From NCBI GenBank assembly GCA_041650715.1, contig JBAZKQ010000001.1, positions 262,945 to 326,944 on the forward strand: a stretch of 64,000 bases of DNA, read 5' to 3'. Under the pieces are notes generated by a model. That model was not told where the DNA came from. It ran no database searches and saw only the letters and a program-made list of their open reading frames with translations. This DNA is from Patescibacteria group bacterium. Lineage in GTDB: Bacteria; Patescibacteriota; Patescibacteriia; Patescibacteriales; UBA12465. The position numbers and the translations under genes are program-made. Shown piece by piece: positions 1 through 64,000 of the stretch; the first letter of the stretch is position 1, and every line of letters starts with the position of its first letter.

Positions 1-327
1 CCTTTCGAGCGAGAATTGATGACAGTCGCGACTGAACTCGATAGACAGATGTTTCCTTGGCCAGATTTAATTATTAGCTTAAAGGCCGATGCCAAGAAAA
101 TAGAGGAATTTGTCACGCGGCGCGGTCGGAGTTTTGAAATTAATAATGATGATTTTTTTGCTCGCTACGCGTCAATCCACGCTAAGCATGATGAATATTT
201 ACAAAGTTTCCAGATAGATAATGTCCTTTATGTCGATCGCAGTAAAATGGATTTTAAGTCGGGTGGCGACTTGGCAAGTTTGCTCGTTCGAATTGAGGAG
301 AAGTTAAAAAGTTTAGGCAAAATATAA
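1..327 (+). CDS. deoxynucleoside kinase family protein, C-terminal part (5' end lies outside the window)
   Basis: Frame 1 is open from base 1 into ORF-track ORF 16..327. WPDLIISLKADAKKIEEFVTRRGRSFE resembles the lid region of dNK/dCK-type kinases. The stop TAA (325-327) overlaps the next ATG (TAATG). Confidence 0.55.
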   Translation, partial: PFERELMTVATELDRQMFPWPDLIISLKADAKKIEEFVTRRGRSFEINNDDFFARYASIHAKHDEYLQSFQIDNVLYVDRSKMDFKSGGDLASLLVRIEEKLKSLGKI

Positions 328-935
328 TGGTGAGACATATAACGACGGCGGAAAAACAAATAAATTTAGCCGGAAAAAACATTAGTTATATTTTAAAAAT
401 AAACCCTAACGCCAAACATCTTCGTTTGGCGGTTTATGTTAATGGCGAATTAGTCGTTACTCAGCCGCGCTTTGTGTCGGCGAAAGTTGTAGAAAATTTT
501 ATTTTAAGCCAAGCGGAGTGGATTTTAAAAAAAATTAACAAATCAAACGGCAGTGAACTGGGCCTCTTAAATCGTTTAACGCGGCGCGACTATTTACGCG
601 ACCGGGCCGCCGCCCGGGAATTAATTAGCGCTCGTCTTAAGTACTATAATAGTATTTACCATTACGACTATGCCCGGCTTACTATTCGCAATCAAAAAAC
701 ACGCTGGGGGAGTTGTTCCAAACAGGGAAACCTGAGTTTTAATTTTCGTCTATTTTATTTACCGGCGCGTCTTCGGGATTACGTCATTGTCCATGAGCTC
801 TGCCATCTTAAAGAGTTTAACCATTCTGCTGAGTTCTGGCGCTTAGTGGCGAAGACTGTGCCGAATTTTAAGAATTTACGAAAAGAACTGCGGTCAAATC
901 TGAATGGGGCGGAGGCGGACGATACCCTCAATTAG
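327..935 (+). CDS. YgjP-like (DUF45/M48-like) metal-dependent hydrolase
   Basis: ORF track. TRWGSCS...YVIVHELCHLKEFNHS carries the HExxH zinc motif typical of the YgjP/DUF45 family. Confidence 0.85.
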   Translation: MVRHITTAEKQINLAGKNISYILKINPNAKHLRLAVYVNGELVVTQPRFVSAKVVENFILSQAEWILKKINKSNGSELGLLNRLTRRDYLRDRAAARELISARLKYYNSIYHYDYARLTIRNQKTRWGSCSKQGNLSFNFRLFYLPARLRDYVIVHELCHLKEFNHSAEFWRLVAKTVPNFKNLRKELRSNLNGAEADDTLN

Positions 936-950
936 ACGATATCCTCAATT

Positions 951-979
951 AAAAAAGGGGAATTGCAGCGCAACTCCCC
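951..979 (-). terminator. intrinsic terminator of the ORF-less minus-strand unit
   Basis: The minus strand reads GGGGAGUUGC-GCU-GCAAUUCCCC (one G-U pair) followed by UUUUUU (plus-strand A-run 951-956). Confidence 0.6.
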
Positions 980-1254
980 AGTAATCCCCTAAGGTCAAAA
1001 GAACACCATAGCCGCGTCAAGGTTCCGGTGCCCCGTCAAGCTGGAATTTGCCGTTTTTTTGTCGGTAAGAAGGGCCGACAAGGAATTCCCTATCGTCTCA
1101 GAGTCCATTTCAGGCTGGCAGCCTTGTTCAGACTCTAAAGGTTAAAGTTATGGCTGAGTAGTCATTAACTTAACCCGGGCTTCGATAAGCCTTCCAAACG
1201 GATTTTCCGCTTTGCGCGGGTTTTTCCCGCATATATTTTGCAATAATCTGTCAG
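951..1254 (-). ncRNA. candidate structured non-coding RNA (~300 nt), class unknown
   Basis: It is bounded by a TTGACA-17-TATTAT promoter and a strong terminator. It is visibly GC-richer than the flanking spacers and has many local helices. No ORF of 60 aa or more occurs on either strand. Confidence 0.45.
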
Positions 1255-1260
1255 AGTCTA

Positions 1261-1289
1261 ATAATACCATTATTATTATTCATTGTCAA
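1261..1289 (-). promoter_or_regulatory. sigma70-type promoter for the ORF-less unit
   Basis: On the minus strand, TTGACA (1289-1284), a 17-nt spacer, then TATTAT (1266-1261). Confidence 0.5.
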
Positions 1290-1354
1290 GAGATGATATT
1301 AGCCTCAAGTTATTCTGTCTCGTTTCGTATTAATTAGCGAGTCCTGGATAATTT

Positions 1355-1363
1355 TGTTATAAT
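1355..1363 (+). promoter_or_regulatory. extended -10 promoter upstream of sodB
   Basis: TGtTATAAT lies about 45 nt upstream of ATG 1409. Confidence 0.4.
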
Positions 1364-1408
1364 AATGTTATTAGATAATTAAAAATATAAATATTAACCT
1401 TTAAATTT

Positions 1409-2014
1409 ATGTTTACTTTAAAATCTTTAGCTTTTGCCAGCACGGCTCTTGAGCCGCATATCTCCGCCAAAACCTTAGAATTTCATTATGGCAAACACCA
1501 CCAAGCTTATGTTGATAATTTAAACAAATTAATCGCGGGCACCGAATTTGAAACCGCCGAGCTCGAAGAAATCATTATTAAAACCGCAGGTAGCGCTAAC
1601 CAGGCAGGAATTTTTAATAATGCTGCACAAACCTATAATCACGACTTTTTTTGGGCAAGCTTGCACCCGACGGCGGAAATTTCCGAACCATCCCCGGAAT
1701 TAAGCCTCATGTTAAACCAGGCCTTCGGCAGTCTGGAAAATTTTTATGACGAATTTAAAGCTGCGGCCTTAAGCCAGTTTGGTAGCGGCTGGGCTTGGCT
1801 GGTAGTCGAGGGCGGGGTTTTGAAAATTATAAAAACAGCAAACGCCGATACGCCGATAGTGCATGCTTTCAAACCGTTGTTAACGATTGATGTTTGGGAA
1901 CATGCCTACTATCTTGATTACCAAAATCGCCGCGCCGATTTTGTCGATGGCGTCATGCGGAATTTACTTAATTGGAATTTTGCTTCGACTAATTTGTCCG
2001 CCGCTCAGCTTTAG
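1409..2014 (+). CDS. sodB: Fe/Mn superoxide dismutase (Fe-type signature)
   Basis: [25 protein letters not shown] and [15 protein letters not shown] are canonical Fe/Mn-SOD motifs. Confidence 0.95.
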
Positions 2015-2044
2015 TTTTAATTTAGACGTGTTTAAATATTTGCT

Positions 2045-2716
2045 ATGTACAAAAATCCCTATATCAAGATCAAGCCAAAAACTCTCAAGCCCTATACCGA
2101 ATTCTATTTAATCAGGCATTGCCATCCCGATTATACGACCGAAAAAAGTGTCGGCGAACGAAATATGCGCTTGTCCAAAAACGGCTTGGCCCAGAGAAAA
2201 TATCTGACAAAAAAATTAGTGACGATGAAATTTGATAAGGTTTACGCGAGCGAATTAGTACGCGCTCAGGAAACAGCACTTATTTACGCGCAGACTAAAA
2301 ATAAAGAAATAATTTTAGACAAACGTTTGAATGAGATTGATTGGACACATTGGTACAGAATAAAGTATTTTAATATGTCTGAGAAAAACCGAGAAAAAAA
2401 GCTTAAGCACCACAAGGAGTTGGACGCCGAGCTCGATAAAATGCAGACCGCCGCGAGGCGCGCTCTCTCGGACATTCACAAAAAAAATAAGGGTAAGAAA
2501 ATTGCGCTCTTTTCCCACGGAAATTTTATTAAGGCCTTGATTACCGGAATTTTGGACGCCGATGTGGTTGGCTTCCTTTCGCTCGAAATTTTTCAATCTT
2601 CAATTAGTAAATTAGTAATTGATCGTAACGGTTCCGTGAAAATTAATTACATTAATGACGTCGGCCACCTGCCTTCGCCTCCAAATGAAGATTTATTTCT
2701 TACCCTGATTGATTAA
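2045..2716 (+). CDS. histidine phosphatase (phosphoglycerate mutase-like) family protein
   Basis: It has an N-terminal YLIRHCHPDY (RHG-type catalytic His motif) and a later SHGNFIKAL. Confidence 0.7.
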   Translation: MYKNPYIKIKPKTLKPYTEFYLIRHCHPDYTTEKSVGERNMRLSKNGLAQRKYLTKKLVTMKFDKVYASELVRAQETALIYAQTKNKEIILDKRLNEIDWTHWYRIKYFNMSEKNREKKLKHHKELDAELDKMQTAARRALSDIHKKNKGKKIALFSHGNFIKALITGILDADVVGFLSLEIFQSSISKLVIDRNGSVKINYINDVGHLPSPPNEDLFLTLID

Positions 2717-2764
2717 TTTTTCTGATTTATTATTTGCCAAAAAATAATTGCCGAAAATAATTAA

Positions 2765-4273
2765 ATGCTAAACAAAAAATCGCTAAAATTTACTTGGTCA
2801 TCTCTTCTGCTCATTATTGTCATATTCGGGCTAAATTTTTCTTGGGCGCCAGCGGTGCAGGCGGCCAGTTTACAAGGACGGATATTATTGCAGGTTCAGG
2901 ATAAGGGCCAAGCTTGGTATGTTAATCCGCTCGATAGCCATCGCTATTATTTGGGTCGTCCGGACGATGCGTATGCTGTCATGCGGCGATTGGGTTTAGG
3001 CATTTCTAATACTGATTTTAATTCTTTTTCGATAACGACCGCGCCGGCGCGCTTAGCGGGGCGTATTTTGCTTAAGGTCCAGGACAAGGGGCAGGCTTAT
3101 TATGTTGATCCGTTAAATTTAAAATTATATTATCTTGGTCGTCCGACCGATGCTTTTGCCTTAATGCGCGCCAAAGGCTTGGGCATAACCAATAATGATT
3201 TGGCGACGATTCCCGTCGCATCTTTCAGTGCTCCCGTGAGCGCTCCGCTGATATCGACTGCGGCGCCGACTGTCGCCGACATTAGCGCCAGTTATAATTT
3301 TAAATATCAAAACAATAATTATAGTTTATCGCTGCCCTTGTCTGCGAGTCTGTATGATGCTTATAAAAACTCGCCGAAAGTTTATACCTATACGGCCGGC
3401 AATGAATCAGCTAATCTGCGTGAAGTTTTTTATGGTCTGTTTTTAAAAGTGCGAAGCAACGACACGTCGCTTGATGATCTTGTTTCACGATTAAAACAAA
3501 CGGCCGCGGCTAATTCTTGGAGCGACGATCAATTAGCTGAATTTACTTTGGCTTTTATCCAGTACATTCCTTATGATCAGGCGAAAGTGAGCGCTAACCC
3601 CGGAGTTAATAGCAATCCCTTTTTTCCGTATGAAACCTTATACCTGGATAAGGGCGTTTGCTCGGACAAAACTTTTTTGGCGGTCGATTTAATGCGTAAA
3701 TTGGGTTATGGCGCGGCCATCCTGGATTTTCCCGACCATGATCATACGGCACTTGGCATAGCCTGTCCCGCGCAATATTCGCTTAATGGCACCGGTTATT
3801 GCTATGGGGAAACTACCAATTATTTTCCGCTGGGGGTAATTCCGCAAAGTATCAGTAACGGTCAAGCACAAACCGTTAACGAATTTGATAATCTTTTTAA
3901 CGCCAGCAATTTAGGCCGGATAGAAATTTATCAGGCAACGGCGGGGAAAATTTATCAAGGCATGTCCGCCCTGCAAGCCAAGGTAGCAGCCCTTAAAGCG
4001 ACCAAAGACGATATTGGTGTCCGTCAGGCAGAGCTTACGAGCTTAGCTGATGCCTTGTCCGCCGAAGAAAGCCAAATTAATACCGTGAAAGCCCAGATGG
4101 AGGCTTATTATCAGGCCGGCCAAATTAAAGAATATAATAATTTAGTGGCTACCTTTAATAGTTTAGTCAATAAATACAATGCTGATTTGGCTATCTATCA
4201 GACAAAAGTTAACGATTATAATGCCGAAGTTGTCGCCTTCAATAATAGTTATCGACAATTTTATCAGCAATAA
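2765..4273 (+). CDS. secreted protein with a tandem N-terminal repeat domain, a transglutaminase-like Cys/His core and a C-terminal coiled coil
   Basis: Signal peptide ending AVQAAS. Two ~51-aa repeats GRILL(Q/K)VQDKGQA(W/Y)YV(N/D)P. DKGVCSDKTF...DHDHTALG looks like a TGase core. The C-terminus is heptad-rich. Confidence 0.5.
   Translation: MLNKKSLKFTWSSLLLIIVIFGLNFSWAPAVQAASLQGRILLQVQDKGQAWYVNPLDSHRYYLGRPDDAYAVMRRLGLGISNTDFNSFSITTAPARLAGRILLKVQDKGQAYYVDPLNLKLYYLGRPTDAFALMRAKGLGITNNDLATIPVASFSAPVSAPLISTAAPTVADISASYNFKYQNNNYSLSLPLSASLYDAYKNSPKVYTYTAGNESANLREVFYGLFLKVRSNDTSLDDLVSRLKQTAAANSWSDDQLAEFTLAFIQYIPYDQAKVSANPGVNSNPFFPYETLYLDKGVCSDKTFLAVDLMRKLGYGAAILDFPDHDHTALGIACPAQYSLNGTGYCYGETTNYFPLGVIPQSISNGQAQTVNEFDNLFNASNLGRIEIYQATAGKIYQGMSALQAKVAALKATKDDIGVRQAELTSLADALSAEESQINTVKAQMEAYYQAGQIKEYNNLVATFNSLVNKYNADLAIYQTKVNDYNAEVVAFNNSYRQFYQQ
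2876..3211 (+). repeat. in-frame tandem duplication encoding two copies of a ~51-aa module
   Basis: Copy 1 starts at aa 38 (nt 2876) and copy 2 at aa 99 (nt 3059). They share GRILLxVQDKGQAxYVxPL...YYLGRPxDAxAxMRxxGLGIxNxD. Confidence 0.8.
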
Positions 4274-4473
4274 TGGCCAAAAAAGTGCCGCTTTTAAGCT
4301 TTTTTGCTCCGATTTGGCCTTGACAAGCATCAATATTTCCTATATCTTTAGAGCAGGGGTTTAGCCTCTAAAAGCGACCTCTTTTTATTTACTAAATTAT
4401 CATGCTCCTCTAATTAATTTTCTTGTATAATATTTATATTATATGCGAGGGAGCAGACGAACAAAGAAAACAT

Positions 4474-5169
4474 ATGGTAAAAGTACCTCAATTAGAAGAC
4501 ATGCTTAAAGCCGGCATGCACTTCGGCCACCGCACAAATCGTTGGCACCCGAAGATGAAACAATTCATCTTTACTTCGAAAAATGGCATTTATATTATTG
4601 ATCTGAAGAAAACTCAGGATCAACTGCAACTTGCTTTAGAATTCATGGCCAAATTGGTCGCTGAAGGCAAAAGCATTCTTTTTGTCGGGACCAAAAATCA
4701 AGTTTCTGAGCCCCTAAAGAAATTGGCCGTAGAAATTGGCCAACCTTATATCGTCGGCAAATGGCTGGGCGGTTATTTGACAAATTTTACAGTCGTCAAA
4801 AAGTCCGTAAAGAAGTACTTGGATTTAATTGAAAAAAGAGACGGCGGAAAACTAGAAAAATATACGAAAAAAGAACGTTTGAATTTTGATCGGGAAATTA
4901 AAAAATTAGAAATGAGAGTCGGCGGCTTAACAGCTTTAAATAAGATGCCAGATGCCCTCTTTATTTGGGATATTAAAGAAGAAGAAACGGCCGTGCGTGA
5001 AGCGCAACAGAAGAATATTCCGATTGTTGCGATTTGCGATACCAATGTTAACCCGGAAGAGGTAAGTTATGCGATTCCGGCTAACGACGATTCCACTAAG
5101 ACAATCAAGCTTATTTTGGAATCAATCAAAGATGCGCTTGTCGAGGCCAAAAAGAGCATCAAGGCTTAA
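4474..5169 (+). CDS. rpsB: 30S ribosomal protein S2
   Basis: MVKVPQLEDMLKAGMHFGHRTNRWHPKM is a canonical S2 N-terminus. I chose ATG 4474 because track start 4423 lies inside a TATAAT-like promoter element. Confidence 0.95.
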   Translation: MVKVPQLEDMLKAGMHFGHRTNRWHPKMKQFIFTSKNGIYIIDLKKTQDQLQLALEFMAKLVAEGKSILFVGTKNQVSEPLKKLAVEIGQPYIVGKWLGGYLTNFTVVKKSVKKYLDLIEKRDGGKLEKYTKKERLNFDREIKKLEMRVGGLTALNKMPDALFIWDIKEEETAVREAQQKNIPIVAICDTNVNPEEVSYAIPANDDSTKTIKLILESIKDALVEAKKSIKA

Positions 5170-5196
5170 GATTAATAAAAATTTATATTTAACAAT

Positions 5197-5991
5197 ATGG
5201 AACTTATCAAGCAACTCCGCGAAATGACAGGCGCGGGCATGGTTGATTGTCAAAAAGCGCTCAAAGAAGCGGACAATGATTTAGAGAAGGCCGTGGATAT
5301 TTTGCGCAAAAAAGGTATTGCGAAAGCTGCCAAGCGCTTGGATCGTGACACCAAGGAGGGTGTGGTTAAAGTGGCTGTTAACGCCGAGCATACCGAAGCC
5401 TATATCTTAGAACTTAATTCCGAAACCGATTTTGTGTCGCGGAATGAAAAATTCCAAGCTTTTGCGGATTCAATTTTAGAATTAATTAAAACGCAGAAAC
5501 CGGCAAACCTCGAAGCTTTGCTCGCAAGCCACCTCGTTATCGGCACCGTCCAGGAAGACTTGGACAGCTTGAGCGGTACGATCGGTGAAAAATTAGGTCT
5601 TAAGAGATTTGATATTATAAGTGGCGCTACGGTTGCAGCTTATTCTCATTTAGGCGGAAAGATGGGCGTTCTGATCGCTCTGGACGGGGCACAAAAAGAT
5701 GAATTAGCGGCTGATTTAGCCATGCAAGTGGCCGCTGCTAATCCTAAATATATTTTACCTTCCGAAGTTGACCCGGCAGAAATGGACCGGGAGAAAGAAA
5801 TTTACAAGGAACAATTGATGAAGGAAGGCAAGCCGGCGGAAATGGTGGAAAAAATCGTGGCCGGTAAGGCAGGCAAATATTATTCGGAAGTTTGCTTGGC
5901 TGAACAGGAATATATAAAAGATGATAAAAAGAAGGTTAAGGATATTCTCGGCGGTATAAATGTTCTAAAATTTATTCGCTACTCTCTATAA
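5197..5991 (+). CDS. tsf: translation elongation factor Ts
   Basis: LREMTGAGMVDCQKALKEADNDLEKAVDILRKKG is the UBA-like N-terminus. The gene sits in the conserved rpsB-tsf arrangement. Confidence 0.95.
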   Translation: MELIKQLREMTGAGMVDCQKALKEADNDLEKAVDILRKKGIAKAAKRLDRDTKEGVVKVAVNAEHTEAYILELNSETDFVSRNEKFQAFADSILELIKTQKPANLEALLASHLVIGTVQEDLDSLSGTIGEKLGLKRFDIISGATVAAYSHLGGKMGVLIALDGAQKDELAADLAMQVAAANPKYILPSEVDPAEMDREKEIYKEQLMKEGKPAEMVEKIVAGKAGKYYSEVCLAEQEYIKDDKKKVKDILGGINVLKFIRYSL

Positions 5992-5998
5992 TTAATAT

Positions 5999-6024
5999 AA
6001 GCCGGTTCTTCCGGCTTATTATTT
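5999..6024 (+). terminator. intrinsic terminator after tsf
   Basis: AAGCCGG-TTCTT-CCGGCTT followed by ATTATTT. Confidence 0.6.
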
Positions 6025-6027
6025 AAC

Positions 6028-6840
6028 ATGATTTACGCACAAGTACAATTTGCTCCTTGGGATAAAGTTTATAATTTTTCCCTGGGCAAATCAGAAGCGA
6101 AAGTCGGTGATTTTGTCGTAGTTGAAACTGAACTCGGCCTGGAATTGGGCAAACTAATTTCAGTTGTTAATGAAGTTGCTCCGAAGGATGAACTGAGAGA
6201 ATTAAAACCGATAATGCGTAAGGCGGAATACGATGATCTCGCGCACCTACCCACTCCGGAAAAGAAAGTCGAAGCGCTCGATTTTTGCCAAGAAATGATC
6301 AAAAAATATAGTTTGCCGATGAAATTGGTTGATGTTCATTTTTCTTTTGAGGCTAACCGAATTAATTTCGCCTTTATTTCTGATGGTCGAGTTGATTTTC
6401 GGGAATTAGTTAAGGATTTGGCTTCCCATTTTGGGGTTAATATTAGATTAACGCAAATCGGCACCCGCGACGAAGCAAAAATTAAGGGCGATTGCGGCCC
6501 CTGCGGACGAGCTCTTTGTTGCCGCGGTTTTCTATCAGAATTTTCCTCGATTACTTCAGAAATGGCCGAGGCTCAGCAAGTGGTCCATCGCGGTTCGGAT
6601 AGAATATCAGGCATGTGTGGACGTTTAATGTGCTGCTTGTCATATGAATATGAAGGCTATAAGGATATGGCCGGCAAATTACCGCCCATCGGCACTAAAG
6701 TTAATGTCGATGGCACGCGTGGCGTGGTTACAGCGCATCATATTTTAAAACAGACGGTTGACGTGAAGATAAACGGGGATAAAGAGGGCGAGCGAGATGT
6801 TATTATCTCAGTTGATATTAATCGCCATAATAAAAAGTAA
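6028..6840 (+). CDS. PSP1 domain protein (YaaT/RicT-like)
   Basis: It has a PSP1-type N-terminal half plus the Cys clusters CGPCGRALCCRGF and MCGRLMCCLSYE typical of YaaT/RicT. Confidence 0.8.
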   Translation: MIYAQVQFAPWDKVYNFSLGKSEAKVGDFVVVETELGLELGKLISVVNEVAPKDELRELKPIMRKAEYDDLAHLPTPEKKVEALDFCQEMIKKYSLPMKLVDVHFSFEANRINFAFISDGRVDFRELVKDLASHFGVNIRLTQIGTRDEAKIKGDCGPCGRALCCRGFLSEFSSITSEMAEAQQVVHRGSDRISGMCGRLMCCLSYEYEGYKDMAGKLPPIGTKVNVDGTRGVVTAHHILKQTVDVKINGDKEGERDVIISVDINRHNKK

Positions 6841-6859
6841 AAAAATCTATATAAAAAAA

Positions 6860-6888
6860 GCGCCGTTTCGAGGAGACGGTGTTTTTTT
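6860..6888 (+). terminator. intrinsic terminator
   Basis: CGCCGT-N9-ACGGTG hairpin followed by T7. Confidence 0.6.
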
Positions 6889-6949
6889 ATATTCTATAAA
6901 AATATGCTATAATTCTGATTAGAATAAGCTATAAATAATTAAAATAAAT

Positions 6950-7963
6950 ATGAAGAAAATCAATCTCGCTATCAATGGCTTTGGCCGCATTGGCCGCGCC
7001 GCCGCCAAAATTATAAACGATCGTTTTCCGGCAATAAATATTGTGGCTGTTAATGATTTAACTGACCCGGCTACTTTGGCTCACTTATTACAATATGATT
7101 CTTGCTATGGCCGCTACGCGCATAAAGTTAGCGCTACTCGGGACTCAATAATTTTGGCAGGACGGAAAATACCGGTTTTGGCGATTAAGGATCCGGCTCT
7201 TTTGCCCTGGAAGGCTCTAAAAGTGGACGTGGTTTTGGAATGTACCGGGCGATTTACGAATAAAGAGGATTTAAATCTGCACTTAAAAGCAGGGGCGAAG
7301 AAGGTGGTACTCTCGGCACCGGCAAAAAAGGGTGGCGTGAAAACAATTGTGCTCGGCGTTAATGAAAATAAAATATTAGCGAGCGATCACTTATTATCCT
7401 GCGCTTCCTGCACCACGAATTGCTTGGCTCCGGCTACGATGGTTATCAAAGATAAGTTTGGTATTAAAAAAGCCTTGATGTCGACGGTGCATGCTTACAC
7501 GGCCGACCAAAACTTGGTTGACGGACCACATAAAGATTTACGGCGCGCGCGGGGTGCAGCGGTTAATATTATCCCGACTACTACCGGGGCCGCTTCAGCG
7601 GTAACTGAAACAATTCCGGCGTTAAAAGGGAAGTTTGACGGTATGGCCATTCGCGTTCCGGTTACTGTTGGCTCGCTTTGCGACGTTACCTATCTATTAA
7701 GCAAGAAAACCACGATCGAAGCGGTTAACGCCGAATTTGCTCGCGCGGCCAAGGGAAAGCTAAAAGGAATTCTGGAGGCCAGCAACGAGGACTTGGTTTC
7801 ATCGGATATTATTGCTAACCCTCATAGTTCAATTGTCGACCTGAAATCAACGGCGCTTGTCGGAGGTGATCTTTTAAAGGTGATCGCCTGGTATGACAAT
7901 GAATGGGGATATTCAAATCGCTTAGTCGAACTGGCCGTTTATTTAAACAAGTTTATTAAATAA
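6950..7963 (+). CDS. gap: type I glyceraldehyde-3-phosphate dehydrogenase
   Basis: INGFGRIGR NAD-binding motif, SCTTNCLAP active site and WYDNEWGYS C-terminus. Confidence 0.95.
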   Translation: MKKINLAINGFGRIGRAAAKIINDRFPAINIVAVNDLTDPATLAHLLQYDSCYGRYAHKVSATRDSIILAGRKIPVLAIKDPALLPWKALKVDVVLECTGRFTNKEDLNLHLKAGAKKVVLSAPAKKGGVKTIVLGVNENKILASDHLLSCASCTTNCLAPATMVIKDKFGIKKALMSTVHAYTADQNLVDGPHKDLRRARGAAVNIIPTTTGAASAVTETIPALKGKFDGMAIRVPVTVGSLCDVTYLLSKKTTIEAVNAEFARAAKGKLKGILEASNEDLVSSDIIANPHSSIVDLKSTALVGGDLLKVIAWYDNEWGYSNRLVELAVYLNKFIK

Positions 7964-7978
7964 ATAAATCATGAATAT

Positions 7979-8710
7979 ATGAAATTAGAAAATAAAGTTG
8001 CGATTGTCACCGGCGCCGCTTCCGGCATTGGCTTGGCGATTGCCGAGCGATTTTTGGCGGAAGGGGCCAAGCTTGTATATGCCGATCTTGATGGTTCGGG
8101 ACTGAAATTAGATGAGAGTCGAGCAATTTTTGTGAAGTGCGATGTGTCAAAATCGGTCGAAGTGGACGCCTTAGTCGCAGCCGCGGTTGCAAAGTTTGGC
8201 CGACTCGACATTATGGTTAATAATGCCGGTATTGGGTCGCTGGGTGGTCTCCTGGAAGTAACGGATGAATCCTGGGAACAAACTATGGGTGTGAATTTAT
8301 CTGGCGTATTTTACGGCGCGCGGGCAGCGGCACGCGTTATGAAAGAACGGCAGATTAGCGGCGTAATTATAAACATGAGTTCTATTCTTGGTCAGGTTGG
8401 CATGGCCGGTGCAATCGCCTACTGTGCGACTAAGGGCGGTATCGTGCAATTGACGCATGCCGGAGCGATAGACTTAGCTCCACTCGGAATACGCATGAAT
8501 GCCGTTGCCCCGGGATTTATTGCGACCAATATGACAAAGGGACCACTTGAAGATAAAAATTTTAAGGCGATGGTTGACGCCAATACGCCGCTGGGGCATG
8601 TCGGCGAAGTGAACGATATCGCTGCAGCTGCTCTTTATTTAGCGAGCGATGAGGCTAAGTATGTTACCGGGACGGTTTTATATGTCGATGGCGGTTGGAC
8701 GGCGCGCTAA
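7979..8710 (+). CDS. short-chain dehydrogenase/reductase (SDR) family oxidoreductase
   Basis: TGAASGIGLA (TGxxxGxG), NNAG and YCATKGG (YxxxK). Confidence 0.85.
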   Translation: MKLENKVAIVTGAASGIGLAIAERFLAEGAKLVYADLDGSGLKLDESRAIFVKCDVSKSVEVDALVAAAVAKFGRLDIMVNNAGIGSLGGLLEVTDESWEQTMGVNLSGVFYGARAAARVMKERQISGVIINMSSILGQVGMAGAIAYCATKGGIVQLTHAGAIDLAPLGIRMNAVAPGFIATNMTKGPLEDKNFKAMVDANTPLGHVGEVNDIAAAALYLASDEAKYVTGTVLYVDGGWTAR

Positions 8711-8721
8711 TTTAATTATCA

Positions 8722-9756
8722 ATGCCTAAGAAAGAAAACATCTTAACGCAAATCGAAACGGCAGCCTTGGTTGGTCGCGGCGGTGCTTCGTTTTCGGTTG
8801 CCCAAAAATGGGCGGCCGTTAAAGAAGCTTTGCGCACAAAAAAGCGAGCTTATATTATTGCAAATGGCGCCGAGGGAGAGCCCGGGGTAAAAAAGGATGG
8901 TTTTATTATCAAGCACTTTCCGGAAGAACTCATTAACGGTATCGATTTGGCTGATAAGTTTTTGGGGCCACAAAAAATAGGGCACATTTATATCTTTCTG
9001 AGCCATGAGTATTTTAAAAAATATACCCCGGTCTTAAAAAAAGTGCTGAGCGCAAAAAGGTACAGCGCCTTGGAAAAGAAAATAAAGTTTATCGCCAAGC
9101 CGGAAGAGTTAACATACGTGAGCGGGGAAGAATCGGCGCTTTTAAATCTGATTGAAGGACGAAAAATTGAGCCGCGTCTTAAGCCGCCTTATCCGACAAG
9201 CCATGGTCTGTTTGGCTCTCCAACTTTAATTAATAATGTTGAAACTTTTTATAATATTAGTTTGGTCAGTCGGGGTAAGTTCAAACATGAGCGTTTCTAT
9301 ACTATAAATGGCGCCGTGCGCCATCCGGGCGTTTATTCTTTGCCGGCCGAATTAACAATTGAAGATGTTTTAAAAAAAACCAATAATATCCCCGCGATTA
9401 AGTATTTTGTGATTGTCGGCGGCGAAGCGGCTGGCGAAGTCCTGCGCGGTGATCAACTTGAGCGGCCGGTGGAGGGCGCGGGGTCGATAATGGTATATGA
9501 CTTTAATAAGACTGACAGAAAGAAGCTGCTTAAGTATTGGCTAAGATTTTATTTTACCGAAAGCTGCGGTAATTGCACGATTTGCCGTGAAGGGACTTAC
9601 CGTCTTTGGGAATTAGTTAATCAGAAAAAATTTGACAAGAAACTGTTTAGCGAAATTATTTCCGGTTTGGAGGAAAGTAGTTTTTGTGCGCTTGGGCGCT
9701 CGCTCCCGATCCCAGTAAAAAGTTATTTTTTAAATATAGAACATGAAAAAATTTAA
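8722..9756 (+). CDS. NuoF/HydB-like NAD(P)H-binding flavoprotein with a 4Fe-4S cluster (minimal form)
   Basis: GRGGASFSVAQKW, NGAEGEPGVKKD, VSGEESALLNLIEG..PRLKPPYP, NNVETF and ESCGNCTICREG...FCALG match NuoF 51-kDa motifs. At only 344 aa it lacks accessory Fe-S domains. Confidence 0.8.
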   Translation: MPKKENILTQIETAALVGRGGASFSVAQKWAAVKEALRTKKRAYIIANGAEGEPGVKKDGFIIKHFPEELINGIDLADKFLGPQKIGHIYIFLSHEYFKKYTPVLKKVLSAKRYSALEKKIKFIAKPEELTYVSGEESALLNLIEGRKIEPRLKPPYPTSHGLFGSPTLINNVETFYNISLVSRGKFKHERFYTINGAVRHPGVYSLPAELTIEDVLKKTNNIPAIKYFVIVGGEAAGEVLRGDQLERPVEGAGSIMVYDFNKTDRKKLLKYWLRFYFTESCGNCTICREGTYRLWELVNQKKFDKKLFSEIISGLEESSFCALGRSLPIPVKSYFLNIEHEKI

Positions 9757-9770
9757 TTTAATTTAATTTT

Positions 9771-10535
9771 ATGGAAGACGAAAAAACAATTATTAACCCG
9801 GAACTAAATAGAACCGGATCGAAATTAACTCCAGTTTTCGACATGGTAGAGGATGCCTGTGGGGAATATTGGCAAAACATAAGGAAATTTATTGAAGTTT
9901 ATGTACGCGGCCTATTGGGTATGCTTCCGTTTTTCTTCTTGGGTTTGCTGTATCGCTACTTGAGCGAGACCACCTATTTCCTTGATGGGCTATTTGTCCG
10001 TTTGCTTTCTCTCGTAATTTTGCTCCTGGCTGGACTAGCGGCAATTTATTTCGGCGTGCGAACGCGGGCGGCCATGATTCTTCTCATTAAAAGTAAATAT
10101 GCTTCCGCCAAAGAAAATTTTGTTTTGAGTAAGAATTACTTCTGGAGTTTCCTCGGTGTTTCTCTTTTGGGCGCACTTATCATCGCTCTCTGGTCAATTT
10201 TGCTCATAATCCCCGGCATAGTTTTTGCGATATTTTACTTACTTTTTAATTACACTTTCTTTTTTGAAGAGCTTAAAGGTTTTAAAGCCTTGCGCCGGAG
10301 CCGAGAACTGGTTAAAGGCTATTGGTGGGCTGTTTTCGGAAGAGTCCTTTTCGTCGGCCTTATCGCGGGAGTTTTTGATTTCATCTTATCTTCACCACTT
10401 GGCTTAATGGTTGAGGGCAGCGCCGGTTTTGTTATTTATAATAGTATTATTAATATAATTTGGGCACTGTTAGCACCGATTATCGTGATATACATTTATT
10501 ATATCTACCGGGATCTGCGCGCTTTAAAAAAATAA
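9771..10535 (+). CDS. polytopic integral membrane protein, unknown function
   Basis: ORF track. About 6 long hydrophobic segments. It sits between the flavoprotein gene and hydA with 14- and 10-nt gaps. Confidence 0.6.
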   Translation: MEDEKTIINPELNRTGSKLTPVFDMVEDACGEYWQNIRKFIEVYVRGLLGMLPFFFLGLLYRYLSETTYFLDGLFVRLLSLVILLLAGLAAIYFGVRTRAAMILLIKSKYASAKENFVLSKNYFWSFLGVSLLGALIIALWSILLIIPGIVFAIFYLLFNYTFFFEELKGFKALRRSRELVKGYWWAVFGRVLFVGLIAGVFDFILSSPLGLMVEGSAGFVIYNSIINIIWALLAPIIVIYIYYIYRDLRALKK

Positions 10536-10545
10536 AAAAATTTCC

Positions 10546-12300
10546 ATGATAGTTGCCATCAATAATAAAAAAGTGAAGGCCAGCGCGGGTCAGACTGTGC
10601 TTGATTTAGCTCGGGCTAACGGAATTGAAATTCCCGCCCTATGCCATCACCCCGATTTGGACGTCAAGGCGAATTGTCGAATCTGCGTCGTTGAATTAAA
10701 AGGTCAGGACAAATTAGTGACGGCTTGCTCAACGACCGTCGGCGCGGGGATGGAAATATTAACGGATTCGCCGCGCGTCAAAAAAGCGCGGGCGCTTAAT
10801 TTGGAATTAATTTTCGCCGAGCACGAAAAGAAATGCGCGACTTGCTCGTCTCGCTATGATTGTGAACTGCTGCGCCTGGCTACTAAGTATCAGGTTAAAT
10901 TAACCCGCTTCCCGGAAAGGAAAGGCGGTCGGAAAACTTATAAATTTGCCAATGCCGTTGAGATCGACGGCACGCAGTGCATTGACTGTAAAAATTGTAT
11001 CGGTGCGTGTTCGCAAATCCAAAAAATAAATTATTTAGAAATGTCAGGCGCGGGTATTCATCAAGAAATTGTGCCGGTTAAAGATAAAAACATTGCCTGC
11101 ATTTATTGTGGCCAATGTACTTTGCATTGTCCCGTAGCGGCCGCCCAAGAACAGGAGGCCTGGCGCGAGGTTGAAGTGCAAATAAAAAATAAAAATAAAA
11201 TTGTCGTCGCTCAGTTTGCGCCCTCGATTCGCGTATCTTTAGGCGAAGAGTTCGGTTTAGCGACCGGCGCTAATTGCGAAGGGAAGATATATACCGCTTT
11301 AAAAAAACTTGGTTTCAATCATGTTTTCGATGTTAATTTTGGTGCCGATATTACGACGATGACCGAGGCGGAAGAATTGCTTGAACGCTTGCACGCAAAA
11401 AAACCCGTCTGGCCGATGATGACTTCTTGCTGTCCCGCCTGGGTCGCCTACGCAGAGTTTTATCACCCGGAACTTATTCCCAATTTAACTTCCGCTCGCT
11501 CGCCGCATATTCATCTGGCGGGCGCCATTAAAAGTTATTGGGCGCAGAAAAATAAAGTTAATCCGAAGAATATTGTCGTTGTTTCCATCATGCCGTGTAC
11601 GGCTAAAAAATATGAAGCGGCCCGGCCGGAACTCCGGCATAAGGGGGCGCCACTCGTCGATTATGTTTTAACGACGCGCGAGCTGGCTTTTATGATTAAA
11701 AAAAACCAGCTTGATTTTAAAAAGTTAGCGGACGGGCAGGGTGAGAAATTATTCAATGACGGTTCGGGCGCGGCTGCTATTTATGGTGCATCGGGCGGAG
11801 TTATGGAGTCGGCCCTACGGACCGCGAACGCCCTGGTTTGTGCGACTAGCCAGAATAAATTATGCGATAGTCATTTGGAGTTCAAGGAGGTGCGGGGTCT
11901 ATACGGATTTAAGGAAGCGACCGTAGATTTGGATGGCAAAAAAATTAAAGTCGGGGTCGTAAACGGGATTGCGCATCTGGAACCGCTTTTACCTAAATTA
12001 AAAAAATATCATTATATCGAAGTGATGGCTTGCCCGGGCGGCTGCTTGGGCGGGGGCGGGCAGCCGATTCCGACTAATCGAGCGATTCGGCAAAAACGCC
12101 TCGAGGGTTTATATGCAATCGACAAAAAAAGACCGATTCGGCGTGCTCATGAAAACAAGGCTATGACCCAGTATTATAAATGGGTTAAAGATAATAATTT
12201 AAATAGACAACTTCTGCACACTAAGTTTGCCGTGTCTAAAGGATCGGTACTAACGGTTAAAAAAGCCAAAAATAATTCTTTGCTTGATTTCCTCTTTTAA
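10546..12300 (+). CDS. hydA: [FeFe] hydrogenase catalytic subunit (M3-type, with N-terminal 2Fe-2S and 4Fe-4S domains)
   Basis: H-cluster motifs TSCCPAW, MPCTAKKYE and EVMACPGGCLGGGGQP. N-terminal CxxC ferredoxin motifs (CRICVV, CIDCKNCIGAC, CIYCGQCTLHCP). Confidence 0.92.
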   Translation: MIVAINNKKVKASAGQTVLDLARANGIEIPALCHHPDLDVKANCRICVVELKGQDKLVTACSTTVGAGMEILTDSPRVKKARALNLELIFAEHEKKCATCSSRYDCELLRLATKYQVKLTRFPERKGGRKTYKFANAVEIDGTQCIDCKNCIGACSQIQKINYLEMSGAGIHQEIVPVKDKNIACIYCGQCTLHCPVAAAQEQEAWREVEVQIKNKNKIVVAQFAPSIRVSLGEEFGLATGANCEGKIYTALKKLGFNHVFDVNFGADITTMTEAEELLERLHAKKPVWPMMTSCCPAWVAYAEFYHPELIPNLTSARSPHIHLAGAIKSYWAQKNKVNPKNIVVVSIMPCTAKKYEAARPELRHKGAPLVDYVLTTRELAFMIKKNQLDFKKLADGQGEKLFNDGSGAAAIYGASGGVMESALRTANALVCATSQNKLCDSHLEFKEVRGLYGFKEATVDLDGKKIKVGVVNGIAHLEPLLPKLKKYHYIEVMACPGGCLGGGGQPIPTNRAIRQKRLEGLYAIDKKRPIRRAHENKAMTQYYKWVKDNNLNRQLLHTKFAVSKGSVLTVKKAKNNSLLDFLF

Positions 12301-12310
12301 TTTAAAATAT

Positions 12311-12577
12311 ATGTCAAGAGTTTTAGCAACCATCTCAATTTTAGCCAGCGATCGCCAAGCCGTGTCCGGGGATTTAAACAGGGTGCTCACAGATTCGGGG
12401 CACTTGATTATGTCGCGTTTAGGTGTTAATGTGCAACGTAATTGCTTTGAGCATTGTTTGGGCTTGATTATATTGGCGGTTGAGGGCGACGGGCCGAAAG
12501 TGGCCGAGCTCAACGAAAAATTGAAGGCCTTATCGCATCTGAGTGTTAAGATGAGCATTATGAATGAGATAGAGTAA
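12311..12577 (+). CDS. small ACT/NikR-C-like protein resembling the TM1266-type iron-only hydrogenase system regulator
   Basis: About 88 aa, immediately after hydA. The pattern ...ISILASDRQ...LNRVLTDSGHLIMSRLGV......LIILAVEGDG..V.EL..KL recalls the TM1266 family. I chose ATG 12311 because track start 12284 overlaps hydA. Confidence 0.55.
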   Translation: MSRVLATISILASDRQAVSGDLNRVLTDSGHLIMSRLGVNVQRNCFEHCLGLIILAVEGDGPKVAELNEKLKALSHLSVKMSIMNEIE

Positions 12578-12606
12578 ACCGCATAAATTTTTACCGTTTA
12601 AATATT

Positions 12607-14064
12607 ATGAATATACCCGCTTATATCAATAAAATAATTGCCGATTTACAGGCCTCGGGCTACGAGGCCTATATTGTTGGCGGTTGCGTGCGGGATGTTC
12701 TACTAGGAAAGGAGCCTAAAGATTGGGATATAACGACCAATGCCTTGCCCGAGCAAATGTTAAAAATTTTTCCGCAAGCCAAATACGAAAACACATACGG
12801 TACGGTTTTATTTCCGATTCGGGCGCTTGCCCAGGAGAACGAAATAAAAGGTAAATTGGAAGATGTGGTTGAAATTACCACCTATCGTAGTGAGCAGGGT
12901 TATTCTGACCGCCGGCATCCCGATTCGATTCGTTTTGAAACGGAGCTCGACAAAGATTTGGAGCGCCGTGATTTTACCATTAATGCGCTTGCGCTTGACC
13001 CCAGTAATCACGAAAAAATTATTGATCTCTTTGGCGGGCAAAAGGACATTAAATTAAAAATCATCCGCGCCGTCGGTGAACCGAGTGATCGCTTTAAAGA
13101 AGACGCGCTGCGCATGCTAAGGGCGATTCGTTTTAGTGCCCAATTAGGTTTCGAACTGGAGCCGAAAACACAGCGGGCCATTGTTAAGTTGGCCGGCAGT
13201 TTAAAATTTGTTTCCAAAGAACGAATTCGTGATGAACTTATTAAAATCCTGGCCTCGGATCGACCGTACGAAGGCATTATGCTTTTGCATGACTCAAAAT
13301 TATTGCAATATATCATTCCTGAGCTTGAAGAGGGCGTCGGAGTTAATCAGGATAGGCACCACATCTATCCGGTTTTTAAGCATAATCTCTTAGCCCTTAA
13401 GTGTTGTCCCAATAAGGCGTGGCAGGTTCGTTTTGCCGCCTTGCTGCATGACGTCGCTAAACCAAAAACGCGAAAAATTATCAATAATATCGCCACTTTT
13501 TATAATCATGAGCACGTGGGCGCACGCCTGACCGCCAAGATTATGAGTCGTTTAAGATTTTCGAGCGCCGATGAGGAGCGAGTAGTCAATCTGGTAAAAA
13601 ATCACATGTTTTATTATAATGTCGGTGAGGTGACGGCCGCCTCGGTGCGCCGGTTGATTGTTAAGGTGGGTAAAGAAAATTTAAAAGATTTAATTGATTT
13701 GCGTATTGCCGACCGTCTCGGCTCCGGTACCCCCAAGGCGATGCCTTATAAATTGCGGCACCTCCAGTATATGTTAGAAAAGGTGCAAAACGATCCGGTT
13801 TCTGTTAAAATGTTGAAGTTAAATGGCGATGATATTATTAAATTGCTGAATATTTCGCCCAGTCCGAAGATTGGTGCGATACTCGACGTACTTCTGAGCG
13901 ACGTGCTTGAAGACCCCGAACGCAATACTTTGCTTTGGCTTAAAAAACGAACGCGGGAATTGGATAAGTTTGCGCTTGAAGAGTTGAGGGCTAAGGCCAA
14001 AGAAGTGATTGCCGAAAAAAGGGAAGAAGAAGATAAAGAAATTAAAAAACAATATAAAGTTTAA
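12607..14064 (+). CDS. cca: CCA-adding tRNA nucleotidyltransferase with HD domain
   Basis: GGCVRDVLLGKEPKDWDITT, RDFTINAL and a later LLHDVAKP HD motif. Confidence 0.9.
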   Translation: MNIPAYINKIIADLQASGYEAYIVGGCVRDVLLGKEPKDWDITTNALPEQMLKIFPQAKYENTYGTVLFPIRALAQENEIKGKLEDVVEITTYRSEQGYSDRRHPDSIRFETELDKDLERRDFTINALALDPSNHEKIIDLFGGQKDIKLKIIRAVGEPSDRFKEDALRMLRAIRFSAQLGFELEPKTQRAIVKLAGSLKFVSKERIRDELIKILASDRPYEGIMLLHDSKLLQYIIPELEEGVGVNQDRHHIYPVFKHNLLALKCCPNKAWQVRFAALLHDVAKPKTRKIINNIATFYNHEHVGARLTAKIMSRLRFSSADEERVVNLVKNHMFYYNVGEVTAASVRRLIVKVGKENLKDLIDLRIADRLGSGTPKAMPYKLRHLQYMLEKVQNDPVSVKMLKLNGDDIIKLLNISPSPKIGAILDVLLSDVLEDPERNTLLWLKKRTRELDKFALEELRAKAKEVIAEKREEEDKEIKKQYKV

Positions 14065-14070
14065 AAAATT

Positions 14071-14823
14071 ATGAAGAAGATCATGTTTTTGGGCGCAATC
14101 GTTTTGCTTGCCCTTAGTGTTTCGGCCTGCACTTTAAAAAAACCGGCCACAAGCGAGGAAAATATTGCGCCGATAAGCGCGAGTAGCGACGAAGATATTA
14201 ATTTAGCGGATGACAATACTGCCTCCGCACCGGTGAACACCTCCGCGGGCACGGACGCCAATCAGGCGGTCGCCTCGGAAACGCCGGTTCAAACTATTAG
14301 TGCTATGCCAAATCCAAGCCAACAAGAAGATTTAACAAAAAAATATTCGCAAGCGCTTATTAAAACCAGCGTGGGCGATATTACGGTTAAATTTTATGCG
14401 AGCGATTCGCCCGTGACCGTTAATAATTTTTTGAATTTAGCGCAATCAGGCTTCTATAATGGTACAAAATTCCACCGGGTGATTAAAGATTTTATGATCC
14501 AAGGCGGCGATCCATTAAGCAAGGAGTCCAATACGGCTGCCTGGGGAACGGGTGGACCGGGTTATCAATTCGCCGATGAATTCAATACTCATAAATTAGT
14601 GCTCGGCAGTTTAGCCATGGCCAATTCTGGTCCCGACACGAACGGTTCTCAATTCTTTATCGTCACGGCCGCGGAAACGCCTTGGCTCGATGGTCATCAT
14701 ACTAATTTCGGCCAGGTAAGTGCCGGTATGGATGTAGTGAAAAAGATTGAAGCGGTGCAAACCGGAGTAAACGATCGGCCGGTGCAAGACGTTGTGATTA
14801 CGGGGATTGAGTTATTAAAGTAA
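14071..14823 (+). CDS. cyclophilin-type peptidyl-prolyl isomerase, lipoprotein
   Basis: Lipobox LALSVSAC, then [15 protein letters not shown] and GSQFFI cyclophilin motifs. Confidence 0.9.
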
Positions 14824-14844
14824 GATATCTAACTTCTGTTAAAA

Positions 14845-14877
14845 TAAAAAAGATCCGCTCCGAAGCGGGTCTTTTTT
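14845..14877. terminator. bidirectional intrinsic terminator between convergent genes
   Basis: A-run, GATCCGC-TCCGAA-GCGGGTC, then T6. Confidence 0.65.
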
Positions 14878-14906
14878 AAATAAATTTCATGATTGCTCGG
14901 ACCTGG

Positions 14907-15314
14907 CTAATTAGCGATAACCTGGCTTGGTCCGCCGATTACCGGTATGGATATGGTGCCGCTTAGTATCTTTGTTTCCGTGGACGATAATTTAAGCGTC
15001 AAAAGAAATATTGAAGCAACTGAGAGGATGATGATTATTAGGGAAATTAAACCGCGTCGTGTATGAGTGGCGTCACCCTTTAGCCAGACAAAAATAGATA
15101 TGGCCGCGGAAAGGATTGCGAGCGGTAAAAAATAAAAAGTTAGAGAATACCAGATAAATAAAGCAAGCGAAGAAAGAATCCTATTTTGGCCTAAAGAAAT
15201 AATTTGCGGGAGAGGTACAAAAAATATTAGCGTTAAGCCGGATAGAGCTAAGAGTAGAATAAAAAACCAAAAGTGGGATAAATATTCGTTTAAAATAAAA
15301 AGACTTTTTTTCAT
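14907..15314 (-). CDS. small integral membrane protein, unknown function
   Basis: ORF track. Four hydrophobic helices. Confidence 0.5.
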   Translation of the reverse strand: MKKSLFILNEYLSHFWFFILLLALSGLTLIFFVPLPQIISLGQNRILSSLALFIWYSLTFYFLPLAILSAAISIFVWLKGDATHTRRGLISLIIIILSVASIFLLTLKLSSTETKILSGTISIPVIGGPSQVIAN

Positions 15315-15484
15315 ATTATTTACATTAATATTTATAAATGAATTATATCACGAATAAGCAAAAATAATTAGAAATTTGCGGAAGTCGAAAATAGTTCAAA
15401 AAAATCTTAATTTAGGCTATAATGGACATAATCACAATAATTTGTTATAGTTAAAATCTTACAAAAATTTCAATAAATTGAGAT

Positions 15485-16636
15485 ATGAAAGTATATTTAG
15501 ATAATGCCGCCACAACGCGCCTTGATCCGCGCATTTTGGCAAAAATGAAGCCATATTTTACGGAAAAATATGGAAACGCCTCCTCTATCCATGCGCTCGG
15601 TCAGGATGCCTTTTTAGAGCTCCAAAGGGCCAAGGAAACGGTCGCTCGACTCTTGGGTGGGGAAGCGGCGAGTGTAATTTTCACGGCTAGTGCAACTGAG
15701 GCCAATAATTTAATTATTAAAGGCGTCGCTCTGGCAAATCAGGCTAAAGGCAATAAAATTATTGTTTCAAATATCGAGCATCCCTGCGTTCGGGAATCGG
15801 CCAATGAACTCGCTCGCGCCGGTTTTAAAGTTGAATTTGCGCCGGTTAATGCCGAAGGAATTGTAACACCGGAAGCCTTGGAAAAAATAATTGATGCGGA
15901 AACAGTTTTAGTTTCTATTATGGCGGTCAATAATGAAATCGGTACGATTCAGGATATTAGTGCGCTGGCGGCCGTTGCTCATAAACATGGTGCCTATTTT
16001 CACACTGATGCCGTCCAAGCCATTCCGTATTTGAAAATTAATATTGAAAAAATGGGCATCGATCTCTTAAGTCTATCCGCTCATAAGTTCTATGGGCCGA
16101 AGGGTGTAGGTTTGGCCTATATCGCCAAAGGGATTAAGATTAAGCCGCAAATTATTGGTGGTGGACAAGAAAACGGTCTAAGAGCAGGCACCTATAATTT
16201 ACCGGGGATAATGGGCTTGATGTTTGCCCTGGAATTAGCGTATAAAGAAAGAGACGCTTATGTAAAAAAAGTAAAAGCACTTAAAGATTATTTTTGGCAA
16301 AAAATAAAAAAGGAGATTTCGGGCGTCAAATTAAACGGTTCGGCAACGAAACGCGTACCGGCCAATTTAAATGTAATGTTTGGTTCGATTGAAGGGGAAG
16401 CGATTTTAATGGACCTGTCCTTTAAAGGGGTATGCGTTTCGACCGGTTCGGCCTGCTCGGCTACGGATTTGCGCGCCTCGTCTGTCCTTAAAGCAATCGG
16501 CCTGGATAAAAATAATCTAAATAGTAATATTCGTTTTTCGCTCGGCCGTTTTAATACTAAGAAAGAGATTGATTATACGGTTAAATGCTTGGGTGGGACG
16601 GTTAAAAGATTGCGCAGTTTTAGTCCGATAAAATAA
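15485..16636 (+). CDS. nifS: cysteine desulfurase (NifS/IscS class)
   Basis: The PLP lysine motif SAHKFYGPKG and the catalytic loop GSACSA. A NifU-like gene lies next to it. Confidence 0.92.
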   Translation: MKVYLDNAATTRLDPRILAKMKPYFTEKYGNASSIHALGQDAFLELQRAKETVARLLGGEAASVIFTASATEANNLIIKGVALANQAKGNKIIVSNIEHPCVRESANELARAGFKVEFAPVNAEGIVTPEALEKIIDAETVLVSIMAVNNEIGTIQDISALAAVAHKHGAYFHTDAVQAIPYLKINIEKMGIDLLSLSAHKFYGPKGVGLAYIAKGIKIKPQIIGGGQENGLRAGTYNLPGIMGLMFALELAYKERDAYVKKVKALKDYFWQKIKKEISGVKLNGSATKRVPANLNVMFGSIEGEAILMDLSFKGVCVSTGSACSATDLRASSVLKAIGLDKNNLNSNIRFSLGRFNTKKEIDYTVKCLGGTVKRLRSFSPIK

Positions 16637-16666
16637 AAATTAAAATTAAAAATTAAGAATAAAGAT

Positions 16667-17149
16667 ATGGCTTTAAATTATACAAAAAAAACAATTAATC
16701 ATTTTTTACAGCCCCAGAATATCGGGGACATGAAAGCGCCGGATGGTTATGCGCAAATCGGTAATATGGTTTGCGGCGACCAACTCGATTTTTTCTTAAA
16801 AGTGGAAAAGGGAAAAATTAAAGATGTGAAATTCTTATCGTTTGGCTGCGCCTCGAATATCGCAACGGCTTCGATTTTAACGCAAAAAGTTAAGGGCATG
16901 ACGATTGAGGCGGCCAAAAAATACAAATGGGAAAAAGTCGTGGCTGAACTGGGCGGTTTGCCGCAGCAAAAAATTCATTGCTCGGTAATGGCTGTCCAGG
17001 GGCTAAAGAAGGCGATCAGTGATTATGAAAGTCGCCAGGTAATCGAACCCAGTTTCGGGAAGAAGAAAACGGTTAGCGCAAAAAAGACCATCGCTGTGAA
17101 AAAAACAGCCGTCGTAAAAAAACCATTAACCAAAAAGAAGAAGAAATAA
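16667..17149 (+). CDS. nifU: Fe-S cluster scaffold (NifU N-terminal/IscU-like) with a Lys-rich C-terminal tail
   Basis: Three conserved Cys contexts (MVCGD, FGCASNIA, HCSV). The last ~30 aa are KKKTVSAKKTIAVKKTAVVKKPLTKKKKK. Confidence 0.9.
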   Translation: MALNYTKKTINHFLQPQNIGDMKAPDGYAQIGNMVCGDQLDFFLKVEKGKIKDVKFLSFGCASNIATASILTQKVKGMTIEAAKKYKWEKVVAELGGLPQQKIHCSVMAVQGLKKAISDYESRQVIEPSFGKKKTVSAKKTIAVKKTAVVKKPLTKKKKK

Positions 17150-17176
17150 GTTCTAAACAAAAATTATCGTTAATAC

Positions 17177-17204
17177 AAAAACACTCCCGCAAAGGAGTGT
17201 TTTT
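17177..17204. terminator. bidirectional intrinsic terminator
   Basis: A-run, ACACTCC-CGCAAA-GGAGTGT, then TTTT, between convergent genes. Confidence 0.65.
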
Positions 17205-17233
17205 GGCTATATTTCGAATTTGAATAGAGTCGA

Positions 17234-17491
17234 TTAGAATCTCTTTTCCAGAGGACGGGCTTCGTTGACGACAACGGTGCGACCGTCTAATTCTTGGTTG
17301 TTATACATAGCGATAGCGCTATCGGCATCGCCATCATTTTCCATTTCGACGAAACCAAAGCCCTTAGAGCGATGAGTCATACGATCGGTAATGATAACAG
17401 CAGATAAAACGGCACCAGCTTTAGCGAAAGCATCCGCTAAACCTTGTTCGGTCGTCTTGAATGACAAGCCGCCGACAAATAACTTTTTCAT
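17234..17491 (-). CDS. RRM (RNP-1/RNP-2) RNA-binding protein
   Basis: KLFVGGLSF (RNP-2) and KGFGFVEM (RNP-1). Confidence 0.9.
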   Translation of the reverse strand: MKKLFVGGLSFKTTEQGLADAFAKAGAVLSAVIITDRMTHRSKGFGFVEMENDGDADSAIAMYNNQELDGRTVVVNEARPLEKRF

Positions 17492-17542
17492 TTTGTTTTC
17501 TTTTTACAAATTTTAATAAACGTAAGACGACCTTTTTTTGAA

Positions 17543-17565
17543 GAAAAAGCGGATTTTGGTCCGCT
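17543..17565 (-). promoter_or_regulatory. terminator-like hairpin inside the RRM-gene 5' leader
   Basis: On the minus strand, AGCGGA-CCAAAA-UCCGCU followed by UUUUU. It lies ~23 nt downstream of the predicted TSS and ~50 nt upstream of the ATG. Confidence 0.35.
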
Positions 17566-17594
17566 CTTACTTTTAAAATAGCTTACCTTTATTC

Positions 17595-17623
17595 AGTATA
17601 GCCTGTTTTCAATAATAAGTCAA
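17595..17623 (-). promoter_or_regulatory. sigma70-type promoter of the RRM gene
   Basis: On the minus strand, TTGACT (17623-17618), 17 nt, then TATACT (17600-17595). Confidence 0.5.
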
Positions 17624-17637
17624 GGGGTATATTTATA

Positions 17638-17667
17638 CAAAAAAACGGCGATTAAACCGTTTTTTTG
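17638..17667 (-). terminator. terminator after rplA
   Basis: AAAAACGG-N8-CCGTTTTT hairpin flanked by A and T runs, 16 nt past the rplA stop. Confidence 0.5.
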
Positions 17668-17682
17668 ATATATATTCTTTTT

Positions 17683-18423
17683 TTAGAGAATAACTTTTAC
17701 GCCCGGGCTCATTGAGGAGGCAATACTGATATTCTTGATAAAAGTACCCTTGGAGGAGGCCGGCTTCGCTTTCTTTAAGGTATCAAGCAGAGTCTGATAA
17801 TTTTCCATTAATTTCTTATTATCAAAACTTACTTTGCCGATAACGGTGTGGACATTGGCGGTATCATCATTTTTGAAACTGATTTTACCTTTTTTCAATT
17901 CTTCTACCGCTTTAGCCGGGTTAGTAGTTACGGTGTCATTTTTCGGGGAAGGCATTAAGCCACGAGTACCCAAGATTTTGGCAATAACGGCTAAATGTTT
18001 CATCATGGCCGGTTCGGCAATGGCGACCTGGAATTCCGTTTTTTCGGTTTTCTTAATTTCCGCTACCAATTCTTCACCGCCGACAAAGTCAGCGCCAGCC
18101 GCTTTAACGGCTTTTTCATTTTCCGGAGAAACGAAAGCGGCAACCTTAACGGTTTTACCGGTACCATTGGGCAGGCTTACGGCGCCACGCACTTGCTGGT
18201 CACCTTTTTTAGTATTGATACCAAGACGGAAGTGAACTTCAACTGAAGCGTCAAATTTAGTCTTAGTTAATTTTTTAACAATCTCTAAAGCTTCTTCGAT
18301 CGAGTAAGCTTTTAAGCGGTCATAAGTTTCGGAATAATCTACCTTTTTGACTTTGACTACTTTTTTTTCTTCTTTCTTTGAGGTTTTTTTAAGCACCTTT
18401 TCGGCTTTTTCTTTTTTGGCCAT
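17683..18423 (-). CDS. rplA: 50S ribosomal protein L1 with a Lys-rich N-terminal extension
   Basis: L1 core motifs (GTGKTVKVAAF, LGPRGLMPSPK-like ILGTRGLMPSPK). I chose ATG 18423 (MAKKEK...) because the track's GTG 18474 would translate a GC-rich spacer. Confidence 0.92.
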   Translation of the reverse strand: MAKKEKAEKVLKKTSKKEEKKVVKVKKVDYSETYDRLKAYSIEEALEIVKKLTKTKFDASVEVHFRLGINTKKGDQQVRGAVSLPNGTGKTVKVAAFVSPENEKAVKAAGADFVGGEELVAEIKKTEKTEFQVAIAEPAMMKHLAVIAKILGTRGLMPSPKNDTVTTNPAKAVEELKKGKISFKNDDTANVHTVIGKVSFDNKKLMENYQTLLDTLKKAKPASSKGTFIKNISIASSMSPGVKVIL

Positions 18424-18484
18424 AGTTTTTGTCGTGGTCAAGCGTTCGACGCCGGTTGGCGCGCGAACTCCCACAATTATTTAA
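18424..18484 (-). promoter_or_regulatory. GC-rich stem-loop in the rplK-rplA spacer (possible L1 autoregulatory site)
   Basis: Minus-strand RNA GUGG-GA-GUUCG-CG-CGCC-AACC-GGCG-U-CGAAC-GCUUGA-CCAC. It is much GC-richer than other spacers in the window. Confidence 0.35.
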
Positions 18485-18907
18485 TTATTTAATATCGACA
18501 CCCATTTGACGCGCTGTACCGGCAATAATGCTCTTTGCCGCTTCCAAATCGTTAGCGTTTAAATCAGGCATCTTGGTTTTAGCAATTTCTTCAAGTTGAG
18601 CCTTGGTAATCGAACCGACTTTTTCGGTTAACGGTTTGCCTGACCCTTTCTTAATACCAGCCGCTTTCTTGATTAATTCTGAAGCCGGAGAGGTTTTAAG
18701 AATGAAATCATAACTTCTATCTTCATAAACGGTAATTTCGACGGGAATAATATCGCCCATCTTGTCTTTAGTTTTATCATTAAAACTCTTACAAAATTCC
18801 GCGATATTCAAGCCGTGTTGGCCTAAGGCCGGACCGACTGGAGGGGCTGGGTTAGCTTGGCCGCCCGCAATCTGTAATTTAATCTTTGTCTTTATTTTTT
18901 TTGCCAT
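18485..18907 (-). CDS. rplK: 50S ribosomal protein L11
   Basis: [24 protein letters not shown] is the canonical L11 N-terminus. Confidence 0.95.
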
Positions 18908-18954
18908 ATAATAATAATTTACTTAGAGCGTAGAAGCATCGCCCTGTTATTTCA

Positions 18955-19500
18955 TTAAACTTTTTTAATCTGTAAGAAATCGAGCTCAACCGGTGTTTCA
19001 CGTCCAAAGAGGGAAACGGAGACCTTAACCTTGCCTTTCGCCTCGTCGACAGCCGTCACTTTACCTTCCATATTCTTAAATGGTCCTTCGTTGATTCTAA
19101 CTGGGCTACCAATGACAACATCAATTTGGAACTTAGGATCTTCAACACCCATTCTTTTTTGAAGCGCCTTGACTTCGGCTTCGCCGATCGGCGTCGGAAT
19201 TGTTCCCGTGCCGATAAAGCCGGTGACATTAGGGGTGTTGCGGACGATATACCAAGATTCGTCGGTCACCATCATTTCTACCAATATATAGCCGGGAAAG
19301 ATTTTTTCTTCCACGACCTTGCGTTTGCCGTTTTTAATTTTAATCTTTTTTTCGGTCGGAATCAGAATATTGAAAATTTTGTCCTCCATGTCGAGAGATT
19401 CGACTCTTTGTTTAAGATTCTGAGCGACATTTTCTTCGTAGCCGGAATAAGTGTGAATGACGTACCAACGTCGGCCTTGATTTAATAATTGCTTGGCCAT
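18955..19500 (-). CDS. nusG: transcription termination/antitermination factor NusG
   Basis: WYVIHTYSGYE NGN start, FPGYILVEM, and a KOW motif G..V.I..GPF....G.V. Confidence 0.95.
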   Translation of the reverse strand: MAKQLLNQGRRWYVIHTYSGYEENVAQNLKQRVESLDMEDKIFNILIPTEKKIKIKNGKRKVVEEKIFPGYILVEMMVTDESWYIVRNTPNVTGFIGTGTIPTPIGEAEVKALQKRMGVEDPKFQIDVVIGSPVRINEGPFKNMEGKVTAVDEAKGKVKVSVSLFGRETPVELDFLQIKKV

Positions 19501-19534
19501 AAATTTGTGATAAATTTAAGAACGATTAATTGTT

Positions 19535-19720
19535 TTATTTAGTGATAAAAAGTTGGAAGCCAACCTGAAAAATATAGTCCAAAAGCCCGAGAAAAAGGGC
19601 GACTCCGACGCTAATCCCGATTACCAGGACCGTATAATTGCGAGTCTCTTTTTGCGTCGGCCAGGTGACTTTTTTCATCTCCATGACTGAATCCTTGATG
19701 TAAGTGATTAATGAGTTCAT
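19535..19720 (-). CDS. secE: preprotein translocase subunit SecE
   Basis: 61 aa. EMKKVTWPTQKETRNYTVLVI plus a single TM helix. It sits in the conserved secE-nusG order. Confidence 0.85.
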   Translation of the reverse strand: MNSLITYIKDSVMEMKKVTWPTQKETRNYTVLVIGISVGVALFLGLLDYIFQVGFQLFITK

Positions 19721-19739
19721 ATTAATAAATTTGGTATTT

Positions 19740-19759
19740 AAAAATGACCTTTCCGGTCA
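19740..19759 (-). promoter_or_regulatory. hairpin plus U-run in the secE leader
   Basis: On the minus strand, UGACC-GGAAA-GGUCA followed by UUUUU, between the predicted TSS (~19771) and the secE ATG (19720). Confidence 0.3.
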
Positions 19760-19777
19760 CCTTATTTATCTGCTCTA

Positions 19778-19806
19778 ATCATACAAAATAGCGGCTCGCT
19801 TGTCAA
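19778..19806 (-). promoter_or_regulatory. sigma70-type promoter of the secE-nusG-rplK-rplA operon
   Basis: On the minus strand, TTGACA (19806-19801), 17 nt, then TATGAT (19783-19778). Confidence 0.5.
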
Positions 19807-19839
19807 GTCTATCTCCGCGGCCAAAGGGTAGGCGCGGGT

Positions 19840-19868
19840 TTGCCTTTTAAAAGCAAACACGATACAAT
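19840..19868 (+). promoter_or_regulatory. sigma70-type promoter of the 19912 gene
   Basis: TTGCCT (19840-19845), 17 nt, then TACAAT (19863-19868). The ORF-track TTG start coincides with the -35 element. Confidence 0.45.
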
Positions 19869-19911
19869 TATATTGGAAGAAATATTACAACAATATTTTA
19901 CATTTTTTCAT

Positions 19912-21639
19912 ATGGTTAGCCCAAATCTAATTAAAAGGGAAGAGGAAGCGCTACCGGTAACGGTTAATGAAAATACCAAGAAATTATTTCAGGTTATCTA
20001 TAGCGAACAAAATATTAAAGAAGAAAGCGATGATAATATCCCGAGAATAAAGGTTTCCACCCTCATCTCCCGCTTGGCCTTTTTTTATGAAAAAGTGCGT
20101 AATGCCGTTGACTATGAAGAAGAGCATCTTCTTCGTAAAAATGCCATTTCTCGCATTTTACGCCGCCAGGTCATGATTGAAGGCGTGGTTATGGTGACCG
20201 ATAGCGAAGGTATCGCCCGCCACCTTTTAGTGGAATTGATTAGAGCCAGTTATTTGCCGAACAATAAAATTCCGGAGACGAAAATTAGGGAAGTGGCTAA
20301 ACTGCTGGAAAAGTATATTCGCTTGAAGGACCAAATGGTCGCTAAGATAAATACCTCCTTAAACTTAAAAACTGACATCAACAAAGCAAAGGATTTGATA
20401 AATCAAAAGAATCACCTTGTCCGTTGGCTCCTAACTCTGGCGGCTTGTGAAATTGAAGAAAACTTAGCACCGAATCGCGAGAAGCAGATGATTGTCAATA
20501 ATTTATTCGATGTTTTGTCCGAAACCATTAAATTGCCGGAAGACTTGCCTTATGGCGACGATTTGGATATCCAAATCTATTTGAGCATCGGGCGCACTTA
20601 TTTGAAGTTAGATGAGGACATGCTGAGTTTTGTTTTGTTTAAATATTATAATAGCGACTGGATTAATTTGCACGATAAGGCAAATTTAAACGAAGCAGAC
20701 GATAAGAAGATAAAAGCGATTGCGCTTCGCATGAGCGAAATGGACGCTATTGTTAAGGCGCAACTCAATCATCCCCTAACTAAGCAATTAGATAAAGTTG
20801 TTCATGTTTATTCGCTTTATTTCACGATTTTGGCGGAAACAATCGAGAGCGACCCGACTAAAGTGTACGGAGAATTGCAAAAAAGTGAAAAGAATTTCAT
20901 TGCGGTCATTAAAAAAACCTGCAATAGCAAATATAAAAAAGCGGGCAGCCGCCTGTGGCGTGCGGCCCTGCGCAGTATTATATATATTTTCCTGACCAAA
21001 TCTATTTTTGTACTCGCTATTGAAATACCGGCCATTCACTGGTTCGGCGAACCGCTTAACCCCGTTGCCTTGGCGATCAATATTTGTTTCCCCGCCGTTT
21101 TGCTGTTTGTTATCGTGTTTTTTACGCGATCACCTAATGAACGCAACACCGCAAAAATCATTAACGGAATAAAAGAGATTGCTTTTAGCGGTCAAGAAAA
21201 AAAGCAACCGATTGAGCTTCGTAAGCCTAATCGCCGCCATTTGCTGACCGCGGCCGCTTTTAATTTAATTTATATCGCTTCCTTTTTTGTTTCCATATAT
21301 TTGATTATCCGCTTCTTAACCTTCATTAATTTTAACTGGGTCAGTATAACTATTTTCTTGTTCTTCCTGGCCTTTGTCAGTTTCTTTAGCATCATCACGA
21401 CTAAAGGTATTAAGGATTTGATTATTGTCGAGCGTCGGGAAAATTTATTTACTTTCATTGTCGATCTTTTTTACATGCCGATTATCCTGGTCGGCAAATG
21501 GCTATCCAGCAATATTTCGAAAATTAATATATTTATCTTTATTTTCGACTTTATTCTCGAAGCGCCGTTTAAGATTTTGGTAGAGATTGCCGATGATTGG
21601 ACGAAATATGTCCGCGAAAGACGCGAAAACATGGAATAA
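19912..21639 (+). CDS. large membrane protein, unknown function (helical N-terminal domain of ~350 aa plus ~6 C-terminal TM helices)
   Basis: ORF track (19840..21639). I moved the start to the first ATG downstream of the promoter. I recognised no catalytic motif. Confidence 0.5.
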   Translation: MVSPNLIKREEEALPVTVNENTKKLFQVIYSEQNIKEESDDNIPRIKVSTLISRLAFFYEKVRNAVDYEEEHLLRKNAISRILRRQVMIEGVVMVTDSEGIARHLLVELIRASYLPNNKIPETKIREVAKLLEKYIRLKDQMVAKINTSLNLKTDINKAKDLINQKNHLVRWLLTLAACEIEENLAPNREKQMIVNNLFDVLSETIKLPEDLPYGDDLDIQIYLSIGRTYLKLDEDMLSFVLFKYYNSDWINLHDKANLNEADDKKIKAIALRMSEMDAIVKAQLNHPLTKQLDKVVHVYSLYFTILAETIESDPTKVYGELQKSEKNFIAVIKKTCNSKYKKAGSRLWRAALRSIIYIFLTKSIFVLAIEIPAIHWFGEPLNPVALAINICFPAVLLFVIVFFTRSPNERNTAKIINGIKEIAFSGQEKKQPIELRKPNRRHLLTAAAFNLIYIASFFVSIYLIIRFLTFINFNWVSITIFLFFLAFVSFFSIITTKGIKDLIIVERRENLFTFIVDLFYMPIILVGKWLSSNISKINIFIFIFDFILEAPFKILVEIADDWTKYVRERRENME

Positions 21640-21643
21640 TATT

Positions 21644-22330
21644 ATGAGTATATTACGTATAGTCGCAACGCCAATCGGCAATTTGGAAGATTTAACTTTT
21701 CGCGCCCTCCGAACGCTTAAGGAGGTTGATTATATTCTTTGCGAGGATACGCGGGTAACCCGAAAATTACTGGATGCCTATGAAGTAAAAACACCGACGA
21801 TTTCTTATCATCAGCATTCGGGCGATTTGAAAGTGGATAAGATTTTTAATCTGCTTCGTGACGGAAAAAATTTAGCGCTGGTGACCGACGCGGGCACGCC
21901 GGGGATATCTGATCCCGGCGGAAAACTGGTTAGCGCGGTTCGCGAAGAATTTGGCGATCAGGTTTTAGTGGAAAGCGTCCCCGGAGTTTCGGCCCTGGCG
22001 ACCGGTATTTCTATTGCCGGAGCCGGTTTTGATCGTTTCCTTTTTTTGGGATTTTTGCCGCATAAAAAAGGACGACAGACCATGCTTAAAGAAATTATGG
22101 CCAGTGCGCACCCGGTAGTTGTTTATGAGTCAAAGCACCGGATTATTAAATTTTTGGAAGAATTCGAAAAGATGCGCGGCGACCGGGAATTTAAAGTCAT
22201 GGTGGCACGCGAACTGACAAAAATGCATGAATCTTTTTATGCGGGTACTGCCGCCAGTGTCCTGGCGGATATTATTTCAGACCCCAATAATCTAAAAGGT
22301 GAATTCGTCGTTTTAATAAAAAAATTATAA
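21644..22330 (+). CDS. rsmI: 16S rRNA (cytidine1402-2'-O)-methyltransferase
   Basis: LRIVATPIGNLEDLTFRALRTLKEVDYILCEDTR and DAGTPGISDPG. I chose ATG 21644 to remove the overlap with the upstream gene. Confidence 0.9.
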   Translation: MSILRIVATPIGNLEDLTFRALRTLKEVDYILCEDTRVTRKLLDAYEVKTPTISYHQHSGDLKVDKIFNLLRDGKNLALVTDAGTPGISDPGGKLVSAVREEFGDQVLVESVPGVSALATGISIAGAGFDRFLFLGFLPHKKGRQTMLKEIMASAHPVVVYESKHRIIKFLEEFEKMRGDREFKVMVARELTKMHESFYAGTAASVLADIISDPNNLKGEFVVLIKKL

Positions 22331-22332
22331 CT

Positions 22333-23775
22333 ATGCCGGAAAATAAATATTTTTACATCACAACAACTCTGCCTTACATCAATTCCGAACCGCATATTGG
22401 TTTTGCGGCGGAAATTATTCGCGCCGATCTGATTGCGCGTTATCAGGCGCAACGCGGGGCGCAGGTATTTTTTAATACCGGTACAGATGAGCATGGTTTA
22501 AAAATTTATCAGAAAGCGAAAGAACAAAATTTAGATATCCAAGAGTACTGTGATATTTATTCGGCTAAATTTTTGCCGCTTAAGGAAAAATTAAATCTTT
22601 CCTATAATAAATTTATCCGAACTACCGATCACGCCCACGAAGCGGCGGCTCAGGAATTTTGGCGGCGCTGCGACGCCAGCGGCGATATTTATAAAAAAAG
22701 CTATCAGGTGAAATATTGCGTGGGCTGTGAAATGGAAAAAACCGATTCGGATCTGGTTAACGGTCATTGCCCCTTGCACCCGAATCAAGAGCTCGAGATT
22801 ATTAATGAGGAAAATTATTTTTTCCGTTTTTCTAAATATCAGGAGAAATTATTAGAGTTATATAAAAATAACCCCGATTTTGTTATTCCGGCCAGTCGGC
22901 AAAAGGAAATTGTTACCTTTGTCTCATCCGGACTGCAGGATTTTAGTATTTCGCGCCTAAAAGAAAAAATGCCTCATGGCGTTTCCGTTCCGGGAGATGA
23001 GACTCAGGTGATGTATGTTTGGTTTGATGCGCTGGTTAATTATATTTCGACTTTAGGTTGGCCGGAAGCGTCTAATGATTTTAAAAATTATTGGCCGGGA
23101 GTTCAGGTTTGCGGCAAAGATAATCTACGGCCGCAAACGGCGATGTGGCAAGCGATGCTCATGTCGGCCGGGGTCGTTAATTCTAAACAGGTTTTGGTTT
23201 TTGGTTTTTTAACTGTTGAGGGTCAAAAAATAAGTAAGAGTTTGGGCAATACCGTTAATCCTTATGAGCTAGCCGATAAATACGGCGCCGACGCGGTGCG
23301 TTATTATCTTTTATCGGAGATTACGCCTTTTGAAGACGGAGATTACAGTGAAGAAAAATTTCGGGCTCGCTATAACTCTGATTTAGCTAATGGTTTAGGA
23401 AACTTAGTGGCGCGCGTTTCAAATCTTTTGGAAAAAAATGAGATTATAACAAATTTAGAAATTAAGCTTGATGATGCCGACTTTAGCGCTGCCAACAAGA
23501 GTTTTGCGGAGAGCTTTAAAGCTTACCGCTTTAATGAAGCCCTGCAGATTATTGGCGAAAAAATCAAGGCCTGTGATGAAAAACTGAGTCAAACGACGCC
23601 TTGGAAAATGACGGAGAAGAAAGAAATAGAACTTGTTTTGCGACCCATTGCCCAAAATATTTTAAATATTGCCTATTTGCTGGAGCCCTTTATACCGGCG
23701 TCGGCGGCGGCAATCCAGGCGCAGTTTTTGGCGCCGAGAATTAAAAAGGGCGAGCCCCTTTTTCCGCGTTTATAA
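22333..23775 (+). CDS. metG: methionyl-tRNA synthetase (short form)
   Basis: TTLPYINSEPHIGF (HIGH), a Zn knuckle CVGCE...CPLH and KISKSLGN (KMSKS). Confidence 0.93.
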   Translation: MPENKYFYITTTLPYINSEPHIGFAAEIIRADLIARYQAQRGAQVFFNTGTDEHGLKIYQKAKEQNLDIQEYCDIYSAKFLPLKEKLNLSYNKFIRTTDHAHEAAAQEFWRRCDASGDIYKKSYQVKYCVGCEMEKTDSDLVNGHCPLHPNQELEIINEENYFFRFSKYQEKLLELYKNNPDFVIPASRQKEIVTFVSSGLQDFSISRLKEKMPHGVSVPGDETQVMYVWFDALVNYISTLGWPEASNDFKNYWPGVQVCGKDNLRPQTAMWQAMLMSAGVVNSKQVLVFGFLTVEGQKISKSLGNTVNPYELADKYGADAVRYYLLSEITPFEDGDYSEEKFRARYNSDLANGLGNLVARVSNLLEKNEIITNLEIKLDDADFSAANKSFAESFKAYRFNEALQIIGEKIKACDEKLSQTTPWKMTEKKEIELVLRPIAQNILNIAYLLEPFIPASAAAIQAQFLAPRIKKGEPLFPRL

Positions 23776-23787
23776 TTAAAAAATAAT

Positions 23788-24303
23788 ATGTCTATCTTCG
23801 ATATTAGTCTGATTATAATTCTTTTTATCTTTGTCGTTAACGGCCTATTTAAGGGTTTAATCAGATTACTCGGCCATGTCATCGGTTTAATTATTGGCGC
23901 TTATATTGCCAGTCATTATTATTTATTATTGTTTTCTTGGTGGGGAAAAATATTTAACGACCACGTCGCCATCGGCAAAGTGATTTCTTTTATCGTTTTA
24001 TTTGTCGTTGTTAGCCGCTTGCTGGACCTGGCCTTTAAGCTCGTAGAAAAATTATTTAATTTAATCGCTATAATTCCGGGCAGCAAGTATATCAATAATA
24101 TTGCGGGCGCCGTTCTTGGGTTTTTAGAGGGCTCCTTATTTTTAGGCTTGATCCTCTTTGTAATTTCCCGCTATTCTTTAATCGGAAATTTCTTGGGCGA
24201 GGAGCTCACAACTTCGGTTGTTACCCCATTTTTGCTTAAAATTGTAAACATAATTTTACCGATATTACCTGATGCGCTCAAAGCACTTCAATCCGTCATT
24301 TAA
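23788..24303 (+). CDS. cvpA: CvpA family membrane protein
   Basis: The N-terminus FDISLIIILFIFVVNGLFKGLIR and a 4-TM layout are typical of CvpA. Confidence 0.75.
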   Translation: MSIFDISLIIILFIFVVNGLFKGLIRLLGHVIGLIIGAYIASHYYLLLFSWWGKIFNDHVAIGKVISFIVLFVVVSRLLDLAFKLVEKLFNLIAIIPGSKYINNIAGAVLGFLEGSLFLGLILFVISRYSLIGNFLGEELTTSVVTPFLLKIVNIILPILPDALKALQSVI

Positions 24304-24313
24304 TTTTTTGCTC

Positions 24314-24922
24314 ATGACTCACATTAAAATCAATCCCAAAATAATCAAACCGGCCATCGCTAATCTCGTAGCCGGTTCTTTGGAAATTGGGCAAGTGCTT
24401 ATTTTGCCGACGGACACGATTTATGGTTTGAGTTGCCTGGCAACTGATCGCCGAGCGATAAAAAAAATTTATCATTTAAAAAAAAGAGATCCCAATAAGC
24501 CTATTTTGATTTTGGTCGGTGATGTAAAAATGGCCAAAAAATATGTCTATATTTCGGCCGCTCAAGAAAGAGAGTTAAAGAAACTATGGGCGACAAAAGA
24601 AAGGCCTACCACCGTAATTTTAAAAAATCGGCGAAAATTACCGAACGAATTAACGCGCGGCTCCGATGGCCTGGGCTTGCGTTTGCCTAAAAGTAAATTT
24701 TTAATTAAAATAATAAAGATAGTTAAATGTCCGCTCGTTTCGACAAGCTTAAATTTTAGTGGCCAGAAAACTATGGGCGACCTGAGTCGTCTGCGCTATT
24801 ATTTTCCTAAAAAAAATACCCGGCCCGATTTGGTTATCGACGCCGGAGCGTCACCGCGGCGGCGGCCATCCCGCATCATTGATTTACGGGATGCGAAAGC
24901 GCCGATAATTATTAGAAAATAA
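24314..24922 (+). CDS. tsaC: L-threonylcarbamoyladenylate synthase (YrdC/TsaC type)
   Basis: LPTDTIYGLSC and STSLNFSGQ motifs. I chose ATG 24314 because track start 24272 overlaps cvpA. Confidence 0.85.
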   Translation: MTHIKINPKIIKPAIANLVAGSLEIGQVLILPTDTIYGLSCLATDRRAIKKIYHLKKRDPNKPILILVGDVKMAKKYVYISAAQERELKKLWATKERPTTVILKNRRKLPNELTRGSDGLGLRLPKSKFLIKIIKIVKCPLVSTSLNFSGQKTMGDLSRLRYYFPKKNTRPDLVIDAGASPRRRPSRIIDLRDAKAPIIIRK

Positions 24923-24932
24923 ACATAAATAT

Positions 24933-26180
24933 ATGAAAATAAATCGTGAACTTTTACGAAAAGCAGTTCCGGGTTTAATTTTAGTGCTCGTACTGGGCGC
25001 TGCCTTTTGGGGAGGATTTTATGCCGGGCAAAAAAATGATATCAGCGCGCGCAACAAATCGCGGGCGATTGCTTATACGGAACAGGCGAATGGTGCCGCC
25101 ACTGTTAATCCCGAAGATACTTTTGATTTTAATTTATATTGGGAAGTTTGGGATACTTTGAAGCAAAATTACGTTGATAAGATAAAGATTAAAGATAAGG
25201 ATCTCTTTTACGGATCCTTGAAAGGTTTAGCGGCTTCGGTCGGCGATCCTTATACTGTTTTTATGGATCCCAAAGAAGCGCAGGAATTCACTAATGACTT
25301 GGCCGGGACCTTCGAAGGCATCGGAGCTGAAGTCGGTATGCGCAATGATATTGTGACCATAATTGCTCCGCTCGACGGGATGCCAGCTCAGAAAGCGGGT
25401 CTGCGCGCCGGCGATAAGGTATATGCGATTGATGGAACTTCAACCATCGGCATGACTGTTGATCAGGCGGTCAAAGCGATTCGCGGCCAGAAAGGAACTA
25501 AAGTCGTGCTGACCGTTATTCGCAACGCCGGAGAAAAAGCTTTAGACATTACCATTACGCGCGATGTTATTTTTGTGAAAAGCGTGAAGACGGAAATGCG
25601 CAGTGATGGCATCTTCGTGATTCGGGTAACAAATTTTAATGACGACACGCTTGGTCTTTTTAATTCGGCTGTTGACGAGGCACTGGCTAAAAAACCAAAA
25701 GGCATAATTTTAGATTTAAGAAATAATCCGGGCGGATATCTTGATACGGCGGTGGCGATGGCCTCGGAATGGGTTGAAGCCGGTCCGGTCGTAGTGGAAC
25801 AATTCGGTGAAAATAAAAGGAATGAATATCCGTCTAATGGACGAGCCCGTTTAAAGAATTTCCCAACAGTGGTGCTGGTTAATGGCGGTAGTGCGTCAGC
25901 CTCCGAAATTTTGGCGGGCGCTTTACGTGACTATAAAAAAGCCAGTCTGGTCGGCGAACAAACTTACGGTAAGGGTTCCGTACAAACTTTAAAGCAAATG
26001 AGCGACGGTTCGGAGCTGAAGGTAACGATTGCGAAATGGCTAACACCGGGTGGCGATTTCATTAATGAAAAGGGCTTAACGCCGACGATTGAAGTTAAAT
26101 TACAGCAAAGTGATATCGATAAAAATATCGATCCTCAGCTAAATAAAGCTTTGGAGCTTTTAAAGCCAAAAACTAAGTAA
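24933..26180 (+). CDS. S41 family carboxyl-terminal processing peptidase
   Basis: N-terminal TM helix, PDZ region (GLRAGDKVYAIDG), LDLRNNPGG and GGSASASEILAGALRD. Confidence 0.9.
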   Translation: MKINRELLRKAVPGLILVLVLGAAFWGGFYAGQKNDISARNKSRAIAYTEQANGAATVNPEDTFDFNLYWEVWDTLKQNYVDKIKIKDKDLFYGSLKGLAASVGDPYTVFMDPKEAQEFTNDLAGTFEGIGAEVGMRNDIVTIIAPLDGMPAQKAGLRAGDKVYAIDGTSTIGMTVDQAVKAIRGQKGTKVVLTVIRNAGEKALDITITRDVIFVKSVKTEMRSDGIFVIRVTNFNDDTLGLFNSAVDEALAKKPKGIILDLRNNPGGYLDTAVAMASEWVEAGPVVVEQFGENKRNEYPSNGRARLKNFPTVVLVNGGSASASEILAGALRDYKKASLVGEQTYGKGSVQTLKQMSDGSELKVTIAKWLTPGGDFINEKGLTPTIEVKLQQSDIDKNIDPQLNKALELLKPKTK

Positions 26181-26196
26181 TATTTAATGTCTTTCT

Positions 26197-27879
26197 ATGC
26201 CTTTAAGCAAAAAAACTGCCAGTAAATCAAAAAAAGAAAAAGCCAGCACCAAATATATATTCGTCGTTGGCGGGGTAATGTCCGGTGTCGGGAAGGGAGT
26301 AACGACCGCTTCAATCGGTCAAATTCTTCAGGCGCGCGGCTATAATGTCAGTGCGATAAAAATGGACCCCTATATCAATGTGGATGCCGGTACGATGAAT
26401 CCGATTGAGCATGGTGAGGTCTTTGTTACAGAGGACGCTGATGAAACAGATCAGGATATTGGTAATTATGAAAGATTTTTGAATAAAAATATTTACCGGG
26501 AAAATTACATGACGACCGGTCGCGTCTATCAGACCGTTATTACGCGCGAGCGGAATCTCGAGTATAAAGGGAAGTGTGTTCAGGTGGTGCCGCATATACC
26601 GGAAGAAATTCGGGACCGCATCAAAAAAGCGGTGGAAAAAACCGGTGCCGAAATAATGACTATTGAAATCGGCGGAACGGTGGGCGAATATGAAAATTTA
26701 TTATTTCTCGAGGCGGCGCGCGTCATGAAGCTCTATAATCCGAAAGATGTACTTTTCGTGATAGTTTCCTATCTACCGATACCGAATAAGATCGGCGAAA
26801 TGAAAACCAAGCCGACCCAGCACGCCATTCGTAATTTACAGGCTGCCGGAATTCAGCCGGATTTTGTGGTCGGACGCAGTGAGCGCCCGCTTGATCAGCA
26901 CCGGAAAGAAAAATTATCGATTAATTGCGGCGTGCCTACGGAGAATGTTATTTCCGCGCCGGACGTCGAGTCGATTTATGATATCCCGCTTAATTTTGAA
27001 AAGGAAAATTTGAGCCTGCGCATTTTAGAAAAGTTAGGCTTACCGTGCCGTAAAAAAATCAGTGATAATGAGGCCTGGAAAAAAATGGTGAGCGCCTCAA
27101 AAATTCAAAGCCCGGTAGTTAACATCGGGATCGTCGGAAAGTATTTTGCCAGTGGGGATTTTAGTTTAACCGACTCCTATATTTCTGTAATTGAAGCCGT
27201 TAAGCATGCAGCGGCTTATAACCGCTGTAAAGTTAAGCTGCATTGGCTCAGCGCCGAAGAGGTAGAAACGGAGGGGGCTAAAGTCTTTAAGAGTATGGAC
27301 GGAGTAATCGTTCCTCAAGGCTGGGGCGGACGGGGAGCGGAGGGTAAGATTAAGACGATAAAATATTGCCGCGAAAATAAGTTGCCATATTTCGGGCTTT
27401 GTTATGGTATGCAAATGGCGGTCATTGAATTCGCCCGTAACGTCGCTAATTTGAAGGATGCTAATTCTTCTGAAGTAAATCCGAAAACGACTAATCCGGT
27501 TATTCATATCATGCCCGGTCAGGAAAAATTAATCGCGGAAAAGGGATATGGCGGCACGATCCGTTTGGGTGGTTGGCCATGTAAATTAAAGTCCGGAACG
27601 CGTCTCGCTAAGGCCTATGAACGTTTTGGCGCTAATAAAACGGTAACGGAACGCCATCGCCATCGCTATGAATTCAACAACGATTACCGTGAGATATTTG
27701 AAAATCTCGGTTTAACCGTATCTGGTACGTCGCCAGATGGTAAAATTGTGGAAGCGGTTGAGATTGCGGATCACCCTTTCTTTGTCGGTGTCCAATTTCA
27801 TCCGGAATATATTTCCCGGCCGCTCGCACCGCATCCGTTATTTGTTGAATTTGTAAAAGTTTGTAAAAATAAAAAATAA
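26197..27879 (+). CDS. pyrG: CTP synthase
   Basis: KYIFVVGGVMSGVGKG, a GATase domain GLCYGMQ and HRHRYE. Confidence 0.95.
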   Translation: MPLSKKTASKSKKEKASTKYIFVVGGVMSGVGKGVTTASIGQILQARGYNVSAIKMDPYINVDAGTMNPIEHGEVFVTEDADETDQDIGNYERFLNKNIYRENYMTTGRVYQTVITRERNLEYKGKCVQVVPHIPEEIRDRIKKAVEKTGAEIMTIEIGGTVGEYENLLFLEAARVMKLYNPKDVLFVIVSYLPIPNKIGEMKTKPTQHAIRNLQAAGIQPDFVVGRSERPLDQHRKEKLSINCGVPTENVISAPDVESIYDIPLNFEKENLSLRILEKLGLPCRKKISDNEAWKKMVSASKIQSPVVNIGIVGKYFASGDFSLTDSYISVIEAVKHAAAYNRCKVKLHWLSAEEVETEGAKVFKSMDGVIVPQGWGGRGAEGKIKTIKYCRENKLPYFGLCYGMQMAVIEFARNVANLKDANSSEVNPKTTNPVIHIMPGQEKLIAEKGYGGTIRLGGWPCKLKSGTRLAKAYERFGANKTVTERHRHRYEFNNDYREIFENLGLTVSGTSPDGKIVEAVEIADHPFFVGVQFHPEYISRPLAPHPLFVEFVKVCKNKK

Positions 27880-27898
27880 TTCGCTAAGCTTCAAACCC

Positions 27899-28747
27899 AT
27901 GGAAAGAAATTTTTTTAATTTCCTTGCGTCGAGTAATAAGCCAGCCACCCCAGATAGCGAAGCGGAAAAGATGACTCCCGCCCATCTGCGGCTTTATGGC
28001 GATAAAGTCATCGATTTGTTTTGTAAACAATTTTCCGTCGAGGGTTTGGAAAATATACAGAAAATTAAAAAGGAAAATCAGACACAAAAATTTATTATTT
28101 CCGCCGCCCATTTAAATAATCTGGATGTGCCGGCTGCTCTCAAAGTGTTCGGTAATGAGTTTAATGTTCAATTAACCGGCGAGTCTGTACTCTTGGAAAA
28201 AATGAAATATTTAGCTCATCGGATGATGATTAATTTGGCGGGCCGGGATAATTTTACCCCGCTTGATTATATTGAGGATAAAGATAGTAAGCGGGGCTCG
28301 TTTAATCCGGATAATTTTAATGAGCTCACGGAAAAAATCGAGGAAGGGAAAACCCCTTGGATTGCCGCTAACCCATTTTCTTTGGACGGGAAAATGAAGC
28401 GAGCGAGTATTGGTCCGGTTTATCTCGCGGCTAAGACAAATTCTTTATTGATCCCGACGGCGCTTGATGTCTCTGGCGGCTCGGTTAATCTTGAGGGCGC
28501 GCTTGAAAGCGCCAAGACTTTAGCCGATCGGTCGCAAGCGGTTTACCGGATCGGCGCGCCATTTAAAGTAGCGCAGATAGATTTATCAAAACTTGATAAT
28601 GTTTTTCAAAAAAGAAAGGAAGGAGTCGAAATTAGTCGTGAAGAACTATCTGAGTTTAGCTCAGTCCATGCCCAGCTGAGGGAGCAGGCGGATTTATTTG
28701 AAGCTCGTTTAGCCGAGCTTTTACCGGAGGAGAAGAGAAGGAAATAA
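27899..28747 (+). CDS. hypothetical protein, possibly acyltransferase-like (HX4D)
   Basis: ORF track. SAAHLNNLD fits the H(X)4D acyltransferase motif, but the other PlsC blocks are not evident and there is no TM helix. Confidence 0.35.
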   Translation: MERNFFNFLASSNKPATPDSEAEKMTPAHLRLYGDKVIDLFCKQFSVEGLENIQKIKKENQTQKFIISAAHLNNLDVPAALKVFGNEFNVQLTGESVLLEKMKYLAHRMMINLAGRDNFTPLDYIEDKDSKRGSFNPDNFNELTEKIEEGKTPWIAANPFSLDGKMKRASIGPVYLAAKTNSLLIPTALDVSGGSVNLEGALESAKTLADRSQAVYRIGAPFKVAQIDLSKLDNVFQKRKEGVEISREELSEFSSVHAQLREQADLFEARLAELLPEEKRRK

Positions 28748-28817
28748 TTAAAATAATAGAATATAAATAAAAAAGAGCCCGTTTTTGAGCTCTCAATATT
28801 AGTTGTTGTTTTACTCG

Positions 28818-29564
28818 CTACTCGTTGTGAAAAACTTTTCCGCGAAATTTTAGTGCAGCGCGATCAAATTTTTGATATTGGCTTGATTTTAGCCAATATT
28901 TTATTTGTTTTAGGAGACCCAGGAAGCCCAGGTGATGCGAATGAAAGACAGTAAAGTTTGTATCCATTACTATTTTGTATCCGCGGTTTATCGCCCAAAC
29001 AGCCCATTGACTATCCTCTCCGCCCAGCTCAAAACCCTGATCAAAGTTATTTAGTTCCCAAAGTGAACGACGTAGGGCGCAATTAGTTCCGCCCATGATT
29101 CCCATTTCTCTTTTTTTTAGTATCCTCGGACTATTGATTCTATCCCAGAAATAATTGGGATAGTAGAAGATAATTTCGGATAGGGTCCTCTTTTTTGCCG
29201 GTAGGCAGTGAGCGAAAACACCGGCGACACTTGGAGCCGAAAAATAATGAGCGGCGCTTGATAGCCACAGGTCGTTTAATGGTAAGGCGTGTGCGACAGT
29301 AAGCACTACGATTTCGTGACTGGCAATGCGGACTCCCAAGTTAATACTTTTTGGAAACGTAAATTCGTCTCTGGGAATATTTATAACTTTTGCACCCAGT
29401 TTTTTGGCGACTTCGGCTGTATCGTCAGTTGATTCGTTATCAACCACGACGATTTCTATCCGGCCATTATATTGTTGGCTCCAGATAGCATAAATGAGAT
29501 TCTTTAAAGCAGCAGATTCGTTGCATGATCTGATAACGACTGAAATACCAGGGTTTGTTTTCAT
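28818..29564 (-). CDS. family 2 glycosyltransferase
   Basis: ISVVIRSCNE...VVDNESTDDT and GGEDS-type motifs of GT-A fold GT2 enzymes. Confidence 0.85.
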   Translation of the reverse strand: MKTNPGISVVIRSCNESAALKNLIYAIWSQQYNGRIEIVVVDNESTDDTAEVAKKLGAKVINIPRDEFTFPKSINLGVRIASHEIVVLTVAHALPLNDLWLSSAAHYFSAPSVAGVFAHCLPAKKRTLSEIIFYYPNYFWDRINSPRILKKREMGIMGGTNCALRRSLWELNNFDQGFELGGEDSQWAVWAINRGYKIVMDTNFTVFHSHHLGFLGLLKQIKYWLKSSQYQKFDRAALKFRGKVFHNE

Positions 29565-29601
29565 TATATATTTATTTGTTAATTTACCTTAGTAATTGAT
29601 T

Positions 29602-29630
29602 ATAATAACATAATGATAATATTTTGTCAA
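29602..29630 (-). promoter_or_regulatory. sigma70-type promoter of the GT2 gene
   Basis: On the minus strand, TTGACA (29630-29625), 17 nt, then TATTAT (29607-29602). Confidence 0.5.
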
Positions 29631-29631
29631 C

Positions 29632-29659
29632 AAAAAACAGGCCAAATTGCCTGTTTTTC
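29632..29659 (-). terminator. terminator after rpmA
   Basis: ACAGGC-CAAATT-GCCTGT hairpin flanked by A5 and T5 runs. Confidence 0.6.
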
Positions 29660-29676
29660 GAAATATTTGTTTTTGC

Positions 29677-30120
29677 TTATTTTTTAACGATTTTTTTGGT
29701 GACTTTTTTTGTGGCTTTCTTGGTAGCTTTTTGGGCAACTTTTTTAGCCAATCCCTTTTTTGAAGCACGAGCCGTTTTGGCCACTTCTTTTCTGGCCGCG
29801 GCCGCCTTGGCAACCACCTTGAGTTCTTCACGCTTGGTTTCAGTTAAAGGTAAGACGTTAACGATCTTGGTTGATTTAAGGGTATTATTGAATTTTAGTA
29901 ATTTTCGCGTTGTGAATTTTACAAAACCGCCCTGAAGAGCGAATAAAGTATCATCGCCGCCAATACCGACGTTTAAACCAGGATGATATTTAGTACCACG
30001 TTGTCTAATAATGATGGCGCCGGTTTTGGCCCATTGTCCGTCCGTCAATTTAACGCCTAAACGTTTACTTTCTGACTCGCGGCCTAAGGAGGTTGACCCA
30101 GCGGCTTTCTTATGTGCCAT
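29677..30120 (-). CDS. rpmA: 50S ribosomal protein L27 with a ~50-aa Lys/Ala-rich C-terminal extension
   Basis: [24 protein letters not shown]...[13 protein letters not shown] is canonical L27. The tail reads ...[27 protein letters not shown]. Confidence 0.9.
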
Positions 30121-30167
30121 ATTGATTGTTCTACACAGAAAATGCTAGCCAGAAGACTAGCAATCAA
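30121..30167 (-). promoter_or_regulatory. rpmA leader helix abutting the start codon
   Basis: In the minus-strand RNA, UUGAUUG (30167-30161) pairs with CAAUCAA (30128-22) one nt before the AUG. This helix encloses the hairpin UGCUAG-N8-CUAGCA. Confidence 0.35.
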
Positions 30168-30191
30168 AGGTATTTTATGATTAATGGTATT

Positions 30192-30220
30192 AATATAACA
30201 AAGGGACGATAAATTGTCAA
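30192..30220 (-). promoter_or_regulatory. sigma70-type promoter of rpmA
   Basis: On the minus strand, TTGACA (30220-30215), 17 nt, then TATATT (30197-30192). Confidence 0.5.
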
Positions 30221-30269
30221 ATATCTCACTATGGTGAGCCAAAACAAGGGTTTTAATATTTATTAATTA

Positions 30270-30278
30270 TGCTATAAT
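30270..30278 (+). promoter_or_regulatory. extended -10 promoter of the ferredoxin operon
   Basis: TGcTATAAT lies ~39 nt upstream of ATG 30317. Confidence 0.4.
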
Positions 30279-30316
30279 AATAACATAAAAATTAAGAAAA
30301 AATTAATAAAAAAAAT

Positions 30317-30490
30317 ATGGTAAAAGTGGACCAAGAAAAGTGCATCGGTTGTGGTATGTGCTCCGGCATGTGCCCGGAAACCTTTGTTATGGGGGCGAGC
30401 GGCAAGGCGGAAGTAATTAAACCGGAGGTAACGGACTGCGCTAAAAATGCCGCCGAGAATTGCCCCGTTGAAGCAATCAGTGTTAATTAA
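30317..30490 (+). CDS. small single-cluster [4Fe-4S]/[3Fe-4S] ferredoxin (57 aa, absent from the ORF track)
   Basis: My hand translation is MVKVDQEKCIGCGMCSGMCPETFVMGASGKAEVIKPEVTDCAKNAAENCPVEAISVN. The CxxCxxCxxxCP...C...CP layout matches Thermotoga/Pyrococcus-type ferredoxins. Confidence 0.8.
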   Translation: MVKVDQEKCIGCGMCSGMCPETFVMGASGKAEVIKPEVTDCAKNAAENCPVEAISVN

Positions 30491-30500
30491 TCAATAATCT

Positions 30501-30980
30501 ATGGCCGGAGAAATCAGGGTCGAAAAGCTAAGCCTAGAAAAACCAGAAATAGCACCCGCGAAAGTCGAGACGCCATCAAGCCCGGAGGGAAAACCGGAGC
30601 GTGTTTTTTTGCATCCGGAAAAAACTCCGGCACCGGAAAAAGTGCTGGAGAAAAAAGGCGAAGGTAACATCATCGCGGCCGCGCAAGTACAGAGCTGGCA
30701 AAAAAAGCGGGCCGATGAAATTGACTCTATTTTATCCGAGGGCTTGAATGAGGTTTTTTTGAAAATGAACCCAGCGCAGCAGGCGGCTTTTAAAAAATCC
30801 GGTGAGGAAACGGTTGCCAAGATAAATGTCTTGCTGGGGGAAGCTAAGGTTAAGGTGAATAAAATAATTGCGCTTATCCGTCAGTGGTTGAAATTAATTC
30901 CTGGCGTTAATAAATTCTTCTTGGAACAGGAGATAAAAATTAAAGCTGATAAGATTCTTCGCATCAAAAATAAATTTTAA
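30501..30980 (+). CDS. hypothetical protein (P/E/K-rich N-terminal half, amphipathic helical C-terminal half)
   Basis: ORF track. It has 10-nt and 2-nt gaps to its neighbours. I recognised no family. Confidence 0.5.
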   Translation: MAGEIRVEKLSLEKPEIAPAKVETPSSPEGKPERVFLHPEKTPAPEKVLEKKGEGNIIAAAQVQSWQKKRADEIDSILSEGLNEVFLKMNPAQQAAFKKSGEETVAKINVLLGEAKVKVNKIIALIRQWLKLIPGVNKFFLEQEIKIKADKILRIKNKF

Positions 30981-30982
30981 AT

Positions 30983-33487
30983 ATGATGGAATTAACTGCG
31001 CCCACTTCAGCTCAATATTTTCTAAGCATTCTGCTATGGGCGGGTGGATTTATTATTTTCTTGGTGGCCCTCACTCAGGTTTTGCGTCTTTATTTTCGCA
31101 AGCGCCATTATTTTCCGCATCAGGTTTTTTTAGTGCGCTTACCGAAAGAGAAGCCGGAGGATGATAAGAAAATAAATAATGTCCAAACTTTACGCGAAGA
31201 AATTGCCAAGGGTGAAACAATTTTTGCGGCGGTTGGCGGACTGAAGGCGGAACGCGGTTTTAAGGCTTGGCTTACCGGGCGGCATGATCATTTTTCTTTT
31301 GAAATTGCGGCCAGTCATAATAAAATCGCTTTTTATATTGTCGCCCCCTTTAATGATTTACGTTATATTGAACAGCAGGTTCAGGCATATTACCCCGAAG
31401 CGGTAGTCGAAGAAGTCGAAGACTATAATCCTTTTAGCATGACCGGCCAAATTGCAGCCGCGTCTTTAAAAACAACGCGCGCTTTTTTCTTTCCGATAAA
31501 AACTTATCAGAAAATGGAAGTCGATCCACTAAATTCAATCATTAATACGCTCTCCAAGCTCGGCAAAGACGAAAGTTTAGTTATTCAATATTTAGCGCGC
31601 AGCGCGCGCAAGGAATGGCATCGCCGTGCTCGCCGGGTCGTTTATAAAATTCATAAAAAAAATTCAGTTTTGGGTGGTGTTCGTGCGAGCACACCTTTGG
31701 GCTTAGCGGTGGAAATATTTACGAGCGGTGCGCGTCTGAAAAAAAATAAAGAACAGAATGCGGCTCGTAAATTATCTGCCATCGAGGAAGAGTTGGTTAA
31801 GTCCATCGAGCAAAAAAATTTAAAAACCGGCCTCGATGTAAATTTGCGTATCATCGCTTGTGCCCAAACGAAAGAAGACGCCGCTCGGTATTTGGAAAAT
31901 ATCGTTTCTACTTTCAGTGAATTTAACAATTTTAGTTATGGTAATAATTTTTCTCGGGCCAATAAAAGGGCACCAGAAAAAATTGTGGCCGACTTTATTT
32001 ATCGTCATTTTCAAGAAGAGAATCGCTTTTTACTCAATAGCGAAGAACTGGCCAGTATTTTCCATTTCCCCCTGAAAGGAACAGAAACGCCCAATATCCT
32101 ATGGCTTTCCTCTAAGATTGCCCCCGCTCCGGCCAATGTCCCGGCGGAGGGAATTACCTTGGGCCAGAATATTTATCGGGGAATTAAAAAGGAAATTCGG
32201 ATCAAGCGCCAAGACCGCCGCCGCCATACTTATATTGTCGGTAAATCCGGTGTTGGTAAATCTGTCTTGCTGGCGAATATGGCAATCCAGGATATTCAGA
32301 ACGGGGAAGGTGTTTGCGTGTTCGATCCGAACGGCGATTTAATCACCGATATTTTGGATCGAATTCCTCCCGAAAGAGCGGAAGACGTAATTATTTTTTC
32401 TCCCGGCGATATTGAACGGCCGCTCGCTTTGAATTTATTGGAATATGATCCGCATTACCCAGAGCAAAAAAGTTTTGTTATTAACGAAATGATCGGTATT
32501 CTTGATAAACTGTATGATTTAAAGGCAACGGGCGGACCAATGTTCGAGCAGTATATGCGTAACGCGATGCTTCTGATTATGGATGACCCGGAATCCGGCT
32601 CGACCTTAATGGAGATTCCGAAAGTTTTAGCGGATGAAGATTTTCGTAAATTTAAATTAAGCCGTTGTAAAAATCAAACCGTAGTTGATTTTTGGCGTAA
32701 GGAGGCAGAGAAGGCGGGCGGGGAAGCCGCTTTGGCCAATATCGTTCCTTATATCACCTCTAAGCTGACCTCTTTTATTTCTAATGATATGATGCGGCCA
32801 ATTATTGGCCAGCAGAAGAGCGCCTTTAATTTGCGCGATGTCATGGACGGCCAAAAAATATTATTGGTTGATTTGCCGAAAGGGCTAGTCGGAGAAATGA
32901 ACGCCTATCTTCTTGGTATGATTTTGGTCGGTAAAATTTTGATGGCCGCTTTATCACGCACCGATTTACCGCCTGAAGCGCGCAAAGACTTTTATTTATA
33001 TATCGATGAGTTTCAAAATTTCACGACCAATTCAATTTGCCAAATTTTATCCGAGGCCAGAAAATATGCGCTTGATCTTATTATCGCTCATCAATACATC
33101 GGTCAGCTCAGTAAAAATAATAATCATGAAATTAAAGAAGCGGTTTTCGGCAACGTCGGTACTATGGTAAGCTTTAAAATCGGTTCGGAGGATGCGGAGT
33201 TTCTGGTTAAAGAATTTGCTCCGGTGTTTAATCATTATGATCTGATAAATGTGGATAAGGGAATGGCGTGTATAAAATTGTTGGTTGATAATAGTGCCTC
33301 GCGGCCTTTTTCTTTGAACACGATTTGGCCGATACTTGGCGTGAAGCGTCCAGGCATGGCCGAGAAGATTAGAGCGCTGAGCCGTTTGAAATATGGTCAG
33401 AACACCCGCCTCGTCGAAGCGGAGATTAGCCGCCGCGCACGTTTACCGATTGCGCAGGAAGCCTTAACTAAAGTTACCCTAAAATAA
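30983..33487 (+). CDS. membrane-anchored P-loop ATPase, type IV coupling protein (VirD4/TraD)/HerA-FtsK-like
   Basis: N-terminal TM helix (FLSILLWAGGFIIFLVALTQVL), Walker A VGKSGVGKS, Walker B-like FYLYIDEFQNF, and ARKYALDLIIAHQYIGQL. The ~380-aa N-terminal domain is unassigned. Confidence 0.7.
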   Translation: MMELTAPTSAQYFLSILLWAGGFIIFLVALTQVLRLYFRKRHYFPHQVFLVRLPKEKPEDDKKINNVQTLREEIAKGETIFAAVGGLKAERGFKAWLTGRHDHFSFEIAASHNKIAFYIVAPFNDLRYIEQQVQAYYPEAVVEEVEDYNPFSMTGQIAAASLKTTRAFFFPIKTYQKMEVDPLNSIINTLSKLGKDESLVIQYLARSARKEWHRRARRVVYKIHKKNSVLGGVRASTPLGLAVEIFTSGARLKKNKEQNAARKLSAIEEELVKSIEQKNLKTGLDVNLRIIACAQTKEDAARYLENIVSTFSEFNNFSYGNNFSRANKRAPEKIVADFIYRHFQEENRFLLNSEELASIFHFPLKGTETPNILWLSSKIAPAPANVPAEGITLGQNIYRGIKKEIRIKRQDRRRHTYIVGKSGVGKSVLLANMAIQDIQNGEGVCVFDPNGDLITDILDRIPPERAEDVIIFSPGDIERPLALNLLEYDPHYPEQKSFVINEMIGILDKLYDLKATGGPMFEQYMRNAMLLIMDDPESGSTLMEIPKVLADEDFRKFKLSRCKNQTVVDFWRKEAEKAGGEAALANIVPYITSKLTSFISNDMMRPIIGQQKSAFNLRDVMDGQKILLVDLPKGLVGEMNAYLLGMILVGKILMAALSRTDLPPEARKDFYLYIDEFQNFTTNSICQILSEARKYALDLIIAHQYIGQLSKNNNHEIKEAVFGNVGTMVSFKIGSEDAEFLVKEFAPVFNHYDLINVDKGMACIKLLVDNSASRPFSLNTIWPILGVKRPGMAEKIRALSRLKYGQNTRLVEAEISRRARLPIAQEALTKVTLK

Positions 33488-33494
33488 TTTGCTT

Positions 33495-35162
33495 ATGTCG
33501 ACACTCTATCGCGATTACCGTCCGCAGAATTTCTCTGAAGTTTTGGGACAAAATCATATTAAAATAACCCTACAGAATGAAATTAGCCATAATAAATTGG
33601 CGCAGGCTTTTTTGTTCTGCGGTCCGCGCGCGGTTGGAAAAACAACTTTAGCGCGCGTGCTCGCCAAAACGGTTAATTGTTTAAATCGTAAAGACGGTGA
33701 ATATGAACCCTGTAATCAGTGTGCTAATTGTTTAAGTACAGTGGCGGGCCGAAATATGGATGTGGTGGAAATTGACGCTGCTTCCAATACTGGCGTCGAC
33801 AATGTCCGCGAAAATATTATTAGTTTTTCCCGTCTTTTACCCGCTAATTCAAAATTTAAAGTTTTTATTATCGATGAAGTCCACATGCTTTCACTTTCGG
33901 CCTTCAATGCGCTTTTAAAAATAATTGAGGAGCCGCCGACTTATATAATTTTTATTCTTTGCACGACGGAAATCCAAAAGGTGCCACTCACGATTATTTC
34001 TCGCTGCGAACGCTTTGATTTTAAACGCATTAGCGTGAGTGATATTGTAAAAAAATTATCATTAATTGCTGCCGCCGAAAAAATTACGATTGCCCCGGAG
34101 GTTTTGGAAGCAGTGGCACGCCGTTCGGGCGGCCATTTGCGCGATGCCGAGAGTTTGCTGGGACAAATATTTTCGCTCGGTGATAAAAATATTACCCTGG
34201 AACAAGCGGAGCTCGTAATCCCGCACTATAATAGCAACGAGGCGGTTAGTTTGCTTGAGCACCTCGGCCACAAAGACGCGGCTAAGGCCATCGCCCTGGT
34301 AAATACCTTGGCCGATACCGGAGTAAATTTGAAAAATTTTAGCGCGGAATTAATCGGTCTTTTACGTAAAATAATGCTCACAAAAGTAAGCCCCGGTTTG
34401 TCGGACAATCTTGGCCTTAATCTGGGGGAAAGTTTGGAAATTAAAGTGAATGCCATTTCCGATTCTTTAAACTGGGATCAATTAATTATGTTTACCCGCC
34501 GTTTCCTGGAGACTTATAATGACAATAAAAATCCCTTGATTTCTCAATTGCCTTTAGAGATGGCGATTATTGATTTATGCTATGGCTCGGTTTCCGTTTC
34601 GGCGGAGAATTCAACCGGGGGAACGAAGTCTCCGGCCTCGATTCGTCCGACTATTTCGGCCCCGGCTCCAGCTATCAAAAAGGATGAGCCGGAAAATAAG
34701 GTCGCAAAAGAAATTTTGAACGTGCCAAATCCGGCCGCAGTCCATACACAAAAAGTGGCCATAAATTTAGATCAAGCCGAAGTCATGGAAAAGTGGCCCG
34801 AATTTTTAGTAAGGATAAAAAAATATAATCACTCTTTATCGTTCGTGCTGCAGAATTGCCAGCCCCAAGAAATTAAAGATAATCGCTTATGTTTAGTCTT
34901 TAAATATAAATTCCATTCGGATCGGGTTAATGACGTCACCATAAAAAATATTGTGGAAACCGCCTTGGCCGAGGTCTTTGGTTCTGTCTTGTCCGTGAAT
35001 TCCGTAATAGACGAAAATCTGGAAATAAAACGTGCTGAAAAAACTGAGGAGGCGGCGGGTTCTACTGCCACGCCGGCTAAAACGGAAGAGGCGGAAAGCG
35101 CGAAGCCGGAGGGTTTAATCAGCGACTTGCTCAAGACTTTCGGCGGGGAAGTGATTAATTAA
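33495..35162 (+). CDS. dnaX: DNA polymerase III subunit gamma/tau
   Basis: YRPQNFSEVLGQ, GPRAVGKTT, IIDEVHMLS and SRCERFDF. The first ATG is at 33495. Confidence 0.92.
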   Translation: MSTLYRDYRPQNFSEVLGQNHIKITLQNEISHNKLAQAFLFCGPRAVGKTTLARVLAKTVNCLNRKDGEYEPCNQCANCLSTVAGRNMDVVEIDAASNTGVDNVRENIISFSRLLPANSKFKVFIIDEVHMLSLSAFNALLKIIEEPPTYIIFILCTTEIQKVPLTIISRCERFDFKRISVSDIVKKLSLIAAAEKITIAPEVLEAVARRSGGHLRDAESLLGQIFSLGDKNITLEQAELVIPHYNSNEAVSLLEHLGHKDAAKAIALVNTLADTGVNLKNFSAELIGLLRKIMLTKVSPGLSDNLGLNLGESLEIKVNAISDSLNWDQLIMFTRRFLETYNDNKNPLISQLPLEMAIIDLCYGSVSVSAENSTGGTKSPASIRPTISAPAPAIKKDEPENKVAKEILNVPNPAAVHTQKVAINLDQAEVMEKWPEFLVRIKKYNHSLSFVLQNCQPQEIKDNRLCLVFKYKFHSDRVNDVTIKNIVETALAEVFGSVLSVNSVIDENLEIKRAEKTEEAAGSTATPAKTEEAESAKPEGLISDLLKTFGGEVIN

Positions 35163-35174
35163 TAATTAATATAT

Positions 35175-36455
35175 ATGTTAGATATTAAATTTATTAGAGA
35201 AAATCCGGACTTAGTCCAAAAGAACTGCCGAGCGAGATTGGCTGATGTCGATATCACACTTCTATTGGCGCTCGACGCCGATATTAGGGGGCTCATTAGC
35301 AGCTTAGAGACGGGGCGGGCTACACGAAACCAAGCTTCAAAAACCAAACCGACTCCGGAAATTATCGCCGCCATGAAAGTATTGGGCGATGATATAAAAA
35401 AATGGGAAACGGAATTAATCGCCAAGGAAATAAAATTTAAGGAATTACTTCTGGCTGTTCCTAATCTAACGCACCCCGATGTCAAAGTAAGCACCGACGA
35501 AAATGATAATCCCGTTTTGGAAACGATTGGCAAGCCGACTAAATTTAAATTTAATCCAAAGGACCATGTCGAGTTAGCCGCGGAGCTTGATTTGATTGAT
35601 TTTGAACGCGCGACCAAAGTTAGCGGCGCTAAATTTTATTATTTAAAAAATGAGTTAGCTCTCATGGAATATGCGCTAATCCAGTATGCTTTGGAGATTT
35701 TAGTGCGGCACGGGTTTACGCCTTTTATTACGCCTGACTTAGCCAAGCGCGAAGTCGTTGAAGGTATGGGTTTTAGTCCGCGCGGGGAAGCGACCCAAAT
35801 TTATAATATTGCCGATTCGGACTTATGTTTAATTGGGACAGCCGAAATAACCATGGGCGGTTATCACCGTGACGAGGTTTTGGCGGAGAGTGAATTACCA
35901 AAAAAGTATGTGGCGGTGTCACATTGTTTTCGGACGGAAGCGGGCAGCTATTCCAAGTTTTCTAAAGGGATTTTTCGGGTTCATCAATTCAGTAAAATTG
36001 AAATGTTTGCCTATGTGAAGCCGGAAGAGGCGGAGGCCACGCATAAGGAATTACTAAATATTGAGAAAGAAATTTTCCAGGGCTTAGGTATTCCATTCCA
36101 AGTCATTGATCATTGTACGGCCGACTTGGGCGCGCCTTCAATTCGAACTTATGACCTTGAAGCTTGGATGCCGGGTAAACCGGCCGCCGACGGCAGTCAG
36201 GGCGCCTGGGCCGAAGTAACCTCGACTTCTAATTGCACCGATTACCAAGCACGCGCCATGAATATTAAATACCGCACTGCCGGCGGAGATAAAGAATTGC
36301 TTTATACGCTTAATGGCACCGCTATTGCCGTACCACGCTGTCTCATCGCCATTTTGGAAAATAATCAGCAAGCCGATGGTTCCGTTGAGATTCCTAAGGC
36401 CTTACGGGCATATTTACCCAAGTCTTATAAAATTATTAAACCCAAAGGTAAATAA
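35175..36455 (+). CDS. serS: seryl-tRNA synthetase
   Basis: N-terminal coiled-coil arm and class II motifs (FRTEAGS, TLNGTAIAVPR). Confidence 0.95.
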   Translation: MLDIKFIRENPDLVQKNCRARLADVDITLLLALDADIRGLISSLETGRATRNQASKTKPTPEIIAAMKVLGDDIKKWETELIAKEIKFKELLLAVPNLTHPDVKVSTDENDNPVLETIGKPTKFKFNPKDHVELAAELDLIDFERATKVSGAKFYYLKNELALMEYALIQYALEILVRHGFTPFITPDLAKREVVEGMGFSPRGEATQIYNIADSDLCLIGTAEITMGGYHRDEVLAESELPKKYVAVSHCFRTEAGSYSKFSKGIFRVHQFSKIEMFAYVKPEEAEATHKELLNIEKEIFQGLGIPFQVIDHCTADLGAPSIRTYDLEAWMPGKPAADGSQGAWAEVTSTSNCTDYQARAMNIKYRTAGGDKELLYTLNGTAIAVPRCLIAILENNQQADGSVEIPKALRAYLPKSYKIIKPKGK

Positions 36456-36482
36456 ATGTTTAAGTTCTAAATCTGAATTTCC

Positions 36483-38522
36483 ATGAATAAATTTACTGTG
36501 CGCCACAAGCTATTCGTTACCGCTCTAATTCTGTTCGGCTTATGTTTTTTTGCACCGCGCACCCTGCGTGCGGCCACTCTAAAAACGGATTATCCGCGCT
36601 TGGCCAATTATTTCCTGAAATGGGAAATTAGCGACGCCGAAGCGCGTGATTTGGCTAAATGGGATTTATTGGTTCTTGATATGGAAGTGCAGACAAATAG
36701 CCGCGCGCAACTTCTAAAAATTAGAGAATTAAATCCCGATATCGTCATTTTGGCTTATGTTAATTCTGTTGAGCAAGTTGATAATGCCAATGACTATAAT
36801 TATGCCGACATGCGCCAACAGTTGGCGAGCCAGATTAATTCCACCTGGTGGCTAAAAGATGCGAGCGGACGAAAGATTTCTTATTGGCCGAATAACTCGA
36901 TGCTTAATCTGACCGACCTTGCCCCTGTAGATAATAGTGGTCGACGTTTCAATGATTATTTGCCAAGTTTTGTGGTAAGCGAGCTAAAGGCCAGCGGTCT
37001 GTGGGATGGAGTTTATTATGATAATACTTGGGGAGATATCTCCTGGCTTAATAGCGGCAATATTGATACTAATAATGACGGTGTCCGTGACCAAGGGGCA
37101 AGCGCCGATGCCGCCTGGGCAGCGGGTTTTAAAAAAGTTTTAGTGAAAACTCGAGAACTTGCCGGTAATGATTTTATCATTGTCGGTAACGGCCGCGTTT
37201 ATGCCGGTTATCAAGGCCTTCTGAACGGCTCCATGCTGGAAAGCTTTCCCTCGGACTGGGAAAATGGCGGCACCTGGACCGGTTCGATGAAATCATATTT
37301 AAATTTACCGGCGCAGAACCTAAGTCCTAATTTTTCAATTCTCAATGTTTCCGATAAAGATAAGTCTGATTATCAGCATTTGCGGTTCGGCTTGACCAGC
37401 GCCCTAATGGGGAACGGTTTTTTTAGCTTCGATTATGATGTTAGTAATCATGGCCAGACTTGGTGGTATGACGAATATGAGGTTTCTTTAGGTTCGCCGC
37501 AATCAGCCGCTTATAATCTTTTGGCCAATCGCAGTACTAATTTACAACCTGGGCTCTGGCGCCGCGATTTTAAAAATGCGACCGCGATCGTAAATTCAAC
37601 CGCCAAAGAGCAGCTCTTTGTTTTTAGCAAAGAAGAAATGGAAAAAATAAAAGGCTTGCAGGATCCAGCTTTTAATAATGGCGATAAAATTAGTTATTTA
37701 AAATTGGCGCCTTCCGATGGGATAATTCTACTCCGGCATAATGTGGCCATTACCGACTCGGCTTTTACTAATGGTTTTTTCTATCGTATCTATAATTTTC
37801 AGGGGGAACAAGCGAGAAACGGCTTCTTTTCTTATCTAAATAGTTTTCCCGGCGAACAGGAGGTTATCGTTGCGAAGCAAGAACTAACAACCCAGGATCT
37901 AAATTTGTCGGCGGGATTTGGCCGGGTTGATTTACAAAAAGATGGTACTAAATTAGCCTCCTTTTTTCCTTACACAAAAAACTACACGGGGCGTCTTAAT
38001 TTAGCGGCGAGTCTTAGTAACGGTTCTTTCCAGCAAATAATTACTGGTCCGACCAGCGGGGGACCGCAAGTTTTAATTTTTCAAGCGAATGGCAAGTTGG
38101 CCGGTAATTTTTTTGCCTATGATAAAAATTCTCGCACCGGGGTTAATGTAGCAATCGGTGACGTTAACAGTGATGGTCAGAATGAAATTGTCACCGGCCC
38201 GGGCGCCGGCCTGGAACCCTTGGTTAAAATTTTTTCGCTCCGCGGCGTGCTGCTTAATAGTTTTCTGGCTTACGGTAAAAGCTTTAAAGGTGGCGTCGGC
38301 GTGGCGATCGGTGACGTTAACGGCGATGGCCAGAATGAAATTATCACCGGCCCGGGCGCCGGTGGCGGTCCGCAAGTCCGAGTATTTAATTATGCCGGTC
38401 AAGCCCTAAAAAGCTTTTTCGCCTACGATGCCAGTTATCATGGTGGCATAAAGGTTGGAGCCAGTGATATTAATGATGACGGTCAGGCGGAGATTCTGGT
38501 TGGTATTAAGAATTTTTATTAA
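36483..38522 (+). CDS. secreted protein with an N-terminal glycoside-hydrolase-like TIM-barrel-type domain and C-terminal FG-GAP/VCBS repeats
   Basis: Signal peptide. The N-terminal half is paralogous to ORF 58792..59970 (WDLLVLDME/YDIIVLHNE, WWLKDASGRKISYW/WWLKQPNGDKVSFW, YYDNTWGDISW/EDDNAWPNIFW). The C-terminus has 3-4 repeats with IGDVN(S/G)DGQNEI(V/I)TGPGAG. Confidence 0.55.
   Translation: MNKFTVRHKLFVTALILFGLCFFAPRTLRAATLKTDYPRLANYFLKWEISDAEARDLAKWDLLVLDMEVQTNSRAQLLKIRELNPDIVILAYVNSVEQVDNANDYNYADMRQQLASQINSTWWLKDASGRKISYWPNNSMLNLTDLAPVDNSGRRFNDYLPSFVVSELKASGLWDGVYYDNTWGDISWLNSGNIDTNNDGVRDQGASADAAWAAGFKKVLVKTRELAGNDFIIVGNGRVYAGYQGLLNGSMLESFPSDWENGGTWTGSMKSYLNLPAQNLSPNFSILNVSDKDKSDYQHLRFGLTSALMGNGFFSFDYDVSNHGQTWWYDEYEVSLGSPQSAAYNLLANRSTNLQPGLWRRDFKNATAIVNSTAKEQLFVFSKEEMEKIKGLQDPAFNNGDKISYLKLAPSDGIILLRHNVAITDSAFTNGFFYRIYNFQGEQARNGFFSYLNSFPGEQEVIVAKQELTTQDLNLSAGFGRVDLQKDGTKLASFFPYTKNYTGRLNLAASLSNGSFQQIITGPTSGGPQVLIFQANGKLAGNFFAYDKNSRTGVNVAIGDVNSDGQNEIVTGPGAGLEPLVKIFSLRGVLLNSFLAYGKSFKGGVGVAIGDVNGDGQNEIITGPGAGGGPQVRVFNYAGQALKSFFAYDASYHGGIKVGASDINDDGQAEILVGIKNFY
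38151..38373 (+). repeat. DNA-level tandem repeat (153-nt period) encoding FG-GAP repeats
   Basis: 38151-38220 and 38304-38373 are near-identical (gcRatcggtgacgttaac...cagaatgaaattRtcaccggcccgggcgccgg). Confidence 0.8.
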
Positions 38523-38529
38523 TAAATAT

Positions 38530-39600
38530 ATGTTTAAATTTATCAGAGATCATTGGGAAACCAGACGCGAGCGTTTCTATCGAAAAAATCGCTGGCACTT
38601 AATTCTGGATTTTTCTTTGGGCATTATCGTTATCCTCATGGCAGCTGCATTCATTACTTTACATTATTACCAGCCCAGTATTAATTGGTTTTATCGACCG
38701 ACTAAAATTGACAAACCGTCACTTGATTTAAATAATCCGCCGATAAATCTTAGTTATTCACTTGAAAGCAGCGCTATTCGGCTAGCCGATGGGGCCGTTT
38801 TAAAAGTAAAAATATTAAACGATGGTCAAGCACCGATTGAAAATCTAAAAACCACTTTTTTGACGCTTGATAAAAGTTTTAGTATTGAAAAAATTACCGT
38901 GCTTGACGATTCCAATCCTAATCCCGAAGCCAGTGTAACTAATCGCCAGCTTAATTTTGGTAGTCTTGGTGCTGGTGAGTCGCGGCTTGTAAATTTAAAG
39001 ATTATTTTTAGCGCTGCGCCGGGAGCGGATAGAGTTTTAAATTGGCAGGCGCAAAGCGAATACTCAGCACAGGGGCAAACCCTAAAGGAGACTCAGACCT
39101 TGCCCAGTATAACTTTGGCCGCCGAGATGGTCGCTAAGGCTTATGTCTATTATAATAGTCCGCAGGGAGATCAATTGGGTAGCGGGCCGTTACCGCCTCT
39201 TGTTGGTCTGCCGACGAATTACTGGGTTTTCTTTGAAAGCCAAAGTGCCGGCAGTTTTAAAGATTTTGTTTTTAGCGCTAAATTAGCCCCTAATGTGGAG
39301 ATGACCGGTAATCGCTCGGTACTCTCTGGTGACTTAAAGTATAACGCCGCCACACGGCAAATAATTTGGACAGTTCCGGAAATTAAAAATCAGAGTGATA
39401 GCTATCGCGCGGGCTTTGAAGTGCAGTTTACGCCAGCCGCCACCCAGGCAGATAAGGTGGCCACGCTCCTCAGCAATATTAAATATTATGCTATCGATTC
39501 GCTGGTTAATCAGGAGGATTCCGGTGTTTTAAATGATCTGACCAGCAATTTAGATTTTGATCACATGAATAAAGGCGAGGGCAAGATAGGCCGGCCTTAA
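38530..39600 (+). CDS. membrane-anchored extracellular protein, unknown function
   Basis: I moved the track ORF start to ATG 38530, after the stop of the upstream gene. One N-terminal TM helix, then a beta-rich sequence. Confidence 0.5.
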   Translation: MFKFIRDHWETRRERFYRKNRWHLILDFSLGIIVILMAAAFITLHYYQPSINWFYRPTKIDKPSLDLNNPPINLSYSLESSAIRLADGAVLKVKILNDGQAPIENLKTTFLTLDKSFSIEKITVLDDSNPNPEASVTNRQLNFGSLGAGESRLVNLKIIFSAAPGADRVLNWQAQSEYSAQGQTLKETQTLPSITLAAEMVAKAYVYYNSPQGDQLGSGPLPPLVGLPTNYWVFFESQSAGSFKDFVFSAKLAPNVEMTGNRSVLSGDLKYNAATRQIIWTVPEIKNQSDSYRAGFEVQFTPAATQADKVATLLSNIKYYAIDSLVNQEDSGVLNDLTSNLDFDHMNKGEGKIGRP

Positions 39601-39609
39601 TTTAAATAT

Positions 39610-40764
39610 ATGATAAACTTTTTTCGCCAAATTCTTAAACCGAAATACGAGACCCTGAATAAAATTGAAATTGACGCTAAAAAAATTATTGCCAATTATA
39701 ATTATTTAAAATCTCGGCAGGGAAGTGCGGAGATTTTTCCCGTTTTAAAATCAAATGCCTATGGCCACGGACTGAAAGAGATGTGTGAAATTCTTAATGA
39801 AACTTCGGCGCCGCTGGTGATTGTTGATTCCTTCCCGGAGGCTCAGATTGCTTGGCGTTATTTTAAAGGCAAGGTTTTACTACTTGGCGAAATGCCTCTG
39901 AAGGCTTATTCCTACTGTGATTTTAAACGGACCGAATTTGTCGTTTATAATAGCGAAACTTTACGTTATCTGGCGCGTTACCGAAAAAAGGCACAAGTTC
40001 ATCTTTTTGTAAATTCGGGCATGAACCGCGAAGGTATTAAAAACCTGGCGGAGTTTATCGATGTAAATAAAAAATATTTAGATCGGGTTGAAGTCTCGGG
40101 CCTGTGCTCACACTTGGCCTCGGCCGAGGAACGTTCAATTTTAAATCAAACGCAGGAAGCGGAATTTATAAGTGCTCTGGATGTTTTAAGAGCGGCCGGA
40201 TATTTTCCGCGCTGGGTTCACTTGGGAAATTCAGCCGGGGTGATGACCTTGCGCAATAAGCTTTTAACAGCTTTCCGTCCGGGCCTTGCCCTTTATGGCT
40301 ATAGCCCCTTTTCTGATTCCGATGATACCGAGTTTGAAGCCGATTCCGAATTGCAACCAGCTTTAGAGCTGACCTCTCGCCTGGTTTCAATCCAGAGATT
40401 ACTGCCGGGTGAATCAGTCTCCTATAATGAAAGTTTCAGGGCCGCACAAGAGACGAATATTGGTGTTATTCCTTTCGGCTATTTTGAGGGACTGGATAGG
40501 CGTCTCTCCAATTTAGCACAATTCCAAGTTTTAGCGGCCGAGAATGCGTTTTGGGCACCGATAGCGGGCCGTGTCTGTATGAATTTAAGTTGTCTTGATC
40601 TTGGGGCCAATCGGGCGCAAAAAGGGGATTTAGTCGTTATTATTTCCAGCAATAAGGAGGATAGAAACTCGGTTTTAGCATTATCCCACGATATGAAGAC
40701 TATTCCGTATGAATTTCTGGTGCGCCTACAAGCCAACATTAGACGGGAAATAATTTGGTTCTGA
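39610..40764 (+). CDS. alr: alanine racemase
   Basis: The PLP lysine motif PVLKSNAYGHG and the overall length and architecture. Confidence 0.9.
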   Translation: MINFFRQILKPKYETLNKIEIDAKKIIANYNYLKSRQGSAEIFPVLKSNAYGHGLKEMCEILNETSAPLVIVDSFPEAQIAWRYFKGKVLLLGEMPLKAYSYCDFKRTEFVVYNSETLRYLARYRKKAQVHLFVNSGMNREGIKNLAEFIDVNKKYLDRVEVSGLCSHLASAEERSILNQTQEAEFISALDVLRAAGYFPRWVHLGNSAGVMTLRNKLLTAFRPGLALYGYSPFSDSDDTEFEADSELQPALELTSRLVSIQRLLPGESVSYNESFRAAQETNIGVIPFGYFEGLDRRLSNLAQFQVLAAENAFWAPIAGRVCMNLSCLDLGANRAQKGDLVVIISSNKEDRNSVLALSHDMKTIPYEFLVRLQANIRREIIWF

Positions 40765-40779
40765 TATATAATTTAAATT

Positions 40780-41628
40780 ATGTCAAGAGAAGGGAAATAT
40801 CGCCGTAAAATTAAAAAGGACTATCAATGCAAAAATTTGCATAATCCTTTTTTTCATAAACCAAAAAAGAAAAAAAGTAAGCGCTGGATAGTTTTGTTGT
40901 TTGCAGCTGCCGGAATTTTTTCAATTTTTCTGGTTTGGTTTTTTTTGGCAGCGCCTTTATGGCGAATTGATAATATTAAGGTTGAGGGTCTAACTCGGAT
41001 AGCTGACACTGAGATAAAGCAAAAGGTTTGGCAACAAAGCAGTGAGTCCCGCTATTTAATCTTTAAACAGAATAATATCTGGTTGTTTGATAAGAGCGAA
41101 CTTGAAGAAAGTATCCTGTCATCCTATAATTTAGCCTCCCTTGAGGTCATTAAGCACCCGGCCCGGACTTTAGTTATAAAGGTCGGAGAACGGCCTTATT
41201 CTTTCATTTTTCAGCAGGGAAATGACTATTATTACTCCGCCGCTGATGGCTATATTATTCCAGAGTCGGTGGTTAGCGAGGAGGATAAGAGCAAGTATTT
41301 AATCCTGGAAAATAAAAATGCTAATAGTTTAATTGACACTGAAAATAAAATTAGCATTTCCGAGGCTTATCTCAACTTTATTATGAAATTGGCCAATAGT
41401 CTTAGCGTCCATTCGGAATTGTCGGTCGACCGTTTTATTATCGATCAGGAATTTAACACGCTAAAGGTAAAATTTAGGGACGGTCCCCTGGTCTACTTTA
41501 ATATTAAAAATGAGGCCGGGGAACAGGTAGATCGGCTTATCCTTGTCAAAAAAGAGAAAATAAAGGATAATTTTAGTAAGACCAACTATATCGACCTGCG
41601 TTACGGCGACCGTATCTTCATTAATTAA
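40780..41628 (+). CDS. FtsQ-like cell division protein (POTRA domain)
   Basis: Basic N-terminus, one TM helix, then WRIDNIKVEGLTRIADTEIKQKV, typical of FtsQ/DivIB POTRA. Confidence 0.55.
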   Translation: MSREGKYRRKIKKDYQCKNLHNPFFHKPKKKKSKRWIVLLFAAAGIFSIFLVWFFLAAPLWRIDNIKVEGLTRIADTEIKQKVWQQSSESRYLIFKQNNIWLFDKSELEESILSSYNLASLEVIKHPARTLVIKVGERPYSFIFQQGNDYYYSAADGYIIPESVVSEEDKSKYLILENKNANSLIDTENKISISEAYLNFIMKLANSLSVHSELSVDRFIIDQEFNTLKVKFRDGPLVYFNIKNEAGEQVDRLILVKKEKIKDNFSKTNYIDLRYGDRIFIN

Positions 41629-41638
41629 TTTTAAAAAT

Positions 41639-41788
41639 ATGGAAGGAGCTTTTAAAACATTTTTTACAATTGCCGTTATTATTTTTTGTTTAGTCGTAAT
41701 CGGTATATTTCTGATTATTGTAAAAGTTATTTTATTATTCCAACCGGAAGTGCATCTCATGGGTTTGGCAATTAACATGTTGAATTGA
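41639..41788 (+). CDS. possible 49-aa single-TM small protein
   Basis: My hand translation is MEGAFKTFFTIAVIIFCLVVIGIFLIIVKVILLFQPEVHLMGLAINMLN. It starts 10 nt after the ftsQ-like gene and precedes a terminator. Confidence 0.3.
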   Translation: MEGAFKTFFTIAVIIFCLVVIGIFLIIVKVILLFQPEVHLMGLAINMLN

Positions 41789-41822
41789 TAATTCGAAGAA
41801 TTACAGGAGTAGGCTTAATATA

Positions 41823-41849
41823 GGGTGGCTTAAAGCCCCCCTTTATTTT
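41823..41849 (+). terminator. weak intrinsic terminator
   Basis: GGGTGGC-TTAAA-GCCCCCC (one mismatch) followed by TTTATTTT. Confidence 0.4.
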
Positions 41850-42024
41850 AGGGCTTAAAGGGTGTATTAATATACATTATGCGAAGTATCAAGTAGGCAA
41901 AATGCCCAGTAATTTAACGTTTTTGTGGCCCATCCCTCCTCTTTTATTAATATTTTTCTTCTCGCCCAGAAGCCTCTTGTATAAACTAAATATTGATTAT
42001 TTATTTAATTACTACTTTTTATAA

Positions 42025-42053
42025 ATAAAAAAGGAGATTTATTAAATCTCCTT
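42025..42053 (-). terminator. terminator after the plsC-like gene
   Basis: Perfect 10-bp stem AAGGAGATTT-ATT-AAATCTCCTT. The minus strand then continues into a U-run. Confidence 0.7.
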
Positions 42054-42070
42054 AATGCTTAGCTTTAAGC

Positions 42071-42829
42071 TTAAATGCTTATTAGCTCTTTCTCCGTCTC
42101 TACCTGATTGGTCGAGTCGGCCAGGTCTAATAGTGCTTGGGCGATGGCTTCAGTTCCCTTTTTGGCGTCTTCATTATTTGCATAATCACCGGAAATTTTA
42201 ATGGTCGGTCCGATATAGATATCAGTTCGTTTCCAAAATTTTGGCCATACGTTTCCTACAGGCATAGCTTTATCAGCGCCGCTTACCCAGACAATCATAA
42301 TGGGCGAATCGGTTTCCATGGCTAATTTTGCCGTGCCTTCTTTAAGAGGGCGTAAACGATGATTTTTTAGAGATTTTAACCAACTACTGGTGGTATTGGT
42401 TGCTGTCCGGCCACCTTCGGGAAAAATAATCACTATCTTCCCTTTTCTTAAAATTTCTTTAATCTTGATAATCGCCTTTTTTACTATTTCCGGTTTTTTA
42501 CGCGGAATAAAAATAAAACGTTCCTTCACGATTTCCCAATACCATTTATTATAATTATCCAGGTCAGGGGTGCTATAAGGAACGAATTTGAAAGGCAAGA
42601 TTAGGGTTTGCGGGAAAAACAGATAATTTAGCAGTACCGGTTCCCATTGCGAAGGGTGGTTGGAGACGATAATTAAGCGCTTGGGCCAAAAGTTTATGGC
42701 TTGCCAGTTATGAACTCTCACAAATCCGAGCAAAATAAAGAGGTAGAAGAGCGGAGCCGAGGCCAACCAAAGGGGATAAGCTACGAGCCAAAGCAGCAAA
42801 ATAGCTTTTAATTTTGCTAACTTTTTCAT
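42071..42829 (-). CDS. plsC: 1-acyl-sn-glycerol-3-phosphate (lysophospholipid) acyltransferase family protein
   Basis: VSNHPSQWEP (HX4-acidic block) and IIFPEGGRT block. N-terminal TM helices. Confidence 0.8.
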   Translation of the reverse strand: MKKLAKLKAILLLWLVAYPLWLASAPLFYLFILLGFVRVHNWQAINFWPKRLIIVSNHPSQWEPVLLNYLFFPQTLILPFKFVPYSTPDLDNYNKWYWEIVKERFIFIPRKKPEIVKKAIIKIKEILRKGKIVIIFPEGGRTATNTTSSWLKSLKNHRLRPLKEGTAKLAMETDSPIMIVWVSGADKAMPVGNVWPKFWKRTDIYIGPTIKISGDYANNEDAKKGTEAIAQALLDLADSTNQVETEKELISI

Positions 42830-42856
42830 GTTTTAGTTTTTTTTGTTTATTTTAAA

Positions 42857-42879
42857 TGTTCTATATTAAGTATAGAACA
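42857..42879. repeat. perfect 9-5-9 inverted repeat upstream of the xer gene
   Basis: TGTTCTATA-ttaag-TATAGAACA. Confidence 0.6.
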
Positions 42880-42970
42880 GGCTAAATATTTTGACCATGT
42901 TTGCTTCGGTTGTTTCTTATCTGCAGGCCGAGACCACACTTCCCTGTTTTATGCTATAATTTAATTAGTT

Positions 42971-43927
42971 ATGGATAAAAATAAAACAATAATTAAATAT
43001 TTAGTCGATTTTTTAGATTTTTCTGAGATTGAAAAGGGCCTGTCTTCAAAGACACAGGAAAACTATACTCGGTTTTTACGGAAGTTTTTTGGTTGGCTTA
43101 AAGAGGCTAAATTAGAGGGTCTAATTCCGTCTAAATTGACGCCGGAGCATATTTGGCAGTATAAGGTTTATTTATCGCGCCACGTGGACCCGAGGACCCG
43201 TAAAACGCTTAAAAAGACCACCCAGAACTACTATTTGATTGCTTTGCGCTCGCTTTTGGAGTTTTTTGTGGAGAAAGATATTGCTTCCCTGCCGCCCTCA
43301 AAAGTTAAGCTGGCCAAGGATAAAGCGGATAAGGAAATTAAGTTTTTAACGCTTGAACAATTAGCCCGTCTATTAGAGGCACCGACTACCGCGACGATTA
43401 TCGGTCTGCGCGACCGCGCGTTACTTGAAACACTTTTTTCTACCGGCTTGCGTGTGGCGGAACTCGCCGCTTTAAATCGCGATCAATTACGGATTAAGGA
43501 CGAGACGCATGATCTGGAAATTGCCGTGGTCGGTAAAGGCAGCAAAATTCGAACAGTTTATTTTTCCGAGCGTGCGATCAAAGCCTTAAGGTTTTATTTA
43601 GGAGAGCGCAAAGATATGGATGATGCCCTTTTTATTAATTATAAACGCGGTGGTGCCAAAACAAATGCGACGCGTCGGCTGACCGTTAAAAGTATCGAAG
43701 ACATCGTTAAAAAATATGTCATTATCGCCGGCCTCCCGGTTATGGCCACGCCTCATACCTTACGCCACTCCTTTGCTACCGACCTCTTGAATCAGGGGGT
43801 GGATTTAAGAACTGTGCAGGAATTTTTAGGTCATAGCAATATTGCCACCACGCAAATTTATACGCACGTGACTAATAAGCAATTACGCGACATTCACCGG
43901 AAGGTGCATGATAATCGGAATTTTTAA
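42971..43927 (+). CDS. tyrosine recombinase XerC/XerD family
   Basis: GLRVAEL, HTLRHSFATDLL and LGHSNIATTQIYTHV give the R-H-R-Y catalytic signature. Confidence 0.9.
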   Translation: MDKNKTIIKYLVDFLDFSEIEKGLSSKTQENYTRFLRKFFGWLKEAKLEGLIPSKLTPEHIWQYKVYLSRHVDPRTRKTLKKTTQNYYLIALRSLLEFFVEKDIASLPPSKVKLAKDKADKEIKFLTLEQLARLLEAPTTATIIGLRDRALLETLFSTGLRVAELAALNRDQLRIKDETHDLEIAVVGKGSKIRTVYFSERAIKALRFYLGERKDMDDALFINYKRGGAKTNATRRLTVKSIEDIVKKYVIIAGLPVMATPHTLRHSFATDLLNQGVDLRTVQEFLGHSNIATTQIYTHVTNKQLRDIHRKVHDNRNF

Positions 43928-43957
43928 AAAAAGCTCGGATTTACTTCCGAGCTTTTT
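43928..43957. terminator. bidirectional intrinsic terminator
   Basis: AAGCTCGGA-TTTACT-TCCGAGCTT flanked by A and T runs, between convergent genes. Confidence 0.7.
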
Positions 43958-43976
43958 GTATTTGCTAATTGTATAT

Positions 43977-45227
43977 TTATGGTAAATAATTTTCGGGATT
44001 AACTGGTAAGCCGTCCTTACGAACCTCGAAATGGAGATGAGGGCCGGTTGTGAAGGGGCCGGCGCCAATACTGCCCGGAGTTGCTCCGGAACGGCCGATT
44101 GCTTGGCCCTGTGTAACGTATTGATCGACACTGACAAAAGCAGCCGATACATGGCCATAAACTGTAGAGAGGCCATCGCCGTGGATAATCATGATATAGG
44201 CGTAATTTTTGCTGCCATCAAATTTTACCTTCGCCACGTAGCCATCAGCGGCAGCGACAATAGTTGTTCCCTGTTTGGCGCGGATATCGATGGCCGGATG
44301 TTCGCCAATTATTTTGCGGTAGGGATAATCAGGGTCATGAAAGCTCGTGGTTATATAATTTTTCGGAACCGGCCAGACAATGGTGTTATTGCCATTATTG
44401 AGTTTTTGCTGATCTTTTTGGGACATTTTCTGGCGAATCAGGCGCTCGGCGCTGGCAATCTCGGCCGCGGCTTGGTCCTGCTCGCGCTTAGTCTGCAATA
44501 ATAAATCGCGGAAGGCTTTTTCCGATAACTTAGTTTCCGTTAAAATATTTGTTTTACTTTCTTGCTCATAGACGAGGCCTTCTTTCTTGTCTTCTAATTT
44601 TGTTTTAAGAGTCGAAAGCTCGGTATTTTTTTCGCTCAGAGTCGCCTTGTTTGCGTCCAGGCGCTCCTTGTCACTTCTTAAATCTGCGACACTGGTGCCA
44701 ATTTCTTTGTTCGTATCTTCTAAGTATTTAGCTTGATTAAGAAATTCCGCCAAAGAATTGTTTAGTAATAGCATTTCCAGAGTAGAAACTTGATCTTGCT
44801 TATAAACAAGGCGCAGTAGATTTTCAATATGAGTTTTTTGTTCCTCGATTTGCTTATCAAGGCTGGCGCTATCAATTTCTATTTTCTGAATTTCCAAATT
44901 AGTCTTTTCCATTTCTAAACTGGTCGATTCAATATCCAATTGGGATTTTTGTAAATGTGTTTCCAAAAGTGATAGCTGGTTGGCTAAGTTAATCTGGTCT
45001 TTTTGCGCGGCGTTAATGCGACTTTGGTATTCCTGCTGCTTAGTCGCTAAATCATCAATTTGCTGTTTCTGTTTTTGGATTTTTAGGTTAAGAGCGTCGA
45101 TTTCCGCATCGATGGACCCGGTTTGGCTAAAAACAAAAGGAGCCGCGCTGAGAAAACCGGCAAAAATTAAAAATAAAATCGTTATTTTTAGTCCTTTATG
45201 CTTGATTTTTAGTGAGTGTTTATTCAT
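43977..45227 (-). CDS. M23 family metallopeptidase with an N-terminal coiled coil (EnvC-like)
   Basis: Signal/TM segment, a long Q/E/K-rich coiled coil, then HPAIDI and GPHLHFEV M23 motifs. Confidence 0.88.
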   Translation of the reverse strand: MNKHSLKIKHKGLKITILFLIFAGFLSAAPFVFSQTGSIDAEIDALNLKIQKQKQQIDDLATKQQEYQSRINAAQKDQINLANQLSLLETHLQKSQLDIESTSLEMEKTNLEIQKIEIDSASLDKQIEEQKTHIENLLRLVYKQDQVSTLEMLLLNNSLAEFLNQAKYLEDTNKEIGTSVADLRSDKERLDANKATLSEKNTELSTLKTKLEDKKEGLVYEQESKTNILTETKLSEKAFRDLLLQTKREQDQAAAEIASAERLIRQKMSQKDQQKLNNGNNTIVWPVPKNYITTSFHDPDYPYRKIIGEHPAIDIRAKQGTTIVAAADGYVAKVKFDGSKNYAYIMIIHGDGLSTVYGHVSAAFVSVDQYVTQGQAIGRSGATPGSIGAGPFTTGPHLHFEVRKDGLPVNPENYLP

Positions 45228-45235
45228 TCCTTAGT

Positions 45236-45244
45236 ATTATAACA
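45236..45244 (-). promoter_or_regulatory. extended -10 promoter giving a near-leaderless M23 peptidase mRNA
   Basis: On the minus strand, TGtTATAAT ends only 8 nt before ATG 45227. Confidence 0.4.
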
Positions 45245-45280
45245 TTTTTTAAAGCTTCTGTAAATATCAGAAATGGCTAA

Positions 45281-46735
45281 TTACTGTATTGCTTTTTGCA
45301 ATCGCTGAGTGCTTTCCTGCTTGCCGAGAGCTGCCGCTACCTCGAAAGGACCGGGGCTATTTTTTAAGCCGGTGAGCGCAACTCGCCAGGGCCAAAGATA
45401 GTCGCCATTTTTAGCACCGCTTTCTTTTATCCAGGACATGACTGAATTTTCTAAGTTCTCTTTGGTCCAGTCAGCTGCCTTAATTTTTTCTAAATAGACG
45501 GCGAGCACGCGTAAATTATCTTTAGCTTGATCGGTGCTTAAGGTTTTCCAAGCGAGCATTTCTTGGTCGTAAGGAGCGAGCGCAAATAAAAACGCGGTCA
45601 TTTCTATAACGTCTTCAAGTTTTTTCATTCTCTCTTGGGCGAGCGCTACAAAATTTTCCAGACGTTTTTTATCTTTAATTTCCCGGCCCGCTTTTTCAAA
45701 ATACGGCAAGCAAAGCCCAGTCAGTTCGCTCAAACTTTTTTGGCGGATATAGTAGCCGTTATAATAATCAAGTTTTTCTAAATCGAAGATAGCCGGACTC
45801 GCGCCTAAACCCTCCAGAGAAAATTCTTTTTCCAGTTCGGCGAGACTATAAATTTCTTTATCATTTTTGCCGTGCCAACCGAGAAGCGCACAAAAATTAA
45901 TTATCGCTTCCGGCAAGTAGCCCTTATCGCGATACTGCTCGGCAAAAACGTCTCCCTGGCGCTTACTTAATTTACCCCCGGTTTTATTGAGAATAAGCGG
46001 GAGATGAATATATTTGGGCGGTGTCCAGCCGAAGGCTTTGTATAATAAAATATTTTTCGGGAATGATGGTAACCATTCGTCGCCCCGGGTGACATGGGAG
46101 ATTTCCATTAAATGGTCGTCGACAATATTCGCGAAATGATAAGTCGGCACGCCATCGGATTTTATTAAAACCTGGTCATCTAAATCTTCGGCTCGGAATT
46201 TTATGTCGCCGCGCAATTCATCATGCACAATTATTTCTCCCTCCAGCGGCATTTTTTGGCGGATAACAAAATTTTCCCCGCTTTTAATTTTCGTTTCAAT
46301 TTCGGAAGCTTCGAGCTGGCGGCAAAGCCGATCATAACGCGGCGCTTCGTGGCGCGCTTCTTGGGCAAGACGCATATCGGTTAAGCGCTCCTCCGTGCAG
46401 AAGCAGCGGTAAACTTTCTTTTCTTCCAGTAATTGGTTTATTAGTTTTTGGTATATTGGTAGACGCTCGGTTTGGATATAGGGTCCGAAGTTACCGGTCG
46501 TATGCGGGCCTTCGTCAAATTCGATACCGGTCCAGGCGAGAATTTCGAGCAGTTTATCGAGAGCGCCTTCGATTTCCCGTTTGCGATCAGTGTCTTCGAG
46601 GCGGAGAATAAATTTTCCTTTCCAGCTTTTGGCGAGTAAGTAGCCGAAGAGAGCGGAGCGCAAATTACCGAGATGCAAGAACCCGGTGGGCGAAGGAGCA
46701 AAGCGGAGACGGATTTTATTTTTAAATAAAGGCAT
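45281..46735 (-). CDS. gltX: glutamyl-tRNA synthetase
   Basis: RFAPSPTGFLHLGNLRSAL (HIGH) and KLSKRQG (KMSKS). Confidence 0.95.
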   Translation of the reverse strand: MPLFKNKIRLRFAPSPTGFLHLGNLRSALFGYLLAKSWKGKFILRLEDTDRKREIEGALDKLLEILAWTGIEFDEGPHTTGNFGPYIQTERLPIYQKLINQLLEEKKVYRCFCTEERLTDMRLAQEARHEAPRYDRLCRQLEASEIETKIKSGENFVIRQKMPLEGEIIVHDELRGDIKFRAEDLDDQVLIKSDGVPTYHFANIVDDHLMEISHVTRGDEWLPSFPKNILLYKAFGWTPPKYIHLPLILNKTGGKLSKRQGDVFAEQYRDKGYLPEAIINFCALLGWHGKNDKEIYSLAELEKEFSLEGLGASPAIFDLEKLDYYNGYYIRQKSLSELTGLCLPYFEKAGREIKDKKRLENFVALAQERMKKLEDVIEMTAFLFALAPYDQEMLAWKTLSTDQAKDNLRVLAVYLEKIKAADWTKENLENSVMSWIKESGAKNGDYLWPWRVALTGLKNSPGPFEVAAALGKQESTQRLQKAIQ

Positions 46736-46736
46736 A

Positions 46737-47957
46737 TTAATTAATATTTAATGATTTGAATTTTTTCAGAAAAATTTTGGCCCCGGGTTGGCGATAAGGG
46801 TGGAGGCTCGCGACCAGATTATCGATGTCTACCCACTTATAATTTATATGATCCCAGAAACAAATTTTAATTTCTTGATTAATGTTTTCGAGTTCGGCTA
46901 CATAAAGACCTTGCCTCTGGCCTTTGTAGTCGTTAATATAGCGGCGTGATCCGCGGTATGGTTCACCTTTTTTTATTTTAGGAAATGAATAATGATAGAT
47001 ATTTCTAAATTTGGCTACGGTTTTAAGATCACTGAGACCAGTTTCTTCTTGGATTTCGCGTCGGCCGGCGACTTCTAAGCTTTCACCGTCTGTTCCGCCT
47101 TGGGGCAATTGCCAGTGGTTCCCTTCATCCTTCCGTTCTAAAATAAGAACTTTAATTTTTCCCGCCTCCCTTTTGAAAACAAAACAAGCGACATTTTTAC
47201 GGTAGAGCCAGGGGTTAATGAATTTTAATTTAATTATTTTTCCCGTGAAGACGAAGGTCGCTCGGTAAATTCGTTTTAAACGAGCACTCGGGTTTTTTTG
47301 TCGGCGCGCGTCAAATAGGCGCCAGAGCCATTCTATTCCTAGGCGGCGCAGTAGTTGCGGCGCGCGTTTGGTTTTGTTGGTGATAAAGTCGAAGGAGCCG
47401 CCGATACCAAGCGCAACTTTAACACTCGGCAATTTGCTTATATTATGATACATCAATTTTTCTTGATACGGAAAACCGAGGGTATTAAAAAATATGGCGG
47501 GCGCAAAATTATTAATTTCCGTGATTAGTGCCGGTTCTAAAAATTTGGCCCGACTAACATTTTTAATCATGAATATCAAGGAGGGATATTTACGCGCAAG
47601 AGCGGCTGTGATGTCAGCGGGTTGCGATAAACTATTTTCCCAATTAAGAATCAGGACTCGGTTTTTATTCTTGGCTGCCATTTTTAGGACTTCAAGCGTA
47701 ATGTCGGCACCGGTAACGCGGGGCACCTTTTCGCCGAATAAGGCGGCCGCTATTTTAAGGCCAACCCCATCGGCGAGCGACAGGTCGGCGCGGTTTAAAA
47801 TATAAAATAATTCTCCGTCCTGATGCGCGGCCAGAATTATTTCGGGGTTGGGAGTGACAATAAAATGCTGCCCACTGTCGTTTAAAAAATCAGCGATCTT
47901 TTTCAAGACCTCTGAGGGCGATAATTCGCTTAAATTTATTCCCAAAATATTGACCAT
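46737..47957 (-). CDS. fusion protein with an N-terminal WecG/TagA/CpsF (GT26) glycosyltransferase and a C-terminal NUDIX hydrolase
   Basis: The N-terminus has ILGINLS...IVTPNPEIILAA...ADLSLADGVGL (GT26). The C-terminus has a Nudix box GGTDGESLEVAGRREIQEETGL. Confidence 0.75.
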   Translation of the reverse strand: MVNILGINLSELSPSEVLKKIADFLNDSGQHFIVTPNPEIILAAHQDGELFYILNRADLSLADGVGLKIAAALFGEKVPRVTGADITLEVLKMAAKNKNRVLILNWENSLSQPADITAALARKYPSLIFMIKNVSRAKFLEPALITEINNFAPAIFFNTLGFPYQEKLMYHNISKLPSVKVALGIGGSFDFITNKTKRAPQLLRRLGIEWLWRLFDARRQKNPSARLKRIYRATFVFTGKIIKLKFINPWLYRKNVACFVFKREAGKIKVLILERKDEGNHWQLPQGGTDGESLEVAGRREIQEETGLSDLKTVAKFRNIYHYSFPKIKKGEPYRGSRRYINDYKGQRQGLYVAELENINQEIKICFWDHINYKWVDIDNLVASLHPYRQPGAKIFLKKFKSLNIN

Positions 47958-48026
47958 ATGTTATAATAGTGATGCCTTAATTTTATTATAAATTTTGGCT
48001 TTCGTCAAAGTAAATTTATATTTTCT

Positions 48027-48989
48027 ATGGGTAATTATAAAAAGATTAGCGATCGCGTTGAGGAGCTTATTATTGATAATCCGCGTACCGCTCCGCAACT
48101 GAAATGGGTTAATATTGTCAATGCTGGTAAAAATGAGATTGATTATTTACGAAAGAATTATAGTTTTGATTTGGCACACTTAAAAGCGTCGGCCGCTTCT
48201 GTTTCTTTTCAACGTCCGCAAATTTTTCGTGGTCCCGGCTATCTTTTTTTGGTTTTACACTTCCCGGCCTTTAAAGATGAAAAAATTGTGGCCGGTGAAA
48301 TTGATTTTTTTGTCGGTCATGGCTTTTTGATTACGGTTCATAATAATAGCCTGAAAGCACTGAGCGACTTTTTTAGTTTAGGCAAAAAAAGTCCAGATTC
48401 GCTCATTTCTTATTCCCTCGAATCCTCGGCCATTTTACTCTATGAAATTTTAGGCCATTTAATTGACAGTTGCTATACCCTAATAGATGAAAATAGCGTC
48501 AATCTTAATGAAATTGAGGATATTATTTTTTCGGAGCAACAGAAAGAAGCGGTAAAAAGAATTTTGACGACCCGGCGCAATATCGTCAATATTCGAAAAA
48601 TCATGCAGAACCACAAAAATATATTGCAGCAGCTCATGCAGATGGAAAGCAGCTTGGTCGAAAAACCGGCAATTAAAAAATATTACACCGATCTGGTTGA
48701 ACACTCCAAGCGGATTTGGGAGATGCTTGATAATCAAAAAGAAATGGTCGAGGTTCTTACTAATACTAACGAGTCTTTGCTTAATGACCGAATGACCGAT
48801 ATTATGAAAACCTTAACTATTTTTTCGGTCATTGTCTTCCCTTTGACTTTGCTGGCCGCCATTTTTGGCATGAATGCTCGGTATATGCCTTTTGTGGAAA
48901 AACCTTTCGGTTTTTGGATTATTCTCGGCATTATGTTCGTTTGCTCTCTGGGTATGCTTTATTTCTTCAAACACAAACGCTGGTTGTAA
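48027..48989 (+). CDS. corA: CorA family magnesium/cobalt transporter
   Basis: IFGMNARYMP (GMN motif) between two C-terminal TM helices. Confidence 0.9.
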   Translation: MGNYKKISDRVEELIIDNPRTAPQLKWVNIVNAGKNEIDYLRKNYSFDLAHLKASAASVSFQRPQIFRGPGYLFLVLHFPAFKDEKIVAGEIDFFVGHGFLITVHNNSLKALSDFFSLGKKSPDSLISYSLESSAILLYEILGHLIDSCYTLIDENSVNLNEIEDIIFSEQQKEAVKRILTTRRNIVNIRKIMQNHKNILQQLMQMESSLVEKPAIKKYYTDLVEHSKRIWEMLDNQKEMVEVLTNTNESLLNDRMTDIMKTLTIFSVIVFPLTLLAAIFGMNARYMPFVEKPFGFWIILGIMFVCSLGMLYFFKHKRWL

Positions 48990-49031
48990 ACTTTTTTTAA
49001 AAAAATTAAAAAAAATTTAAATATTATTTTA

Positions 49032-49063
49032 ATACATTCTCTACCCCGGAATGTATTTTTTTT
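49032..49063 (+). terminator. intrinsic terminator after corA
   Basis: ATACATTC-N9-GAATGTAT followed by T7. Confidence 0.7.
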
Positions 49064-49135
49064 AGTTGAATTTTAGCCAAATAATAGTCAAAAACTGCGA
49101 GCCGGCGCCCAGTCCCTGACAAAGGCGAAAAAACA

Positions 49136-49164
49136 TTGACAAATTATATATAACGTGATATTAT
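49136..49164 (+). promoter_or_regulatory. sigma70-type promoter of the GT4 gene
   Basis: TTGACA (49136-49141), 17 nt, then TATTAT (49159-49164). Confidence 0.5.
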
Positions 49165-49183
49165 ATTGGGTTGTTAAATATAT

Positions 49184-50287
49184 ATGAGAATTGCATTTAT
49201 TGGACAAAAAGGAATCCCGGCTAAGACTGGTGGCGTCGAAAGATACGTCGAAAGCCTTGCCCTTAACCTCGTCGCCCAAGGCCAGGAAGTATTAGCATAC
49301 TCACGGCGTAATTATAGCCATGATCTAAAAGAATATAAGGGCATTCAAATAGTGGCTTTACCGAATCTTCCGGGAAAAAATTTGGAAGCAATTTCTCATA
49401 CTTTCTTTGCCTGCCTTGATCTCATGCGGCGCAAAGTCGATGTAATTCATTTTCAATCTATCGGACCCTCTTCCCTGATTTGGCTCGTTAAAATCCTTAA
49501 ACCGCGCACACCGATTATTTTCACTTTTCATTGTCAGGATTATCATCATCAGAAATGGGGCCGCTTTGCTCGTTTATATTTAAGTATGGGTGAAAAAATC
49601 GGCTGTCAGTCATCGGATAAGATTGTGACAATCTCCAAGGAGCTTAATCGCTATGTGACGACTCGCTATCAAAAACAGGCTGTTTATATTCCTAATGGCA
49701 CCACAGTGACAGAGAGAACGCCAGTTCAGGAAATTCGCCGTTGGGGACTCGAAGAAAATAATTATTTAGTGGCGATTTCCCGTTTGATTCCTCATAAAGG
49801 TATCCAGTATTTGATTGACGCCTATAAGCAGTTGGCGACTGATAAAAAATTGGTCGTTGTCGGCGAGGGCTCGCATACCGATGATTATGTTAACCAGTTG
49901 CACCTGTCCGCCACTGACAACCCGAACATCATTTTTACCGGTAATCAAACCGGCCGCGCCTTGTCTGAATTATATTCTAATGCCTACGCCTTTGTGCAGC
50001 CTTCCGAAAGCGAGGGTTTATCGATCGCTTTACTTGAAGCTATGGGCTACGGCCGCGCTTGTATCGTGAGCGATATTGAGGCTAACCTGGAAGCTTTGGG
50101 AGATACCGGTTATATTTTTGAAAATAAGAATGTTAGTGATTTGAAAGATAAATTAGAAATTGCTTTGGCCAAACCCGAAGAGTTAAAATTATTGGGCGCT
50201 AAAGCCTTGGCGCGCGTTAAGACAGATTATAATTGGGAGGATATTACCAAACAGATGCTATCCGTTTATCAAAGTGTTTTAAAATAA
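49184..50287 (+). CDS. family 4 (GT-B) glycosyltransferase
   Basis: MRIAFIGQKGIPAKTGGVERYV N-terminus and SESEGLSIALLEAMGYG (EX7E). Confidence 0.85.
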   Translation: MRIAFIGQKGIPAKTGGVERYVESLALNLVAQGQEVLAYSRRNYSHDLKEYKGIQIVALPNLPGKNLEAISHTFFACLDLMRRKVDVIHFQSIGPSSLIWLVKILKPRTPIIFTFHCQDYHHQKWGRFARLYLSMGEKIGCQSSDKIVTISKELNRYVTTRYQKQAVYIPNGTTVTERTPVQEIRRWGLEENNYLVAISRLIPHKGIQYLIDAYKQLATDKKLVVVGEGSHTDDYVNQLHLSATDNPNIIFTGNQTGRALSELYSNAYAFVQPSESEGLSIALLEAMGYGRACIVSDIEANLEALGDTGYIFENKNVSDLKDKLEIALAKPEELKLLGAKALARVKTDYNWEDITKQMLSVYQSVLK

Positions 50288-50305
50288 GTTAAATATATTC
50301 GCTTT

Positions 50306-50352
50306 CTGCCCTTCCCCGAGTCAATTAGTTTAATTGTCTAAGGGAAGGTCAG
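50306..50352. other. long imperfect hairpin at the boundary between the GT4 gene and the unknown-function block
   Basis: CTGcCCTTCCC (50306-16) pairs with GGGAAGGtCAG (50342-52). The inner hairpin is CAATTA-GTT-TAATTG. It is followed by an A-run, not a T-run. Confidence 0.4.
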
Positions 50353-50415
50353 AAAAAAGTACCTTCAAAATTAAATAGGAATTTAGTATAAACCCCCCAA
50401 AAAAAATCAGAAACG

Positions 50416-51630
50416 ATGAAAAAAATGAAAACGATTGCCAGGTGGTTGATGATTATCCCACTGATGCTACTTTTGGCAAATTGCCAGAAGATAAACGAAA
50501 AGGACTTTGGTCCAGGAATAACAGGCCCACCGGATGACGGCAGCAATGCTATCCTGAAAACATCGGCTGCAGTAACAGCCGATACCTTGAAATCACTGCC
50601 AGATATGGTTATTAAATTCTGGTGGGAGGGCTTGCCTACTTTACCCGCAGGCGTTTCTTACCAATACACCTGGAATTTTGGCGACGGTAGTGTCGTCCTG
50701 AATACTGCCCGAGTTGAGCACCAATATTCGGTTGGTGTCTATCAACTTACTTCTACAGCGACTAATCCCTTGTCAGGTGTTATTGTAACGCGCAGTCTGT
50801 GGGTTAAAATCGCCGTGACCTATGTAGCTGATAATACGATTATCGTGTTGGGCTACGCGGCCGTGTCTGGCGGTTATGACTATCACCTTGGATTCAAGGC
50901 AAGTACGGTGGCTGGCTTTCAGGTGCCGCCTTATACCGCCAACAACGTACCCTTTGTTACTGGGACTTTCTGCAACTGGCAAATAAATCCTCCTCCGTCT
51001 AATCCAGATTATACGAATATAAATGGAGAGATTTATCTTACCCGACACTTCGTATTTCCGAATAGTTCGGCACAGGATTTGCATTTTGGCCAAATAACCA
51101 ATTGGTCTTATAATCCAAACTCAAAATTTTGGGTTAGTACCGGTGTTGGGAGCGGAAAATATGTGATTTATCCGTTCAATGGACAAATTTACAGTTTTCC
51201 TCCGGGTGTAGTTTACTATCCAGGAGAGGATGGCGATGCGGTCGGCAGTATATATCCGCCGACCGTTCGCGATTCTTTGCTTCTTGGAAGTACGGCCGCG
51301 ACTGATTCATTGCGTATATTTATTAATTATCAGCAGTACGCTAACGGTTCTCAGCCTTTTTTGTCCTTTGTTCATCTGAACAATTGGTCGAATGTGGCTC
51401 TGAAAATGATTGACAATACGGGATGGGGTTATAGAACTTTTGCAATATCAAGCATCAAGCTTGATAACAACCGTTTATACTTTAAGTTTGGTCCTAATTT
51501 GGCCGCACCTACTGTGTATGGAGACATGACACACTCCAAATTCTATGATGCCACTAATGAAATGTGCGGCCTTCAATTAGCTACCATGAAAAGTAGTGGA
51601 AAACATTATAACGTTGTCGTAATAAAATAA
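50416..51630 (+). CDS. lipoprotein of unknown function with a PKD-like motif
   Basis: Lipobox LLLANC. YTWNFGDGS resembles the PKD-domain WxFGDG signature. The rest is unassigned and beta-rich. Confidence 0.5.
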   Translation: MKKMKTIARWLMIIPLMLLLANCQKINEKDFGPGITGPPDDGSNAILKTSAAVTADTLKSLPDMVIKFWWEGLPTLPAGVSYQYTWNFGDGSVVLNTARVEHQYSVGVYQLTSTATNPLSGVIVTRSLWVKIAVTYVADNTIIVLGYAAVSGGYDYHLGFKASTVAGFQVPPYTANNVPFVTGTFCNWQINPPPSNPDYTNINGEIYLTRHFVFPNSSAQDLHFGQITNWSYNPNSKFWVSTGVGSGKYVIYPFNGQIYSFPPGVVYYPGEDGDAVGSIYPPTVRDSLLLGSTAATDSLRIFINYQQYANGSQPFLSFVHLNNWSNVALKMIDNTGWGYRTFAISSIKLDNNRLYFKFGPNLAAPTVYGDMTHSKFYDATNEMCGLQLATMKSSGKHYNVVVIK

Positions 51631-51660
51631 TGATTCAATTTCCTATTTAAAAAATAGCTT

Positions 51661-51692
51661 AACCCCGTCCCCCCCAAAGAGTCGGGGTTTTT
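51661..51692 (+). terminator. intrinsic terminator
   Basis: AACCCCG-N15-CGGGGTT followed by TTT. Confidence 0.55.
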
Positions 51693-51714
51693 AATATCCA
51701 AAAATCTTTTTTAC

Positions 51715-51748
51715 AAATAAAAAAGGCTCGGTTTTGATTCCGAGCCTT
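51715..51748 (-). terminator. intrinsic terminator for the minus-strand block
   Basis: AAGGCTCGG-N8-CCGAGCCTT. The minus strand then continues into a U-run. Confidence 0.65.
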
Positions 51749-51768
51749 GTTGTTAGCATCTTATGATG

Positions 51769-52647
51769 CTATTTTTTTTCGTAATTAAAATTACTAAGAA
51801 AATCTGCCCCGTCAAGCATGTTGCCTGGATTATGCAGTTGAACCTCATGGTTAGCCAGGGCCGATCTGGCCGAGGATGACCCCGTCTTCAGAATCTCGTG
51901 AGGAACGTACATCGGGTAGTTGTATTGAGATTGTTGGCCGATATATACCGACCAAACAACCGGTCCGTATTTATGGTCGACATCAAGCAGCCGGGCGATA
52001 GTAATTAACTGATTACTTTCGTAAATCCATAAGTTTTTACTGGCATCCCAGTAAAACTCGAAATTTGGATCAGTGCCATTTAAGATCGGCGTAGCTCCTT
52101 GTGCAAGCTTACCCTCACCTGAATTGAGCTCCTCATTGCTGATATAATACACAGCGTGGGATTCCTCGTTTATGGTCACACCGTGGCCTTTCGTGTAGAC
52201 ACCCCTGTATTTATCGCCAGACAAGCCGAAATCTTCAGTATGGCTTGGCGAATCAGCAGGAACGATAGCTCTTTGTGAACTCACGGTTGGCGTTGCCCTC
52301 GGCGTTGTGTTGCCCTTAGAAGATTGGATTGGCCTGCTTTGAACCGTGGCCTTTTTCGACGTAGAGATAGTGGTGACAGTTTTTGTAACTGTTGTGATAC
52401 CCATACAAAGGTCCAGAGAGCTTTTATATACGCGACATGAATCCTCTAACGCAGCGATACGGTCGTATGCAGAAATTAGCTCATTGTTTAAATTTTGGTT
52501 CGTCAGCTGTGTGCTGTCTGGTGGAAACAATTTTGATTCTTCACTTTTTCCTCCGTGATAAACGCAGAAATAAAGTAGTAATAGAATTATTATGAGCAAT
52601 AGTGCCCCACCGCCGTAATACCATTTTTTGTTTGTGCTTTGTGCCAT
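51769..52647 (-). CDS. membrane-anchored protein of unknown function
   Basis: ORF track. One N-terminal TM helix (GGGALLLIIILLLLYF), a T/S-rich linker and an unassigned C-terminal domain. This is one of the few genes here with a canonical SD (AAGGAGGAAcaaaaATG). Confidence 0.5.
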   Translation of the reverse strand: MAQSTNKKWYYGGGALLLIIILLLLYFCVYHGGKSEESKLFPPDSTQLTNQNLNNELISAYDRIAALEDSCRVYKSSLDLCMGITTVTKTVTTISTSKKATVQSRPIQSSKGNTTPRATPTVSSQRAIVPADSPSHTEDFGLSGDKYRGVYTKGHGVTINEESHAVYYISNEELNSGEGKLAQGATPILNGTDPNFEFYWDASKNLWIYESNQLITIARLLDVDHKYGPVVWSVYIGQQSQYNYPMYVPHEILKTGSSSARSALANHEVQLHNPGNMLDGADFLSNFNYEKK

Positions 52648-52710
52648 TTTTTGTTCCTCCTTGTTTTTTGGTTTTTAATTGAGTTAATAAGTGTTGTTTG
52701 TGTTAATTTC

Positions 52711-53601
52711 TTAATAATTTTTTTGGAATAGAGCTTTTCCCAGTTCAATAACATTGAGGTTAGCCCCAATGTAGAAGGTGTTGCCAAATTTTGGATCAAA
52801 TTTGACGTTGCCCTCGATGACCAAGAGTTCTTCGCTGTAGGTGCGAGCCAAGGTTAGGCCAATACCTGCTGTGAAAAGTGTGCGGTGATCATTGAATTGA
52901 TTAATCGCCCCGAACATCATCTTGGGTTCGAATCTGAGTGACTCCGCCATATTTAACGGAATCGTGACAAAAGTATTTTCGAACACCGCCCGAAAAGATC
53001 CTTTGTTAGTGATGTTCAGTGATGAATCGGCAATCTTTTCACCATCCCAATAAGCCGTTAATTGGCCTTGGCGGGTCGGGCTCTGCAGGGTAAGCATAAG
53101 CTTCTGCATATAGAGCGGTCCGCGCATTTCCGGGTTTTTCAGCAAGACGCCGATATTCCCGTAAAATAACTGATCATTCTGCCGACCGTCGTATTGGCCG
53201 TTAAACGTATTTTTCTGGCCGTGGTCTTTTGTGGATTTTATACCCAAATTGGACCAACCCCAGAACTCACGCATTGGAAACCAATACTTTGAACCGAAGT
53301 TCATCGCCAAACCACCGCACCATTCGGTGTCGTGGTACAGGAACTCGTCTATTTTACTTCCGACTTCAACATAATTTACGAATACGCCTAAAGAAATAGG
53401 ACTGTAATCGTTTCTGCCGCCAAAAAGAAGCCTGGCTTCCCCCCAGCGATAAGATCCATCACCGTGGTTGGGCACGTAAAAATACGTGTTCCCCACCATA
53501 AGACTCGCATTGGTCAGTGGCGATTCATATTGGGCGTCAACCGGTTTTGCCATAAACAGCAAAGCCAGGAACCCGAAAGAAAAAAGGATTTTTTTTATCA
53601 T
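52711..53601 (-). CDS. secreted beta-rich protein, possibly beta-barrel; paralog of ORF 60114..60965
   Basis: Signal peptide ending VDAQ. Gly/aromatic-rich alternating pattern and a terminal aromatic residue (..FQKNY). It shares W(D/N)G(E/D)..I.DS.N...NK..F...FE and L(R/E)(F/P)EPK..(F/I)G blocks with the 60114 protein. Confidence 0.45.
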   Translation of the reverse strand: MIKKILFSFGFLALLFMAKPVDAQYESPLTNASLMVGNTYFYVPNHGDGSYRWGEARLLFGGRNDYSPISLGVFVNYVEVGSKIDEFLYHDTEWCGGLAMNFGSKYWFPMREFWGWSNLGIKSTKDHGQKNTFNGQYDGRQNDQLFYGNIGVLLKNPEMRGPLYMQKLMLTLQSPTRQGQLTAYWDGEKIADSSLNITNKGSFRAVFENTFVTIPLNMAESLRFEPKMMFGAINQFNDHRTLFTAGIGLTLARTYSEELLVIEGNVKFDPKFGNTFYIGANLNVIELGKALFQKNY

Positions 53602-53707
53602 TTTTATCAGTTTTTGTTGTTAACGTTCTTTTTACTGTTTACCGCCTTGGTAAACGGCCCGTAATTTTCATTACAAGCCTCGGCCCGCTCAGGGCTAAGG
53701 TCTGTAA

Positions 53708-54532
53708 TTAAAAGCGATTGATAAGATTGCGGATATCACCATGCACCGGAAATTCAGAATCATCCTCTACTTGATTATTTTCCTCTTCAATAATAACTTT
53801 TTCGGCCGGATGAGAATGATGGGTAAGCGGAGTTAAATGAGAAATTGGTGCATTGCGCGGAGTCTGGATGGTGTGTGCCAGCGGTTTGTCTGTTTTCTGA
53901 TAGCTAATACGTAATTTAGCGCGGCGCTTATTGGGAGTAAAATAAACATAAATTAAGCCGACAAAAACACCTAAAGCGGAAAAGGCGATAAAGTTGAAAA
54001 CAACATTCGGTTTAACCGGGTAATCCGAGACTAAAGGTTGATCAATTATTTTGATCTTAATGCTTTGATCCCCGCCCTGGTAGTTAAAACCCTGGTTGAT
54101 TAAAGCGTCGTTAACACCTAAGGCGATTTGCTTAGCCTGGTAGGCGTTCGGATGATAAATTGAAATTTCAACAATACCGGAATCATTGCTTTTGGCGGTC
54201 ACGGTTTTTTGCCAAATTTTCATTTGGTCGCGGTAATTATCGGAAAAATAATTTTTATCGATATCGTAATTATTTGCGCTGGTAACCAAATTAAAAAATG
54301 AATTGGAATTCACTACTTGTGAAAATAAAGAACCCAAATATTGATTAGACTTGGAAACGGTATAGGGATCAACGCCGGCAATGTTTTGTACGATAAGCAG
54401 GCGTGATTTTGCCTCGTATTTCAGTGGCTGCGAAAAAGTCGCGGCTCCGCCCAATACTAAAAATATCAGCCAAGCGGAAAAAAGCGCCCCTTTGCGGTGT
54501 CTTAAAATGTGGAAAAAGTCTTTCAATTCCAT
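53708..54532 (-). CDS. Wzz/polysaccharide co-polymerase-like chain-length determinant protein
   Basis: The N-terminus ELKDFFHILRHRKG plus a TM helix, a periplasmic-type middle region and a second TM helix near the C-terminus give PCP topology. Confidence 0.65.
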   Translation of the reverse strand: MELKDFFHILRHRKGALFSAWLIFLVLGGAATFSQPLKYEAKSRLLIVQNIAGVDPYTVSKSNQYLGSLFSQVVNSNSFFNLVTSANNYDIDKNYFSDNYRDQMKIWQKTVTAKSNDSGIVEISIYHPNAYQAKQIALGVNDALINQGFNYQGGDQSIKIKIIDQPLVSDYPVKPNVVFNFIAFSALGVFVGLIYVYFTPNKRRAKLRISYQKTDKPLAHTIQTPRNAPISHLTPLTHHSHPAEKVIIEEENNQVEDDSEFPVHGDIRNLINRF

Positions 54533-54569
54533 ACTATTTATAATTCTTTATAATATTAATTAATATAGT

Positions 54570-54598
54570 ATTATAATATATATAGAATAGTTTGTCAA
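54570..54598 (-). promoter_or_regulatory. sigma70-type promoter of the Wzz-like gene
   Basis: On the minus strand, TTGACA (54598-54593), 17 nt, then TATAAT (54575-54570). Confidence 0.5.
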
Positions 54599-54663
54599 TA
54601 GCTCAGCAGGCACCCCAGACCCGCATCGCAATCGCAATTTTTTTGCTCATTTGCGTATTAATA

Positions 54664-54692
54664 TTGACAAAGAGGCGATAATTTTGTAGGAT
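54664..54692 (+). promoter_or_regulatory. sigma70-type promoter of the 54763 gene
   Basis: TTGACA (54664-69), 17 nt, then TAGGAT (54687-92). Confidence 0.45.
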
Positions 54693-54762
54693 TGATAATT
54701 AGATATGAAACAAAAGTAATTATATTAATTTTTGTTAAATATTAGTAAAAAACTATAAATAT

Positions 54763-56043
54763 ATGAAAAAAATAAGCTTTATTTTAGGCCTCTCTGCTCT
54801 CGCTGTGTTTTTTTTAGTCGCCAACTCGCATAGCCAATTGCAGGCCTATTACTCCGGCGACGCCGTCAATTACAACAATTCGGTCGTAGTCGCTTCGGTT
54901 AATTCCGGAAAATTGGAGGTTTTTAAATTAGAGAACGATTCATTGGTAAAAACCCTTGAGCTTAATAATTTTAGCAGTGTTTTCAACATTAATGAATCAT
55001 ATTCCGACTTAAAATTAAGCATTGAAGACGGCCGCCTTTATGTCTACGCGGTTTCTCAATATACTTTATATAAATATGATATTTCGCCTTTAAGCTCGGC
55101 CCAGCTTGTTAAGCAGGTTAAGAATAATTATTGGGAGTGGTATCAGCGAGTTGATCGTTTAGGAAATGATATCGCCACCCTTAGCGAAAAAGGCATAAAG
55201 ATTTACAATACCAATTTAGATGTCGTTGATTCCTATAATTTTAGTGCCAAAAATCCATATAGCATTCGTTCAAACGGCAGTCAGCAATATCTATTCGCCA
55301 TTGATAACAATAATATTGAAGTCTATGACCGCGGCAGCCGAACTATAGTTCGCACCATTCCTCTGGACTTTATCTATCAGAATAATAACCATAAAGCTTA
55401 TTACGATGTCGTCAGTAATAATATTTTTGCAATTGACGATACCTTCACGAAAAAATTTGATTTGAACGGCAATCTTTTAGCTTCTTTCCGGCACTTAGAA
55501 CAGCCCGGTTATGATGTCGAAAGTACATACGGTAATCCCTATTTCTATTTTTCTAATGGTTTGGGTGTCGTTAAAATGAACAAGGAGACCTTTAAGGTTG
55601 CGGCCTATGCCTATACGACTGATAGTGGCGGACCTCAGGGCTGGGCGATGGGGCTTAAAGTTGTAAATACCGATCAGGGCGATGTGCTTGTGGTTTTTAA
55701 TGGTTCGAATATATTATTGCTTAATAGCAATTTGAAAAAAATTAGTTCCGTTAAATCGAATACTTACGCAGTTTCATCCTCCGCTAACGAAAATTTGTAT
55801 CTAAATTTAAATCATAACTTTGCTTTAGTCGGCGGCGCGGTTACCGTTTCCGGCGGCGGTTTCTGGTCGCAGGAGCCCCTACTTATTAAATTTGGTACGG
55901 CCGGCTTTAGTGCACAGACCGACAATCGCGGTCGTTTCTCAACTGACCTGACTACGCCTAATTTTAAGCCGGGTTATTATGACATTAAAGTGACCGGCGC
56001 TAATTCCCTGCTTACTTATAGCACCTCAATTGAAGTTAAATAA
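54763..56043 (+). CDS. secreted protein of unknown function (beta-rich, Ig-like C-terminus)
   Basis: ORF track. Signal peptide. I recognised no catalytic motif. Confidence 0.5.
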   Translation: MKKISFILGLSALAVFFLVANSHSQLQAYYSGDAVNYNNSVVVASVNSGKLEVFKLENDSLVKTLELNNFSSVFNINESYSDLKLSIEDGRLYVYAVSQYTLYKYDISPLSSAQLVKQVKNNYWEWYQRVDRLGNDIATLSEKGIKIYNTNLDVVDSYNFSAKNPYSIRSNGSQQYLFAIDNNNIEVYDRGSRTIVRTIPLDFIYQNNNHKAYYDVVSNNIFAIDDTFTKKFDLNGNLLASFRHLEQPGYDVESTYGNPYFYFSNGLGVVKMNKETFKVAAYAYTTDSGGPQGWAMGLKVVNTDQGDVLVVFNGSNILLLNSNLKKISSVKSNTYAVSSSANENLYLNLNHNFALVGGAVTVSGGGFWSQEPLLIKFGTAGFSAQTDNRGRFSTDLTTPNFKPGYYDIKVTGANSLLTYSTSIEVK

Positions 56044-56120
56044 AAAAATTTAAATAGTAAACCACAAAACAAAAATACCGCCTTGTCAGCGGCATTTTTT
56101 ATTTTAGGGGGTGATAGAAT

Positions 56121-57344
56121 TTATTGCAAAGCGCGCTGGTAGATTTCGATTATCGCTTTCGTGTGGGTGTCCGCATCCAAATTTTTTACGGTTTCGCGCG
56201 CCGCCTGGCTTAGAGAGAAATAATCGATATTCTTGAGTCCATTTATTTTTTCGGCCAGATGATTGGCGCTCCTGGCCGTAAAAAGAAAGCCATTTTCGCC
56301 ATCCCGGATTATTTCGGGCAGGCCGCCGATATCTGAGGCCAAAACTATTTTACCGCGCGCTAAAGCTTCAAGCATATTCAGCGGCATATTTTCATACCAG
56401 ATTGAGGGGATAACGACGGTTTTGGCCTGGTTAATTAGATTATCGAGTTCAAGCCCGGTTTTAAAGCCGAGAAACTCGACTCGATCTTTTAGACCAAGTT
56501 TTTCCACTTTGGTCTTTAGAGCATTTTCTTCTGGCCCTTCGCCGGCGATTTTTAAATGTTCATTGGTTTGCGTTAGGGCGCTCAGTAAAACCTCGACGCC
56601 TTTTTCTTCGCTGAGGCGACCGAAATAGAGCAAGTAATTGCCTAACTGCTCTCGGCTTAAAATTGGGACGGGATATTTAAGATCGTTAAAGAAATTGTGA
56701 AGACAAATAAATTTTTCGGCTGGCCACGAGAACTCAATGCAGGTTTTCTTCATGAACTCGCTCGGTGCGATAAACAATTTAATGGCCCGTTCGTAAATGC
56801 GCCAAATGCGATGATGAAAATACATTTCCCAAGACGCCGCCAAACTCATTAAGTTAGAATTTTTGACACATTTATTTTTAAAACAATTATAATATTTACC
56901 GCCTTTGCAGCGCAGGCAAACGGCCCCGCGTGTAAATAATTTATAGTTGGGGCAAATTAATTTATAGTCATGGAGATGCATGACGACGGGAATTTTATAA
57001 CGTATAGCCACGCTTAAAATCGAAGGAGAGATTTGGTGATAGATATTATGGATATGGATAATATCCGGTTTGAAATCACGGACCAGGGCGGTAAATTTTC
57101 GCTTCGCTTCAAAGCTATAGAAGATACGAGTAAAGGCGCGCCACTTATTGATTAGGCCGGGAGCGTCGAAGGAGATATAGGAAACAAAGTATTTATGAGT
57201 CTCACAGGGTATATTTTTGGGGCTGTCCATCGCAAAAACCTTGACTTCATGGCCGAATTCCTTCAATTTCGCTTCAAGGCCAAGCAAATAATTACTAACC
57301 CCATCTTTCGGATAATAAAATTTATTAACTTGCAGAATCTTCAT
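56121..57344 (-). CDS. family 4 (GT-B) glycosyltransferase
   Basis: MKILQVNKFYYPKDG N-terminus and ENMPLNMLEALARG (EX7E-type) near the C-terminus. Confidence 0.85.
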   Translation of the reverse strand: MKILQVNKFYYPKDGVSNYLLGLEAKLKEFGHEVKVFAMDSPKNIPCETHKYFVSYISFDAPGLINKWRAFTRIFYSFEAKRKFTALVRDFKPDIIHIHNIYHQISPSILSVAIRYKIPVVMHLHDYKLICPNYKLFTRGAVCLRCKGGKYYNCFKNKCVKNSNLMSLAASWEMYFHHRIWRIYERAIKLFIAPSEFMKKTCIEFSWPAEKFICLHNFFNDLKYPVPILSREQLGNYLLYFGRLSEEKGVEVLLSALTQTNEHLKIAGEGPEENALKTKVEKLGLKDRVEFLGFKTGLELDNLINQAKTVVIPSIWYENMPLNMLEALARGKIVLASDIGGLPEIIRDGENGFLFTARSANHLAEKINGLKNIDYFSLSQAARETVKNLDADTHTKAIIEIYQRALQ

Positions 57345-57405
57345 ATTTTGACATTATTGGGAAAACTAAGTTAAAATTAGGCTTATAAGATAATGATATC
57401 ATAAT

Positions 57406-58770
57406 ATGGCCGAAAAATTAAGAAGTCGCGACTGGCTCATCCTTCTGAGCGGGATATTTATTATCCTCTCAACCCTAATTCTCTTTCTCCCGCTCGAAAA
57501 CGGGGCGAAGTTTTTTTTAATCGCTTCGGGCGCCGTTTTTTTATTTAGTCTTTTAAATTACCGCTGGGGTTTATTTATTTTTCTTTTCTTGCGGCCTCTG
57601 ATTGATTTTGCGACTGAACAGAAGCTTTTTTCCGTCGGCAGCGTTACCGTTAATTTACTTTTTGTGTTTGGCGGCCTAATGCTGCTTTTTTCGCTTCTTG
57701 TTCTTGGCGCTAATTACCGCGAACTCAAGGAGCGGAAGATATTTTCTCTCTGGCTGCTGTTTATCGCCTGGTCCTTTATTTCTCTGGTCTATTCTTTTGA
57801 TTTATTAAGCTCGGTTAAGGAATTATCCCGCTATTTAAGTATATTTTTTAGTTTCGCACTCGGGGCAATGCTCATTAAAAAAAGCCGCGATTTAACGCAG
57901 CTCATAAAAGTAATTATTTTTTCCTCGCTAATACCGGCGGCAGTCGCCTTGGGCCAATATGTTTCCGGAAATGGATTAATTGAAGATGGTATTAATCGTC
58001 TTTACGGCACGATGGCGCATCCCAATATGCTTGCTTTCTATCTTTTATTGCCGATTACCCTTTCTGTTTTTATTTTCTTGACGGTCGATAAAAAACGTTT
58101 GGAAGCTTATTTGTATTTGGCGATTGCTCTTTTTTTGAGTTTTATTTTAGTTTACACCTATACTCGCGGCGCTTATGTCGCTCTCTTATTAATTTTTATT
58201 TTAATCGGATCGCTAAAATATCGGAAATTTCTGGCTGTCGCGGGCATCGGCCTTGTTCTTTTCTATATCGCGTCGTCAACTTTTCAACAACGTTTTAATA
58301 CTATATTCCAGTCTGATCCCTACGGCTCTATTACTTGGCGCATTAGTCTTTATCGTGACAGTTTTTCTTATGTGATGCTTAGCCCGATTATCGGTCAGGG
58401 CGTTGGTTTGGCGGAAACAATTATTGCCACTAATCGTGACTTCCGCTTGGGCGCAACTCAGCCGCATAATGATTATATGCGCCTAGCGCTTGATGGTGGT
58501 ATTGTCGGCGTTGTCCTCTATTTGCTTTTAATCGCCGTTCTCTTTTTTGAACTGATAAGATTGTATAAACTGGAAAATCGTACGCGCTTAAAAATGCTTA
58601 ATATTTTTATTTTGGCATTTACGGTTTCTCTTTACGCCATGAGTATCGGTGATAATATTCTTAACGATACGACTTTAGAATGGCAATTCTGGGCCCTAAT
58701 CGGCGGCCTCTTGGCGACGCAGGTAATAAAAAAGCCCGCCATTTCTGAACGGGCTGCAAAAGTCGATTAG
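57406..58770 (+). CDS. O-antigen ligase/polymerase (Wzy_C) family membrane protein
   Basis: At least 10 TM helices with a central loop YTYTRGAYVALL...HNDYMRLALDGG, typical of the Wzy_C family. Confidence 0.8.
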   Translation: MAEKLRSRDWLILLSGIFIILSTLILFLPLENGAKFFLIASGAVFLFSLLNYRWGLFIFLFLRPLIDFATEQKLFSVGSVTVNLLFVFGGLMLLFSLLVLGANYRELKERKIFSLWLLFIAWSFISLVYSFDLLSSVKELSRYLSIFFSFALGAMLIKKSRDLTQLIKVIIFSSLIPAAVALGQYVSGNGLIEDGINRLYGTMAHPNMLAFYLLLPITLSVFIFLTVDKKRLEAYLYLAIALFLSFILVYTYTRGAYVALLLIFILIGSLKYRKFLAVAGIGLVLFYIASSTFQQRFNTIFQSDPYGSITWRISLYRDSFSYVMLSPIIGQGVGLAETIIATNRDFRLGATQPHNDYMRLALDGGIVGVVLYLLLIAVLFFELIRLYKLENRTRLKMLNIFILAFTVSLYAMSIGDNILNDTTLEWQFWALIGGLLATQVIKKPAISERAAKVD

Positions 58771-58791
58771 GTTTGTTGACACTATAGAATT

Positions 58792-59970
58792 TTAGTGGCT
58801 ACTTATTGCCAGAAGTTTTCCCGCAGTGTTGTAAAGCGTATCGCCCTGCTTGTCTTCTATCCACGCTTCTTTCTTTTTGGGATTTACGTAGACCGTTCCC
58901 CCTTCATATTTTCTGCTAAAAACTGGCAGATTTTTTTTGAAGTTAGAGGGAGGAGCTTCCAGCGCTCGGCCTAAGCAAATTTTGAATTCACTCCGGTAGG
59001 CAGCATTTTGGACGTCGGCGAAACAAACACTATCAAGTAGCAATGCGCTGCAATACGTAAAAAACCAGTTTCCCGGTCGCGCTTGTAATACGGAGAAAGT
59101 GCCCGTCTTGGCAGCATTGGACATATTAATGTTCCAAGCATCATTTAGAGTGTCGCCGGCATATCTAAAGGGAAAACCCTCAAATATCTTTCCGTTAATG
59201 GAGAAATTAAAATCAAGAGTGCCGGGATTGGCGATGATGATAAAGTCATCTCCTTTTATTTTCCGCATCAGCTCGATGAATTTCGCTTGGCCCGATTTCC
59301 AGTTGGCGTTTATTTCCGCTTCGTTTTTGTCCGCTTTTTTATCGCGGTTAAAATCGAGACCGTGATTTCCGTCAACCCACTGGCCCATCCAAAAAATATT
59401 CGGCCAAGCATTGTCATCTTCCATGCCTTTGATACGTTTATCCGATAATATATCGGTTACAAATCGTTTGGCAATGAATTCATAGTAGGTCTCTCCGTCA
59501 ACAAGTGGCGCATTATCACGCATGTCCATAACAGCCGTCTTGCGGCCATCAGCACCGGTCCAAAATGAGACTTTATCTCCGTTCGGCTGCTTGAGCCACC
59601 ATTTTTCTCGTTCTCCCTGTTTTAGCTCATTGGTTATTTTAATTGCCCAGGGGCAATTTTCATACGCAGGACTGAACCACTCGGGGGGATTGAAGTAAGC
59701 TAAGATAATTAGCTTCGAGTTCTTTTTAAGAAGATAGTCTATCCAAGGTGACTTGGCATAGATTATTTCGTTATGAAGTACGATTATATCATAACCGACT
59801 AATGTTTCGGCTTGCGCTTGGTTGATGAAAGGCATGAGCCAGTAGCCGACTGAGCGTGGTCCGAAGTAGCTGTATTTGGTTTGATTAGCTGGGATTTGGG
59901 ACATGGAGCTTTCTGTCAATAAAATCAGAATGAGGACAAATATGCCTCCAAATAACTTCATTTTTTTCAT
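58792..59970 (-). CDS. secreted glycoside-hydrolase-like protein, paralog of the N-terminal domain of ORF 36483..38522
   Basis: Signal peptide MKKMKLFGGIFVLILILL. It shares blocks with the 36483 protein (listed under that feature). Confidence 0.5.
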   Translation of the reverse strand: MKKMKLFGGIFVLILILLTESSMSQIPANQTKYSYFGPRSVGYWLMPFINQAQAETLVGYDIIVLHNEIIYAKSPWIDYLLKKNSKLIILAYFNPPEWFSPAYENCPWAIKITNELKQGEREKWWLKQPNGDKVSFWTGADGRKTAVMDMRDNAPLVDGETYYEFIAKRFVTDILSDKRIKGMEDDNAWPNIFWMGQWVDGNHGLDFNRDKKADKNEAEINANWKSGQAKFIELMRKIKGDDFIIIANPGTLDFNFSINGKIFEGFPFRYAGDTLNDAWNINMSNAAKTGTFSVLQARPGNWFFTYCSALLLDSVCFADVQNAAYRSEFKICLGRALEAPPSNFKKNLPVFSRKYEGGTVYVNPKKKEAWIEDKQGDTLYNTAGKLLAISSH

Positions 59971-60060
59971 TTGTTGGGGGTTTTATGGTGATTATTATTT
60001 TTAAAGTTCGAAAATATTTCGACCCTTTAGTGTATAATAATTTGCGAAATATGTCAACTA
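59971..60060 (-). repeat. promoter-leader cassette, copy A (drives 58792..59970)
   Basis: It is ~75% identical by eye to 60966-61057. On the minus strand, TTGACA (60057-52), 17 nt, then TACACT (60034-29). It contains the perfect inverted repeat TCGAAA-ATA-TTTCGA (60008-60022). Confidence 0.6.
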
Positions 60061-60061
60061 A

Positions 60062-60090
60062 TTAAAAACCCCGGATATAATCTCGGGGTT
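60062..60090 (-). terminator. terminator after the 60114 gene
   Basis: AACCCCG-N10-CGGGGTT. The minus strand then continues into a U-run. Confidence 0.6.
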
Positions 60091-60113
60091 TAAATAAATT
60101 TTACTTTGGACCT

Positions 60114-60965
60114 CTACTTTTTTAGTAGGCGCCAAATCGCTATTATATCCGAGTTGATCTCGAATACATCAAGGCGAGAGCCAAATTCAACACCATAACG
60201 GGCACGGTATTGGAGCGTGAAAGGTTCGTAATAGCGATCATTTTTCATAAACGAAATCGCTATCCCAGAGCCAAATTCATAGTACGATTTTTTTGCGCCT
60301 CCGTCGTAAAGGTAGCCGATGACTAACTTTGGTTCGAGGCGTCCTTTGTTTCCGAGATTGAACCTTTTGGCGGCGGCTTCAAATTGTATTTTGAAGTAGG
60401 CTTTGTTAACAGCTTTATAATTAATGCTGTCACCAATATTTCCGTCGCCATTCCACTGGCCTGCACGTTTGGACCAAAGGTTTTTTTGGAACTGGATTTG
60501 AAGCTTATAGCTCCGAAACCAGCGGTTTAAACTATCGGTAAAATTCGCGCCGGCGATAGAATAAGTTCCAGCGTCTCTTTGCCAAGCTTCTTGTTGCATA
60601 CTGGCATCATGACCGTAATCACGAAATAATTTAAAGCCAGGCATAAGCCAATAGGCGTAGCTGTAATTTCTGTTTAATTTCCCCCAGCCAATTAAGCTGG
60701 GTCCAACGGTGTATTCTTTGGCCGTAAAATTGTAGCCTCCGAAAAGGACGTTTACATTGGTGAAGGCGATAAAGCCTCCGTACAGAGATTGGCCGCTCTT
60801 TACGCTTGCCCCTCCGGTCGCGTATTGGTAAGTTCCGTTACCACTGTTATCGGTGATATAACCGATACCGCCGCTGAGCGAAGGTTCAATATGGTTAGAT
60901 TGGGCCTGTGAGTGATTTAGGCAGGCGAAGAAAAAAAGAAGGGTAATTAATCCGAAAATTCTCAT
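60114..60965 (-). CDS. secreted beta-rich protein, possibly beta-barrel; paralog of ORF 52711..53601
   Basis: Signal peptide ending SQAQ. Gly/Tyr/Phe-rich alternating segments. The blocks shared with the 52711 protein are listed under that feature. Confidence 0.45.
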   Translation of the reverse strand: MRIFGLITLLFFFACLNHSQAQSNHIEPSLSGGIGYITDNSGNGTYQYATGGASVKSGQSLYGGFIAFTNVNVLFGGYNFTAKEYTVGPSLIGWGKLNRNYSYAYWLMPGFKLFRDYGHDASMQQEAWQRDAGTYSIAGANFTDSLNRWFRSYKLQIQFQKNLWSKRAGQWNGDGNIGDSINYKAVNKAYFKIQFEAAAKRFNLGNKGRLEPKLVIGYLYDGGAKKSYYEFGSGIAISFMKNDRYYEPFTLQYRARYGVEFGSRLDVFEINSDIIAIWRLLKK

Positions 60966-61057
60966 GGTTTATTTGGTTTTTTATGGTGACTTTATTGTTA
61001 AGATACAAAAATATTTCGATTTGTCAGTATATAATTATTTACGAAATCTGTCAACTA
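60966..61057 (-). repeat. promoter-leader cassette, copy B (drives 60114..60965)
   Basis: On the minus strand, TTGACA (61054-49), 17 nt, then TATACT (61031-26). It shares the blocks TCACCATAAAA, TCGAAATATTTT and ATTTCG(C/T)AAAT with copy A. Confidence 0.6.
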
Positions 61058-61060
61058 TAC

Positions 61061-61089
61061 AAAAAAGCCGGTGTTTTTGCCGGCTTTTT
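61061..61089. terminator. bidirectional-type terminator after the DUF4012-like gene
   Basis: AAAAGCCGG-N8-CCGGCTTTT. Confidence 0.65.
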
Positions 61090-61117
61090 GAGAGAAAACT
61101 TTTTTTATTTGATAGCT

Positions 61118-62992
61118 TTATTTAAATATTTTATCAGTGTTTAGGTCACTACTCCAGTTTTTGCTATTTCCGTTTTGCGGGCTGATATTTACTTTTAAGG
61201 ATTGAGTACGCCGCCCGGACTGTTTTTGAACTAAAAGTTCATAGGTGTTATTGGTGATTTGCTGGTTAATGCTATCCGGCAAGGAATAATTGATCATGAT
61301 TTCCCGTTCAGTTCCCGGCTCGACCGTAAAAAAGAAACCAAAAATAGTTTTGTTTAAAATCGGATCATCAAGCGTACTCCAGTCGGCCGTGTCTTGATCT
61401 ATCCCCGAAAAATTTATGAGTCGGCTGCCAAACGGAACGTAAATTCGGGTGTAGCTGCGGTAGCGGGTTGTCCGCCAATTGAAGTCGCCTTCGTGACGGT
61501 AATTTAAAGCCAAGGTGGCGGCGGCAATGCCACTGCGCTGTAAGAGCGAGTAGTCAATCGTTTTTTTCATAACGGCGTCGCTTTTAAAGGCGGCCAAGTT
61601 GGCGTCGACAACCATTAAATAATCGCTGGGAGCGGGTCTCACTTCTCCGTCCGCGCCCAGATCTTTAACCAATGATTCTAAATTAGCATCGGCAAAATAG
61701 AGTTGAATATTTTTGGCGGCAATATTATTCTCAATAATTTTAATTAGGCCTCCCCAATCTTTAGTCGGAAGATTAAATAAGCGCGTCTTCAGTTCAGCGA
61801 GCATTTCGTTAATAATATCTTTGCGATCCCAAGAGGAAATATTGCGGTCTTTATAGGCCACCTCGACATTATATTGTAATAATTCTTGAAAGTTATCGGC
61901 GGTATAATCCTCGCCTTTAACATTGATTGGTCCGACCAAGCGCAAAAGATCACTGATGAAATCCGGGTTAATGGCTATGGTGCCGGTAAAATTTGGTGCT
62001 GCTTGTCCGGTGGCCAGACTTTCGCCCGTGTAAATTTGATTAATTTTCTGGGCGGCCAGAGGCCAATCCGGGACCCAATTAGCATCGCGTAAATACCAGT
62101 TCTCTACCCCTAAATATTTTTGGATAGGCACGGGCGGCTCAAGCTGCCATTTTCCTACAGCCGGCATATCGAGGTGATAGCTGTCATCTGTCGAGAGCGT
62201 AATAATCTCCCCGTTTTTAGTCGTCGCGAGCCCAATAACGCCGATGAAGCCACCGGTCGGCCGCAGTTCATCGTTATTCTGCAAAAGAATTAAAAATTCA
62301 CTGCCCTGCGGATATCCGCCGAGCGCCGGTAATAATTTAGTAAGCGCCGGTAATTTAGCGACTAAATCAGCTGCCGTCTGCAGTTGTGTCTTGTATTCGC
62401 TAATCTGGCCATAAAGCGGAGCCAGAATCCCATAGCGATGAATTCGATTAATATTAAATAGGGCTAAATCAAGATTAGCGGCCAGGCCTTTTAGCTCCGG
62501 CTCAGACTCATAAATTAATTGTAAAAAATGAGCCTTCTCGGTATCCGTTAAATTGACAAAGCTGCCTCCGGCCGCCCCGCTGCGAATTTTATTTAATTCG
62601 GCAACGAGCGGAATGGAATTTTCCAAAGAGCGGCTAAGGATCTCGGTTGTTTTAAAAAGATACTCCAAATCATTAATCTGACTCTGCAAAACCGGAACGT
62701 GCTTAAAAATGAAATTATTTTTTATATTGCCTAATTTATCCAAGGCGGTATTAAAGCTGAGATCGGCCGCTTGCGCATTGACGAGAGCATTTGCCCAGTC
62801 TTGATTCTGTACCTGGGTAATGGCTTCGGTTAATTGAGTTTTCCCTTGCAGGCCGCTTGTGTAGACAGTTTTAAAATCACGATAATAAGCAGCCACTAAA
62901 ATAACGAGTGCAAAAAAAAGCCCGACAATAATAATCAGGGCATACTTGAGGAATTTAGCGAGAATATTGATAAAGCTAAAAAGCGTCGTCAT
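61118..62992 (-). CDS. DUF4012-type membrane-anchored extracellular protein
   Basis: N-terminal TM helix and the hallmark block ILLQNNDELRPTGGFIGVIG. Confidence 0.75.
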   Translation of the reverse strand: MTTLFSFINILAKFLKYALIIIVGLFFALVILVAAYYRDFKTVYTSGLQGKTQLTEAITQVQNQDWANALVNAQAADLSFNTALDKLGNIKNNFIFKHVPVLQSQINDLEYLFKTTEILSRSLENSIPLVAELNKIRSGAAGGSFVNLTDTEKAHFLQLIYESEPELKGLAANLDLALFNINRIHRYGILAPLYGQISEYKTQLQTAADLVAKLPALTKLLPALGGYPQGSEFLILLQNNDELRPTGGFIGVIGLATTKNGEIITLSTDDSYHLDMPAVGKWQLEPPVPIQKYLGVENWYLRDANWVPDWPLAAQKINQIYTGESLATGQAAPNFTGTIAINPDFISDLLRLVGPINVKGEDYTADNFQELLQYNVEVAYKDRNISSWDRKDIINEMLAELKTRLFNLPTKDWGGLIKIIENNIAAKNIQLYFADANLESLVKDLGADGEVRPAPSDYLMVVDANLAAFKSDAVMKKTIDYSLLQRSGIAAATLALNYRHEGDFNWRTTRYRSYTRIYVPFGSRLINFSGIDQDTADWSTLDDPILNKTIFGFFFTVEPGTEREIMINYSLPDSINQQITNNTYELLVQKQSGRRTQSLKVNISPQNGNSKNWSSDLNTDKIFK

Positions 62993-62998
62993 ATTATT

Positions 62999-63652
62999 TT
63001 AATGAGTCAGGCTGTTAATTAGGGTAATGATTTTGCCCTCGAGGATATTATACAGAAAAATATCCATAATTTCTTGGCGATAACGGAATTCTTTTTCTTC
63101 CAAAATGGTAAAGTTTAATTCGCGGCCGAGATTTTTTTCCAGTTCTGCCACTAACTTAAGGAAAGTGGGGCGCTTTACCCGGCCAACTATTAAAATATCG
63201 GTTTGCGCCTCCGGATAATTAGTGAAGAAGCCGGTGAGAATTAATAATTTCGGCTGGAAGGTTTTTTCTAAACTCAGGATGAATTTTTGACTGGAAAGAA
63301 TCTGAGCTTTAAAAAACAAGGCGTTAATTTCCGGGTAAAGTATGTGGTTTTTATTAATTTCAAAGAATTTTTTATCAGCTTTCTTCGGGGTTTTATTTTT
63401 TTTGGTTATCGCCGTTTCCGGCTCATGATCGCTCGAGTCACTCTCAATCGTATCGGGGGAAATTTCGGTGGCGGCCGGCGCCACATTTAGCAATCCGAAT
63501 TTTATCAGATGATCAATTTCACGGCGCACTAAATTGGCCGGTAATTTCAGGTCACGGGCAACTTGACTAAGCTCATGTTTTGTTTCGGAGTGAAGCAAAA
63601 ATAGGTTTATTATTTTTACTCTTTGTTCCGAACCCAAAAGCTGCGTAAGCAT
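62999..63652 (-). CDS. winged-helix (ArsR-like) DNA-binding protein with a C-terminal nucleotidyltransferase-like domain
   Basis: The N-terminus RVKIINLFLL...ELSQVARDLKLPANLVRREIDHLIKFGLL is wHTH-like. The C-terminus has DILIVG...LEKNLGRELNF. Confidence 0.55.
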   Translation of the reverse strand: MLTQLLGSEQRVKIINLFLLHSETKHELSQVARDLKLPANLVRREIDHLIKFGLLNVAPAATEISPDTIESDSSDHEPETAITKKNKTPKKADKKFFEINKNHILYPEINALFFKAQILSSQKFILSLEKTFQPKLLILTGFFTNYPEAQTDILIVGRVKRPTFLKLVAELEKNLGRELNFTILEEKEFRYRQEIMDIFLYNILEGKIITLINSLTH

Positions 63653-63738
63653 ATTTTCTTTATTTATGAATTTATAGTATAATATATATCATAAACAGTC
63701 AAACTCACAAATTCAATCAAAAGATTGAAATTTTGCTT

Positions 63739-64000
63739 ATGTATAATAAAATATCTTCAATAATTTTAAATTCCGGCAAGGCGAATGGTCTGAGTGATGT
63801 CTATATTGCCCAGCCGGATTCACTCAAGGAAAGTTTGGCCGGAAAAATATTTATCGTTGCCGATATTGCCGGCAAAAAGACCGAAGGACGAAAAGTGCTT
63901 GATTTTATAATTTCCAGCTTGCAGGAGACATATTATAATGATGAAAAGATATTGCTGCGTGATAAAATTGAGGGTCTAAAGATCGAAAATATATTTGAGG
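63739..64000 (+). CDS. hypothetical protein, N-terminal part (3' end lies outside the window)
   Basis: The frame is open from ATG 63739 to the window end (MYNKISSIILNSGKANGLSDVYIAQPDSLKESLAGKIFIVADIAG...). It is not in the ORF track because it has no stop in the window. Confidence 0.4.
   Translation, partial: MYNKISSIILNSGKANGLSDVYIAQPDSLKESLAGKIFIVADIAGKKTEGRKVLDFIISSLQETYYNDEKILLRDKIEGLKIENIFE

What the first reader, a model, noticed from the sequence alone, without database searches (positions are those of the whole stretch)
951..1289. Orphan ~300-nt GC-rich, ORF-less transcription unit between the ygjP-like gene and sodB
The minus strand carries TTGACA (1289-1284), 17 nt, then TATTAT (1266-1261). 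About 300 nt follow that are visibly GC-richer than the AT-rich flanks. The unit ends in a strong hairpin GGGGAGUUGC-GCU-GCAAUUCCCC plus U6 (979-951). No ORF of 60 aa or more occurs on either strand, and the longest minus-strand ATG ORF I found is ~37 codons. There are many local helices: GCGGG-AAAAA-CCCGC, GGCUU-AUCG-AAGCC, UUGUCGG-N9-CCGACAA and AGGCU-GCC-AGCCU. GACUCUGA occurs twice, near the 5' end and mid-molecule, and both copies are complementary to a single AGAGUC, so these pairings are mutually exclusive. CUUGACG(G/C)GG also occurs twice. I could not recognise RNase P (no GGAAAGUCCGG), tmRNA (no GGGG...CCACCA acceptor or tag ORF), SRP (no GGAA-capped helix 8) or 6S features, so the class is unresolved.
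Basis: partly seen in the sequence, partly recalled or inferred. Interest (0 to 1): 0.6.

Follow-up and report, generated by a model that had tools for sequence, protein, structure and literature searches.

The report
New structured RNA gene beside sodB
A roughly 300-base stretch between two genes of an uncultured Patescibacteria (Falkowbacteria-like) bacterium looks like a stand-alone gene for a folded, non-protein-coding RNA that matches no catalogued RNA family; related genomes keep its fold while changing its sequence, but what it does is unknown.

Summary
The minus strand of 951-1289 has a near-consensus promoter (TTGACA, 17 nt, TGgTATTAT), about 300 nt with no conserved ORF, and a 10-bp hairpin followed by U6. 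The unit is GC-richer than other spacers and folds better than shuffles (z -4.1).

No Rfam family matches at E<=10, either here or in five homologues. ARAGORN finds nothing, and the RNase P, tmRNA and SRP signatures are absent.

I found the same unit at the same place (ygjP-like | unit | sodB) in 11 other distinct loci of a Falkowbacteria-like subclade. It is missing as a clean ~400-nt indel in at least six close relatives.

The sequences diverge too fast for blastn, but they share one architecture. An A-rich leader is followed by a three-way-junction domain closed by a purine:pyrimidine helix (P1/P1b) with a bulged A, then a second variable domain closed by P2, then the terminator.

- P1/P1b: 89% of cells paired and 11 of 13 pairs with compensatory changes (0/500 shuffles).
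- P2: 97% paired and 5 of 7 pairs compensatory.
- Window versus its nearest relative: 11 compensatory changes and 0 broken pairs in 35.

Verdict: a real, previously undescribed, lineage-restricted structured ncRNA gene. Its function is unknown; my best guess is a trans-acting RNA. Expression is untested, and the window copy's family membership rests on one bridging relative.

The parts
1284..1289 (-). -35 hexamer TTGACA
   Evidence: Found by the promoter scan. It is invariant, within CTATTGACAA, in all homologous loci.
1261..1269 (-). Extended -10, TGgTATTAT
   Evidence: Found by the promoter scan. It is conserved as TG(G/C/A)TA(N)(N)AT in 12 loci.
1231..1257 (-). Predicted transcription start (about 1257-1251, not mapped), variable 5' leader and A-rich tract CAAAAUAUAU (1240-1231)
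   Evidence: The start is inferred from its distance to the -10 element. The A-rich tract AAAAUAU precedes P1 in all groups.
1216..1230 (-). Hairpin GCGGG-AAAAA-CCCGC, apparently a tandem duplicate of the P1 5' strand (compare GCGGAAAAUCCG at 1210-1199)
   Evidence: Read directly from the sequence. It is absent from L002, which shows a 25-nt gap here. The covariance models mis-align to it.
1198..1212 (-). P1a/P1c/P1b 5' strand, AAGC-GGAA-aau-CCGU
   Evidence: It pairs with 1054-1038 in the MFE structure. It corresponds to GGG-AGAAA..CCGA in the other groups. Compared with L002 it shows compensatory changes.
1080..1195 (-). Long arm of domain 1. Helix GGAAGG-CUUAUCG (1195-1183) pairs with CGAUAGG-gaauu-CCUU (1095-1080) and encloses hairpins 1175-1140 and 1136-1100.
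   Evidence: Present in the MFE structure. The arm helix has 5 compensatory changes versus L002.
1059..1081 (-). Hairpin UUGUCGG-N9-CCGACAA, the second arm of the domain-1 junction
   Evidence: Two compensatory changes versus L002, which has UUAUCAG/CUGAUAA.
1038..1054 (-). P1b/P1c/bulged A/P1a 3' strand, ACGG-caaa-UUCC-A-GCUU
   Evidence: It corresponds to the family block UCGGUAAAUUCUUUACCC. The bulged A is conserved in every sequence.
1000..1034 (-). Domain 2 in minimal form. P2 is GGGGCACC (1034-1027) paired with GGUGUUCU (1007-1000). It encloses a small hairpin whose loop GAACCUUGACG (within 1026-1012) corresponds to the family's conserved loop (A/C)CUCCGA.
   Evidence: Shown by the MFE structure and the P2 table over 11 sequences: 97% paired, 5 of 7 pairs with compensatory changes.
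951..979 (-). Intrinsic terminator: 10-bp stem, 3-nt loop, U6
   Evidence: Found by the terminator scan. A hairpin plus U-run is present in every homologue, with a different stem sequence in each.

Best explanation
Positions 951-~1254 (minus strand) are a stand-alone gene for a structured non-coding RNA of about 300 nt. It belongs to a previously undescribed family restricted to a subclade of Falkowbacteria-like Patescibacteria.

**Transcription (inferred from sequence).** The RNA is transcribed from its own strong sigma-70-type promoter, divergently from sodB. It ends at an intrinsic terminator just short of the convergent ygjP-like gene.

**Fold (supported by covariation).**
- An A-rich leader comes first.
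- Domain 1 is a three-way junction. It is closed by a long purine:pyrimidine helix (P1a, a bulged A, P1c, an internal loop, then P1b).
- A short A-rich joiner follows.
- Domain 2 is closed by helix P2. Its interior ranges from about 20 nt (window) to about 230 nt (L176) and presents a conserved C/U-rich hairpin loop.

**Function (inferred, low certainty).** The RNA has no downstream gene to control, no conserved ORF, and no significant complementarity to the sodB start region. I therefore think it most likely acts in trans as a stable RNA that binds a protein or another cellular partner, using the conserved junction, the loop and the recurrent GCCA(A) motifs. It is an accessory function rather than an essential one, because close relatives lack the gene at this locus.
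For: **Transcription signals.**
- The promoter matches 11/12 plus TG, and the terminator has 10 bp plus U6.
- Both are conserved in position in 12 loci while the body diverges.

**Structure.**
- The fold gives z -4.1 on the minus strand.
- Independent MFE folds of six very divergent homologues give the same two-domain plan.
- RNAalifold recovers P1 with 4 of 8 pairs compensatory.
- On a covariance-model alignment of 10 sequences, P1/P1b is 89.2% paired with 11 of 13 pairs changed on both sides. That is 0 of 500 shuffles, and slid controls reach at most 65% paired and at most 3 such pairs.
- P2 is 97% paired with 5 of 7 pairs compensatory, and 3 of 1000 shuffles reach this.
- Window versus L002: of 35 pairs, 22 are unchanged, 2 changed on one side, 11 compensatory and 0 broken.

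**Homology.**
- A covariance model built from groups B and C finds the L002 unit over the expected span (19.3 bits; E 0.028 in 57 kb, 0.43 in 854 kb).

**Not coding.**
- ORFs differ in length and frame between near relatives, and L007 has none of 15 codons or more.

**Not a known family.**
- Rfam gives nothing and ARAGORN finds no gene.
- No RNase P, tmRNA or SRP signature is conserved.

**Not cis-regulatory.**
- The next gene downstream is convergent.

**No sodB antisense pairing.**
- Duplex z-scores run from -1.8 to +1.5 in 8 genomes.
- Genes here lack Shine-Dalgarno sequences (3 of 51), so the C-rich loop is not an anti-SD seed.
Against: - There are no expression data, so promoter, transcription start and terminator are all predictions.
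- The family is small, with 11-12 distinct sequences in three subgroups that are related to one another. Shuffle tests therefore overstate significance.
- The alignment used for one search was fitted to the structure. The helix alignments were made by hand with pairing in mind.
- The covariance models did not recover the window's own copy in the right register (6-7 bits). Its membership rests on direct alignment to L002 (75% mean column identity), synteny, the promoter and block-by-block correspondence.
- The gene is absent from relatives whose SodB is up to 88% identical to that of unit-carrying L004. This could mean it is dispensable, or even neutral.
- The trans-acting, protein-binding mechanism is a guess with no direct evidence.
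Confidence: 0.7

Rival explanations
1. It is a cis-acting, riboswitch-like sensor. The folded domains would bind a ligand and set the efficiency of the terminator. Read-through transcripts would then run antisense into the convergent ygjP-like/dNK/radical-SAM genes and lower their expression.
For: The layout of a structured junction domain, a U-rich linker and an intrinsic terminator resembles an aptamer plus expression platform. In groups B and C a second hairpin plus U-run follows within about 50 nt on the same strand, as if read-through needed a backstop.
Against: No conserved alternative (antiterminator) pairing between P2 or the linker and the terminator could be found by inspection. Domain 2 next to the terminator is the most variable part, at 21-226 nt. 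No downstream sense gene exists. No riboswitch family matches.
Confidence: 0.08
2. It is a highly diverged copy of a universal housekeeping RNA (RNase P RNA, 6S RNA, SRP RNA or tmRNA) that Rfam models miss. This is known to happen for RNase P RNA in CPR bacteria.
For: Lui et al. 2021 (PMC8172020) had to lower RF00010 thresholds to about 5 bits to find RNase P RNA in 10 of 35 circular CPR genomes. The size (240-470 nt), the strong promoter and the multi-domain fold are compatible with such an RNA. None of these RNAs was found elsewhere in the 64-kb window.
Against: - No RNase P, 6S, SRP or tmRNA match appears at E<=10 (roughly 12 bits or more) in six members.
- The RNase P CR-I/CR-V (P4) consensus is absent from all 12 sequences. 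tRNA-like ends are also absent, and no SRP domain-IV motif is conserved among them. ARAGORN is negative.
- The 5' and 3' ends do not pair into a P1 or closing stem. Instead two consecutive domains are each closed locally.
- The gene is missing as a clean indel in close relatives. That is unexpected for an essential RNA unless it moved elsewhere.
Confidence: 0.04
3. It encodes a small basic protein or leader peptide. A short ORF (MGEK.../MREKP...) starts right after the A-rich tract, which resembles the SD-less start contexts of this genome.
For: An AUG or UUG follows the A-rich tract in most members, and the first 4-5 codons are similar. Genes here start after A/T-rich leaders without Shine-Dalgarno sequences.
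Against: ORF length runs from 9 to 64 codons and there is no similarity beyond the conserved nucleotides. L087 (9 codons) and L169 (27 codons) differ by a stop-codon change despite near-identical DNA. Indels between relatives are not multiples of three. L002 and L175 lack a standard start codon there. The same nucleotides form the covarying P1 helix.
Confidence: 0.03
4. It is a non-functional or selfish insertion: a decaying remnant or hitch-hiking sequence with a fortuitous promoter and terminator, kept in some lineages and lost in others.
For: Presence is patchy: absent in L003, L088, L089, L090, L137 and L177, present in their relatives. Sequence turnover is very fast, so blastn fails. Size varies from 240 to 470 nt.
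Against: Compensatory substitutions maintain at least three long-range helices across all subgroups. Promoter and terminator are retained in every copy. There are no flanking repeats at the indel boundaries, no second copy in ~0.85 Mb of related loci or in the window, and no relatives in viral contigs.
Confidence: 0.1

Closest known systems
Orphan large structured bacterial ncRNAs found in GC-rich intergenic regions of AT-rich genomes (for example raiA, ROOL and OLE motif RNAs, from the Breaker/Weinberg GC-IGR searches)
   Same: It is a stand-alone gene with its own promoter and terminator and a multi-stem, junction-containing fold supported by covariation. It has no ORF, is GC-richer than the surrounding spacers, and its function is unknown.
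   Different: No sequence or structure match to any of them (Rfam 15, E<=10). It is smaller than OLE or ROOL. Its distribution is much narrower (one CPR subclade) and patchy even within it. The interior of domain 2 is unusually variable.
Bacterial RNase P RNA, including the diverged CPR forms of Lui et al. 2021 (PMC8172020)
   Same: Similar size range, a modular fold with dispensable or expandable helices, occurrence in CPR genomes, and escape from standard Rfam thresholds.
   Different: The CR-I/CR-V (P4) consensus is absent and no 5'/3' P1 stem forms. RF00010/RF00011 give no hit even at E<=10. The gene is missing from close relatives at this locus.
6S RNA / Ms1-type RNA polymerase-binding RNAs
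   Same: A strongly promoted, non-essential, stand-alone RNA of a few hundred nucleotides whose sequence evolves fast while its structure is kept.
   Different: The consensus is two consecutive branched domains, not a single rod with a central bubble. There is no Rfam 6S match.
Iron/oxidative-stress sRNAs that control sodB (RyhB, FsrA)
   Same: A small non-coding gene functionally connected with sodB in other bacteria. Here the RNA gene is physically adjacent to sodB and divergent from it.
   Different: Those sRNAs are about 90 nt, act by antisense pairing at the sodB start and are not sodB neighbours. Here there is no significant complementarity to the sodB start region in 8 genomes, and relatives keep sodB without the RNA.

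Membership tests
Bacterial RNase P RNA (Rfam RF00010/RF00011) | Scores against the family covariance model | tested here: not met
   No RNase P match at E<=10 for the window unit or for the L002, L004, L006, L176 and L168 units.
Bacterial RNase P RNA (Rfam RF00010/RF00011) | Universally conserved CR-I (GNAANNUCNGNG) and CR-V (ACANAA...GGCUUA) forming the P4 pseudoknot | tested here: not met
   A regex scan of all 12 units gives no CR-I and no CR-V. GGCUUA occurs only in the window and L176 and is not conserved.
Bacterial RNase P RNA (Rfam RF00010/RF00011) | Essential, so present in every genome of a clade | tested here: inconclusive
   It is absent from this locus in L003, L088, L089, L090, L137 and L177. 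Only 3.6-10 kb of each of those genomes could be searched, so a copy elsewhere cannot be excluded.
6S RNA | A single long irregular hairpin with paired 5'/3' ends and a large central bubble, and a match to RF00013 or related models | tested here: not met
   The consensus is two locally closed branched domains, and there is no Rfam hit.
tmRNA | A tRNA-like domain (5' GGGG..., 3' ...CCACCA) and a tag reading frame | tested here: not met
   ARAGORN finds no tRNA or tmRNA in the window, and no such ends occur in any unit.
SRP RNA (4.5S or large bacterial SRP) | A domain IV hairpin with a GNAR tetraloop and the conserved AGCA symmetric loop | tested here: not met
   No conserved motif: sporadic matches in 3 of 12 units at non-homologous positions. 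There is no Rfam SRP hit.
Riboswitch / cis-regulatory leader | Lies in the 5' UTR of a regulated gene on the same strand | tested here: not met
   The terminator is followed by the 3' end of the convergent ygjP-like gene, and no sense ORF lies downstream.
Riboswitch / cis-regulatory leader | A conserved alternative pairing between the aptamer and the terminator (an expression platform) | tested here: inconclusive
   None was seen by inspection of 12 sequences. No formal search was made.
Small protein gene | An ORF conserved in frame, length and sequence among relatives | tested here: not met
   ORFs run from 9 to 64 codons and are not alignable. They are broken by a stop-codon change or a 2-nt indel between near-identical relatives, and L007 has no ORF of 15 codons or more.
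Independent sigma-70 transcription unit for a structured ncRNA (the generic kind) | A promoter, an intrinsic terminator, conserved secondary structure with covariation, and no coding potential | tested here: met
   The transcript itself could not be observed with these tools.

The most novel reading that the evidence does not exclude
The RNA is the founding member of a new class of large, complex-folded RNAs specific to CPR bacteria and has a sophisticated biochemical role. It could be a ribozyme, or the RNA subunit of a ribonucleoprotein that replaces a protein function lost from these ~0.8-Mb genomes. In this reading the conserved three-way junction with its bulged A and the invariant hairpin loop form the active or binding core, and domain 2 is an expandable scaffold.
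Probability: 0.1. Interest if true: 0.8.

Novelty: categorically new. Interest (0 to 1): 0.55.

Why it matters
CPR/Patescibacteria make up a large share of bacterial diversity. They have tiny genomes and are almost unexplored for non-coding RNA. A 240-470-nt RNA with a conserved multi-junction fold, its own strong promoter and no resemblance to any of 4227 Rfam families would be one of very few lineage-specific structured RNAs known from this radiation.

RNAs of this size and complexity have often turned out to have unusual biochemical roles. Its presence or absence among close relatives offers a natural comparison for finding what it does.

The claim of newness is at the level of the RNA family. 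The general kind, an orphan promoter-RNA-terminator gene, is familiar, and the function may prove ordinary.

Tried and rejected
**Searches and models that gave nothing**
- Rfam at the gathering threshold on the whole window, and at E<=10 on the unit and five homologues, gave only noise: DapZ (on the terminator), BSR0739, CRISPR-DR19, snoRNAs.
- ARAGORN found nothing.
- blastn of four spacers against all loci matched only the sodB leader and promoter, so the RNA body is too divergent for blastn.
- mafft-qinsi and mafft-xinsi are not installed. Plain MAFFT misregisters P1b and the inner hairpins. I therefore used a covariance-model realignment and hand alignments.
- Covariance models R1 and R2 did not recover the window's own domain 1. 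Its interior is about 145 nt, against about 81 in the seed sequences, and its P1a is AGC:GCU rather than GGG:CCC. They latched onto the duplicated hairpin instead.
- Other covariance-model hits were coding sequence or a terminator (L118, L134, window 14833-14891).
- Viral-contig scans with two conserved blocks gave 58 chance matches. None was confirmed by the model.
- Literature searches found no description of such an RNA.

**Functional ideas rejected**
- Antisense regulation of sodB: no significant duplex with the sodB start region.
- Anti-Shine-Dalgarno seed in the CCUCC loop: the genome hardly uses Shine-Dalgarno sequences.
- Pairing of the conserved loop with the P1b 3' strand as a switch: not maintained in the L087-type or L004-type sequences (inspection).
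- A T-loop reading of the conserved loop: it does not fit the predicted 7-nt loop register.
- A triple helix or alternative pairing of the 3' pyrimidine tract with the P1 purine strand: plausible in L004 only.
- The short 153-nt unit of L007 shares the promoter position and a purine:pyrimidine hairpin, but the model does not detect it. Its homology is left open.

Full report
**1. The observation**

- The promoter scan ranks TTGACA (1289-1284), a 17-nt spacer, then TATTAT (1266-1261) as the best site in the first 3 kb. It matches 11 of 12 positions, with a TG one base before the -10 hexamer.
- The terminator scan finds GGGGAGTTGC-GCT-GCAATTCCCC (979-957, 10 pairs) followed by T6.
- No ORF of 60 codons or more exists on either strand. 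The longest ATG ORF within the predicted transcript is 37 codons.
- The unit has 47.7% GC. Coding sequence has 42.5%, other spacers 19-42%, and the AT-rich promoter region next to it 22.7%.
- The minus strand folds to -102.3 kcal/mol with z -4.13. The plus strand gives z -2.98.

**2. Not a catalogued RNA**

- Rfam 15 gives no match at gathering thresholds anywhere in the 64-kb window.
- At E<=10 the unit gives only a terminator-driven DapZ hit and a meaningless BSR0739 hit.
- ARAGORN finds no tRNA or tmRNA.
- CPR RNase P RNAs are known to fall below Rfam thresholds (Lui et al. 2021, PMC8172020). I therefore repeated the permissive search on five homologues and found nothing relevant.
- I also scanned all family members for RNase P CR-I/CR-V, tmRNA ends and the SRP domain-IV motif. 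None is conserved.

**3. Context and relatives**

The SodB protein is annotated as coming from a Patescibacteria group bacterium and sits on contigs of 758-809 kb. Gene order is conserved in relatives: TGT, metallophosphatase, radical SAM, dNK, ygjP-like, [unit], sodB, His-phosphatase, a 502-aa protein, rpsB, tsf. The genome scan with the 502-aa protein returns mostly MAGs named Candidatus Falkowbacteria or Patescibacteria group bacterium.

| State at the ygjP-sodB spacer | Loci |
|---|---|
| Unit present: 450-700-nt spacer with a divergent promoter (CTATTGACAA-N6-AATAATAATGNTANNAT), a 240-470-nt body and a hairpin + U-run | L002, L004, L173/L174, L167, L176, L006, L168, L087, L169-172, L175 |
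| Shorter 153-nt unit in the same position | L007 |
| Unit absent: 30-100-nt spacer | L003, L088, L089, L090, L137, L177 and most other Falkowbacteria loci |

L088 lacks the unit even though its SodB is 88% identical to that of unit-bearing L004. The alignment shows a clean ~400-nt indel with no flanking repeats. No second copy was found in ~0.85 Mb of related loci, in the window, or in viral contigs.

**4. Structure**

The bodies are too diverged for blastn but share ordered blocks:

- an A-rich tract (AAAAUAU);
- B1, GGGRRAARAA-CCGA;
- B2, UCGG-UAAAUUC-UUUCUUU-A-CCC-AAA-CGRUGYRC;
- a hairpin loop (A/C)CUCCGA;
- B3, GYRCAYC-UUUU;
- the terminator.

Single-sequence MFE folds of L006, L168, L175, L004, L167 and L176 independently give the same plan. 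B1 pairs with the first half of B2 (P1a, bulged A, P1c, internal loop, P1b). This closes a ~130-nt three-way junction with two hairpin arms. The second half of B2 pairs with B3 (P2) and closes a second domain. That domain's interior ranges from 21 nt (window) to 226 nt (L176).

Evidence for each helix:

- **P1 by RNAalifold.** On nine domain-1 sequences, P1 is recovered with 4 of 8 pairs carrying compensatory changes.
- **P1/P1b by covariance model.** A model built on those sequences re-aligned ten members. 89.2% of cells are paired, and 11 of 13 pairs and 19 cells are changed on both sides. None of 500 column shuffles reaches this. Sliding the partner by 1-3 columns drops pairing to 37-65%, with at most 3 such pairs.
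- **P2 by hand alignment over 11 sequences.** 97% of cells are paired, with compensatory changes in 5 of 7 pairs.

Caveats apply to all of this. The sequences are related to one another. The model alignment leans towards the structure. The hand alignments were made with pairing in mind.

**5. Where the window copy fits**

The window and L002 (SodB 87% identical) form a divergent subgroup. MAFFT and both covariance models are misled by a window-specific hairpin, GCGGG-AAAAA-CCCGC (1230-1216). It resembles a tandem copy of the true P1 5' strand.

The correct correspondence, which is also the MFE pairing, is as follows.

| Element | Window coordinates |
|---|---|
| P1 | AAGC-GGAA-aau-CCGU (1212-1198) with ACGG-caaa-UUCC-A-GCUU (1054-1038), keeping the bulged A |
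| Long arm | 1195-1080, carrying two hairpins |
| Second arm | UUGUCGG-N9-CCGACAA (1081-1059) |
| P2 | GGGGCACC (1034-1027) with GGUGUUCU (1007-1000) |
| Loop inside P2 | GAACCUUGACG |

The model built without this subgroup finds the L002 unit over exactly this span (19.3 bits; E 0.028 in 57 kb and 0.43 in 854 kb). That is weak but correctly placed.

Between the window and L002, 35 aligned pairs in seven helices show 22 unchanged, 2 changed on one side, 11 compensatory and 0 broken.

- GGCUU-AUCG-AAGCC is probably not native, because CUUAUCG pairs long-range and that pairing covaries.
- UUGUCGG/CCGACAA and AGAGUC/GACUCU are supported.

**6. Not coding**

A short ORF starting at the conserved AUG/UUG after the A-rich tract begins MGEK/MREKP in several members. 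However:

- it is 9 to 64 codons long;
- it is unalignable beyond the conserved nucleotides;
- it differs between near-identical L087 and L169 by a stop-codon change;
- it lacks a standard start codon in L002 and L175.

A 63-codon ORF shared by L087 and L175 is broken by a 2-nt deletion in L169. L007 has no ORF of 15 codons or more.

**7. How it probably works**

*Shown.*
- A conserved promoter and terminator bracket a covarying two-domain fold.
- There is no conserved ORF and no downstream sense gene.
- There is no significant complementarity to the sodB translation start in eight genomes (z from -1.8 to +1.5).
- The genome is virtually Shine-Dalgarno-less (3 of 51 starts), so the CCUCC-containing loop is not an anti-SD seed.
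- The gene is dispensable at this locus in close relatives.

*Inferred.* It is a stable trans-acting RNA that uses its junction, the conserved loop and perhaps the over-represented GCCA(A) motifs to bind a protein or other partner. GCCA occurs 31 times against 11.5 expected, mostly where a helix strand enters a loop. The function is accessory.

I put about 0.7-0.8 on "real structured ncRNA gene of a new family". Any specific mechanism gets far less.

*Rivals.*
- A riboswitch-like element gating antisense read-through into ygjP (0.08).
- A neutral or selfish insertion (0.1).
- A diverged housekeeping RNA (0.04).
- A small peptide gene (0.03).

**8. Comparison with known systems, and novelty**

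It works like the orphan structured ncRNAs found in GC-rich spacers of AT-rich genomes (raiA, ROOL, OLE and similar). It fails every membership test I could run for RNase P RNA, 6S, tmRNA, SRP RNA, riboswitch leaders and small proteins.

It is new at the family level, but its function may be ordinary. Its interest comes from three things:

- CPR bacteria are nearly unexplored for ncRNA;
- the RNA is large and complex;
- its patchy distribution among close relatives offers a comparative handle.

The main weaknesses are the lack of expression data, the small and related sequence set, and the indirect placement of the window copy.

Noticed in passing
window 919-952 (+): There is a 17-nt tandem duplication, ACGATACCCTCAATTAG|ACGATATCCTCAATTAA, at the 3' end of the ygjP-like gene. 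The stop codon TAG (933-935) lies in the first copy. The second copy runs into the A6 that forms the RNA terminator's U-run on the other strand. In relatives the ygjP end (AATTAAAAAA(T/C)GGCC) is separated from the RNA terminator by 40-60 nt and a second hairpin.
   Followed up: partly
window, 51 ORF starts (for example 327, 1409, 2045, 2765): Only 3 of 51 predicted gene starts have any Shine-Dalgarno-like tetramer at -21 to -4. Starts are preceded by A/T-rich sequence, so this organism appears to initiate translation without Shine-Dalgarno pairing.
   Followed up: partly
window 1290-1350 (between the two divergent promoters); L004 3850-3960; L006 3900-3960: Two boxes containing GCTAAT/TTAGC are conserved. 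(T)TAATATT(A/G)GCTAAT lies upstream of the RNA -35 (GGCTAATATC in the window). ATTAATTAGCA overlaps the sodB -35 (TTAGCA, 18 nt before TGTTATAAT). They could be UP elements or sites for a shared regulator of sodB and the RNA.
   Followed up: no
all family members (for example window 1154-1151 and 1119-1116; L006, L167, L176): GCCA and GCCAA are over-represented in the RNA family: 31 against 11.5 expected, and 17 against 3.2. They usually occur as GCC at the end of a helix strand followed by unpaired AAAG. This may be a recurring structural or protein-binding motif.
   Followed up: partly
window 17150-17682: This 533-nt spacer folds strongly (z about -3.8 on the plus strand, -4.3 on the minus). 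It has two long palindromic hairpins (17176-17205 and 17638-17667) and a 10/12 promoter-like site on the minus strand (17623-17595). There is no credible Rfam match at E<=10. It may hold another unannotated RNA, or it may just be bidirectional terminators.
   Followed up: partly
window 30121-30500: This 380-nt spacer has fold z about -4.4/-4.7. It carries an 11/12 promoter with TG on the minus strand (30220-30192), followed about 30 nt later by a hairpin (30162-30143). It is probably the promoter and leader of the minus-strand ORF 29677-30120. There is no Rfam match.
   Followed up: partly
window 14833-14891 (-): The best hit of covariance model R2 in the window (21 bits, E 0.035) is only an A-run/hairpin/U-run bidirectional terminator between convergent genes. 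It shows that the model's purine:pyrimidine P1 helix attracts terminator-like false positives.
   Followed up: yes
L007 720-870 (-): At the same position upstream of sodB, this locus has a much shorter (~150-nt) promoter-to-terminator unit. It has an A-rich tract and one long purine:pyrimidine hairpin (ACGGUCGAAGGAAGGG...UUUUUUCCUUCAUCCGU) and no AUG. The model does not detect it. It may be a reduced relative or an unrelated small RNA.
   Followed up: partly
L087 and L175 units: A 63-codon ORF spans the RNA in both loci with the same start and stop positions. It is disrupted by a 2-nt deletion in the closely related L169. Gene callers also placed 45-57-codon ORFs on the unit in L002, L006 and L176. 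These are likely false gene calls.
   Followed up: yes

Follow-up and report, generated by a model that had tools for sequence, protein, structure and literature searches.

How a bacterium described as having one membrane comes to encode secreted, porin-like beta-barrels beside the genes for its surface glycan is the question raised by this locus. The window, meaning the whole stretch of 64 kb that was analysed, lies on a contig (758-809 kb) from a member of the Patescibacteria close to Candidatus Falkowbacteria. The initial annotation considered a CPR bacterium only as a condition, and marker genes on the same contig support that assignment, since it also carries ribosomal proteins, aminoacyl-tRNA synthetases and NusG, for which the 90%-identity cluster bears the label Falkowbacteria or Patescibacteria. 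Patescibacteria have been described as monoderm (PMC11665869, PMC12102498, 10.1101/2021.05.31.446380), under which such a barrel would have no known membrane and no known assembly machine. Genomic surveys and the few CPR cells imaged indicate one membrane, and porins are reported to have been lost in the Chloroflexi/CPR clade (10.1101/2021.05.31.446380); for most CPR bacteria the envelope architecture has never been imaged (PMC8871954). No gene for outer-membrane biogenesis was found within the window. Omp85 was found neither there nor in the 20-kb loci that were read; the sole POTRA match is of the FtsQ type. As far as seen, each genome has one or two barrels.

The two open reading frames in question are present at 52711..53601 (barrel A, minus strand, 296 aa) and 60114..60965 (barrel B, minus strand, 283 aa). 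Both products are secreted proteins with a Sec-type signal peptide, which ends in MIKKILFSFGFLALLFMAKPVDA in A and in ...LNHSQA in B, in either case before a Q. A simple heuristic finds a signal peptide in 98 of 118 family members, and the mature proteins have about 260 aa. In the AlphaFold2 models mature A and B consist of the barrel only, and the first strand begins about 8 residues past the signal peptide. B has a promoter-like site of its own at 61054..61026, which is a consensus match only. That A and B are distant paralogs with common sequence blocks, as first proposed, is agreed on by three comparisons. BLASTP aligns them at E=4e-7 with 23% identity across almost the entire length, including the blocks WDGE..DS.N..NK..F...FE and (R/L)(F/L)EPK; an HMM made from homologues of B alone detects A at E=4e-16 among 721 scanned ORFs; and the profiles of the two families align in hhalign with 99.3% probability (E=3.5e-20, 241 columns).

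A and B are confidently predicted to be antiparallel barrels of 12 strands, an even number, with both termini on the same side, and they are probably closed, as are the barrels that top their fold matches. Their AlphaFold2 models (pLDDT 85.3 and pTM 0.80 for A; 88.0 and 0.81 for B) have strands of 9-22 residues each with tight turns between them, and that of A adds a short C-terminal helix. In Foldseek searches of the PDB and a viral model library, all leading matches are outer-membrane barrels, mostly 12-stranded autotransporter beta-domains, and no soluble fold is among the top matches. For A, the beta-domains of Hbp, NalP, EspP and BrkA lead in the PDB (E down to 1e-8, TM 0.5-0.57); for B, the matches are EstA, Hbp, NalP, BrkA, CymA and OmpG; PgaA, PelBC, NanC and intimin are also found. 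TM-scores to real outer-membrane proteins are moderate (0.4-0.57, rmsd 6-11 A). For both proteins, the 12 modelled strands and these matches favour the barrel-like fold that had been suspected over a soluble sandwich.

The models also suggest which face would meet a membrane. Family-mean Kyte-Doolittle hydropathy was calculated for the 10-residue stretch at the termini-bearing end of each strand, with 5000 permutations. The outward face averages +1.3 in A and +1.2 in B and the opposite face -0.9, a contrast equalled in 0 of the 5000 permutations. This hydrophobic belt, although only moderately hydrophobic, is present in all 12 strands, always at the barrel side carrying the N and C termini, and this face turns polar where the strands extend beyond it on the opposite side of the barrel. 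E93, K122, D126, Q141, D143, E208, E225 and K227 are invariant and have a common inward parity; placed in the models by strand parity, the conserved charged residues cluster in the lumen.

Neither A nor B matches any family in Pfam or NCBIfam, and a profile search of the PDB with the family gave nothing significant. Against curated outer-membrane protein families, none of 104 members reaches the gathering score, the best being Autotransporter at E=4.7e-4; below threshold, six members match the Autotransporter beta-domain (PF03797), one PagL and one OMP_b-brl. The family forms about 97 clusters at 50% identity. All genomic contexts inspected are CPR-like, and searching 1.84 billion representatives brought up no diderm homologue. 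The family that A and B represent has not been described before and, as far as checked, is restricted to CPR bacteria. The C-terminal aromatic residue noticed initially in A does exist, as a Y after the predicted helix, but A orthologues lack it, and F, Y or W ends only 25 of the 118 family members, with K in 51. A canonical beta-signal appears not to be a feature of the family as a whole; in some members the C-terminus is a hydrophobic strand that resembles such a signal (e.g., ..NFALIF). Strong family members (E=1e-29 to 6e-38) include fusions of LysM, a Pro-rich linker and the barrel. In the variants P0119, P0125 and P0127, LysM is N-terminal, a 12-strand-type barrel is C-terminal and nothing follows the barrel; LysM is absent from A and B themselves.

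Pfam matches to Wzz, GT4 and Wzy_C uphold the co-polymerase, glycosyltransferase and O-antigen-ligase-like genes that had been read between A and B. Directly upstream of A on the same strand is a CpsC/Wzz-like polysaccharide co-polymerase (53708..54532, minus strand), which matches Wzz at 1.5e-6 (28.9 bits, cut-off 25.5), GNVR at 0.002 and, under its cut-off, the CpsC-type model TIGR01006 at 3e-8. In addition to the Wzz domain, hydrophobic segments near residues 17-35 and 187-207 of its sequence give it the two flanking transmembrane segments expected of a co-polymerase. Downstream of A follows an N-terminally membrane-anchored protein of 292 aa with a Ser/Thr/Pro-rich linker (51769..52647, minus strand), which has no family match in Pfam or NCBIfam and evolves fast (45-60% identity among positional orthologues). 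Since a promoter-like site precedes the Wzz-like gene (54570..54598, minus strand, 12/12 to the sigma-70 consensus) and a terminator-like hairpin follows the third gene (51723..51748, minus strand, 9 pairs, 6 GC, T-run), both by consensus match only, the three genes may form a single operon.

On the other side of the co-polymerase, a secreted protein of 426 aa (54763..56043, plus strand) is conserved in the cluster, with orthologues of 41-66% identity in the related loci L002, L005, L013, L022, L024, L027 and L028, and has no match in Pfam, NCBIfam or the PDB, leaving its family unassigned. It is followed by a GT4 glycosyltransferase (56121..57344, minus strand; Glycos_transf_1 4.7e-37, Glyco_transf_4 5.7e-16), a polytopic membrane protein of the Wzy/O-antigen-ligase type (57406..58770, plus strand; Wzy_C 2.9e-19) and a secreted GHL15-like putative glycoside hydrolase (58792..59970, minus strand). 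A direct Pfam scan of the last gives no GHL15 match at E<=1; its orthologues carry precomputed GHL15 matches. It is, as had been claimed, a paralog of the N-terminal GHL15 domain of the FG-GAP protein at 36483..38522 (E=6e-19, 27% identity), a plus-strand gene with GHL15 at 4.7e-30 plus FG-GAP repeats. Beyond B, the cluster edge is marked by a DUF4012 protein (61118..62992, minus strand; 2.6e-23), kept in L002, L005, L013, L022, L027 and L028. A 217-aa protein (62999..63652, minus strand) always lies upstream of it by synteny; from its sequence it is possibly a winged-helix regulator, and its orthologues in L002, L005, L013, L022 and L026 have 37-66% identity. Toward the other edge lie a fast-evolving secreted PKD-domain protein (50416..51630, plus strand; PKD 2.9e-6; 56-67% identity in close relatives and 28-30% in distant ones) and a GT4 glycosyltransferase of the DUF1972 type, kept in all syntenic loci (49184..50287, plus strand; precomputed Pfam matches), which forms the edge of the variable part. 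A WecG/TagA-type glycosyltransferase fused to NUDIX (46737..47957, minus strand), assigned by precomputed Pfam matches and synteny, is a conserved flank.

The same locus occurs in at least eight independent assemblies, and its core order is conserved: a Wzz-like co-polymerase (PCP), the barrel and a membrane-anchored surface protein, within a hypervariable Wzy-type surface-glycan locus. An A-type barrel stands directly downstream of Wzz in seven independent contexts (the window, L002, L005, L024, L027, L028 and L013); in L022 the barrel adjoins Wzy, and in L026 a LysM-barrel fusion lies in a wHTH-Wzz...Wzy-GT4 context. GHL15 next to Wzy is likewise a conserved arrangement. For the A type, the linkage to glycan genes in other genomes is thereby established, with PCP, GT4, Wzy or GHL15 neighbours in many related genomes. 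The region is broadly syntenic, so gene order passed down by descent, and not functional coupling, may account for part of the Wzz-barrel adjacency. The idea that two barrels frame the cluster does not generalize: B is missing from its window position in the closest related genomes, and B-type homologues lie mostly among housekeeping genes, in most genomes without glycan linkage. The barrel gene, at 48-51% identity where its neighbours have 65-80%, ranks with the fastest-evolving of the locus; in L024, flanking genes have 67-86% identity, those for the glycan 41-53% and that for the barrel about 20%. In this pattern of identities the locus resembles a variable cassette for surface antigens.

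Known systems resemble the barrels in different respects. Autotransporter (type Va) beta-domains such as Hbp, NalP, EspP, BrkA and EstA (PF03797), their best structural matches, share the 12 antiparallel strands, the length of about 250-280 aa and the Sec signal peptide. However, A and B have neither a passenger domain nor an N-terminal linker helix threading the pore, their sequence similarity stays under every curated threshold, and their host is reported to lack an outer membrane and BAM. NanC/KdgM (12 strands), CymA and OmpG (14 strands), also among the fold matches, likewise consist of a single monomeric barrel, similar in size and with a charged lumen, although no sequence relationship to A and B was detected and those porins work in a true outer membrane. 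The fusion variants combine LysM with a 12-strand-type barrel as inverse autotransporters (intimin/invasin) do, and intimin (4e1s) is a fold match, but they lack the C-terminal Ig-like passenger and do not match the intimin barrel model. The barrels for exopolysaccharide (EPS) or capsule, PgaA, PelB, AlgE, BcsC and Wzi, have genes for polymerisation and for a dedicated glycoside hydrolase beside their own, as here. Such a hydrolase is typical of EPS loci, and in comparison with GHL15 (PF14885) and the EPS-processing hydrolases PelA, Sph3 and Ega3, the one secreted by this cluster is a GHL15 paralog, GHL15 itself being only a hypothetical hydrolase family. EPS/capsule export barrels have 16-18 strands and often TPR, whereas A and B have 12 strands and no TPR; PgaA (4y25) and PelBC (9h80) match their fold with TM of only 0.25-0.33. 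Several of these barrels belong to synthase-dependent pathways, while the present cluster is of the Wzy/PCP type with a Gram-positive-style, CpsC-like co-polymerase. The linkage of export porins to polysaccharide synthesis genes is matched by the A type, in the seven contexts, and not by most B types. Of the PgaA/PelB-like export module first envisaged, the linkage of A to glycan genes therefore stands, and the strand number, the TPR and the synthase pathway do not; as an analogy, the export pore is plausible.

The reading that we tentatively prefer, at a little under an even chance, is that the A-type barrel is an OMP-like partner of the co-polymerase in the glycan locus and that B is a dispersed paralog. 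The A-type barrel would have its place outside the cytoplasm, in a layer that is lipid or resembles lipid, as the surface-distal partner of the co-polymerase, and would pass or hold the polymer made by the cluster, working like the diderm capsule and EPS barrels (Wzi, PgaA, PelB) without membership in those families. Trimming of the polymer would fall to the GHL15 hydrolase, and B may have a more general role as channel or anchor.

Other readings place the barrels elsewhere. The products might be secreted or wall-associated beta-barrels, or barrels only in an over-confident AlphaFold2 model, which bind glycan or lipid and use the moderately hydrophobic face for oligomer packing or ligand binding instead of lipid contact. 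An outward face of only about +1.2 to +1.3, the moderate TM-scores, the failure of any outer-membrane family model to match at threshold and the monoderm description of the group would agree with this. However, it is unlikely given a permutation-tested belt that runs through all 12 strands on the same side, and structural matches headed entirely by membrane barrels; a 12-stranded barrel is, moreover, too wide for a packed hydrophobic core. It is also improbable that an epibiont exports the barrel into the membrane of its host, such as a Gram-negative outer membrane, as a nutrient pore or an anchor; in the LysM-linker-barrel variants, LysM would hold the epibiont wall and the barrel would be lodged in the membrane of the host. 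We know of no monomeric OMP-type barrel that inserts into a foreign membrane from outside, and the reading does not account for a barrel gene that keeps its place in the operon behind the co-polymerase gene of the cell itself. The fast evolution of the barrel is what would be expected of a host-contact protein, and the LysM fusions suit such a bridge. A hydrophobic belt agrees with it as well, the lineage itself having no known outer membrane, and so does the epibiont life widely inferred for Patescibacteria, which are thought to draw nutrients directly from the host (PMC11665869).

A lipid-containing outer layer in this CPR clade, whether newly formed or a relic of an ancestral diderm outer membrane, could also hold the barrels as residents, the LysM variants being tethered to peptidoglycan. 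The OMP-like architecture (signal peptide, belt and even strand number), the ..NFALIF-like ends of some members and the sub-threshold similarity to autotransporter barrels point that way, as do the LysM fusions, which resemble the diderm outer membrane-peptidoglycan tethers intimin, OmpA and OmpM; the scarcity of CPR envelope images leaves room for such a layer. We nevertheless hold it to be quite unlikely in view of the single membrane indicated by surveys and imaged cells, the reported porin loss, the window free of outer-membrane biogenesis genes and a number of barrels per genome that is very small for a real outer membrane. Horizontal acquisition had been one of the explanations offered in the initial annotation; a recent transfer from a diderm bacterium, or assembly or binning contamination, would leave the barrels with no role in the CPR cell. 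Signal peptides ending in 'AQ' and the C-terminal Phe of some members do look like those of Bacteroidota outer-membrane proteins, and 'uncultured Gammaproteobacteria' stands as the title of several related MAG records. This origin is largely refuted and very improbable, because the genes lie on a long contig with Patescibacteria-type markers, the locus recurs across independent assemblies, Phe-ending members occupy the same CPR syntenic position, and the family is deeply diverged at that conserved position without a diderm homologue in the search.

It is possible, although rather doubtful, that the CPR clade of Falkowbacteria and relatives is not strictly monoderm and retains, or evolved anew, a lipid-containing outer layer with its own family of OMP-like 12-stranded barrels, which would be assembled independently of canonical BAM and, as LysM fusions, be tethered to peptidoglycan, or that it plants such barrels in a host membrane for feeding or attachment. 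Either one, if true, would be a new kind of envelope or of epibiont-host interface. Membrane proteins of the beta-barrel type serve as a hallmark by which a second membrane is recognized, and models of outer-membrane gain and loss take the CPR/Patescibacteria, which make up a very large part of bacterial diversity, to be monoderm. What is new here is an undescribed protein family, together with a surface-glycan locus of this clade that appears to act as a hypervariable antigen cassette. An unannotated CPR barrel family tied to such a locus offers a cheap experimental handle on the composition of the CPR envelope, which may be less simple than assumed, and on how epibionts contact and feed on their hosts.

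Two secreted proteins of the window, barrel A (52711..53601, minus strand, 296 aa) and barrel B (60114..60965, minus strand, 283 aa), are well supported, on the basis of structural models, as members of a hitherto undescribed family: 12-stranded, OMP-like barrels exported through Sec. The proposal of the initial annotation that they are paralogs holds, as BLASTP aligns them at E=4e-7 with 23% identity across almost the full length, including the conserved blocks on which the proposal was based. An HMM built from B-family homologues only retrieves A at E=4e-16 among 721 ORFs, and profile-profile comparison of the A and B families gives a probability of 99.3% (E=3.5e-20, 241 columns). A and B are the only matches to the family profile in the window, and neither has a match in Pfam or NCBIfam.

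The fold was modeled by AlphaFold2 with an alignment of 31 family members as input (mean pLDDT 85.3 and pTM 0.80 for A; 88.0 and 0.81 for B). In each model, a signal helix precedes 12 main strands (9-22 residues each, with tight turns between them), and a short helix ends the chain. In Foldseek searches against the PDB, the top matches of both models are outer-membrane barrels only: the autotransporter beta-domains of Hbp (E=1e-8, TM 0.54/0.57), NalP, EspP, and BrkA for A, and EstA, Hbp, NalP, and BrkA for B. PgaA, PelBC, NanC, intimin, CymA, and OmpG appear lower in both lists. A search of a viral model library agrees, again yielding autotransporter beta-domains (TM 0.52). From these matches to outer-membrane barrels in both collections, the models therefore argue for the barrel-like fold suggested in the initial annotation rather than for a soluble sandwich or jelly-roll, and from them we also infer barrel closure and pore size. 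Family-averaged hydropathy was then mapped onto the predicted strand boundaries. Across the ten residues that each strand has closest to the N/C-terminal side, one face is hydrophobic (+1.3 in A and +1.2 in B) and the opposite face is polar (-0.9); where strands 3-7 run on into their long far-side extensions, the hydrophobic face becomes polar. When positions were permuted within strands, the observed contrast between faces was reached in 0 of 5000 trials. This pattern is consistent with a barrel that is embedded in a membrane and carries a beta-extension outside it, the predicted belt being only moderately hydrophobic. All invariant polar residues of the A and B alignment (E93, K122, D126, Q141, D143, E208, E225, and K227) have inward parity, which implies a conserved charged cluster in the modeled lumen.

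Homologues recovered by word-indexed searching number 8 for A (~50% identity) and 27 for B (38-82% identity), and the few named ones are labeled Falkowbacteria or 'bacterium'. When 1.84 billion representatives were scanned in full by HMMER using the A and B profile, 97 proteins scored at E<=1e-3, nearly all of 260-320 aa; a separate search using a profile from a distant subfamily retrieved only three proteins. None of 104 family members reaches Pfam thresholds; the sub-threshold matches among them are to the Autotransporter beta-domain (six members), PagL (one), and OMP_b-brl (one). The family profile has no significant match among PDB sequences. HMM scores roughly divide the representatives into three groups, one A-like, one B-like, and a further large one in which a terminal hydrophobic strand such as ..NFALIF is frequent. 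The C-terminal residue is aromatic in 25 of 118 members and Lys in 51, so that a canonical beta-signal does not characterize the family. The relatives P0119, P0125, and P0127 are longer, being fusions of an N-terminal LysM domain, a long Pro-rich linker, and the barrel. Strong family membership is indicated for all three, with E-values from 6e-38 through 1e-34 to 1e-29 against the 104-sequence HMM. As far as checked, the family is restricted to CPR, and no earlier description of OMP-like barrels in CPR was found in the literature, within an incomplete coverage of it.

The ORFs described in the initial annotation are present in the window, and Pfam confirms the Wzz, GT4, and Wzy_C genes that it placed between A and B. 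On the minus strand lie genes for a DUF4012 protein (61118..62992; Pfam 2.6e-23), barrel B, a GHL15-like secreted protein (58792..59970), GT4 (56121..57344; 4.7e-37), a Wzz-like protein (53708..54532; 28.9 bits against a cut-off of 25.5), barrel A, and a membrane-anchored protein of 292 aa (51769..52647). On the plus strand are Wzy_C (57406..58770; 2.9e-19), a secreted 426-aa protein whose family was not recognised (54763..56043), and a PKD protein (50416..51630). In NCBIfam, the Wzz-like protein is nearest to the Gram-positive CpsC type, with a score under the cut-off of that model. The GHL15-like protein has no direct Pfam match, and a search of PDB sequences found nothing for it or for the 426-aa protein. 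It is nevertheless paralogous to the N-terminal half of the protein at 36483..38522 (E=6e-19), as had been proposed, and the latter matches GHL15 (4.7e-30) and carries FG-GAP repeats. A perfect 12/12 sigma-70-like consensus (54598..54570, minus strand) lies upstream of the Wzz-like gene, and a strong terminator-like hairpin, also a consensus match only, follows the 292-aa gene. These sites suggest that the Wzz-like, barrel A, and 292-aa genes may form one operon. The divergent intergenic region between the Wzz-like and 426-aa genes (54547..54692) has a second sigma-70 site (10/12) on the plus strand. Outside the cluster, a WecG/TagA-type glycosyltransferase fused to NUDIX (46737..47957) adjoins CorA in all syntenic loci; the copy in L022, a locus of another assembly, is without the NUDIX part.

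Linkage of the barrels to glycan genes was borne out for the A type but not for most of the B type. Seven contexts have the A-type barrel as the next gene downstream of the Wzz-like gene, namely the window and the loci L002, L005, L024, L027, L028, and L013 of other assemblies, the last being a rearranged locus with an extra B-like copy between Wzy and GHL15. This adjacency persists through rearrangement of other cluster genes, such as the 426-aa and PKD genes. In L022, the barrel adjoins Wzy, and the LysM fusion P0127 (L026, 8001..9584) is bordered by homologues of Wzz and of the window's 217-aa gene (62999..63652) on one flank and by Wzy and GT4 on the opposite flank. The A-type branch is well supported as a constant component of a surface-glycan locus of the Wzy/PCP type, which also holds the GHL15 hydrolase. 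For B, the genome scan was run with a B-only profile because the joint alignment was too divergent, and it gave 10 loci. L002 and L005 lack B between DUF4012 and GHL15, and in L012 an 80%-identical homologue lies among clpB, fmt, dnaB, and recR; other B-type genes adjoin rmuC/gyrA, znuABC/HU, or dnaE/deoC/ftsW. The ~500-aa genes adjoining B-type barrels in L012 and L018 do not match the 502-aa ORF of the window. Among mobile or inserted genes, an IS1595-family transposase (DDE_Tnp_IS1595 and Zn ribbon) lies beside a B-type barrel in L009 (10899..11714) and is missing in the otherwise identical L008, and in L022 (5987..8442) the interval between DUF4012 and the glycan genes holds an insertion of two neighboring HisRS-like genes (tRNA-synt_His).

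In NCBI, protein A is annotated as hypothetical and assigned to a 'Patescibacteria group bacterium' MAG; it lies on contigs measuring 758 kb (ENA) and 809 kb. The window also encodes ribosomal S2, L1, L11, and L27, NusG, EF-Ts, MetRS, SerRS, GluRS, DnaX, and CTP synthase; therefore, the barrel genes lie in the core chromosome and not in a stray fragment. The 90%-identity cluster of the window NusG contains proteins labeled Candidatus Falkowbacteria and Patescibacteria group. The horizontal acquisition considered in the initial annotation found no support in its recent form: the chromosomal context is conserved in many assemblies and no diderm homologue appeared in the search of 1.84 billion representatives, so that recent transfer from diderms or contamination is effectively excluded. 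The third group, with distant members that have a terminal Phe and an 'AQ' signal peptide, was considered as Bacteroidota OMPs or transfers. This reading was dropped because two of its members, P0079 and P0116, lie on contigs with the CPR syntenic locus in which A is found. Five CPR-type loci (L012, L013, L016, L017, and L019) come from GenBank TPA MAG records titled 'uncultured Gammaproteobacteria bacterium', two of them contigs of ~600 kb named NODE_1 or NODE_12. Judged from gene content and similarity to Falkowbacteria loci, these are probably mislabelled CPR genomes.

Other genes of the window and its relatives deserve mention. At 8722..12300, three consecutive genes, for a NuoF-like flavoprotein (Complex1_51K), a 254-aa protein of unrecognised family, and the large subunit of an [FeFe]-hydrogenase (Fe_hyd_lg_C 3e-87), have the appearance of a multimeric hydrogenase, here in a CPR genome. 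An 834-aa VirD4/TrwB-type T4SS coupling protein (30983..33487) is encoded directly upstream of dnaX; monoderm-type T4SS is reported to be common in Patescibacteria (PMC12102498). The ribosomal L27 ORF (29677..30120, 147 aa) matches Pfam L27 at residues 2-73 only, leaving a C-terminal extension of ~70 residues. In L008 (1..3271), Hint and intein-splicing domains within a 1327-aa UvrD/AddB-like helicase-nuclease point to an apparent intein.

The rival readings differ in where the belt would lie. It may be planted in the membrane of a host cell, or it may lie in a cryptic outer layer of the CPR clade; the LysM fusions are compatible with both and do not discriminate between them. A third rival is a non-membrane barrel. 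As for function, the initial annotation invoked the export logic of PgaA and PelB. The A-type barrel would have the proposed role in common with Wzi, PgaA, and PelB. However, it is not a member of those families, whose barrels have 16-18 strands against 12 in the A/B family, and several of which serve synthase pathways, whereas the A-type locus is of the Wzy/PCP type.

The glycan locus is much more diverged than the genes around it. In L024, the flanks are 67-86% identical to the window (CorA 83%, XerC 86%, GluRS 70%, and M23 67%), whereas the glycan genes are only 41-53% identical and the barrel, at ~20% identity to A, gives no BLAST match. In L002 and L005, Wzy, GT4, and Wzz are 67-75% identical to the window, and the most diverged genes are those of the barrel (48-51%), the 292-aa protein (45-60%), and the PKD protein (56-67%). 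By these comparisons, the region 49184..62992 resembles a serotype-type, variable surface-antigen cassette, of which the barrel may be among the most exposed parts. With moderate confidence, the A-type barrel would pair with the co-polymerase as its surface-distal partner and either let the polymer pass or hold it.
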